Positions 1 to 29,668 of a stretch of DNA of 29,668 bases are shown here, piece after piece. A program made the translations under genes and the position numbers. The stretch is from an uncultured virus (IMG/VR IMGVR_UViG_3300010348_000552) (lineage: Duplodnaviria > Heunggongvirae > Uroviricota > Caudoviricetes): the IMG/VR virus record IMGVR_UViG_3300010348_000552, one strand, 5' to 3'. A model generated the notes under the pieces. It had not been told where the DNA came from, did not search any database, and was given only the letters and a program-made list of their open reading frames with translations. Each line of letters opens with the position of its first letter. The first letter of the stretch is position 1.

Positions 1-1
1 C

Positions 2-775
2 AAGTATTGGGGGGGGCGACTCCCCGGCCTGAACGTGCTGAGAGACAACCTGGACTACTTCGACATTCGGGAAGACATTCTGGTGGACGAGGCCATACGT
101 CTGCCGCACTACATCGAAGACTGCCTTGCGTTGTCAAACATGGGGTTGCTGGAACAAGACGAGAGCGTGAAGATCGAGGCGAACTTCGATGCCTACTTGG
201 CCGAGTATCTACCCGGCCTTGACCCCCACTGCGACTTCGTTGACTGGTTGCTTGATACCTACCGTCGCCTCGGCATAACCTCGCCGCTGTTCGTGCCCTA
301 CCGTAACGGTCTCTACCCCGACCGTTGCCAGGGGATACTTAGGACCACTGCCACCGATGGCACGATTTTGTATTGTGGGGTGCGTGAAGCGGCCTGCAAC
401 GTACTCGACGACTTGTGCTATGACATCGCTGCCGTGGTACGCGGGCTTGATATAGGGACGACGTATCTACCACTGGAATACGCCCTGTACTGGCGTCTCG
501 GTAGAAACCCCCCGCTCTCCTGTCATTTGCCCGAAATACGCTCTCGCGGGGAAAAGATGTCGAAGCAGTCGGGCAACGCCAATGGCTATCGGTTACTTGA
601 TTTACGGGAACGGTTTGACGCGGATGATCTGGCCCGCCACTTAGTCGGGTTGTGTATGGACATTCCCGCCGACCTCAACACCTTTGCTGATGTATGCCAG
701 CATATCGAGTGGGCTTGGCTCAAGCCTCTCGCCCATATTGACATCGAGGAGACAGTATTCGCATGTCAGAGTTGA
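2..775 (+). CDS. Glutamyl-tRNA synthetase-like / GluQ-RS (YadB)-like class I catalytic domain protein, 5' truncated by the window
   Basis: Frame is open from base 2. Motifs: LRDNLDYFDI..E..RLPHY (cf. GluRS L.WLGL.WDE...QS.R...Y), VLDDLCYDIAAVVRGLD (cf. DD...I.HV.RG.D), PPLSCHLPEI (cf. P.F.HLPLI) and GEKMSKQSG (KMSKS loop). Ends ~70 aa after KMSK, so no anticodon-binding domain. HIGH motif would lie upstream of the window. Confidence 0.75.
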   Translation, partial: KYWGGRLPGLNVLRDNLDYFDIREDILVDEAIRLPHYIEDCLALSNMGLLEQDESVKIEANFDAYLAEYLPGLDPHCDFVDWLLDTYRRLGITSPLFVPYRNGLYPDRCQGILRTTATDGTILYCGVREAACNVLDDLCYDIAAVVRGLDIGTTYLPLEYALYWRLGRNPPLSCHLPEIRSRGEKMSKQSGNANGYRLLDLRERFDADDLARHLVGLCMDIPADLNTFADVCQHIEWAWLKPLAHIDIEETVFACQS

Positions 776-1716
776 AGATCAGGTGGCGGCTGCACCGTGA
801 CGACGAAAAGGAACCGACCACGCGGCAGCGTGGCGTCAACGTCTATCGCCAGTTGCAGCAACTCGGGTTTGACGCGGACAAGTGGGACGGTCGGGAAGCC
901 GCCGACATCATTGTGTTGCAGTATTCCATGCGGCTGCTGGACGAGGCTTTGGCAACCGGGGCCACGGTCGTTGCCGACATCAACGACCAAGTGTTCGCCA
1001 AGCATCATGCCTACCACCAGGAGACGATGGCGGGGTTGGCTCGGGTACACGCGGTTGTGGCGGGTTCCCCCCGTCTCGGTCAGAACCTCCAGCGGCTACA
1101 CCCCACGGTGCGGGTCATCGAAGAGGCGGTTGACGGACGGTACTTGGCGGTCGAGAGGAAGAAGCACCAGGGCCTCAACGTCGTCTGGATGGGGATGCAC
1201 GACAACATCATGTACTTCCGTGAGATTGATCCGGCCCTTGAAGAGTTGGCGAAGAAGCACGACTTCACCGTTCACTTCGTATGCCCGCCGAATGATGGGT
1301 TCGGGAAGTCTAACGCCGATAAGGTCAAGACCAAACCCTACCCCGCTCAGTTTCATGCCTGGACGATGGACGACCTACTGGAACAAATGGCTGTGGCCGA
1401 CCTTGCCGTGGTGCCACTTTTTCAGCAGGAATGGACGTGGTGTAAGTGTGCCAATAAGATGCTGTCCTTCATGGCAGCGGGCCTGCCAGTGGTGGCGTCA
1501 CGGGTGCCCTCCTATGTGGCGGTGGCCGAACCGGGGACGGATTCCTTCCTGGCCTACAGTCCCGAAGAGTGGTACGCCGCCCTGGACCAGTTGTTCAGTG
1601 ACAGTGGCTTGCGGTCGAGGATTGGCAAGCGGGCACGGCTGAAGGCCCGGCAGTACAGCATCGAACGGATTGCCGACCAGTGGGTTGACTACTTTCGCCA
1701 AGTTGGTCCGAAGTAG
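763..1716 (+). CDS. Glycosyltransferase, GT-B fold (GT4-like)
   Basis: C-terminal ADLAVVPL...KCANKMLSFMAAGLPVVAS motif and YSIERIADQW terminal helix. GAGGA RBS; start overlaps upstream ORF. Confidence 0.85.
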   Translation: MSELKIRWRLHRDDEKEPTTRQRGVNVYRQLQQLGFDADKWDGREAADIIVLQYSMRLLDEALATGATVVADINDQVFAKHHAYHQETMAGLARVHAVVAGSPRLGQNLQRLHPTVRVIEEAVDGRYLAVERKKHQGLNVVWMGMHDNIMYFREIDPALEELAKKHDFTVHFVCPPNDGFGKSNADKVKTKPYPAQFHAWTMDDLLEQMAVADLAVVPLFQQEWTWCKCANKMLSFMAAGLPVVASRVPSYVAVAEPGTDSFLAYSPEEWYAALDQLFSDSGLRSRIGKRARLKARQYSIERIADQWVDYFRQVGPK

Positions 1717-1721
1717 GCCGT

Positions 1722-1751
1722 TTGACAGGGGGGATAGTGCGGTGCTACCAT
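1722..1751 (+). promoter_or_regulatory. Sigma70-type promoter for the rmlD-like to GT block
   Basis: TTGACA (1722-1727), 18-nt spacer, TG-n-TACCAT (1746-1751), followed by AAGGAG RBS and ATG at 1779. Confidence 0.6.
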
Positions 1752-1778
1752 ACTAACACCACACTAAAGGAGTGGGCC

Positions 1779-2615
1779 ATGATTGTCGTGATTGGTAGCA
1801 CCGGACAGTTGGGGACGGAGTTGGTGAAGGCCTGTGAACGGTTTGGCATAGGGTGTGTCGGCCTGAGCCACGATGAGATTGACGTGACCAGTATCCATGT
1901 CAGCCGGTTCCGAGAGATACACGACAAGCATCCGTCGGAAAGCATCGCCGTAATCAACACGGCGGCCTACCACGACCTGAACAAGTGTGAGGAACACCCC
2001 GAAACAGCCTACAAAGTGAACGCTGTCGGTTCGGAGAATGTCGCCAATGCCTGTGTCGAGTACGGCTGGAAGTACGTCTACGTCTCGACTGACTACTGCT
2101 CAGGTACGCCCACCGACGACAATGGCCTGCCGCGTTCGGTCTACGCCAAGACCAAGTTGATCGGGGAACTGGCGGCTTTGACGCTCTGCCCTGACGCACT
2201 CGTGGTGCGGGTGGGGACGATGTATGGGGCGGCGGGTTGCCGGGCCAAGGGCGGCGGAAACTTCATTGATACGGTAGTCGCCAAGATCAAGGCCCAGCAG
2301 CCCTTCTCACTCCCGAACTACACCAGTGTACTCACGACCTATGCCAAGCACGCCGCTCATCGCATCCTAGACAACTTGGAGAAGTGTGGGGTATGGTACG
2401 CCACGGATGAGTACCAGCCAGCAAGCCACTATGACATCGGACGCCGCGTTCTCGCCCAACTCGGTTTGACTGACATGATCCAGGCCATCAGTTGCGACCC
2501 CAACGACCACCTGCGGCCTAGCCATACCAGTGTGTTGAAGGACAGGCAGTTGCATCTCAAACAACAGACCGACACACCAATCCGCCAGTATCTGAGGGAG
2601 AAGGGCTACCTATAA
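1779..2615 (+). CDS. dTDP-4-dehydrorhamnose reductase-like SDR (RmlD-like)
   Basis: MIVVIGSTGQLG Rossmann motif, INTAAY..L.KCEE.PE.AY.VN, YVSTDY, YAKTK (YxxxK). Start at ATG 1779 with AAGGAG RBS. Confidence 0.85.
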   Translation: MIVVIGSTGQLGTELVKACERFGIGCVGLSHDEIDVTSIHVSRFREIHDKHPSESIAVINTAAYHDLNKCEEHPETAYKVNAVGSENVANACVEYGWKYVYVSTDYCSGTPTDDNGLPRSVYAKTKLIGELAALTLCPDALVVRVGTMYGAAGCRAKGGGNFIDTVVAKIKAQQPFSLPNYTSVLTTYAKHAAHRILDNLEKCGVWYATDEYQPASHYDIGRRVLAQLGLTDMIQAISCDPNDHLRPSHTSVLKDRQLHLKQQTDTPIRQYLREKGYL

Positions 2616-3076
2616 TGGACAAGATCGAACTGGTCAAGGTCGTGCCGCTGGCAGTCAACGCCGATGATCGCGGGGAGTTGGCCGAGTTGCTGCGGTGTGA
2701 CGACCCCGAGTTCACGCAGTACGGCCAGCACTACATGGTCCGCAGCTACAAGGCCGGGACCATCCGTGGACTGCACCGCCACCGGGAACTGATTGACTAC
2801 TTCACCATCGTTCGCGGGGCGGCCAAGTTCCGCTTCTTCGACGAGGAAGGCAACTGCCAGGAAGTCGTCGCCAGTGAACGGAAGCTGGTCAGGATCACGG
2901 TGCCGCCGACTATCTGGCACGGCTGGATGGCCTTGGAGGACGACACCATCCTGATCTCGACTGCCACCGAACCGTACAAGGGCGTAGGTCGTACCGGGGA
3001 ACTAGACGAGGAACGGGTTGACCACGACTACTTCGACGACGAAGACTACGACGCCTGGGCCGTCCAGGCTCGTTAG
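2615..3076 (+). CDS. dTDP-4-dehydrorhamnose 3,5-epimerase-like cupin (RmlC-like)
   Basis: DDRGEL.E, GTIRGLHRH and VPPTIWHGWMAL cupin motifs; translationally coupled (TAATG). Confidence 0.85.
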   Translation: MDKIELVKVVPLAVNADDRGELAELLRCDDPEFTQYGQHYMVRSYKAGTIRGLHRHRELIDYFTIVRGAAKFRFFDEEGNCQEVVASERKLVRITVPPTIWHGWMALEDDTILISTATEPYKGVGRTGELDEERVDHDYFDDEDYDAWAVQAR

Positions 3077-3084
3077 GAGATAGC

Positions 3085-3525
3085 ATGTCTACCAAGTACC
3101 TTGACGCACCGGAAGTTTCAGCCATCGCCGCCGAGTTGGTGAAGCACGACCATCCCCACCTTGTAGGCGTGGAGATCGCCTACTTCTTCTTCGCCAAATA
3201 CGATGGCAAGGGCCTGCTGAAGCACCCCGACGAGTGCGGCAACAAGGTCGGCTATGCCCGGCTGTATCCGCAAGAGTGTCGGACGGTGTTGGGGACGCCA
3301 ACCTTCGGTATTGGTATCCTGCTGAACTGGTGGCGGTGGGCTACCGACGAACAGCGGGTCGCTATCGTGGACCACGAACTCATGCACTGCCAGTACGATC
3401 TCGACACCGAGAAGCCGTCAGTTAGGAAGCATGACTTCGAGGGGTTCGTGGACGAGGTACAGCGGCATGGGGCTTGGGACAAGCGGCTGGAGTTGGTCAA
3501 GGAACAGATGATGTTGGCCGTATGA
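3085..3525 (+). CDS. Putative phage metallopeptidase
   Basis: EQRVAIVDHELMH (HExxH) followed by RKHDFEGFVDEVQRHGAW, typical of this phage family; AGGAG RBS. Confidence 0.75.
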   Translation: MSTKYLDAPEVSAIAAELVKHDHPHLVGVEIAYFFFAKYDGKGLLKHPDECGNKVGYARLYPQECRTVLGTPTFGIGILLNWWRWATDEQRVAIVDHELMHCQYDLDTEKPSVRKHDFEGFVDEVQRHGAWDKRLELVKEQMMLAV

Positions 3526-3791
3526 AGCTGCTTTACTGCCGATCCTGTGGGGATGTGTTCGCTCTCCGTTACGAGGCGAGAACGTGCTTTTGTGGGCGTT
3601 CCTCGGGCCAGTATGATGCCGATGGCCTACATGCTTCCTATGCTGGCCCGGCAGTCCCAATCGGCTTTGACAATGCCTTTTTTCATCACGCCAGAGAACT
3701 ACAGACGGAAAGTGGTCGCGGGAAGAAGTTCACGGCTTTTGTGATCCCAAAGGAGTGTCCGACGATGAGAGGTGCTACATGCCACGAGTAG
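3522..3791 (+). CDS. Small phage-type Zn-binding hypothetical protein
   Basis: MKLLYCRSCGDVF...TCFCG (CxxC, CxC); ATGA overlap with upstream gene. Confidence 0.65.
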   Translation: MKLLYCRSCGDVFALRYEARTCFCGRSSGQYDADGLHASYAGPAVPIGFDNAFFHHARELQTESGRGKKFTAFVIPKECPTMRGATCHE

Positions 3792-4816
3792 TAGTGACGG
3801 GTGGGGCGGGCTACATTGGCTGTTGGGCCACCCAGAAGTTGCTCAGGGCGGGCTATGACGTGACGGTGGTGGATAAGGGCTTCTTCCCCAGTGGCCTGTC
3901 CTACCTCGCCTCCCTGGCCGTGAAGACGGTGCTGGCCGATGTGCGGGACTTTGACCTGAATACCGTTGCCCCCTTTGACTACGTCGTTCACCTCGCCGGT
4001 CTCAGCAACGACCCCTCTGCCGAATACAGTCCGGTTGGCAACCACGAGATGAATGTGGTCGCCACGGAACGACTTTGTGAACAGGCGTCCCAACTGGGCT
4101 GTAAGCGTTTTCTCTTCGCGTCGTCGGCCTCAGTCTATGGCTTCAACGACCAGCCCCGACTGGACGAGACTGCCGCCCTCAACCCCTGTTCCTACTATGC
4201 CGAGTCCAAGGCCAAGGCCGAGTTGGCGGTTGGTAAGTACCAAGCAGACATCGGCGGGATCATCCTCCGACAGGCAACGGTCATGGGCTGGTCACCGAGG
4301 CACCGTAATGATCTCGTGGTCAATGCCATGACCCGTTCGGCCTTAGAGACGGGGAAGATCGTGGTCAACGGTGGCGGTGAGGCCACCCGCCCCTTGATCG
4401 AAGTGCAGGACTTGGCCGAGACTTATGTGCGGCTGCTTCAGGCCCCTGGTGACAAGGTTATCGGTGAGACCTTCAACGTCAACCATCGTCGGGCCGATGG
4501 CACCGTTTTTGAGGGCTACACCATCTCCTGCCTCGGGTTGTGGCTCAAGCACCTGTTGGCCGAGAAGCACGGCCTGAAGTGTGACGTGATCGGCAACTGG
4601 CAGGACAAAGAGGCGCGGTCCTACGACATGACCAGCCGCAAACTGCGTGCGGCTCTGGACTGGGAGCCGCTGCGTGGCGTGGACGCTGCCGTAGCGGACA
4701 TCATGGCCCACCGGGACGAACTGAAGTCATATGACCAAGTGAACATCGCCTGGATGAAGGCCCTGGAACACGGGCAGAAGGTAACCAAGCAGACGGGGAG
4801 CATATTCACGCCATGA
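3779..4816 (+). CDS. NAD-dependent nucleotide-sugar epimerase/dehydratase (extended SDR)
   Basis: VVVTGGAGYIG, VVHLAGLSNDP, FASSASVYG, YAESK (YxxxK), LRQATVMGWSPR.R.DLVVN. Start ATG 3779 with GAGAGG RBS. Confidence 0.9.
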   Translation: MPRVVVTGGAGYIGCWATQKLLRAGYDVTVVDKGFFPSGLSYLASLAVKTVLADVRDFDLNTVAPFDYVVHLAGLSNDPSAEYSPVGNHEMNVVATERLCEQASQLGCKRFLFASSASVYGFNDQPRLDETAALNPCSYYAESKAKAELAVGKYQADIGGIILRQATVMGWSPRHRNDLVVNAMTRSALETGKIVVNGGGEATRPLIEVQDLAETYVRLLQAPGDKVIGETFNVNHRRADGTVFEGYTISCLGLWLKHLLAEKHGLKCDVIGNWQDKEARSYDMTSRKLRAALDWEPLRGVDAAVADIMAHRDELKSYDQVNIAWMKALEHGQKVTKQTGSIFTP

Positions 4817-5817
4817 AGATACTGTTTTTGTCGGAGACGACGCAATGTGACGACCGCTTCCTGTACCTGAAGGCCTTGGTCGAGGCCCTGGCAGATAACG
4901 ACTACGAGCCGACTATCATCTTCACGACGAGCGGGGCACCGTCCGACCACACCTACCAACTGGTGAAGAAGCACGTCGTCCACCACCTGTCCAAGTTGTC
5001 CTTCGAGTCGGAGAACGGGGACTATCTCGGCAAGTTGGTGCGGCACATCGAGAAGCACGAGTACGACTTCCTGGTCGTTAGTCAGGAACGCTTCCCCGGC
5101 TTCTCGGTGACGGGCCTCTTCTCCCTGCTCCAGCACAAGCCCCGGTTAGTCTATCTCGGGGCGGACTGTTCCGACAAGGTGACCCAGGACTGCCGGTTGC
5201 TGGCTCCGCTCGAACCAGTCTTCGTGGCGGTTTCGCAGATGGTCGCGGAACGCTTCATGTCCGACTACGAGGTCCAGATCATTCATGGCCCGGCCATCGC
5301 CCCTGACACCTTGGGCGTAGACATTCGGGCTGAGTTCGGCATCCCCAAGAACACCAAGTTGCTCGGCTACATTGGCAACGTGGACCATGCCATACTCGAC
5401 GTGGTGATTGAAGCCTGCAAGCGTATGCGGTGTGGGCTGCTGGTGGCGGGCGTGGGGGATACGGTCGCGGCTCTCGACGCAATGGGGGGACCAGTCAAGG
5501 TAGTCCCGGCTCTGCCGCAGTGCCGGGGGGACTGGTATCATGCCGTGGACGTGTTCCTGTACCCGGTAAAATGGTCTGGGTTCCCGATGCTGCCGCTGGA
5601 AGCGGCCATGTGTGGGAAGCCGGTGGCCATGACCCCGGTAAGTGATCTACCACGGATGGCGGGGGAACGGTTTGGCTTCTTTGTCAGGGACGCTTCCAGC
5701 GTCGTCAACGCGGTCAAGACGGCGGTAATGGGGGATGTTGCCTCGAACAAGGCGTGGGTCGCGGAGACCTTCAGTCGGGAACAGTTCCTGACGAAGTGGC
5801 AGATCGTCTTTGGTTGA
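4813..5817 (+). CDS. Glycosyltransferase, GT-B fold (GT4-like)
   Basis: VDVFLYPVKWSGFPMLPLEAAMCGKPV (Ex7E-type motif with the first Glu replaced by Ser); ATGA-coupled start. Confidence 0.8.
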   Translation: MKILFLSETTQCDDRFLYLKALVEALADNDYEPTIIFTTSGAPSDHTYQLVKKHVVHHLSKLSFESENGDYLGKLVRHIEKHEYDFLVVSQERFPGFSVTGLFSLLQHKPRLVYLGADCSDKVTQDCRLLAPLEPVFVAVSQMVAERFMSDYEVQIIHGPAIAPDTLGVDIRAEFGIPKNTKLLGYIGNVDHAILDVVIEACKRMRCGLLVAGVGDTVAALDAMGGPVKVVPALPQCRGDWYHAVDVFLYPVKWSGFPMLPLEAAMCGKPVAMTPVSDLPRMAGERFGFFVRDASSVVNAVKTAVMGDVASNKAWVAETFSREQFLTKWQIVFG

Positions 5818-6223
5818 AGTGTTCCACTGCTGCCTCGATACGGGCCATAAACCACTCCAACTCAAGCCTCAGTTCCTTAGCGGACTGGGGCTTGATTCTG
5901 AGGGTTGCCATGCCATAGTAGTAGCCGTCCCGAACCGAGTTGTCAGGGAAGTCAAACAGCAACTCGTACAGGGAACAGGCCTTTGCCCATTCCAGGGCGT
6001 CGAACGGAACCAATGACTTTAGGGCCGCCGGGCAGGTCAGCAGGAAGTACCCGTCCTGAGTGGACTCGTACAGGACGATGTTCACCACGCGGCCATCGGC
6101 CAAACTCGCCACAAAGCAGAACAGACCCTCTTGGCTATAGTCCAGTACCTTCTTCGGGTCCTTCCCCAGGTCCTTCACTACCGACTCCAACCATCGCTTC
6201 AACTGTTCGCTGCTCGAACTCAT
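5771..6223 (-). CDS. Hypothetical protein
   Basis: Protein-like composition begins at MSSSSEQLKRW (ATG 6223). Last gene of the - strand arm; overlaps the convergent GT by 47 nt. Confidence 0.55.
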   Translation of the reverse strand: MSSSSEQLKRWLESVVKDLGKDPKKVLDYSQEGLFCFVASLADGRVVNIVLYESTQDGYFLLTCPAALKSLVPFDALEWAKACSLYELLFDFPDNSVRDGYYYGMATLRIKPQSAKELRLELEWFMARIEAAVEHFNQRRSATSSGTVPD

Positions 6224-6800
6224 CCCTGATCTTCCCGATTTCCATGCACAGTCGCTGTGCCATGAGTGCTTTCTCGGCTTGGGTGCTGCGGCTCTTGAAG
6301 AGGTTTGATACTGCGGTGCGGACGTTGTGCGGTCGCCAGCGGCTTGAGGTGGCGACTTCCCAGAGCATGAGGCGTTCACATTTGGCGAGGGCGTTGCTGC
6401 CCGCCCGAGGGTTCCACAGAAAGCGGCAGATAGCAAACGGCACACCGAGATTGGGAGCAACGCCATCGGCAATCATCCTCACGTAGACATTCACGCCATC
6501 GGTGATCGTCTTCCACGGGTACTGGTAGGACCACTTCATTACGGTCCTGATCTGACTGGGCATCAGCTTCTCGCGGTACTCGTGGAGGATGGCCCCGGCG
6601 TAGCCGACGAGTGCCCACTCGATACCCTGGAGGGACGCGGCCAGTTTGTCGGCCTCTTCGCAGAGCTGCTCGAAGGTCAGGTCGCCGGGCTTGATGGCGT
6701 CGGGCGGTAGGCCACGCCCCATCGAGATCAACTTGTAGCTGCCCTCGATGATTTTGTAGCGGTCAATGAACTCCGGTTCATTCGGCTTCAGGGTTTTCAT
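6135..6800 (-). CDS. Hypothetical phage protein
   Basis: 221-aa ORF with GGAGG RBS, in the co-oriented operon; no motif recognised. Confidence 0.6.
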   Translation of the reverse strand: MKTLKPNEPEFIDRYKIIEGSYKLISMGRGLPPDAIKPGDLTFEQLCEEADKLAASLQGIEWALVGYAGAILHEYREKLMPSQIRTVMKWSYQYPWKTITDGVNVYVRMIADGVAPNLGVPFAICRFLWNPRAGSNALAKCERLMLWEVATSSRWRPHNVRTAVSNLFKSRSTQAEKALMAQRLCMEIGKIRDEFEQRTVEAMVGVGSEGPGEGPEEGTGL

Positions 6801-7281
6801 CAGGTGCCTCCAAGTACGACTTCAGAAAGTCTGCCATCCCCTCAGCCGAAACCGGAATGACGATCTCGGCTCCCCCAAAGAGGGCGTTGAGCAGGCGGGT
6901 GTAGCGTTGAGCGGGCGGCTTGGGGCTACCCTTCTCTTTGGCGTCCACCAGCCCCTCGATGAACTCCCACACGGCACACTGTTCCAGCATGGACAGCCGC
7001 TTCCCCCAAGGCTGTACGCCGCACAGAAACAGCAACTTACTTTGCGGTTCTCCCACCAACTTCGCCAACTCGACCAACATGCCATCCCGGCGACAAATCG
7101 TCTTGAAGGGCCTATTAGAGAGGTTCCAGACGAAGCGGGAGTCGATCTTCAACTCAACCAGCGGGGCCAACCGTTCGGCCATCCAGCGAAAGGTCATGCC
7201 CTTCTTGGCGGCCACGATCTGCATGTACTCGTGGAAGCGGTTGGTGTTCATAAAACGCGGGAACCTATCCGGCATCAGCAA
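6778..7281 (-). CDS. Putative HTH (XRE-like) DNA-binding protein
   Basis: KKGMTFRWMAERL...SRFVWNL...LVELAKLVGEPQSKLLFLCG resembles an XRE-type HTH pattern; GAGGAG RBS. Confidence 0.5.
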   Translation of the reverse strand: MLMPDRFPRFMNTNRFHEYMQIVAAKKGMTFRWMAERLAPLVELKIDSRFVWNLSNRPFKTICRRDGMLVELAKLVGEPQSKLLFLCGVQPWGKRLSMLEQCAVWEFIEGLVDAKEKGSPKPPAQRYTRLLNALFGGAEIVIPVSAEGMADFLKSYLEAPDENPEAE

Positions 7282-7957
7282 TGCTCCTCTCGGTCACCAT
7301 CGCGGCGAAATCTGAGATAGTCTCGACCGGCTCCGTACAGACCATCGCCAACGGACACTTCTTGCAACTCTCGCTCCGGCAATCCGCATAGGCCGGAAGC
7401 ACCCCGGTCTCCCAGGCGACGTTCAAGCCAGACAGGATTCCTCGGTAGTCAGTGGTGACGGCGGGTTCAATAACACGGACCTGCCCCTCCAGGGTAACAA
7501 TCATCACGATGGGGATCACTACCGACTCGGCCTGGAGGGTGTTGTAGTAGAAGGAGATTTGGTGCTTCCAGTATGAGTTCTCGGACGGGTCGCCCCGCAG
7601 GAAGGCGTAGGTCTTGATCTCGATAACGTAGGCGGCTCCGTCGGCCTTCACGATGGCGTCTACGTGGCCCCCACAGCGGGTTTCGGGATCGTAGATGGGC
7701 CGTTCCATTACCATACTGTCATAACGGCCACCCAGGCACTCCTGAAGCCACTGCTGCACGTTATCATGGGCACCCGACCGCATACTCAACTTCCTTAGCA
7801 AGCCATCGGACTTCGCCAAGTCAATGCCACTGGCGACCAGTAGCTGCTTACGGGGGCAATCGTGCAACAACGAGGCCCGCCACAACTGGTCGGGGTGTGA
7901 CATTGACCGGAAGTGCTGGCGGGGAGCGATCTGTCGCAGGTCGTCAATGACACCCAT
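7265..7957 (-). CDS. Cas4-like PD-(D/E)XK exonuclease with Fe-S cysteines (solo, phage type)
   Basis: RASLLHDCPRK, GGHVDAIV, VIEIKT, HQISFY (QxxxY), C-terminal CKKCPLAMVC. Confidence 0.8.
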   Translation of the reverse strand: MGVIDDLRQIAPRQHFRSMSHPDQLWRASLLHDCPRKQLLVASGIDLAKSDGLLRKLSMRSGAHDNVQQWLQECLGGRYDSMVMERPIYDPETRCGGHVDAIVKADGAAYVIEIKTYAFLRGDPSENSYWKHQISFYYNTLQAESVVIPIVMIVTLEGQVRVIEPAVTTDYRGILSGLNVAWETGVLPAYADCRSESCKKCPLAMVCTEPVETISDFAAMVTERSIADAG

Positions 7958-8271
7958 TACTCAGCCTTGGCTCCCAACATGATGTCGGTGCAGATGAGGT
8001 CGTTGCCGTAGGTCTTGTTGTCGCCCTCACCCTTGGACCAAGCACGGACCCGTCCCCAAATCACTACGGGGTCGCCCTCGTTGCCCGTTCCCGCCTTTTC
8101 GGCTACTTCGTCGAAGGCCTTGAAGGTGAGGAAGTCGGCCACATCCTTGCCGTCCTTCTTGAAGCCCGCCGGGGAGCGGAGGCGTAGCATCGCAAACGCC
8201 TTGCCCTCGGGGCTGTACTGCAACTGCACGTCGCGGGCCAGGAACCCGTCCCAAACGCATAACTGTGCCAT
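7957..8271 (-). CDS. ssb: Single-stranded DNA-binding protein (OB fold, no acidic tail)
   Basis: GFLARDVQLQYSPEGKAFA.LRL...ADFLTFKAFDEVAE...EGDPVVIWGRV; start ATG 8271 with GGAGG RBS. Confidence 0.8.
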   Translation of the reverse strand: MAQLCVWDGFLARDVQLQYSPEGKAFAMLRLRSPAGFKKDGKDVADFLTFKAFDEVAEKAGTGNEGDPVVIWGRVRAWSKGEGDNKTYGNDLICTDIMLGAKAE

Positions 8272-8272
8272 C

Positions 8273-8626
8273 CTAGTCCTCCAACAGTTGATCGAAGATG
8301 TGTTCCGGCACCATGTACCACTTCTCGCCGCCAATCACCAAACACAGGGCAGGCTGCCTGCCGCTGCCGAGGGCTTCCTTGGTGATCTTACTCAGCCACT
8401 CCCACTTCAGCGTCACTGACTTGCCCGTCGCCAACTTGTGTTCCACCAGGAACTGCTGCGTCCCCGTCCCCTCCAGCATGTCCCCCTTCAGACTTCCCGC
8501 TCCGCTTTGGGGCCTTCTTCTTGACTGTCTTGACGAGGCTGTTTGTCGTTCCGCCTTCCGCCCGAGGTCGCAAGGCGATTTCCCTGAGAGTGCTTGGGCC
8601 AACTGCTGCCTTGAGAGCTTCTGCAC
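8273..8626 (-). CDS. Holliday junction resolvase-like PD-(D/E)XK endonuclease
   Basis: GRKAER...PQSGAGSLKGD...FLVEHK...SVTLKWEWLSKITKEA...PALCL, the pattern of phage Hjc-like resolvases. GTG start with GAGGAG upstream. Confidence 0.7.
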   Translation of the reverse strand: MQKLSRQQLAQALSGKSPCDLGRKAERQTASSRQSRRRPQSGAGSLKGDMLEGTGTQQFLVEHKLATGKSVTLKWEWLSKITKEALGSGRQPALCLVIGGEKWYMVPEHIFDQLLED

Positions 8627-9563
8627 CTTGGTACTTCTCCTCGCCTACTTGATACCACGAACCCATTTTCTTGACGTGACCCCGGTTGATACACCGGGCT
8701 AGCAACTCCTCGAAGTCCGTGATCTCGCCCGCCTTCGACCACGGCGTATCACGCAACCCCAACTCGTAGGAACCCGTGCCCTTGGCTGGGCAGACCTTGG
8801 ACTTGTGAATCTCCCACACGACCTTCGACTTGATGGGCAACGTCTTCTTGCCCACGTCCGTCTCGATGTCTTTCTTCTCAGGTACATCGAGGCTGAGCCT
8901 GATCTCCATGACGTTCGCATAGCCCTTGGTCTCGCCACCAGTGGTAACGAGCGTCCGGTAGGGGCTGGACACGTCCTGATGCAAATGTTCGATGTACAGG
9001 AACAGCGGGGGTGTCTCTGGGTTCATCGCCGCAATCAAGTTGCGGAAAAAAGCGTTGATCGGCTTGGCCCTACCACCACGGCTTTCCGACTCCAATAGTG
9101 ACTGGTCGGGGTCGCGGGCCAGCATCGAGAGGGAGTCTAAGATCACGCAGGTCGGGGTAGTATTTCGCAACAACTGAAGGATGAGTTCGAGTGTCTCCTG
9201 TAACTTATCGCCGTAAAAGATCGGCACGAAGTCACACGGAGGAAGGCCGCACAACTCGGCCCAGGCCGGTACGAAGCCCCCCTCCGTTTGCACTAGCACC
9301 GCTGCCCCGCCATACTGTTCGACGGCCCTGCCAGCCATGTAGTAGCAGAAGGCTGACTTGCCCACCGACTTGCGGCCCTGGATAGAAATCGGGAAACCCA
9401 TCGGGAGCCCGCCGCCGGTGTGTTCGTCCAATGACATTAGCCCGGTCGTTACCCTACGGATGATGTCCGCTTCCGACACCATCTCAATACACTCTTGCTT
9501 TAGGAGTGTATTCATGGCCGTCTTGATCTTCAGGCCGTGGTTGTCGGTTTCTGCCTTAGCCAT
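8388..9563 (-). CDS. recA: RecA-family recombinase (phage type)
   Basis: TTGLMSLD..TGGGLP.G, Walker A GRKSVGKS, Walker B VILDSL, TTGG, KSKV, KKMGSWY; start ATG 9563. Confidence 0.85.
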   Translation of the reverse strand: MAKAETDNHGLKIKTAMNTLLKQECIEMVSEADIIRRVTTGLMSLDEHTGGGLPMGFPISIQGRKSVGKSAFCYYMAGRAVEQYGGAAVLVQTEGGFVPAWAELCGLPPCDFVPIFYGDKLQETLELILQLLRNTTPTCVILDSLSMLARDPDQSLLESESRGGRAKPINAFFRNLIAAMNPETPPLFLYIEHLHQDVSSPYRTLVTTGGETKGYANVMEIRLSLDVPEKKDIETDVGKKTLPIKSKVVWEIHKSKVCPAKGTGSYELGLRDTPWSKAGEITDFEELLARCINRGHVKKMGSWYQVGEEKYQGAEALKAAVGPSTLREIALRPRAEGGTTNSLVKTVKKKAPKRSGKSEGGHAGGDGDAAVPGGTQVGDGQVSDAEVGVAE

Positions 9564-10383
9564 TGTGTTCCTTTGCCCACTTGATGAAGCCGTTGAGGAC
9601 GCCCATGCGGTCGCCATCCATCCCAGCCATGTGTTCCAGCGTGTCGCCCTCGACGGTCTCGCCAATGGATTGGAGGTAGGCCCCCAACTTCGCCTTCGCC
9701 GCTACCTCGTCCCAACGGTTGTTGCGGCTCAAGGCTTGGAAGGCCCGTACCACGGCGTCAGTCCCGGCCCCACCAGCATCCGTCGGCTTGTTCGGCTCCT
9801 GCCGGGCCGTATCCAGCGTGACCACACGGTAGCCCCGTTCGGCCATCTCCTCCCGGCTGTTGACGGTGCGGACTTCTTCTGCTGAGGCAATGCCAGTGTA
9901 GGGTAGCACGCCCGCCCCACACATAGCTGACGCGGCTCGTCCCCGCCACGAGGTCATTGCGTTCTCGATGGGGTTGGTCTGGTCTGCCCCTCGGGCACCG
10001 TCGCCAATCACGCCACTGCCAACCTCAAAACGACTGCCGAAGATCGGGGAGGTCATCGTGCCGCTAACCACTACCATGCCGTTCTTGTACTCGATAGTAG
10101 GATTCTCTTGCCACGGTATGAGGCCCGCAGCCTCAGTCACATGGGCGTCGTGGAGAATGGCGATCTTGCCCGCTACGGTCGTGTATAGCCGCCAGACGAC
10201 CTTGGCATTGTCACCCCTCCCCATGCGTTGTGAGATGGAGACCACGTAGCCAATGTAGGCGTCCATCGTCTTCGTGGCCCCGTGCCAAGCGGGGACTTCC
10301 TTCAGCAACGGTTCGATCTGGTCGGCCCCAGGTTGGGAGTCGAATACCCAGGCGTTCTCTCGTAGCAGGTCGCGGTGGGCCAC
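9556..10383 (-). CDS. Single-strand annealing protein, Rad52/Sak-like
   Basis: YTTVAGKI...NPIENAMTSWRGRAASA..G.G...GIASAEEV matches the ENAETSAxGRAL...IASAEEV pattern of phage annealases; context of RecA and SSB. Confidence 0.65.
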   Translation of the reverse strand: MAHRDLLRENAWVFDSQPGADQIEPLLKEVPAWHGATKTMDAYIGYVVSISQRMGRGDNAKVVWRLYTTVAGKIAILHDAHVTEAAGLIPWQENPTIEYKNGMVVVSGTMTSPIFGSRFEVGSGVIGDGARGADQTNPIENAMTSWRGRAASAMCGAGVLPYTGIASAEEVRTVNSREEMAERGYRVVTLDTARQEPNKPTDAGGAGTDAVVRAFQALSRNNRWDEVAAKAKLGAYLQSIGETVEGDTLEHMAGMDGDRMGVLNGFIKWAKEHNG

Positions 10384-10757
10384 TATGACTTCTTCTCCCT
10401 CGGCAGCGTAAAGTACAGGCTATCCGGCTTCTTGTACGGCTCGACTTCGGCCTCGGTGAGGACGCCCGACGCCAGCAACTCCTTGGCCCGCTTCTGGTCT
10501 ACCTTCTCCTGGGTTACGATGGCGTCACGCAGACCACGCAACTTGAGCAGGGCCAGCATCCCCTCGTCGAAGCCACCCAACCGACGGGTCGGGTTCAACC
10601 CCAAGCCCTTGATGGTCTCCTCGTCAATGACTCCCTCACGCAGGCCATCTTTCAAAGCCAATTCCAAACTCTCTTCAAGCAACTCCAACTGCTTGATCTG
10701 CCGCTTGGTATCGGCCAACGCCATCGCCGTCTGCATCAACTCGCCAACTTCAGCCAT
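10383..10757 (-). CDS. Hypothetical coiled-coil phage protein (possibly Gam/gp157-like)
   Basis: N-terminal heptads, EKVDQKRAKELLASG; GGAGAGG RBS before ATG 10757. Confidence 0.55.
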   Translation of the reverse strand: MAEVGELMQTAMALADTKRQIKQLELLEESLELALKDGLREGVIDEETIKGLGLNPTRRLGGFDEGMLALLKLRGLRDAIVTQEKVDQKRAKELLASGVLTEAEVEPYKKPDSLYFTLPREKKS

Positions 10758-10758
10758 G

Positions 10759-12186
10759 TTAGTCCTCTCCAAAGAGACTGGTCTGCCTCGCGTCCACCTC
10801 GTCCGCAAACTCAGTCGTGATTTTCAGGTCACCCGAGGTGACCCGTGTAATGACATAGTGGTGGTACGGGTCGGCCTTCGCCTCGGCCAACAACTGCTCC
10901 AAGTTCGCCGGGTCCAACGCCTCGGCCCCGTCAATCACAATGAAGCCCAGTGGCCCGGTACTCGCCCTCGCAATCGCCACCCCGAGCCGCAACTTCTCAC
11001 CATCGCTCAGACTGTCAATGTTGAGGCCGTTGACGAGGATGCTATCCTCGGTGAACTCCAGCCCGTCTACGGGCAGTCTGGAAGCCGCCAGCAGGGCCTT
11101 GGGCTTCTGGCGGGCCAACTCCACGGCTTCGTCTAGGCCAGAAGCGACCACTTCGGCAGCGGACAACTCCGCCATCAGTCGGTCGCAGTTACCGATTTGC
11201 TGGAGAACACGTTGGGCGTTCGAGAAGTCAGCCAACTTCGCCTCGACTTCGCTGCGGTCAGGGACAGAGATGGCCTCCGCCTCGGCCATGAGCCGCACAC
11301 TCTCGGCATCGCAGGCCTCAGCCCAAGCCAAGTTCTCGGCTTCGCGTTCACGGTTGTCGGCAATGTCCTCTTCGGCCTTGGTGATACGTTCCTGCCACTG
11401 CTTGATCTCGGCCTGCAACTTCTCGATGTTGGCCGCATATCGTGACGCCTGGGAACGGTAACCACTAGCATCGTGACTAACTCTGACTGCCTCAGCGGCT
11501 TTGCTTCGCTTCTCGGACTCGATCCGGCCAATGGCCTGCAACTCTTCCGTCAACTGGCCGGTGTCAATCGCCTGCCACGCCGTCGCGTCGAAGTCCGGGG
11601 GGATACTCGACCGCAGGACGTGCAGCTCGTCACGGATGGCCTTCACTTTGGCGTTCGCGGCCTTGCGGTCTTCGTAGAGAGACTTCTCGACTTCGGCCAG
11701 GACTTCGAGGCCGTGGCGGTCAGTGTCCACCGAGAAGGCTTTCCCGAACCACTCAATCAGGTCGTCCTGGGTCACCTTGATCGGCAGGGCCGACAGTATG
11801 GCCCGACGCTTCTCCTGCGTACTCATGCGGAGGAACGAGACGGGGTTGACGATGGACTGGCCGAACAGGTTGTCCAGCCACGTCTGCGGTGACTTCTTCA
11901 CATCGCCGTCGGGAGTGGTGACGGTGACTGACTTCTTGCCATCGGTGTCGAAGCGGGCCTTGAGTTGGTGGCCGTCGTTGAACTTGATGAACACGCGGCC
12001 CTGTTCGGCAGGCTTGGTGACCAGTTCCCCCTCGATCCCACGAGCGGAGAAGGCGGCAATGATGCTCTCGACGACGGCGGACTTCCCGGCTCCGTTATGG
12101 CCCTCGATGAGGGTGATGTGGCCGGGTTCAATCTTGGCTTCCGTGAGGCCAAGCATGTTCTCGATTGAGACGTAGCTGATCGTCAC
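10759..12186 (-). CDS. SMC/Rad50-like ABC ATPase with long coiled coil
   Basis: Walker A GHNGAGKS, central coiled coil, signature LSDGE, Walker B IVIDGAEALD; GTG 12186 after AGGAGAAGG. Confidence 0.85.
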   Translation of the reverse strand: MTISYVSIENMLGLTEAKIEPGHITLIEGHNGAGKSAVVESIIAAFSARGIEGELVTKPAEQGRVFIKFNDGHQLKARFDTDGKKSVTVTTPDGDVKKSPQTWLDNLFGQSIVNPVSFLRMSTQEKRRAILSALPIKVTQDDLIEWFGKAFSVDTDRHGLEVLAEVEKSLYEDRKAANAKVKAIRDELHVLRSSIPPDFDATAWQAIDTGQLTEELQAIGRIESEKRSKAAEAVRVSHDASGYRSQASRYAANIEKLQAEIKQWQERITKAEEDIADNREREAENLAWAEACDAESVRLMAEAEAISVPDRSEVEAKLADFSNAQRVLQQIGNCDRLMAELSAAEVVASGLDEAVELARQKPKALLAASRLPVDGLEFTEDSILVNGLNIDSLSDGEKLRLGVAIARASTGPLGFIVIDGAEALDPANLEQLLAEAKADPYHHYVITRVTSGDLKITTEFADEVDARQTSLFGED

Positions 12187-12341
12187 TGTTCCTTCTCCTT
12201 GCCGCAGATGGTGCAACGACACCGACGCTTCCCATCCGTAGCTGCCATCTCGTTATGGACCCGCATCCCCTCTCCGTACTTGGCGTCCTGGTAACGCGAA
12301 GCCTTGCCATCCTTGCTCTTACAGCCGCAGTACTTTATCAT
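12183..12341 (-). CDS. Small Zn-binding phage protein (52 aa, absent from the ORF track)
   Basis: Read by hand: MIKYCGCKSKDGKASRYQDAKYGEGMRVHNEMAATDGKRRCRCTICGKEKEQ*. GAGG RBS; stop overlaps the next start (GTGA). Confidence 0.65.
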   Translation of the reverse strand: MIKYCGCKSKDGKASRYQDAKYGEGMRVHNEMAATDGKRRCRCTICGKEKEQ

Positions 12342-12342
12342 C

Positions 12343-12567
12343 TCAACCTCGCTTCGGCGGGTCTACTGCCCACCCACTATGCCTCGCCACATCCGGTCCT
12401 CGTCCCGCTCGGAACGGCCATAACTCGCAGTCGTCACACGGACAATTCCGCACCTTCTGGTCGCCGCTGCACTGCTTACAATGGCGTTTGATCGCCTGGA
12501 GGGCAGTGCCGTAGTTAGGCCCCTTTGCTACTACTGTCCCGTCCGCTCTGGCCCGGCCCCTTGCCAT
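12343..12567 (-). CDS. Small Cys-rich phage protein
   Basis: ALQAIKRHCKQCSG....VRNCPCDDCELWPFRAG; AGGAG RBS before ATG 12567. Confidence 0.65.
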   Translation of the reverse strand: MARGRARADGTVVAKGPNYGTALQAIKRHCKQCSGDQKVRNCPCDDCELWPFRAGRGPDVARHSGWAVDPPKRG

Positions 12568-12709
12568 TGTCGTTACTCTCCTTCTCGGTGTAGTGACACT
12601 GCGGGCACCACTCTGACAGTAAGTCCCCCTCATCGTCAATATAGCACCGCATGGTCGCCAGACACTTCGGACACGGCTGTTCACTACTGGTTAGATAAGG
12701 CATGCGCAC
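12515..12709 (-). CDS. Small Zn-ribbon protein
   Basis: CPKC...CPQC; GAGG RBS; first gene after the promoter at 12734-12763. Confidence 0.55.
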   Translation of the reverse strand: MRMPYLTSSEQPCPKCLATMRCYIDDEGDLLSEWCPQCHYTEKESNDNGKGPGQSGRDSSSKGA

Positions 12710-12733
12710 ACCTCATAGTTGGCTCACGCCCCT

Positions 12734-12763
12734 ACTATACCACCAACTAAGTAGGTCAGTCAA
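12734..12763 (-). promoter_or_regulatory. Sigma70-type promoter for the recombination operon
   Basis: On the - strand: TTGACT, N18, TG-n-TATAGT. Confidence 0.65.
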
Positions 12764-14795
12764 CCGCTATATCTTCGCCCCACGGGTTAGTTGACCGTAG
12801 CATGGTGATGGTCTCTTCGTGGTGGAAATCAACCGGGGTCAACTTGAGCGTGGTCATGTCTTTCATTAGGGTGAAGTCCCCGCACTTACCGTGGCGGTTC
12901 TTCGAGACGGACCCCATGATCTTCTCGACGCCCAGGTGCGTCAGGTCGTCCTTGGACTTCCAGAGACCCACGAAGTAGTCGGCAATCTCCTCAATGACAC
13001 CGGAGTCGCGGCCCATGTCGTAGGTGATACGTTCCGTGCCGTCTTTGCCGTCGCGGCTGACTTGGCTTAGGTAGATGCCGAACACGTCCAACTCCTGCGT
13101 GACCGCTTGAATGTCGCGGGCAATGTTCGAGGCCTTTTCATAAGAGGAACGGGAGTTGCCGTCGTCACGCAGCAAGCCCAAGTAGTCAATGAACACCACC
13201 TTGACGGCCTCCCCTATCGAATAGGAAGCGTCAATGATCGAGTCTTTGATGGCCTGCGGGGAGAGCCTTCTCCCCTCAAAGCGGACGTGGGGGAAGGTGT
13301 CTATCAACTTCGTCCGGTGCAACTTCCACCAGTCGGTGTCGTGAATGATGTTGTGCCGAAGGGTGCGGTTGTCCACGGGCTGCCCGGCTTCGCCACTGAG
13401 CATGAGGGATAGGCGGTAGGCCAGCTCCTTCGGGGGCTGTTCTTGAGACACGAAGAGAGTTGGCACCTGGGCTTCGTGGCAGTTGTGCATGATGTTCAGG
13501 GCAAGGAGGGTCTTGCCGACGGCAGGCCTCGCGGCAATCATGACAACGTGGCCGGTCCTCGGGCGTTCGATGTAGTGGTCCAGGCCGGTGCCTTGCAGCC
13601 CCAGGCCGTCCACCGAGGCCGACCGTTCACTCTCCTCCAAGTCGGCCACGACTTCCTGCATCGTCTTGACTTTGGCAACGGGAGCGTCAGAACGGGTCAG
13701 GGCCTGCCGTACTACTTCGACTGACTTCTGCCAGCGGTCGGACAACCAATGTACGATGTCGTCCTTGGTCAGCGGGTCGTCAATGCCCGTCGCCACCAGC
13801 CGGGCCACCCGGTACTCCTGGTCGCGTTCGGTACACTCGTTGAGGTCGTGCTTGAGGATGGCCAGTTCGGCGTTCTCGGCGTTATTGAGGGCCTGCTTCA
13901 ACTCCTCTTCCGAGACCGAGTTGGCATCCCCCTCGGGCAGGAGTGAGACCCGAATGACGAGATTGGGGTGGGCCTTCCTGAGCCGGAAGACGGACTGCTT
14001 GAAGAGGTTGAAATCGCCCTCGGCTTTGCGGTCGGGGACGAAGACCACGGGGGCGTCACCGAACTCCCGTACATGGGAGTCGTTGAGTTGCCCCCCCATG
14101 ATGCCGACGACACGGTGACACCCGGCCTGCCAAATCGAGTGAACGTCAAACATGCCCTCGCAGACGTAGATCGGCCCCGTCTCGAACTCGATGGCTCGGG
14201 CATTATAGAGGGCGTCTCGCTTCGTCCAGGTCTCGGTGTTCTTGTGGTACCAGCGTTGCTTGTTGGCCGGGTCCATGAAGCGGAAGGAGATGCTTTCCAG
14301 CCCCCCACTCTTCGAGTAGATCGGGATGGCAATGGCGTTCCAGTCGGGACGGTAGCCGAGACGGAACTGCTCTATCGTCTCGGGCTTGAGACCGCGTTCC
14401 TCGGCCAGATACTGTTTGGCCTTGTCGCTGCCTTCGAGGGCGTCCCGGTAGGTGGCTAACTCCTCTTCCCGCTTCTCACGTTCATCGACGAGTTTGCTGA
14501 TCTCCCGCCTAACGTCGCCTTCGAGGACGATGCCGACCTCGGCGGCGGCAATGCTCATTGCCTCCAAAAAGGAGAAGCCGCCCCCGGCCTTGGACATGAA
14601 CCACGAGAGGATGTCGCCACTGGCCCCACACCCGAAGCAGTGGTAGTAGCTCTTGGTGACGTGACAGGAGGGATCGCGTTCGCTATGAAACGGGCAGGCA
14701 CAGAAGTAGTCGGTGCCGTGCTTGACCACATCGGGCATGATCTGCCGAAGGTCTGCCCGTTCCTTTATAGAGTCGATAACAACACGGAGGTCCAA
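12756..14795 (-). CDS. Primase-helicase fusion (CHC2 Zn finger + Toprim DnaG-like + DnaB-like SF4 helicase)
   Basis: CPFHSERDPS...YHCFGCGASGD; YVCEGMFDV (Toprim); AARPAVGKT, FIDYLGLL, LSQVSR, KNRHG (DnaB motifs). TTG start after AGGAG. Confidence 0.92.
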   Translation of the reverse strand: MDLRVVIDSIKERADLRQIMPDVVKHGTDYFCACPFHSERDPSCHVTKSYYHCFGCGASGDILSWFMSKAGGGFSFLEAMSIAAAEVGIVLEGDVRREISKLVDEREKREEELATYRDALEGSDKAKQYLAEERGLKPETIEQFRLGYRPDWNAIAIPIYSKSGGLESISFRFMDPANKQRWYHKNTETWTKRDALYNARAIEFETGPIYVCEGMFDVHSIWQAGCHRVVGIMGGQLNDSHVREFGDAPVVFVPDRKAEGDFNLFKQSVFRLRKAHPNLVIRVSLLPEGDANSVSEEELKQALNNAENAELAILKHDLNECTERDQEYRVARLVATGIDDPLTKDDIVHWLSDRWQKSVEVVRQALTRSDAPVAKVKTMQEVVADLEESERSASVDGLGLQGTGLDHYIERPRTGHVVMIAARPAVGKTLLALNIMHNCHEAQVPTLFVSQEQPPKELAYRLSLMLSGEAGQPVDNRTLRHNIIHDTDWWKLHRTKLIDTFPHVRFEGRRLSPQAIKDSIIDASYSIGEAVKVVFIDYLGLLRDDGNSRSSYEKASNIARDIQAVTQELDVFGIYLSQVSRDGKDGTERITYDMGRDSGVIEEIADYFVGLWKSKDDLTHLGVEKIMGSVSKNRHGKCGDFTLMKDMTTLKLTPVDFHHEETITMLRSTNPWGEDIAVD

Positions 14796-14804
14796 AGCGG
14801 TCTC

Positions 14805-15517
14805 CTATTTGCGTCCGAATATCTGTGCTAGGTTCCACTTCATCGTCGTCCTCCTCAAACTGGTCGAACACAAAGCACACTGTTCATCGCCATCTCGTTC
14901 ATAGCCATGTGGCATGTCCCACCACCACTCCAGGAATTTCTCTGGGGACTGCATGAACTCTTCAGTCTTTCCCTGCCAAGACAACCGCTGCTGCCAAGTC
15001 GGCCACGCCTTGCGGACGTTATGCATTAGGGCCGCGAACATCTTCGGCCAGCGGGCTTTCGTCTCGGCACGCCTCGATTCGTAGGTGCAGAAAACGCACC
15101 CGAGCCGCTTCCACCCTTCGTCATACAGCGAACAATAGGGCAACTCGCGGCGACGGATGTACCCCCACACATCATCATGCGTCCAGTGGATAATCGGGTT
15201 GATCAGCGTCTTCTCATTGCCGGACTTCCGGCACACGTTGACGATGCCACGCGACCGGCGGCGGCTGCTCTCCTCGGCCCGAATTCCAGTGGCAACAACT
15301 CGGCCAACACCACCGGCTAGTTCGGAATGGCAACCCGTGATACTCGATGTGCTGCCAGAATGACTTCTCGGGTCGTTCAACGATGTGTCTCTGTATGGTG
15401 CTTCCTACCGAACCTCGTCAACTCTGGTGGGCAGAACTCGTTTAGAATGTCTAGGCTGATTGTGTCTGCGGAACGGCCTTCGAGAGTGGTATCAAGCACG
15501 GGTTCGTGTGCAATCAT
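14805..15517 (-). pseudogene. PAPS-reductase-family gene, fragmented over several frames
   Basis: From ATG 15517: ...ILNEFCPPELTRFGRKHH; second frame IVERPEKSFWQHIEYHGLPFRTSRWC; third frame GGVGRVVATGIRAEESSRR...INPIIHW...LYDEGWKRLGCVFC. The SGGKDS PP-loop and CCxxLK segment are missing. Confidence 0.8.
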
Positions 15518-16806
15518 ATTGTGAGCGACTCCATGTACGGCGTCAGAATACCGTTGGCATCCGGCTCGGCACGCTTATGGCTTTGCAGGTAGATCGGGTA
15601 GGACCACGTTTGGCCGTAGTCGGGGTGAAATCCCATGTACAACTGCTTCGCCTGCCCGGCCAGCCGCAGACTGATACCGTGGGGACTGGTGCCGACCAGA
15701 CTACCGTTGATGAAGAGTGCCCCGAAGGTCTTGTCCATCTGGGCCATGTTGTGCCAGTGGGCGAAGTGGCTGTAGTTGATCGGGCGGTCCAGCAGTTTGC
15801 TGATGTTCGCTTCCGCTCGGGTGATTGAGTACAGCGGCAAGGTGAACGGGGCGGGGATACCGTCGCCGTGAATGATGCAGTGGACCCACTCGGGCTGTTC
15901 TTCGAGGATGTAGGCCATGTAGGGCGTCGTCGAGATGTGGAACTTTAGCCTCGGCTCGTCGCGGAAGCGTTCGGCCAGGAAGGAGTAGAACAGCACGTCC
16001 CAGTTGTTGAGCAGGTGTTGTTCGCCCTTCGGACCCATGCGGCCATGATTGCCGAAGACGGCCTGGGCGGTGACCCACTCGAACTCGGACAGGAACGACA
16101 CCAGCATCCGTTCGGCGGCGTTGATCGCAGCGGAGAGTTGCCGGATAGTCGGGTTGTCAACGTGGACCCCTGACGACGGGTGCAGAGAACAGTTCTCGGC
16201 CATGTCGCCCAGGAAGTTGATGCACAGGTGCGGGATCGGTGAGATACGCTTCTGGAGCCGTGTCAGGGAAATGACCTTGTTGGTCAGCAGCTCCACGCGG
16301 TCAGTTAGAATGTCGGTACTAATGTCCCCGAAGCCGGTGTCGGCGTTGGGCCAAGCGGACCCGATATGCCAGTCGGAGAGGTCGAGCATCCCCGTGGTCG
16401 GGGTCTGGTCCGTCATTATGCCTTGATCAATCACGAACTTCGTCGGGGGCAGCACCCCCACTTCATTGATGAGGGCTTCGACCACGTTCTGCGTGTAAGC
16501 CTTGGCCTTCTCTAACTCCTTTCGGAGTTTGTCGGCAATGTGTTGGGCGGCAGTGATTCGCTGGTGGGAGACGACGTGCGGGCTAACGTAGGTCTCGTCG
16601 AGATTGCCTTGGAGGGCGTTGAGGGCGTCGGCGTCGGGCAGGCCGATGGCCCCGGCAAACTTGCGGAAGGTCTCCCAATGGCGGCGTGTCTGCCGTGGCT
16701 CGTTTTGGGCGAATGGCTTCAGTTCACCATGCACGGCCCGTTGGGCTACCGCCACGACCTTCTCGTCCACGCCGAGAGCCTGAGCCACGTCCTGTATCCT
16801 GACCAT
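15514..16806 (-). CDS. Calcineurin-like metallophosphoesterase with N-terminal HTH-like and coiled region
   Basis: LSDWHIG, LGDMAEN, FGNHGR, IHGD, AHWH motifs. Start ATG 16806, or in-frame ATG 16818. Confidence 0.85.
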   Translation of the reverse strand: MVRIQDVAQALGVDEKVVAVAQRAVHGELKPFAQNEPRQTRRHWETFRKFAGAIGLPDADALNALQGNLDETYVSPHVVSHQRITAAQHIADKLRKELEKAKAYTQNVVEALINEVGVLPPTKFVIDQGIMTDQTPTTGMLDLSDWHIGSAWPNADTGFGDISTDILTDRVELLTNKVISLTRLQKRISPIPHLCINFLGDMAENCSLHPSSGVHVDNPTIRQLSAAINAAERMLVSFLSEFEWVTAQAVFGNHGRMGPKGEQHLLNNWDVLFYSFLAERFRDEPRLKFHISTTPYMAYILEEQPEWVHCIIHGDGIPAPFTLPLYSITRAEANISKLLDRPINYSHFAHWHNMAQMDKTFGALFINGSLVGTSPHGISLRLAGQAKQLYMGFHPDYGQTWSYPIYLQSHKRAEPDANGILTPYMESLTI

Positions 16807-17295
16807 TACTGTGTCCATGCCGTACCCCACTGATCTGCCATTGCTTCGGCTATTCCTATGTATGTGCGACTGCGTTCTCGCCACCGCTCCGGGCTCGGAG
16901 GCATGTGGTGAACTCTCTGAACACGGCCTTCTACCTCGTTAGTCGGAACTAACAACGGTAGCCCCTTCAACCAAAGGCAAGTTGCCTTCGTTTCCCCATG
17001 CCCGAACTGCCACGGTTGGATGATCTGGTCCGGTTTTCGTATCCGGCTGCTGATGATGCTGCCGGGTTCTCCAACGCAATCCTTGGTATTGGCGCGTCCA
17101 GTGTGTACAGGGCGGGTGACAAATCGCCAAGTCCCAATGGTCGTCTATTGCCTCTTTCACGTCACCGATGATGTGCCTGTCTTCCGGCTATTTGCTCTCC
17201 GTAGGAAGAAGGTCGCAACTCCATGCGTCGTGACCATGCCTCAGGAACGCATCACGCACAACCCCGCTGACCTCACACGCCACTAAGACTCTCAC
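16806..17295 (-). pseudogene. Phage DNA cytosine-methyltransferase-like gene, disrupted
   Basis: Read by hand: MRVLVACEVSGVVRDAFLRHGHDAWSCDLLPTESK*PEDRHIIGDV...WDLAICHPPCTH / LDAPIPRIALENP / IISSRIRKPDQIIQPWQFGHGETKATCLWLKGLP...RSRTYIGIAEAMADQWG. One in-frame TAG, an internal deletion after PPCTH, and frameshifts. Confidence 0.85.
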
Positions 17296-17307
17296 TACGT
17301 ACCCCAC

Positions 17308-19386
17308 TTAGTCTTCGACGTTGTTGTTCCGATTGGTCTGGCCGTGTACTATCGCGTCCCATGCCGCCCACGTCAGGGCCGGTTCCGCATAGCGGCACGG
17401 CTTGTTCAGAATCGCCACCAACTTGTCTTTCTGCTCCTCGAACGGAGCCAGCGGCCACCGCTTCAACGCCGACACCTTCGCGTTCATCGCCTCCACATCG
17501 CCCGGCATCCCGTACAGCCGCACCGCGTTCAACTTCGCCTCGAACCACGTCAGGCTGAACTTCGGCACCTCGACTATCGGAGCCGTCGCCTGCTCGGCCA
17601 TGTACTCCTGCACCCACTCGGCCAGCGTCCCACTCTCGTCTTCTTCCAGCAGGTCAGGGCCAAACTCATCCCAGGCCGTCGTGTAGCGGACGCCACCATT
17701 CTCCGAGACCGGGTACTTCGTGCAGAGGGCGGCGAGTATTTGGTGCTTGATCGAGTAGAGACTGCCGAGTTTGTAGTCCTCAAAGCCAAGGTAGTAGGTC
17801 AACGCCTCAGCCACGACCGGCCCCGACACGTACTGCTGGTGGTTCTGCAACCCGTCCATGACGATGATGCTGGGAAACTGTTCGGGGAAGCGGCTGTTGA
17901 AGGGGTGGGCTTTCAGGTAGGCCATGTACATGCAGATGTCCCACGCAATCCTCTGGTCTACGAACCCCACGGCGGCTTCGTTCCACGCCTGAATCGAAAA
18001 CAGTAAGTCTAAGCCACCACGGCAGACAAACTCGCTAAGTGTAGCCGACATACTATACTGCACGAACAATCTTACCCACAAAGTAGGCTGACAGTCAACC
18101 GGCAAAACTGCTCCGCAAAAGTCCACCAACTTCTCAGCCATGTCGCAGTCGGGGTTTTCCACACTGGGGAGGGTGGACCGAATGCGGCGGATCGTCTCGT
18201 CCAACAGGGGGTCGAGAATGGCCCCACCCAAACCCAGGCACTCCTTCAGTTGGGTGAGGAGTTGCTGGCAGATCGCCTTCTGCCGCCCGTACATCCGGCC
18301 CGATAGCAGCCGGTGGGCCTCGTCAGTCTCCTCGTCAATGGCCGCCAACCGCCGCCTCGTGTCCATAATCTTCTCCTGACCACGCTCATAGTTCTTCGGG
18401 TAGTACAGCAACTGGCGTGAGATTTCCCACTCTAGCCGCTTCCTCAAGACCAAACCCCATATCATCAACTTCTTTGCTGCCTTTGACGTGTCAGGGGTAA
18501 GGGGACTAAGGCTAAAGGCAGTTACGTTAGTAACTGACTTTAGCTGTGTATGGTGTTCACGACTAGGGGGGTGTATAGGGGGGATGAGATTTGATTTTGG
18601 CGTTTGTTCGGCCTGACAATGGCTGAAGGGGGCCAAAAAAGAAGCAGCGGCGTCGGCATCAGCGAGAAAAAGACCCTGGCTGGAGTGCGTGACGAGGCCC
18701 GCCGCCTTCATGTTGCGGAGGGTGGAGTAGTAGGTCCACTTCTTCATGCCGAGGCGAGTGAAGATGGCCGTTGGCCCCAGGAAGAGGGCACCGCCGTTCT
18801 GCACCAGTAGGTCGAGAATCTGGTGTTTGGCTCCATATTTGGGTAGTTTTGGTGCCGGTGCGGGCTTGGGCTTTAGGGCGCGGCGGCTGTAGCCGGAAAC
18901 GTACTTGTAATAGTGATTCCGGTGCCTGGCAGTGGCCGTGACCTGCTTCCCTTGTAGCCACTCCCGAGCGGCTTCATCGTCCAGCAGGTAGATCACGGTC
19001 GGGTGGCGTTGGGTGTTGTACTCGACGTTGATCAGTTCGGGCAGTGACCAGACGGCCCGGCGTACTGTATTGAAGGTAACGCCGATCTCCTTGCAGACAG
19101 CGGCTCGGTGGGCCTTGTCCCACTCGATGCAGCAGTCGTGGTCAAGCAGATACTGGACCAGCCGGGCCGCACAGGTGGACTTGGCCTCGACCCGGTTGCC
19201 GTCCTGGTCACACCGCTTGATCTTCCCTTGGGCCACGAGGGCATGGAGGCCGACACTGACTTCACGCGGGGTGACGTGGAGGTTCTTGGCGATACGAGAG
19301 ACGTTGAAGGGGTAGGGCTTACGCCAGCGGTGGGTTTTGTGGTAGACGATGGAGAGGAGTTTTTGGTTGAGGGTTAGTTCCGGCAT
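17308..19386 (-). CDS. Large multi-HTH DNA-binding protein, possible replication initiator
   Basis: Three wHTH-like segments in the N-terminal ~250 aa (VSRIAKNLHVTPREVS; CKEIGVTFNTVRRAV; FTRLGMKKWTYYSTLRNMKAAGLV), then a Pro-rich linker. Lies upstream of primase-helicase. Confidence 0.55.
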   Translation of the reverse strand: MPELTLNQKLLSIVYHKTHRWRKPYPFNVSRIAKNLHVTPREVSVGLHALVAQGKIKRCDQDGNRVEAKSTCAARLVQYLLDHDCCIEWDKAHRAAVCKEIGVTFNTVRRAVWSLPELINVEYNTQRHPTVIYLLDDEAAREWLQGKQVTATARHRNHYYKYVSGYSRRALKPKPAPAPKLPKYGAKHQILDLLVQNGGALFLGPTAIFTRLGMKKWTYYSTLRNMKAAGLVTHSSQGLFLADADAAASFLAPFSHCQAEQTPKSNLIPPIHPPSREHHTQLKSVTNVTAFSLSPLTPDTSKAAKKLMIWGLVLRKRLEWEISRQLLYYPKNYERGQEKIMDTRRRLAAIDEETDEAHRLLSGRMYGRQKAICQQLLTQLKECLGLGGAILDPLLDETIRRIRSTLPSVENPDCDMAEKLVDFCGAVLPVDCQPTLWVRLFVQYSMSATLSEFVCRGGLDLLFSIQAWNEAAVGFVDQRIAWDICMYMAYLKAHPFNSRFPEQFPSIIVMDGLQNHQQYVSGPVVAEALTYYLGFEDYKLGSLYSIKHQILAALCTKYPVSENGGVRYTTAWDEFGPDLLEEDESGTLAEWVQEYMAEQATAPIVEVPKFSLTWFEAKLNAVRLYGMPGDVEAMNAKVSALKRWPLAPFEEQKDKLVAILNKPCRYAEPALTWAAWDAIVHGQTNRNNNVED

Positions 19387-19404
19387 AGTAGACTCGTATC
19401 ATGA

Positions 19405-19449
19405 TGGCGGGACGTGGCTGCCCGAGTCAAAAACAACCACGTCCCACCA
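19405..19449. promoter_or_regulatory. Imperfect inverted repeat in the leader of the 692-aa gene
   Basis: TGGCGGGACGTGGCTG ... CAACCACGTCCCACCA; the arms pair with G-U wobbles on the - (sense) strand. Confidence 0.5.
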
Positions 19450-19481
19450 AATCTAGCCGGTGATCAACCGACTGCATACTA

Positions 19482-19510
19482 ACCCTACACACTACTTAGT
19501 GCGCTGTCAA
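19482..19510 (-). promoter_or_regulatory. Candidate sigma70 promoter
   Basis: TTGACA, N17, TAGGGT on the - strand; the -10 box is weak. Confidence 0.4.
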
Positions 19511-20102
19511 GTGGCCCAACACACTTTTTCTGCCCGAAACGCGGCCTCACTTCCACCTGTTGTTCCCTTAGCCACAGGTACACGGTACGGTTCGCCACGC
19601 CGAAAGCTTCGGCCAGAGCCTTGCCACTCTCACCGGACTGGTAGCGGTCCACGATTTCCCCGATGATGTGGCGGTGCTTCGGCAGGCGCGGTCTCGCGGC
19701 CCGGTGCCGAACGCAGTGGGTGGCTCCCGCCGTGATCGGCTTACCGCAGACTTGGCAGGTCCCGCTCTTTCTCGCTGTCGCTATCCGTTCGTTGGCGAGA
19801 CGCTTCCGACAGTCGGGGCAGTGTTCCGACTTCCCAACGTAGGCGGTCCCGCACTCGCAGACCCGTGCCCTCGTTGCTGGTTCGCTCCCGGCGTGTGTCA
19901 CGATCTGCCTAATCCGTTCGCGGCTTAGGTCATACTGCCGGGCCAAGTCGGCTTGAGCAACACCTGAACCGTAGCGGCTGACGATCTCCTCGCGTTGGGA
20001 CACGGAGGTTTTGGAACTGGGATTGTCGTAGGGGCCGACCTGACGCCCGAAGCACTTCCGGCAGCGTTTCGAGGCGGTCCTAGGCTTGGGCTGGCCGCAC
20101 AC
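19485..20102 (-). CDS. HTH plus multiple CxxC Zn-finger protein; probably the 3' part of a gene frameshifted at 20129-20133
   Basis: QADLARQYDLSRERIRQIV and GKALAEAFGVANRTVYLWL HTHs; several CxxC pairs. The first CxxC (CTVC) begins upstream of the annotated GTG. Confidence 0.65.
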   Translation of the reverse strand: MCGQPKPRTASKRCRKCFGRQVGPYDNPSSKTSVSQREEIVSRYGSGVAQADLARQYDLSRERIRQIVTHAGSEPATRARVCECGTAYVGKSEHCPDCRKRLANERIATARKSGTCQVCGKPITAGATHCVRHRAARPRLPKHRHIIGEIVDRYQSGESGKALAEAFGVANRTVYLWLREQQVEVRPRFGQKKCVGPLDSALSSV

Positions 20103-20602
20103 TGTACAGGTGTCGTACCTAATTTCCGCCCCCGGTGGTACTTTGTGTCGAGATACCAGCCGAGGTTCAGGCCGTTACGGTAGGCATGTAGCAGCCACGC
20201 CTTTCCGGCCTCGCAGTCGAGAAAGTCGGGGAGTTTTTCGTATGCCTCATCGTGGAAACGCCACCAGGGCACCCATGAGTAGTCAGTATGAAGCCGTGCC
20301 AGGGCCAGATCACGTCCCACGGGCTTGCCGTTGGCCGTGCCTTCACGTTGGTACATATCCTTGAGGGAACAGAACGCGGCCCCGACTTTGTAGTAACCGC
20401 CTACCCTGACGAAGGCCAAGGTGATCCCGCCGGTTGGCAGCAGTCGCTGGGTCGCATAGTCCCACCGACGCAGGTGCAGGAACTCAACATGTTCCTCCTC
20501 CACTTGTGGTGTGTCAGAAGGAACGGTCGCGGTCGTGGCCTGCTTGCCCTTGAACGCCTTCTGCTTCTTCTTCGCTTCACGCTTCGGTAGCATCCCGAAC
20601 AT
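19925..20602 (-). CDS. Hypothetical phage protein
   Basis: AGGAG RBS; GGITLAF...GAAFCSLKDMY...GRDLALARL core. The last ~60 aa overlap the next ORF and look non-coding. Confidence 0.6.
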   Translation of the reverse strand: MFGMLPKREAKKKQKAFKGKQATTATVPSDTPQVEEEHVEFLHLRRWDYATQRLLPTGGITLAFVRVGGYYKVGAAFCSLKDMYQREGTANGKPVGRDLALARLHTDYSWVPWWRFHDEAYEKLPDFLDCEAGKAWLLHAYRNGLNLGWYLDTKYHRGRKLGTTPVQCAASPSLGPPRNAAGSASGVRSAPTTIPVPKPPCPNARRSSAATVQVLLKPTWPGSMT

Positions 20603-20611
20603 TGTGGTCTC

Positions 20612-22087
20612 CTATGCCAGTGATGGTTGTTTGAGGCTAAAGTATCGTGTCGTCTGTCCCACGTCTCGATACGCCTGAAGCCGGGCCTGACTATGCTGGT
20701 AGAAGGTGGGCCTGCCACCCGTGCCCCGGTCGTCGTCCTCGAAGTCGTAGACTATCACCACGTCCTTTCCAGGGCTGGGTCGCAGGCCTCGCCCCAACCG
20801 CTGTCGCTGCCTACCGGAGTAGGCTCCCCCACCGGCCATCACTACCACGTCCACGGCGGGGGCGTCGAAACCCACGTCCACGACGGGCGAACCCAGTAGC
20901 ACCCCACCCGACCGCCCATTGTACTCAGCCACTTTCGCCTCGGTCTTCTTGGGGGTGTCCTTGCCACTCAGGTAGATCGTATCCGGTGGCAGATAGGGGA
21001 GCAGGATGTCGGCGTGGTCTGTCCATGACACAATGACCAGCACCTTCTCGCCCTGTTCGTAGTGGAACTGTACGATGTCCACGATGTCTAGGTTGCGGCC
21101 CAGGTTTTCGACAATGCCTTGCCGGTAACGGTCGGCAAAGCAAATCTCCTTCCACTCGCCGTCTTCATCCTGGTAGCGGCGGTCATAGGCCACCTTAGTT
21201 GTCACCACACGGATGTCGGTGGGACACAGGAAGCCTTGGTCTTGCAGCTCCTCCGTCCCGATCTTCGCAATCACGTTGCCTGCCATGCCCCGTAGCAGGT
21301 TGCACTCTAGGTCGGTAGCCCGAAACGGGGTCGCGGAAAACCCGAACCGATAGTAGGCCGGGCAGGCTTCGACGATCTTCTGCCAACTCTCCGCCGCCGA
21401 CTGGTGGAACTCGTCGAGGATGAGCAGTTGCTTGTCCATGAGGTGTTCGAGCCGAGGCTTCCCGTCTTCGTCCAAAAGCGACTTGGCAATGCTAATGCTT
21501 ACGGGGCCGTTGTCACGCTGTCCTGACGCCACCTGGGCCAACTGGCAGTCGGTGTGGTCCTTGAACTCGGACCAAAACTGCTGGAAGACCACCTTCGTCG
21601 GGGTGATGATCAGCGTCGGCACGCCCAACTCACAAACGAGAGCGGCAGCCATCGCGGTCTTTCCGGCCCCGGTCGCCGCCTCCACTACTCCGTACTGGTT
21701 ACTCAACAGGGCTTCGAGGGCGTCCTGCTGGTATGGCCGCAGGGTGCGGTCGTAGTGCCAGTCATGTTGACGGGAGGGGGCTGGTGGCCGAAAGTCACCC
21801 ACCTGATATGCCACTTGGTACTCGTCGAACAGGGCCAGCAGGTTAGGCAGGAAGCCAATCGGCAAGGTGTGGTTCTGGTAGAGACACTTGCTGCCCTGGT
21901 CCCGGCAGACGTAGCACCACTTCATCGGCTTAGGGTGGACCTTCTCCCGGTGCCGCCTGAGCATGTAGGCGGCTTTAGGGTCCTCCCAGGTGAAAGCGGC
22001 CCGCACGTACTCCTCAGCTATCGGGTCGAGATTACGGAGGAGGATGTGAGTGTTGTGGACTTCGACTTGACACGGTATCGTAGTCAT
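20612..22087 (-). CDS. Superfamily 2 DEAD/DEAH-box helicase (UvsW/XPB-like)
   Basis: LRPYQ, AATGAGKT, DEFH, SAT, GFDAP, QRLGRGLR. Confidence 0.92.
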   Translation of the reverse strand: MTTIPCQVEVHNTHILLRNLDPIAEEYVRAAFTWEDPKAAYMLRRHREKVHPKPMKWCYVCRDQGSKCLYQNHTLPIGFLPNLLALFDEYQVAYQVGDFRPPAPSRQHDWHYDRTLRPYQQDALEALLSNQYGVVEAATGAGKTAMAAALVCELGVPTLIITPTKVVFQQFWSEFKDHTDCQLAQVASGQRDNGPVSISIAKSLLDEDGKPRLEHLMDKQLLILDEFHQSAAESWQKIVEACPAYYRFGFSATPFRATDLECNLLRGMAGNVIAKIGTEELQDQGFLCPTDIRVVTTKVAYDRRYQDEDGEWKEICFADRYRQGIVENLGRNLDIVDIVQFHYEQGEKVLVIVSWTDHADILLPYLPPDTIYLSGKDTPKKTEAKVAEYNGRSGGVLLGSPVVDVGFDAPAVDVVVMAGGGAYSGRQRQRLGRGLRPSPGKDVVIVYDFEDDDRGTGGRPTFYQHSQARLQAYRDVGQTTRYFSLKQPSLA

Positions 22088-22114
22088 TGTCTAAAGCACT
22101 TTCGTTGCAAGTAG

Positions 22115-22402
22115 TCAACGGGTCGGGGTGTCAACCCGTAGCGGCTTCTGCCAACCCGTGACATTCCGGCTGCGGGAATGGCACAGGCTCATAATCGTCA
22201 ACTGGTCCTGGGCGGGATCGTAGGCCACCACAAAGTACACCCCTGACAAGACCACCCCGTAGACGCCCTCCCCGTCATTGAAGACCGAGTAGTCAACGTG
22301 GTCAGACCAATACTGCTTGATCTTCGCCTCGGTCCAGCAGAACCGTTCATTGGCTCGAATCATGGCGTGATGCGTGACGTTGACTACCATTGGTATACTC
22401 AT
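22115..22402 (-). CDS. Small hypothetical protein, possible RelE/BrnT-like fold
   Basis: VNVTHHAMIRANERF N-terminal motif followed by beta-rich C-terminus; GAGGA RBS. Confidence 0.45.
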   Translation of the reverse strand: MSIPMVVNVTHHAMIRANERFCWTEAKIKQYWSDHVDYSVFNDGEGVYGVVLSGVYFVVAYDPAQDQLTIMSLCHSRSRNVTGWQKPLRVDTPTR

Positions 22403-22778
22403 CCTCTAGGTAGGAGTGTTCGCGTTCCCGTGTTTCGGCGTAGGCGGAGCGGGCATTGGCGTAGTGTTCCTTAAGACGCTGGCGTTCCCGTTCCGTCAAC
22501 GTGCCTTGCTCGGCGGCAATTGAGCAAGTCGAACAGAAGGTAGTTGAGGTGGTCTTCTTCCCACAGCGCTTGCAACTGAGTATCGGGTGCTTCTCGATGA
22601 GCGGCGTCATGGAACTGCGTAGAGCCGAACTGGAAAGGTTTATCCCACACCGATGAAACATAGCTGTGACCTGCGGATAACCGTAGTACAGGCACAGGCG
22701 GTAGACGTATACCCGTAGCGGCATGGCGGGCCCATTGGCAAACGTCTTGCTAGCCGGAGCGTCCCAATCGAGTCGCAT
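22347..22778 (-). CDS. Hypothetical Zn-finger protein
   Basis: CKRCG...FCSTC; AAGGGG RBS. Confidence 0.55.
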   Translation of the reverse strand: MRLDWDAPASKTFANGPAMPLRVYVYRLCLYYGYPQVTAMFHRCGINLSSSALRSSMTPLIEKHPILSCKRCGKKTTSTTFCSTCSIAAEQGTLTERERQRLKEHYANARSAYAETREREHSYLEDEYTNGSQRHASRHDSSQ

Positions 22779-22807
22779 AACTACCCCTTATGCAGTGTTG
22801 ATGTGCG

Positions 22808-23338
22808 CTACTGAACTACGGCAAACGGCACCTGTCGGACAGTCCCCGGCCCGGTCCAACAATCACCGGGACAGTCGGGCACCCACACATCAATCACATG
22901 AGCTTCGCCTTTACGGAGGTACTTCGAGGGGGCGGACTCGACTGCTTCACCCCGGTCACAGACTTTGAGCAAACCGTCAGTCTGGGTCCAGATGATACTG
23001 TGCATGGGGATGGACTTGGGGGCGGCACAGACACCACGGCGGACCCGGCTCCCGTCCGCACAATGCGTACCGCTGCATTGGGGGCAGTAGTTCGTCCGCT
23101 TCACTCGGCCCGCTACCGTCAGGTCTTGGTCCAGCACCTTTTTGTAGAGGGCGAGTTTCCAGCTTGGTAGCGGGCCATAGACGCCCGAGACGGCTTTGGA
23201 GGCACAGCGTTGCAAGGGGTCGGCCAGCGTGGTATACTGGTAAACGCCGACCTTCCCGGTTGGCTTGTTGGTCTCGGGGCTGCTCGTGCCTCCTGCCAGA
23301 GACACCACGAGCAGCCCTGCCATGATTTTTAGATACAC
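22808..23338 (-). CDS. Secreted 3D-domain (lytic transglycosylase-like) protein
   Basis: N-terminal hydrophobic signal; TNYCPQC...CADGSRVRRGVCAAPKSIPMHS...VCDRG...IDVWV pattern; GGGAGG RBS. Confidence 0.7.
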   Translation of the reverse strand: MYLKIMAGLLVVSLAGGTSSPETNKPTGKVGVYQYTTLADPLQRCASKAVSGVYGPLPSWKLALYKKVLDQDLTVAGRVKRTNYCPQCSGTHCADGSRVRRGVCAAPKSIPMHSIIWTQTDGLLKVCDRGEAVESAPSKYLRKGEAHVIDVWVPDCPGDCWTGPGTVRQVPFAVVQ

Positions 23339-23362
23339 GGTTACCCTCCCTTAGGGCGTAGT

Positions 23363-23568
23363 TCAGTTGTTTCTCGCAAACTTGAGTGCGGCCCCTTTGG
23401 CTCCGCTGTAGGTTTTAGTAGTTCCCATTGCGGCTAACCTGCCGGTGTTTGCCACAGCAGCAATCCACTGATAGTCAATGACACTACCGTACCGTTCGTA
23501 CACCAGCAGCATATAGCCATTGGCAAACGCCGCCTCGTCTGGCCCGTACCACGTTACCTTGGGGGCAT
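23363..23568 (-). pseudogene. Small ORF frameshifted in a 5-nt homopolymer immediately after its ATG
   Basis: GAGGTG RBS, ATG 23568, C5 run, then an open frame KVTWYGPDEAAFANGYMLLVYER...KFARNN* one base out of register (206 nt total). Confidence 0.5.
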
Positions 23569-23577
23569 CGCGTCACC

Positions 23578-24312
23578 TCAATACGAGAGCTGGACTTCGG
23601 CCCACAGTTTGCCCGGCCCCCACTTGAACGACTGGACCTTAACGCCAACGGCAGCGGCCAGCTGACGGATCGGTGCCCGTCGGAAACGACCGTCGAAGGT
23701 CTCGCCGGGCACGTCCTCTGGCACCTTACTACCCCACCAGTTACTGAAGGCGTCTACTTCACATGTCACTGTCTCCCCGTCCATCCAAGCATAGCAGTTG
23801 ATCTGCTGCCCACCTGGTGCCAAGACGCGGGTGGGGTAGTCTGGAAGCCACTCGGCGTACTGCTTGCGGAGTTCGGCTTGTACTTTGTGGTCTGGGACAA
23901 TCCCCGTGAGCGGCCAGTGGCCTACAAGGCCATTTCTCGGCGGCGACTTGAGGAAGTCTACGATCTGAAGACGGGGGCCATTCAGTAGATGTGGCTTCCC
24001 GTCGTCGGCGTTGATGCCAATATGGATAGCATGGATGTGCGGGGAGCCACTCCAGCCGTTCTCGCCGTGGTTGCGTGCAAATGCGACCACCCCGGCTTCC
24101 CATAGGCGGTGCATGAAGGCTGTGGTGGCAAGGTCTGATGTGAGGTCGAAGCAGTGGGAGAACTTCCTCCCGTGGTACTCCCCCACCGGAGCGTGGTAGC
24201 CAGCCGATGCGGCGGCGTTCCCATACCCCTGCGTTACCTGACTGGATTTCACACCGAGGTTACGCAGCATCTCCTCCGTCAGCGGGTGCAACGACTTGAA
24301 GCCTGACGCCAT
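23578..24312 (-). CDS. Endolysin-like Zn peptidase (M15/LAS-type) with C-terminal cell-envelope domain
   Basis: VTQGYG..AASAGYH...CFDL...GVVAFAR...SPHIHAI (H..D..HxH), resembling phage lysin peptidase domains; C-terminal APIRQLAAAVGVKV..KW resembles copper-amine-oxidase-N-like domains. Confidence 0.65.
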   Translation of the reverse strand: MASGFKSLHPLTEEMLRNLGVKSSQVTQGYGNAAASAGYHAPVGEYHGRKFSHCFDLTSDLATTAFMHRLWEAGVVAFARNHGENGWSGSPHIHAIHIGINADDGKPHLLNGPRLQIVDFLKSPPRNGLVGHWPLTGIVPDHKVQAELRKQYAEWLPDYPTRVLAPGGQQINCYAWMDGETVTCEVDAFSNWWGSKVPEDVPGETFDGRFRRAPIRQLAAAVGVKVQSFKWGPGKLWAEVQLSY

Positions 24313-24345
24313 ATCAATCACCCCTTGTTAGTACGGACACCAACT

Positions 24346-24374
24346 ATGATAGCACAAACCCTACTAAGCGTCAA
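24346..24374 (-). promoter_or_regulatory. Sigma70-type promoter heading the - strand phage arm
   Basis: TTGACG, N17, TG-n-TATCAT. Confidence 0.7.
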
Positions 24375-24446
24375 CACTATCTTTCCGCAACGCCAACTCC
24401 TTGATCGCGAGTCGGTTCTCGTAGTTCGGCTCGATGGTCCTCCCGG

Positions 24447-25208
24447 TTAGCTTGTTGGTCTTCTCGTGATACCAGTTCTGAACGGTGGTAAAGTAACGTA
24501 TTGAGCGGTGAGCCAGGTGTCGCGTTGAGTGTTGCGTGAGCGCTTGGGGCGGTGGCTCTCGGGGAAGACAGCCTCATACTCCGCGCGGAGGCGCTCGGAG
24601 ATCTCGTCTGGATCGCTGAAACGGCTGAGCAAGGCGAGGATAACGCGGTCTCCGCCCAGGAAAGGGAGGGGGAAGACGGAGCCGACGAACCACGGCGGAA
24701 GCGCCCTGGGCGGGCGTAGATCACCCTCGATGGCGTAGTCTGTGAACAAGTTGATGAGCGTTTCGGCAATCAGTCGGTTGACCCCACTGCGGTCCAGGAG
24801 AGTGACTACCGCGTCGATGGTGATCTCCAGGTTGCGCCGTTCCTTGGGAGTGGGCGGGTGGTCTGCCGTGTCGGCGAGGAAGAAGTCGAGGGCCTCTTGT
24901 CGAAGGTCAGCGAGGCGAAAGGAATACCGGAGGATAGCAGTCTCCCACGATGAGATCGGCCAGTCGTGTTGAGCGGCGAGGGTAGTTAGCCTCTGACTGA
25001 TTGCAGTCCGGTCCTTGCGGCGGTTGGCGCGAACGTCTGCACGGTCAAGGGGAGTTTCCAGGCCAAACTCGTCGCGGACCTGGTCGATGAGCGCGAGGAC
25101 AGCCGGGTCCTGCAGGATAGCCATGCCGATAACCTGCAGCCAGTGTCGGTTCGCTGGCTTTCTCTGTGCCGGGCTATCAGAAGCTGGTCTTCTGGGGGTC
25201 ATTTCCAT
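24447..25208 (-). CDS. Hypothetical protein (start uncertain, 25208 or 25124; 3' end possibly degraded)
   Basis: Protein-like helical sequence from MAILQDPAVL; no motif recognised. Confidence 0.5.
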   Translation of the reverse strand: MEMTPRRPASDSPAQRKPANRHWLQVIGMAILQDPAVLALIDQVRDEFGLETPLDRADVRANRRKDRTAISQRLTTLAAQHDWPISSWETAILRYSFRLADLRQEALDFFLADTADHPPTPKERRNLEITIDAVVTLLDRSGVNRLIAETLINLFTDYAIEGDLRPPRALPPWFVGSVFPLPFLGGDRVILALLSRFSDPDEISERLRAEYEAVFPESHRPKRSRNTQRDTWLTAQYVTLPPFRTGITRRPTS

Positions 25209-25252
25209 TGTCGCGAGAGGAAGCGAGAAGCCAGTCTTCTGCGATGGGACTT

Positions 25253-25280
25253 TTGACAATCGCGAAGGTGTTGGTATAAT
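25253..25280 (+). promoter_or_regulatory. Consensus sigma70 promoter with no downstream + strand CDS
   Basis: TTGACA (25253-25258), N16, TATAAT (25275-25280). Confidence 0.7.
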
Positions 25281-25288
25281 GAACCGAT

Positions 25289-25372
25289 AGCAGGTATGCG
25301 TGGGATGCATCACAGGTCGTCTGCGAGGACGGCAGCCCCTGGTGGGTGGGCTCCTGTGACCCAGGACCTGCT
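25289..25372 (+). ncRNA. Candidate structured ncRNA (three-way junction with GNRA tetraloop)
   Basis: Nested stems AGCAGGT/ACCTGCT, TGGG/CCCA, TCACAGG/CCTGTGA enclose TCGTCT-GCGA-GGACGG and AGCCC/GGGCT hairpins; begins 9 nt after the -10 box. Confidence 0.55.
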
Positions 25373-25449
25373 TCCAACTGGTCAGCAAAGTTAACAGGGT
25401 TTCACGAGTAGGCGCAACGCACTTCGGTTGGCGTGTTTAGCGCGTCCAC

Positions 25450-25479
25450 TTGACATTAGCCTAACCATACAGTTACACT
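25450..25479 (+). promoter_or_regulatory. Sigma70-type promoter facing the DUF3800 3' end
   Basis: TTGACA, N18, TACACT. Confidence 0.6.
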
Positions 25480-25487
25480 GTCAGCAA

Positions 25488-25555
25488 CAAGGGACGAAAC
25501 TCGGCTCCATGCCGTGTGATTGTGGGACCACGGTCCTTCAGTCCTATATCCCTTG
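25488..25555 (+). ncRNA. Candidate DUF3800-associated structured RNA
   Basis: Closing stem CAAGGGA/TCCCTTG; hairpins CGGC-TCCAT-GCCG and GATTG..GGGACC/GGTCCT..CAGTC, whose G-U pairs favour the + strand; abuts the DUF3800 stop codon. Confidence 0.6.
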
Positions 25556-25559
25556 GCTA

Positions 25560-26211
25560 TCATTCCAGGGCCGCTAGAGATAGCGGCCTCTTCTTCGTGT
25601 AGTAGACGCCGTACTTGGCCTCCCGCTTGTCATCCATGTCCACCACCAGACTGCACCGCTCCCAGATGCTCACAAGGTACCGCTCCTCCCGCTTTTCGTA
25701 GAGCCGTTGCAGCGCCGTACAACGTGTGCTTGTGCAGCAAAGGCTTGAAGAGTCGCCGGATCATCAGGTCATAGAGTTCGTTGGGATGGTAACGGTATTC
25801 CCGAGAGGCAGCATTGCGGCTGAGCACGTAGTCCAGCACGGCTTCTTTGTGCTTCACAACGGCCTGGAAGCGAACGTCTGTCTGCTGCAGCACCCGGAAT
25901 ACCTCGCGGCGCACTTCGGGCAGGTCGTCAGTGGCATGGAACGCCGCCGCGGTCTTCCCAGCTTGCGGCTGCATCGAGGGCACGCCCCTGAAGTACGGGT
26001 CACTCAGTAACGCCTTGCGCAGCGCGGCGAGCGCCTCCGTCAGCCTGGAAGGGTCGGGGACATCAAGAACGCCGAGCATGAAGAACCGCGAGCAGCCCTC
26101 CTGGCCGATGATGACGCGCCCCTTGCGGTCAAAGAGCACACCGTCGCCGGCCTCATCCACGAAGTAGTTGCGTGAGGTGGGTTCCACCGCTTGATCTGGG
26201 CTCTGCGCCAC
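25560..26211 (-). pseudogene. DUF3800-family (RNase H-like fold) gene with internal deletion and frameshift
   Basis: YFVDEAGD...SRFFMLG...FHATDD..EVRREVF N-terminus. At ~25716 the sequence switches frame to ALQRLYEKREERYL...YGVYYTKKRPLSLAALE*; the family QxxD motif is missing. Confidence 0.8.
25569..25595 (+). terminator. Terminator-like hairpin for the + strand RNA, inside the DUF3800 3' coding end
   Basis: GGCCGCTA-GAGA-TAGCGGCC followed by TCTTCTT. Confidence 0.45.
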
Positions 26212-26219
26212 GCTACTAA

Positions 26220-26295
26220 TCCCCCTCCTCCGCCCCCATGCGGTACTTGATGTCGTAGTTCATGATGAGGTCCAGCTCTTCGTCCGTGAACCCGT
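26220..26295 (-). repeat. Direct repeat copy 1: remnant of a DNA methyltransferase / type IIG RM C-terminal tail
   Basis: Encodes GFTDEELDLIMNYDIKYRMGAEEGD*; 69/76 nt identical to 27378-27453 by manual alignment; supplies the RBS for DUF3800. Confidence 0.85.
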
Positions 26296-26374
26296 CTGTC
26301 TCCGCGTACGCCAGGGATAGTTGTCGAAGGCAGACGAGCGCCGACTGCATGGTTGACAATCCGCAAATCAGGGG

Positions 26375-26490
26375 TTTACAAAGTCTGTCAAGTGCCTATA
26401 ATGACATTGGCTCAATGAGCCAAACCTACATGTTACGGGGTTCGGTTTCGGACCCCGCCAGGAACATCCAGAGCCCCGTTTGGGGCTCTG
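26375..26490 (+). promoter_or_regulatory. Promoter and structured leader of the NYN gene
   Basis: TTTACA, N16, TATAAT (26375-26402); inverted repeats TTGGCTCA-A-TGAGCCAA, GGGGTTCG-GTTT-CGGACCCC and CAGAGCCCC-GTTT-GGGGCTCTG. Confidence 0.65.
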
Positions 26491-26510
26491 CCCATTTGGG
26501 GGTCACACAT

Positions 26511-27368
26511 ATGGCACCGCTACGCACAGTTGTGTTCGTGGATGGCCAGAATTTCCGCAAGAACCTCCAAGCCTTCTCCTTCCAAGCTCCCGGCTCCCCT
26601 CAGCGCTACAAGCTCGATGAGAAGCACTTCAGGTGGCGTGAGTTCTTCGCTGACGTGGTCGCTTGGTTTGCCAAGGAGACAAGTTACGAACATCGCCTTG
26701 TTCGTGCGTACTGGTACAACGCATACGACATGACGCCATTCCAGAGATACCCCGAAGCCGTGAGAAGAGCGCACGCTGAGTGCAGCAGGCACGCGCCCGA
26801 AATAACCCAGGACCAGGTGATCGACCTCGCGCAGCAGTGGCATGCCAAGCAGCATGCCTGGTTCTACGGCAGCCGGCGCCAGATGTTTGAGGAGATCCAG
26901 CGCAAGACAGACTTCCTTGAGTTCAAGTTCGTTGGCCAGTTCCGGGTTGAGCCGTTTACGGTCCGTCACTTCGTACGGAATCACGATGGCACATATGATT
27001 ATCAGGGCACCCAGGTCGGTGAGAAGGGCGTTGACGTCGGCATCGCAGTAGACATGATTGCCAAGATGACGAACTACGACGTGGCCATCATCGTCAGCGG
27101 CGACGCTGATTTCGTCCCGGCAGTCTGCTATCTCAAAGACCACCTACGCGGCGTCTACCAGTTCTCCGTTGCCAAGGGCGTGCCGCCTAGCATCAACTAC
27201 CTGTCTCCATGGCTCAAGGGCATCGTGGATGTTTTTGGGTACTTCGATGAACTGACGCTCCTGAGTGACTACCTCGACCACGGCTCAGGCATTCCTCCAG
27301 CCATCATCAACGAGGTCAAGGGGCGGATTGCTCAGTTGCAGGCCCCCGTATCTCCCACGACGACCTGA
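26511..27368 (+). CDS. NYN-domain (PIN-like, LabA/DUF88) ribonuclease
   Basis: VVFVDGQNF, LVRAYWY, EKGVDVGIAVDMI, AIIVSGDADFVPAV; start ATG 26511. Confidence 0.9.
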   Translation: MAPLRTVVFVDGQNFRKNLQAFSFQAPGSPQRYKLDEKHFRWREFFADVVAWFAKETSYEHRLVRAYWYNAYDMTPFQRYPEAVRRAHAECSRHAPEITQDQVIDLAQQWHAKQHAWFYGSRRQMFEEIQRKTDFLEFKFVGQFRVEPFTVRHFVRNHDGTYDYQGTQVGEKGVDVGIAVDMIAKMTNYDVAIIVSGDADFVPAVCYLKDHLRGVYQFSVAKGVPPSINYLSPWLKGIVDVFGYFDELTLLSDYLDHGSGIPPAIINEVKGRIAQLQAPVSPTTT

Positions 27369-27370
27369 CG

Positions 27371-27673
27371 TTACTCCTCCCCCTCCTCCGCCCCCAGGCG
27401 GTACTTGATGTCATAGTTGATGATGAAGTCCAGTTCCTCGTCCGTGAAACCGTAATGCTCCGCCAGCACACGGTCTATCTCGTCGATAATGGGCTTTGCC
27501 TTTCCAACGTTGACGAGAAAGAACCCGTTCCCACCCAGGGCGAGAAACTGTTTCTCTGCCTCGGCCTCTAACTCCCGCCGAGCCCCATCGTTGTCGAAGG
27601 TCATCCCCAGACACTCGACCGGACCATTCTTCTTCCCATCCTGAAAGCCCAGTGCGCTCTGCTTCTTGCTCAT
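27371..27673 (-). pseudogene. In-frame mosaic remnant of DNA methyltransferase gene(s); contains direct repeat copy 2 (27378-27453)
   Basis: N-terminal GPVECLGMTFDNDGARRE joined within 100 aa to KAKPIIDEIDRVLAEHYGFTDEELDFIINYDIKYRLG. Both are recalled as termini of much larger MTase proteins; no catalytic motifs remain. Confidence 0.65.
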
Positions 27674-27987
27674 TTGCGCCGCCCCCCTACGTTTCGATTG
27701 TTGCCGAAGCTCCGAACTTCCGGCTCCTCCAGCGGCACGTACATTTTGCGACGCCGTTCCTTGCCACCCTCGACGGGGAACCATGCGAATCGCTGTGCCA
27801 AGTCCTTCAGGTCGTAGCTATGCCAGACCGCACCAGCGATGGGACTGTCAACTTCCTCACCCCTGCTCCAGTAGCGGACGAAGAGGTGCGGACCGGCAGC
27901 AACCCAGTTGATGACTCGGTGGGGGTCTTGCTCGACGGCGTGGTACAGGTGCCTCAGCAGCGTTTCGTGCCACAATTCCTCCTCCAT
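27670..27987 (-). CDS. Hypothetical protein or gene fragment
   Basis: 105-aa ORF whose stop overlaps the next ATG (ATGA); in-frame TAA directly precedes its ATG. Confidence 0.4.
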   Translation of the reverse strand: MEEELWHETLLRHLYHAVEQDPHRVINWVAAGPHLFVRYWSRGEEVDSPIAGAVWHSYDLKDLAQRFAWFPVEGGKERRRKMYVPLEEPEVRSFGNNRNVGGRRK

Positions 27988-28144
27988 TTACGTACCGTTC
28001 TCACGGGCGCATAGCCCCACGCGAGTATGCGCGGTATTAACCACGCTGCCACCGACCAGCAAAGTATGTCCCAACCGTTGATGGCCATTACTGCCCCCTG
28101 TTGGCCGCTCATTGTGCCACTGCGGTAGTGTTGTGGTCAACCGG

Positions 28145-29668
28145 CTACTTGTATACGGGCACAGTCGGGTGTGACACCTTGAATGACTTGAGGTGTCTCT
28201 CCGCCAGCCCGGTGCAGCCGCTCAGGTCCAGGTAGCCGCCGACGCTCAGGCTGTCCGGAAGCGCCTCCAGCCCGGTGCAGCCGCTCAGGTCCAGATCGCC
28301 CTTGACGCTCAGGCCGTCCGGAAGCGCCTCCAGCCCGGTGCAGCCGCTCAGGTCCAGGTAGCCGCCGACGCTCAGGCTGTCCGGCAGCGCCGTCAGCCCG
28401 GTGCAGCCGCTCAGGTTCAGGTTGCCGCTGACGCTCAGGCCGTCCGGCAGCGCCGCCAGCCCGGTGCCGCCGCGCAGGTCCAGGCAGCCGCCGACGCTCA
28501 GGCCGTCCGGCAGCGCCGCCAGCCCGGTGCAGCCGCCCAGGTACAGGCAGCCGCCGACGCTCAGGCTGTCCGGCAGCGCCGTCAGCCCGGTGCAGCCGCT
28601 CAGGTCCAGGTCGCCGCCGACGCTCAGGCTGTCCGGCAGCGCCGTCAGCCCGGTGCAGCCGCGCAGGTCCAGGTAGCCGCCGACGCTCAGGCCGTCCGGC
28701 AGCGCCGCCAGCCCGGTGCAGCCGCTCAGGTCCAGGTCGCCGCCGACGCTCAGGCTGTCCGGCAGCGCCGTCAGCCCGGTGCAGCCGCGCAGGTCCAGGT
28801 AGCCGCCGACGCTCAGGCCGTCCGGCAGCGCCTCCAGCCCGGTGCAGCCGCGCAGGTCCAGGTCGCCGCTGACGCTCAGGCCGTCCGGCAGCGCCTCCAG
28901 CCCGGTGCAGTCGCGCAGGTCCAGGTAGCCGCCGACGCTCAGGTCGTCCGGCAGCGCCGCCAGCCCGGTGCAGCCGCGCAGGTTCAGGTAGCCGCCGACG
29001 CTCAGGCCGTCCGGAAGCGCCTCCAGCCCGGTGCAGCCGCTCAGGTCCAGATCGCCATTGACGCTCAGGCCGTCCGGAAGCGCCTCCAGCCCGGTGCAGC
29101 CGCTCAGGTACAGATCGCCCTTGACGCTCAGGCCGTCCGGCAGCGCCTCCAGCCCGGTGCAGTCGCCCAGGTCCAGGCTTTTGCCGACGCTCAGGCCGTC
29201 CGGCAGCGTCGCCAGCCCGGTGCAGCCGCGCAGGTACAGATTGCCCTTGACGCTCAGGCCGTCCGGCAGCGTCTCCAGCCCGGTGCAGCCGCTCAGGTCC
29301 AGGTAGCCGCCGACGCTCAGGCCGTCCGGAAGCGCCTCCAGCCCGGTGCAGCCGCTCAGGTCCAGGTCGCCGCCGACGCTCAGGCTGGCCGGCAGCGTCG
29401 TCAGCCCGGTGCAGCCGCTCAGGTTCAGATCGCCATTGACGCTCAGGCCGTCCGGCAGCGTCGCCAGCCCGGTGCAGCCGCGCAGGTACAGAACGCCCTT
29501 GACGCTCAGGCCGTCCGGCAGCGTCTCCAGCCCGGTGCAGCCGCTCAGGTTCAGGTAGCCGCCGACGCTCAGGCCGTCCGGCAGCGCCTCCAGCCCGGTG
29601 CAGCCGCGCAGGTCCAGATCGCCCTTGACGCTCAGGCCGTCCGGCAGCGCCTCCAGCCCGGTGCAGCC
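28145..29668 (-). CDS. Leucine-rich-repeat protein, 5' truncated by the window (at least 507 aa; absent from the ORF track)
   Basis: Open - strand frame from 29668 to TAG at 28145; consensus GCTGLEALPDGLSVGGYLDLS; ends ...LAERHLKSFKVSHPTVPVYK*. Confidence 0.9.
   Translation of the reverse strand, partial: GCTGLEALPDGLSVKGDLDLRGCTGLEALPDGLSVGGYLNLSGCTGLETLPDGLSVKGVLYLRGCTGLATLPDGLSVNGDLNLSGCTGLTTLPASLSVGGDLDLSGCTGLEALPDGLSVGGYLDLSGCTGLETLPDGLSVKGNLYLRGCTGLATLPDGLSVGKSLDLGDCTGLEALPDGLSVKGDLYLSGCTGLEALPDGLSVNGDLDLSGCTGLEALPDGLSVGGYLNLRGCTGLAALPDDLSVGGYLDLRDCTGLEALPDGLSVSGDLDLRGCTGLEALPDGLSVGGYLDLRGCTGLTALPDSLSVGGDLDLSGCTGLAALPDGLSVGGYLDLRGCTGLTALPDSLSVGGDLDLSGCTGLTALPDSLSVGGCLYLGGCTGLAALPDGLSVGGCLDLRGGTGLAALPDGLSVSGNLNLSGCTGLTALPDSLSVGGYLDLSGCTGLEALPDGLSVKGDLDLSGCTGLEALPDSLSVGGYLDLSGCTGLAERHLKSFKVSHPTVPVYK
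28203..29668 (-). repeat. 63-bp tandem repeat, about 23 units
   Basis: CAGCCCGGTGCAG / GACGCTCAGG elements recur with a 63-nt period and no indels. Confidence 0.97.

Follow-up and report, generated by a model that had tools for sequence, protein, structure and literature searches.

Ligases derived from aminoacyl-tRNA synthetases have precedents in GluQRS and MshC, both of which are covered in the available part of PMC9437257. MshC is a CysRS paralogue that serves as the cysteine:GlcN-inositol ligase of mycothiol synthesis, in which its partner is the GT4 glycosyltransferase MshA. In phages, the passage of PMC12619734 concerned (citing Freeman et al. 2023) has mycobacteriophage glycosyltransferases modifying capsid and tail-tube subunits, and hypermodification of phage DNA is described as the work of GT-A and GT-B enzymes together with epimerases and secondary glycosyltransferases (Pyle et al., 10.1101/2023.12.21.572611). 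The available sections of the latter text mention neither 'tRNA synthetase' nor 'aminoacyl'. Here, we report a GluRS-like gene embedded in the glycan genes of an uncultured phage. With a probability of roughly 0.5, its product is a tRNA-independent acidic-amino-acid ligase acting on a glycan that the phage makes and that is probably carried by virion proteins, a chemistry that we infer. GluRS-like copies beside phage glycosyltransferases point to an undescribed amino-acid decoration of sugars.

The window, a stretch of 29,668 nucleotides, belongs to a viral record of 61 kb (G000) with a completeness of 67% by CheckV, about a third of the phage genome being unseen. The synthetase-like open reading frame begins 161 nt 5' of the window edge and occupies G000:31451-32386 (311 aa), with its stop codon at window positions 773-775. 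It is preceded by a GGAGGA ribosome site. Its overlap with the Methyltransf_24 gene upstream is 4 nt long, that with the GT4 gene downstream is given in Table 1, and the frame is translationally coupled to both. The N-terminal region supplied by the parent record reads RFCVSLTG-IEDG-GLHVGN, and HVGN (residues 21-24) is the HIGH-type motif that the earlier note had advised looking for upstream. The synthetase motifs, the overlap with the GT-B gene and every gene named by that note were found where it had placed them. A contig from an independent study spans L001:257-6000 with nine substitutions and no indels, none of the nine falling in the synthetase-like gene.

Table 1. The synthetase-like gene, its motifs and its downstream neighbours, in window positions
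Feature	Position	Strand	Remarks
GluRS-like class I catalytic-domain protein	2..775	+	last 257 of 311 codons
NVLDDLCYDIAAVVRGLD / DDLCYDIAAVVRGLD	407..451	+	holds D190/D191 and R201
HLP motif (H229-P231)	524..532	+	invariant across three family members
KMSKQ, KMSKS-type ATP loop	554..568	+	K239, S241, K242 invariant
GT4-type (GT-B) glycosyltransferase	763..1716	+	13-nt overlap with ligase gene
RmlD-like 4-ketoreductase	1779..2615	+	PF04321, E 2.5e-40; 278 aa from ATG 1779
Cupin, WbuC/FdtA/RmlC type (sugar ketoisomerase or epimerase-like)	2615..3076	+	
Putative phage metallopeptidase	3085..3525	+	PF18894, E 2e-20
Small Cys-rich ORF (MKLLYCRSCGD...CFCG)	3522..3791	+	no family hit
SDR nucleotide-sugar epimerase/dehydratase-family enzyme (substrate specificity not assignable)	3755..4816	+	
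Second GT4-type glycosyltransferase	4813..5817	+	last gene of + strand late block

Pfam misses the protein (11.9 bits vs a threshold of 23.4), but the NCBIfam GluQRS and GluRS models match it at E 4e-7 to 3e-4, and GluRS chains in the PDB match at E 1e-4 with the single sequence and 1.5e-7 with a profile. Alignment by hhalign against 10 GluRS gave Prob 99.7 and E 2.9e-25 over residues 4-293 (273 columns). A library search returned 175 hits at E<=1e-3, from which 20 were picked for a Pfam scan, the family member P0005 among them, and tRNA-synt_1c was found in all 19 picked hits outside the family. Structural comparison places the ESM Atlas model (pTM 0.78) at TM 0.68-0.72 to tRNA-synt_1c clusters, and with the AF2 model (pLDDT 85.8) both GluRS and GluQRS are matched at E about 1e-16. 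Judged by these comparisons, the protein represents a GluRS catalytic domain that has diverged very far and lacks the anticodon domain, as had been proposed from the first reading of the sequence. Its own family amounts to only three proteins from searches of about 15 billion, and one of the three sits on a 1-kb contig devoid of context. At 35-47% identity among the members, all three retain H21, G23, N24, K239, S241 and K242 unchanged, together with both carboxylate-binding arginines, R7 and R201, the latter aligned with the side-chain-carboxylate Arg of GluRS and GluQRS. VRYGWQW stands in place of the RIEDTD-type motif, and the insertion domain, at the same position as in GluRS, is poorly conserved and modelled at pLDDT 56-71.

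The likeness to GluQ in particular, which the earlier note had suggested, did not hold. The protein scores 29.7 bits against a GluQRS cut-off of 276.7, falls outside the GluQRS-like clade (SH-aLRT 99), lacks the Cys cluster of the GluQRS-like insertion and has two of the six glutamate-contacting residues changed, such that the alpha-amino-binding Glu of GluQRS (E45) is aligned with Gly47 and Tyr172 with Glu183. Because of these two changes, the acid may not be glutamate.

The same record carries a gp23-like capsid gene, an adaptor and a primase-helicase, among others, and the block is accordingly viral and not a host O-antigen locus. The glycosyltransferases and sugar genes lie among the capsid, adaptor and tail genes, and the module as a whole (glycosyltransferases, methyltransferases, RmlD-like, cupin and SDR) is a soluble one inside the structural operon. 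Its glycosyltransferase-type domains number at least eight and its methyltransferase domains four, and RmlD-like, cupin and SDR make up a 6-deoxy-sugar branch. None of the 12 genes in G000:28074-37428 contains a transmembrane-like segment, defined as a 19-residue window with a mean hydropathy of at least 1.6, and no flippase, polymerase, lipid-carrier transferase or other membrane protein is among them, which bears out the first reading of the block. Some of the gene names, on the other hand, needed adjustment. The gene called RmlC-like is a cupin whose RmlC match is weaker than its best scores, to WbuC/FdtA; the supposed Zn protein has a CxxC...CxC pattern, from which zinc binding is assumed; and the SDR dehydratase can be placed in the epimerase/dehydratase family but not by substrate. 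The start of the RmlD-like gene is likely 1779 rather than 1722.

Short GluRS-like proteins of 231-256 aa are encoded by uncultured phages and form ESM Atlas clusters of 75, 60, 157 and 382 members; hhalign relates them to the present protein at E 3e-16. Among 24 viral loci surveyed for their context, glycosyltransferase genes were found in 15 and none at 9. A GH35/42-like TIM barrel was present in 16 (6 more are cut by contig ends), head genes in 15 and ABC importer parts in 11. The phages with these neighbour kinds are distant, with G+C from 0.35 to 0.66. The capsid-adjoining GT4 of the present phage and its GT2 domain are homologous to glycosyltransferases of the short-type module, but the TIM barrels that accompany the two types of ligase have no significant likeness in sequence (hhalign Prob 1.7). 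In a jumbo phage, a catalytic-domain GluRS adjoins PTH2 and an exoribonuclease (L048/L049).

Homologues of the GluRS-like (P0004), TIM-barrel (P0154) and RmlD-like (P0160) proteins were each recorded with '2 contigs, longest 42653', and these matching figures suggest that all three genes share one contig in a second phage. The recurrent linkage to GT/Rml genes for which the earlier note had proposed a survey is thus seen in the short family and apparently in this second phage too. A related phage (L005) has the GT4 (55% identical to that at 763..1716), methyltransferases and Capsule_synth without the ligase, and the clade of the RmlD-like protein holds another 17 protein clusters (48-80% identity), whereas the ligase has only 3. 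The ligase is therefore an optional extra.

In the mechanism that we favour, this offshoot of the GluRS catalytic domain would work as an ATP-dependent ligase in which HVGN and KMSKQ activate a carboxylate, most likely that of glutamate or another acidic amino acid, as an acyl-adenylate. The acyl group would then be transferred to a sugar, either to a hydroxyl or to an amine, within a glycan built by the soluble enzymes of the phage itself and assembled without a membrane step, and we infer an aminoacyl sugar as the product. Virion proteins would be the likeliest carrier, because the genes sit in the structural operon by the capsid gene.

DNA, tRNA and the capsid had been offered as carriers at the outset, and the capsid fits the context best. 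A nucleic-acid target, which we regard as quite unlikely, would imply that the enzyme acts, like GluQRS, on a modified base (queuosine-like or another) of host tRNA or phage DNA, with the neighbouring glycosyltransferases sugaring the same base, for example as a shield for the tRNA or DNA against host nucleases. QTMAN and QTGAL belong to the GT4 and GT2 families. These vertebrate enzymes glycosylate queuosine according to the available part of 10.64898/2026.06.28.735034, GluQRS is the sole GluRS paralogue listed in the part of PMC9437257 cited above, and phage glycosyltransferases make glycans on DNA bases in the portion of 10.1101/2023.12.21.572611 concerned. The jumbo-phage arrangement and the unseen third of the genome also speak for such a target. 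However, the 61-kb record has no match to TGT/DpdA, QueC, TET (Tet_JBP), ThyA-like/thymidylate-synthase-like or C5-methylase families and no tRNA genes were found in it, and the modification families were likewise absent from Pfam scans covering L024-L027 and representatives of 105 out of 124 neighbour protein clusters at the 24 loci. The gene lies in the structural operon, away from replication genes, the three family members are acidic (net charge -15, -22 and -7), and both the position outside the GluQRS-like clade and the missing Cys cluster argue against this target.

It is also unlikely that the glycan pathway is real and its product destined for somewhere other than the virion, either as a change in host envelope polysaccharide that might block superinfection or as a soluble aminoacyl-glycoside made in the manner of mycothiol, by a GT4 (MshA) and a synthetase-like ligase (MshC). 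The phage encodes a Capsule_synth-type gene and a GT9 heptosyltransferase-like gene, and the ABC importer parts and GH35/42-like enzyme of the short-type loci would suit sugar scavenging and metabolism. In NCBIfam the adjacent GT4 hits MshA best (E 1.3e-6, 27.6 bits vs a cut-off of 462.5) and BshA further down (E 0.0085), but both matches are weak, and the surroundings of capsid, adaptor and tail genes and the 12-gene block devoid of membrane functions are at odds with an envelope or soluble destination. That the protein is a decayed or non-catalytic remnant, such as a scaffold or binding subunit, or has an unrelated activity at a common insertion spot for accessory genes, would agree with its sub-threshold Pfam score, the VRYGWQW replacement, the poorly conserved insertion domain and the great rarity of the family. 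We hold this to be highly improbable, as members so diverged share the ATP motifs and both arginines without change, the reading frame is intact and free of substitutions in the independent sample, the ribosome site is strong, stops and starts overlap, and the same neighbour kinds recur in distant phages.

The favoured reading, a tRNA-independent ligase acting on a phage-made glycan, can be set against several known systems. Bacterial GluRS is the best profile match, with the same fold and an insertion domain at an equal position, but the phage protein has no anticodon-binding domain, has lost RIEDTD, remains sub-threshold in Pfam and has no tRNA genes near it. Like GluQRS (YadB), it is about 300 aa long, consists of the GluRS catalytic domain with the anticodon domain missing, and keeps both arginines for the carboxylate as well as motifs of the HIGH and KMSKS types; by analogy with what is described in part for GluQRS, activation of its acid would be expected to need no tRNA and the acyl group to be esterified to a diol-like hydroxyl. 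It differs in E45 to Gly, Y172 to Glu and the lost cysteines, and in being borne by a phage amid glycan genes with no queuosine genes nearby. The short phage proteins are likewise phage-borne, catalytic-domain-only GluRS relatives in late operons with GT4, GT2, methyltransferase and GH-like TIM-barrel neighbours, but they form a separate clade (SH-aLRT 100), have no insertion domain, carry HLGH and xxSK motifs, keep the acidic residue in RFDD and often have ABC importer genes alongside, of which this phage has none. The DNA-glycan glycosyltransferases in the portion of Pyle et al. concerned adjoin 5mYOX/TET or ThyS genes, unlike those of this 61-kb record, and the PMC12619734 passage on virion glycosylation in mycobacteriophages mentions neither a synthetase-like gene nor amino-acid decoration. 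MshC, a CysRS-derived cellular enzyme in the synthesis of a soluble thiol, can be likened to the GluRS-derived phage protein at the level of the class I fold, as a class I synthetase paralogue that, in the part of the review available, puts an amino acid on a sugar and not on tRNA, and the GT4 beside the phage ligase has MshA, the partner of MshC, as its best, if weak, NCBIfam hit.

The synthetase-like gene at the edge of the window (ORF 2-775), whose product is here called the ligase, is truncated by that edge; in the 61-kb parent record (G000) it encodes 311 amino acids, follows a GGAGGA site and starts with MKDRHLRFCVSLTGIEDGGLHVGN. The HIGH-type motif, whose absence upstream the earlier note would have held against a synthetase, is present as HVGN at residues 21-24, with KMSKQ at 239-243, and HxGN is also found in the GluRS rows of alignment A2. 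The ligase did not reach the threshold of Pfam PF00749 (tRNA-synt_1c; 11.9 against 23.4 bits, E 0.1), the sub-threshold match being limited to the N-terminal 29 residues. The NCBIfam GluQRS and GluRS models matched residues 186-295 (E 4e-7 to 3e-4), and GluRS chains in the PDB were matched at E 1e-4 by the single sequence and at 1.5e-7 by a profile. When 1.84 billion representatives were searched with a profile, 175 proteins reached E<=1e-3; among the 20 of these scanned with Pfam, the 19 outside the family all belonged to tRNA-synt_1c (PF00749), and P0005, a family member, had no match. Aligned by hhalign to ten GluRS (Prob 99.7, E 2.9e-25, 273 columns), ligase residues 4-293 corresponded to GluRS positions 6-299 of 479. 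The ligase is a homologue of the GluRS catalytic domain over the whole of that domain.

The Rossmann-type class I fold expected of such a protein was recovered in two models. The ESM Atlas model of the ligase itself (pTM 0.78) had TM 0.68-0.72 to tRNA-synt_1c clusters, and the AF2 model (pLDDT 85.8) retrieved GluRS by Foldseek at E 5e-17 and GluRS together with GluQRS at about 1e-16. The AF2 model is not independent evidence, since its input alignment contained GluRS; built from two sequences only, it had a pLDDT of 38.7. An anticodon domain is lacking, as had been noticed from the truncated gene: the C-terminus falls where the anticodon domain of GluRS would start, and the 311-aa protein has no Anticodon_2 Pfam match. 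The family members are 311-331 aa long.

The ligase was tried as a GluQRS and rejected: it scored 29.7 bits against the TIGR03838 cut-off of 276.7, with residues 188-246 as the only match. The GluQ-like half of the GluRS/GluQ-like assignment in the earlier note had to be given up on the grounds of score, contact residues, cysteine cluster and tree. C98, C100 and C120 are invariant in the insertion domain of the GluQRS-like rows, where they presumably bind zinc, and this cluster was not found in the aligned stretch of the ligase. According to PMC12736043, the groups that hold glutamate in Escherichia coli GluQRS are R9, A11 (by its backbone), S13, E45, Y172 and R190. In alignments A2 and A3 these six contacts correspond to R7, C9, S11, G47, E183 and R201 of the ligase, so that three residues are unchanged, two differ and the remaining one is contacted through its backbone. 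Both arginines are shared by all three family members, and so are H21, G23, N24, K239, S241 and K242. The two changes are equally constant: the Tyr position of GluQRS is Glu in 3/3 members, and the position of the Glu that binds the alpha-amino group is Gly (Gly47 in the ligase) in 3/3. This Glu belongs to the RIEDTD motif, which is replaced by VRYGWQW in the ligase; a new aromatic motif, V-R/K-Y-G-W-x-W, surrounds Gly47 in the family. In Thermus GluRS the corresponding Glu likewise binds the alpha-amino group. For GluQRS this role is described in PMC12736043. The aligned residues suggest that the ligase still makes an adenylate from an anionic acid in a rebuilt pocket, and glutamate would be a first guess for that acid.

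The surroundings of the ligase gene are rich in sugar genes (see table). All the genes named in the earlier note were found in the window, and two of its assignments stood only in part: the supposed RmlC-like protein is a cupin with WbuC/FdtA as its best-scoring models and a lower score for RmlC, and the supposed SDR dehydratase is an SDR that may be either a dehydratase or an epimerase. From G000:25514 onwards the stops and starts of the operon genes mostly overlap or abut.

Genes of the glycan operon around the ligase, in order along the + strand block of the parent record G000
Order	Gene or product	Coordinates	Place in the + block
1	MT-GT2-GT4 fusion, 713 aa	G000:25514-27655 (= L003:10515-12656)	upstream of the window
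2	Capsule_synth-like gene		after MT-GT2-GT4 fusion
3	methyltransferase		after Capsule_synth-like gene
4	TIM-barrel protein, 355 aa		
5	Methyltransf_24		directly before ligase
6	ligase	G000:31451-32386	
7	GT4		after ligase
8	RmlD-like		after GT4
9	cupin		after RmlD-like
10	metallopeptidase		after cupin
11	Cys-rich ORF		after metallopeptidase
12	SDR		after Cys-rich ORF
13	GT4		after SDR

Glycosyltransferases are not confined to this cluster. One GT4 gene directly follows the capsid gene, and GT9, GT2 and PfkB kinase genes are interspersed with those for capsid, adaptor and tail; the late + block also contains the MT-GT2-GT4 fusion, Capsule_synth and two more GT4 genes. Soluble, phage-encoded glycosyltransferases in or beside structural genes are a feature of phage virion-glycosylation systems, and the arrangement seen here is of that kind. 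None of the 12 genes in G000:28074-37428 has a membrane-like segment, and a Wzx/Wzy-type route is therefore ruled out in this block; assembly on a soluble acceptor would fit. The 355-aa TIM-barrel neighbour was assigned to no family and had no PDB sequence match; in the Atlas its fold is a GH-like TIM barrel, with a TM of about 0.7 against GHL10/DUF4015 clusters and of 0.80 against a cluster of beta-amylase type.

Positions 1-29542 of the window correspond to G000:C1:31612-61153 of a linear virus record of 61,153 bases, with a CheckV completeness of 67%. That record is divided into two arms. On the + strand, the block at 26-37428 contains a gp23-like major capsid gene, an SU10-adaptor-like gene, a GH25 lysin, very large unknown proteins, a laminin-G tail-fibre-like protein and many sugar genes, and the synthetase and sugar-gene block of the window makes up its final eight genes. 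The - strand block carries the replication genes (SSB, UvsX/RecA-like, SbcC-like, primase-helicase, exonuclease and helicase). Identity of the capsid protein to deposited phages reaches only about 25%. A contig from another study spans L001:257-6000 with 9 substitutions, none of them in the synthetase-like ORF, and no indels; since this match comes from an independent study, the stretch is real in nature. Among metagenome contigs, the 311-aa ligase family was matched by the same phage only, on a contig of 79 kb.

Three features of the replication arm lie apart from the sugar genes. At window 28145-29668, on the - strand, 23.3 copies of a 63-bp unit (89% matches, G+C about 0.72) run off the contig end and code for a leucine-rich-repeat protein whose unit of 21 residues is LxLxGCTGLxxLPDGLSVxGx; an open frame exists on the opposite strand too, where the Ig-like Pfam matches are spurious. 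Between the primase-helicase and exonuclease genes, at window 14805-15380 (- strand), a 191-aa protein corresponds to the C-terminal part only of a PAPS-reductase domain (E 8e-20). The sole + strand gene inside this arm, at window 26262-27368, encodes a 368-aa protein with an NYN ribonuclease-type domain (E 1.2e-12).

The long ligase family is very small. Word-based and profile searches of about 15 billion proteins returned only three ligase clusters: the ligase, P0004 (327 aa, 47% identity) and P0005 (331 aa, 35% identity, on a 1-kb contig). The 355-aa gene two places upstream has P0154 as its sole relative (45%), and P0160 is a relative of the RmlD-like protein (59%). P0004 and P0154 share the same figures (two contigs, the longest of 42,653 bases), which are also those of P0160, and because these figures coincide we infer a second, diverged phage with the ligase, TIM-barrel and RmlD-like genes on one contig. 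The 311-aa family had no match in viral contigs or genome contigs, and single-protein scans of viral contigs were equally negative for the RmlD-like gene and for the 355-aa neighbour. The RmlD-like clade, used as a profile, matched distant viral RmlD genes only (24-32% identity). The genome-contig scan with A5 gave just five matches, all weak and partial (23-37% identity) and from bacterial or archaeal assemblies, which were taken for ordinary GluRS genes. PHROGs holds no family for either type of ligase, with only weak matches to two families of unknown function, and the cultured phages, with 0 matches for one type and 2 weak matches for the other, carry neither.

A further 17 RmlD-like clusters, at 48-80% identity, far outnumber the ligase clusters. 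The related phage contig L005, whose GT4 is 55% identical, has a glycan module of methyltransferases, a B12-radical-SAM enzyme, Capsule_synth, GT4 and GT2 with neither a ligase nor Rml-type genes. Because the RmlD-like relatives outnumber the ligase and L005 is without it, the ligase is regarded as an add-on to a broader glycan module. At L005:6896-8919 the B12-binding radical-SAM enzyme and an N6_N4 DNA-methylase-family protein are found amid sugar methyltransferases and Capsule_synth, and in L026 an N6_N4 methylase follows the short ligase.

Short, catalytic-domain-only relatives are much more common in viruses. By sequence features, the nearest Atlas clusters were viral tRNA-synt_1c proteins of 231-254 aa confined to the catalytic domain, with 75, 60 and 157 members; by structure, the nearest was a mostly viral cluster of 298 aa with 382 members. 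Two proteins from our own search, P0088 and P0104, led to viral loci, and a six-sequence profile extended these to 24 loci, whose 289 ORFs fell into 124 clusters; representatives of 105 were scanned with Pfam, several others having been scanned before. A recurrent module emerged with a fixed order: a capsid gene, a small ORF, a GT4 gene (often fused to an FkbM methyltransferase), a GT2 gene and the ligase come first, in many cases with genes for an ABC permease and a binding protein next, and a TIM-barrel gene then precedes the genes for head and tail completion. The linkage of ligase homologues to glycosyltransferase genes in phages, which the earlier note had proposed to survey, does recur: such a gene is found in 15/24 loci, the sole indication in four loci being that an ORF belongs to a cluster whose other members match PF00535. 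Head-module genes are also present in 15/24. A TIM-barrel gene occurs in 16 of the 24 and is absent in two despite full flanks (L048 and L049), the other six being cut at a contig end within about 1.5 kb and not assessable for this gene. The loci are not independent and form around eleven groups by G+C (0.35-0.66) and identity, among which the TIM barrel was found in 9 of 10 assessable and a glycosyltransferase in 6 of 11. ABC transporter parts occur in 11/24 loci (L030, L031, L033, L034, L038 and L040-L045) as importer components in phage late operons, between the GluRS-like gene and the TIM-barrel gene; the permease is of the BPD_transp_2 family and the binding protein of the Peripla_BP_4 family, and some loci add an ABC ATPase.

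The capsid-side GT4 and the GT2 domain of G000 are homologous to the GT4 and GT2 of the short-form module (E 6e-11 and 1e-10). The short-form TIM-barrel family matches GH35/GH42 beta-galactosidases (E 4e-8), and its comparison with the 355-aa neighbour by hhalign was not significant (Prob 1.7). L048 and L049, jumbo-phage contigs of 230 and 461 kb, encode at 5965-6885 a 306-aa catalytic-domain-only GluRS with a full match to PF00749 (E 6.5e-61). Genes for an exoribonuclease and for the peptidyl-tRNA hydrolase PTH2 are close by, and this is probably a separate, tRNA-related type. In L035, a 340-kb viral contig, a short GluRS-like gene and a TIM-barrel gene are located between PrkA and DUF444-SpoVR at 3028-10683, with an M28 peptidase upstream and no glycosyltransferase in the range shown.

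By hhalign the ligase family matched the short form at E 3e-16 and the GluQRS-like proteins at E 3.2e-15, two links of about equal strength, both weaker than its match to GluRS. In a quick maximum-likelihood tree the short form made up one clade (SH-aLRT 100), the three ligase-family members formed a clade of their own (SH-aLRT 99) and grouped with P0141 on long branches (SH-aLRT 90), and the five GluQRS-like rows formed a clade nested in GluRS (SH-aLRT 99). The clades of the short form and of the ligase family join the GluRS group at a single node, and the long and short phage forms may have had a single or a double origin, both of which fit this quick tree. P0141, which comes from the representative library, is a very divergent GluRS-like protein of 322 aa that has IRIDYGYW in the place of RIEDTD; no other sequence in the tree lies closer to the ligase family as an outgroup.

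What the ligase and its neighbouring glycosyltransferases act on can be approached from the company they keep. Hypermodification of DNA with glycans is one candidate, and the published DNA glycan glycosyltransferases adjoin TET-type or ThyS-type enzymes (10.1101/2023.12.21.572611). In the 61 kb of a record that is 67% complete, no match to PF12851, PF00303 or PF00145 (Tet_JBP, ThyS-like and C5-methylase) was obtained at E<=1. A queuosine-type target would instead follow the glutamylation of queuosine 34 in tRNA-Asp, and the same 61 kb, again of a 67% complete record, gave neither a TGT or QueC match nor a tRNA gene. The Pfam scans of the survey loci likewise contained none of the TGT, QueC, TET, ThyS and C5-methylase families. 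The net charge of the ligase family also points away from nucleic-acid binding, a weak clue, given that a genuine GluRS among the sequences compared is more acidic still.

We favour a different target and give this reading a probability of about one half: the ligase would form an acyl-adenylate without tRNA and would decorate a sugar of a methylated, deoxy-sugar-bearing phage glycan with an acidic amino acid, the carrier of the glycan most likely being virion proteins. This reading sets out from the homology, the motifs, the gene coupling and the context, and extends from them to a putative chemistry. Glycosylation of virions is known in mycobacteriophages, as cited in PMC12619734. In open PubMed Central papers and bioRxiv, searched at the level of abstracts, we found no phage GluRS-like gene in a glycan cluster. 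It is a tentative suggestion that these proteins might constitute an undescribed phage class of GluRS-derived, tRNA-independent ligases adding an amino acid to virion-protein glycans built in the cytoplasm. That class would span both the rare 311-331 aa form and the common 231-256 aa form, with amino-acid-decorated capsid glycans as the product. On this tentative reading it would be the second functional GluRS offshoot after GluQRS and the first synthetase paralogue known in viral glycosylation.

Few synthetase paralogues act off tRNA. In this case gene order links a GluRS offshoot with sugar chemistry, and the link recurs in many unrelated uncultured phages. To our knowledge, the enzymes for many amino-acid decorations on bacterial surface glycans are unknown. 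If the aminoacylated glycan were real, it would name an enzyme for the amino-acid decoration of sugars and widen the scope of phage virion glycosylation, so far one of plain sugars, to coats that are charged and zwitterionic. Such coats could influence how virions adsorb, how stable they are and how hosts or immune systems recognise them. The glycan genes would also offer a compact, soluble, membrane-free toolkit for glycoengineering. Among known systems, the review PMC9437257 names a single GluRS paralogue, YadB (GluQRS), and gives MshC as the sugar-directed paralogue of class I. By analogy with these, the bond made by the ligase would be either an ester, like that formed by GluQRS on a diol, or an amide, like that formed by MshC on an amino sugar.
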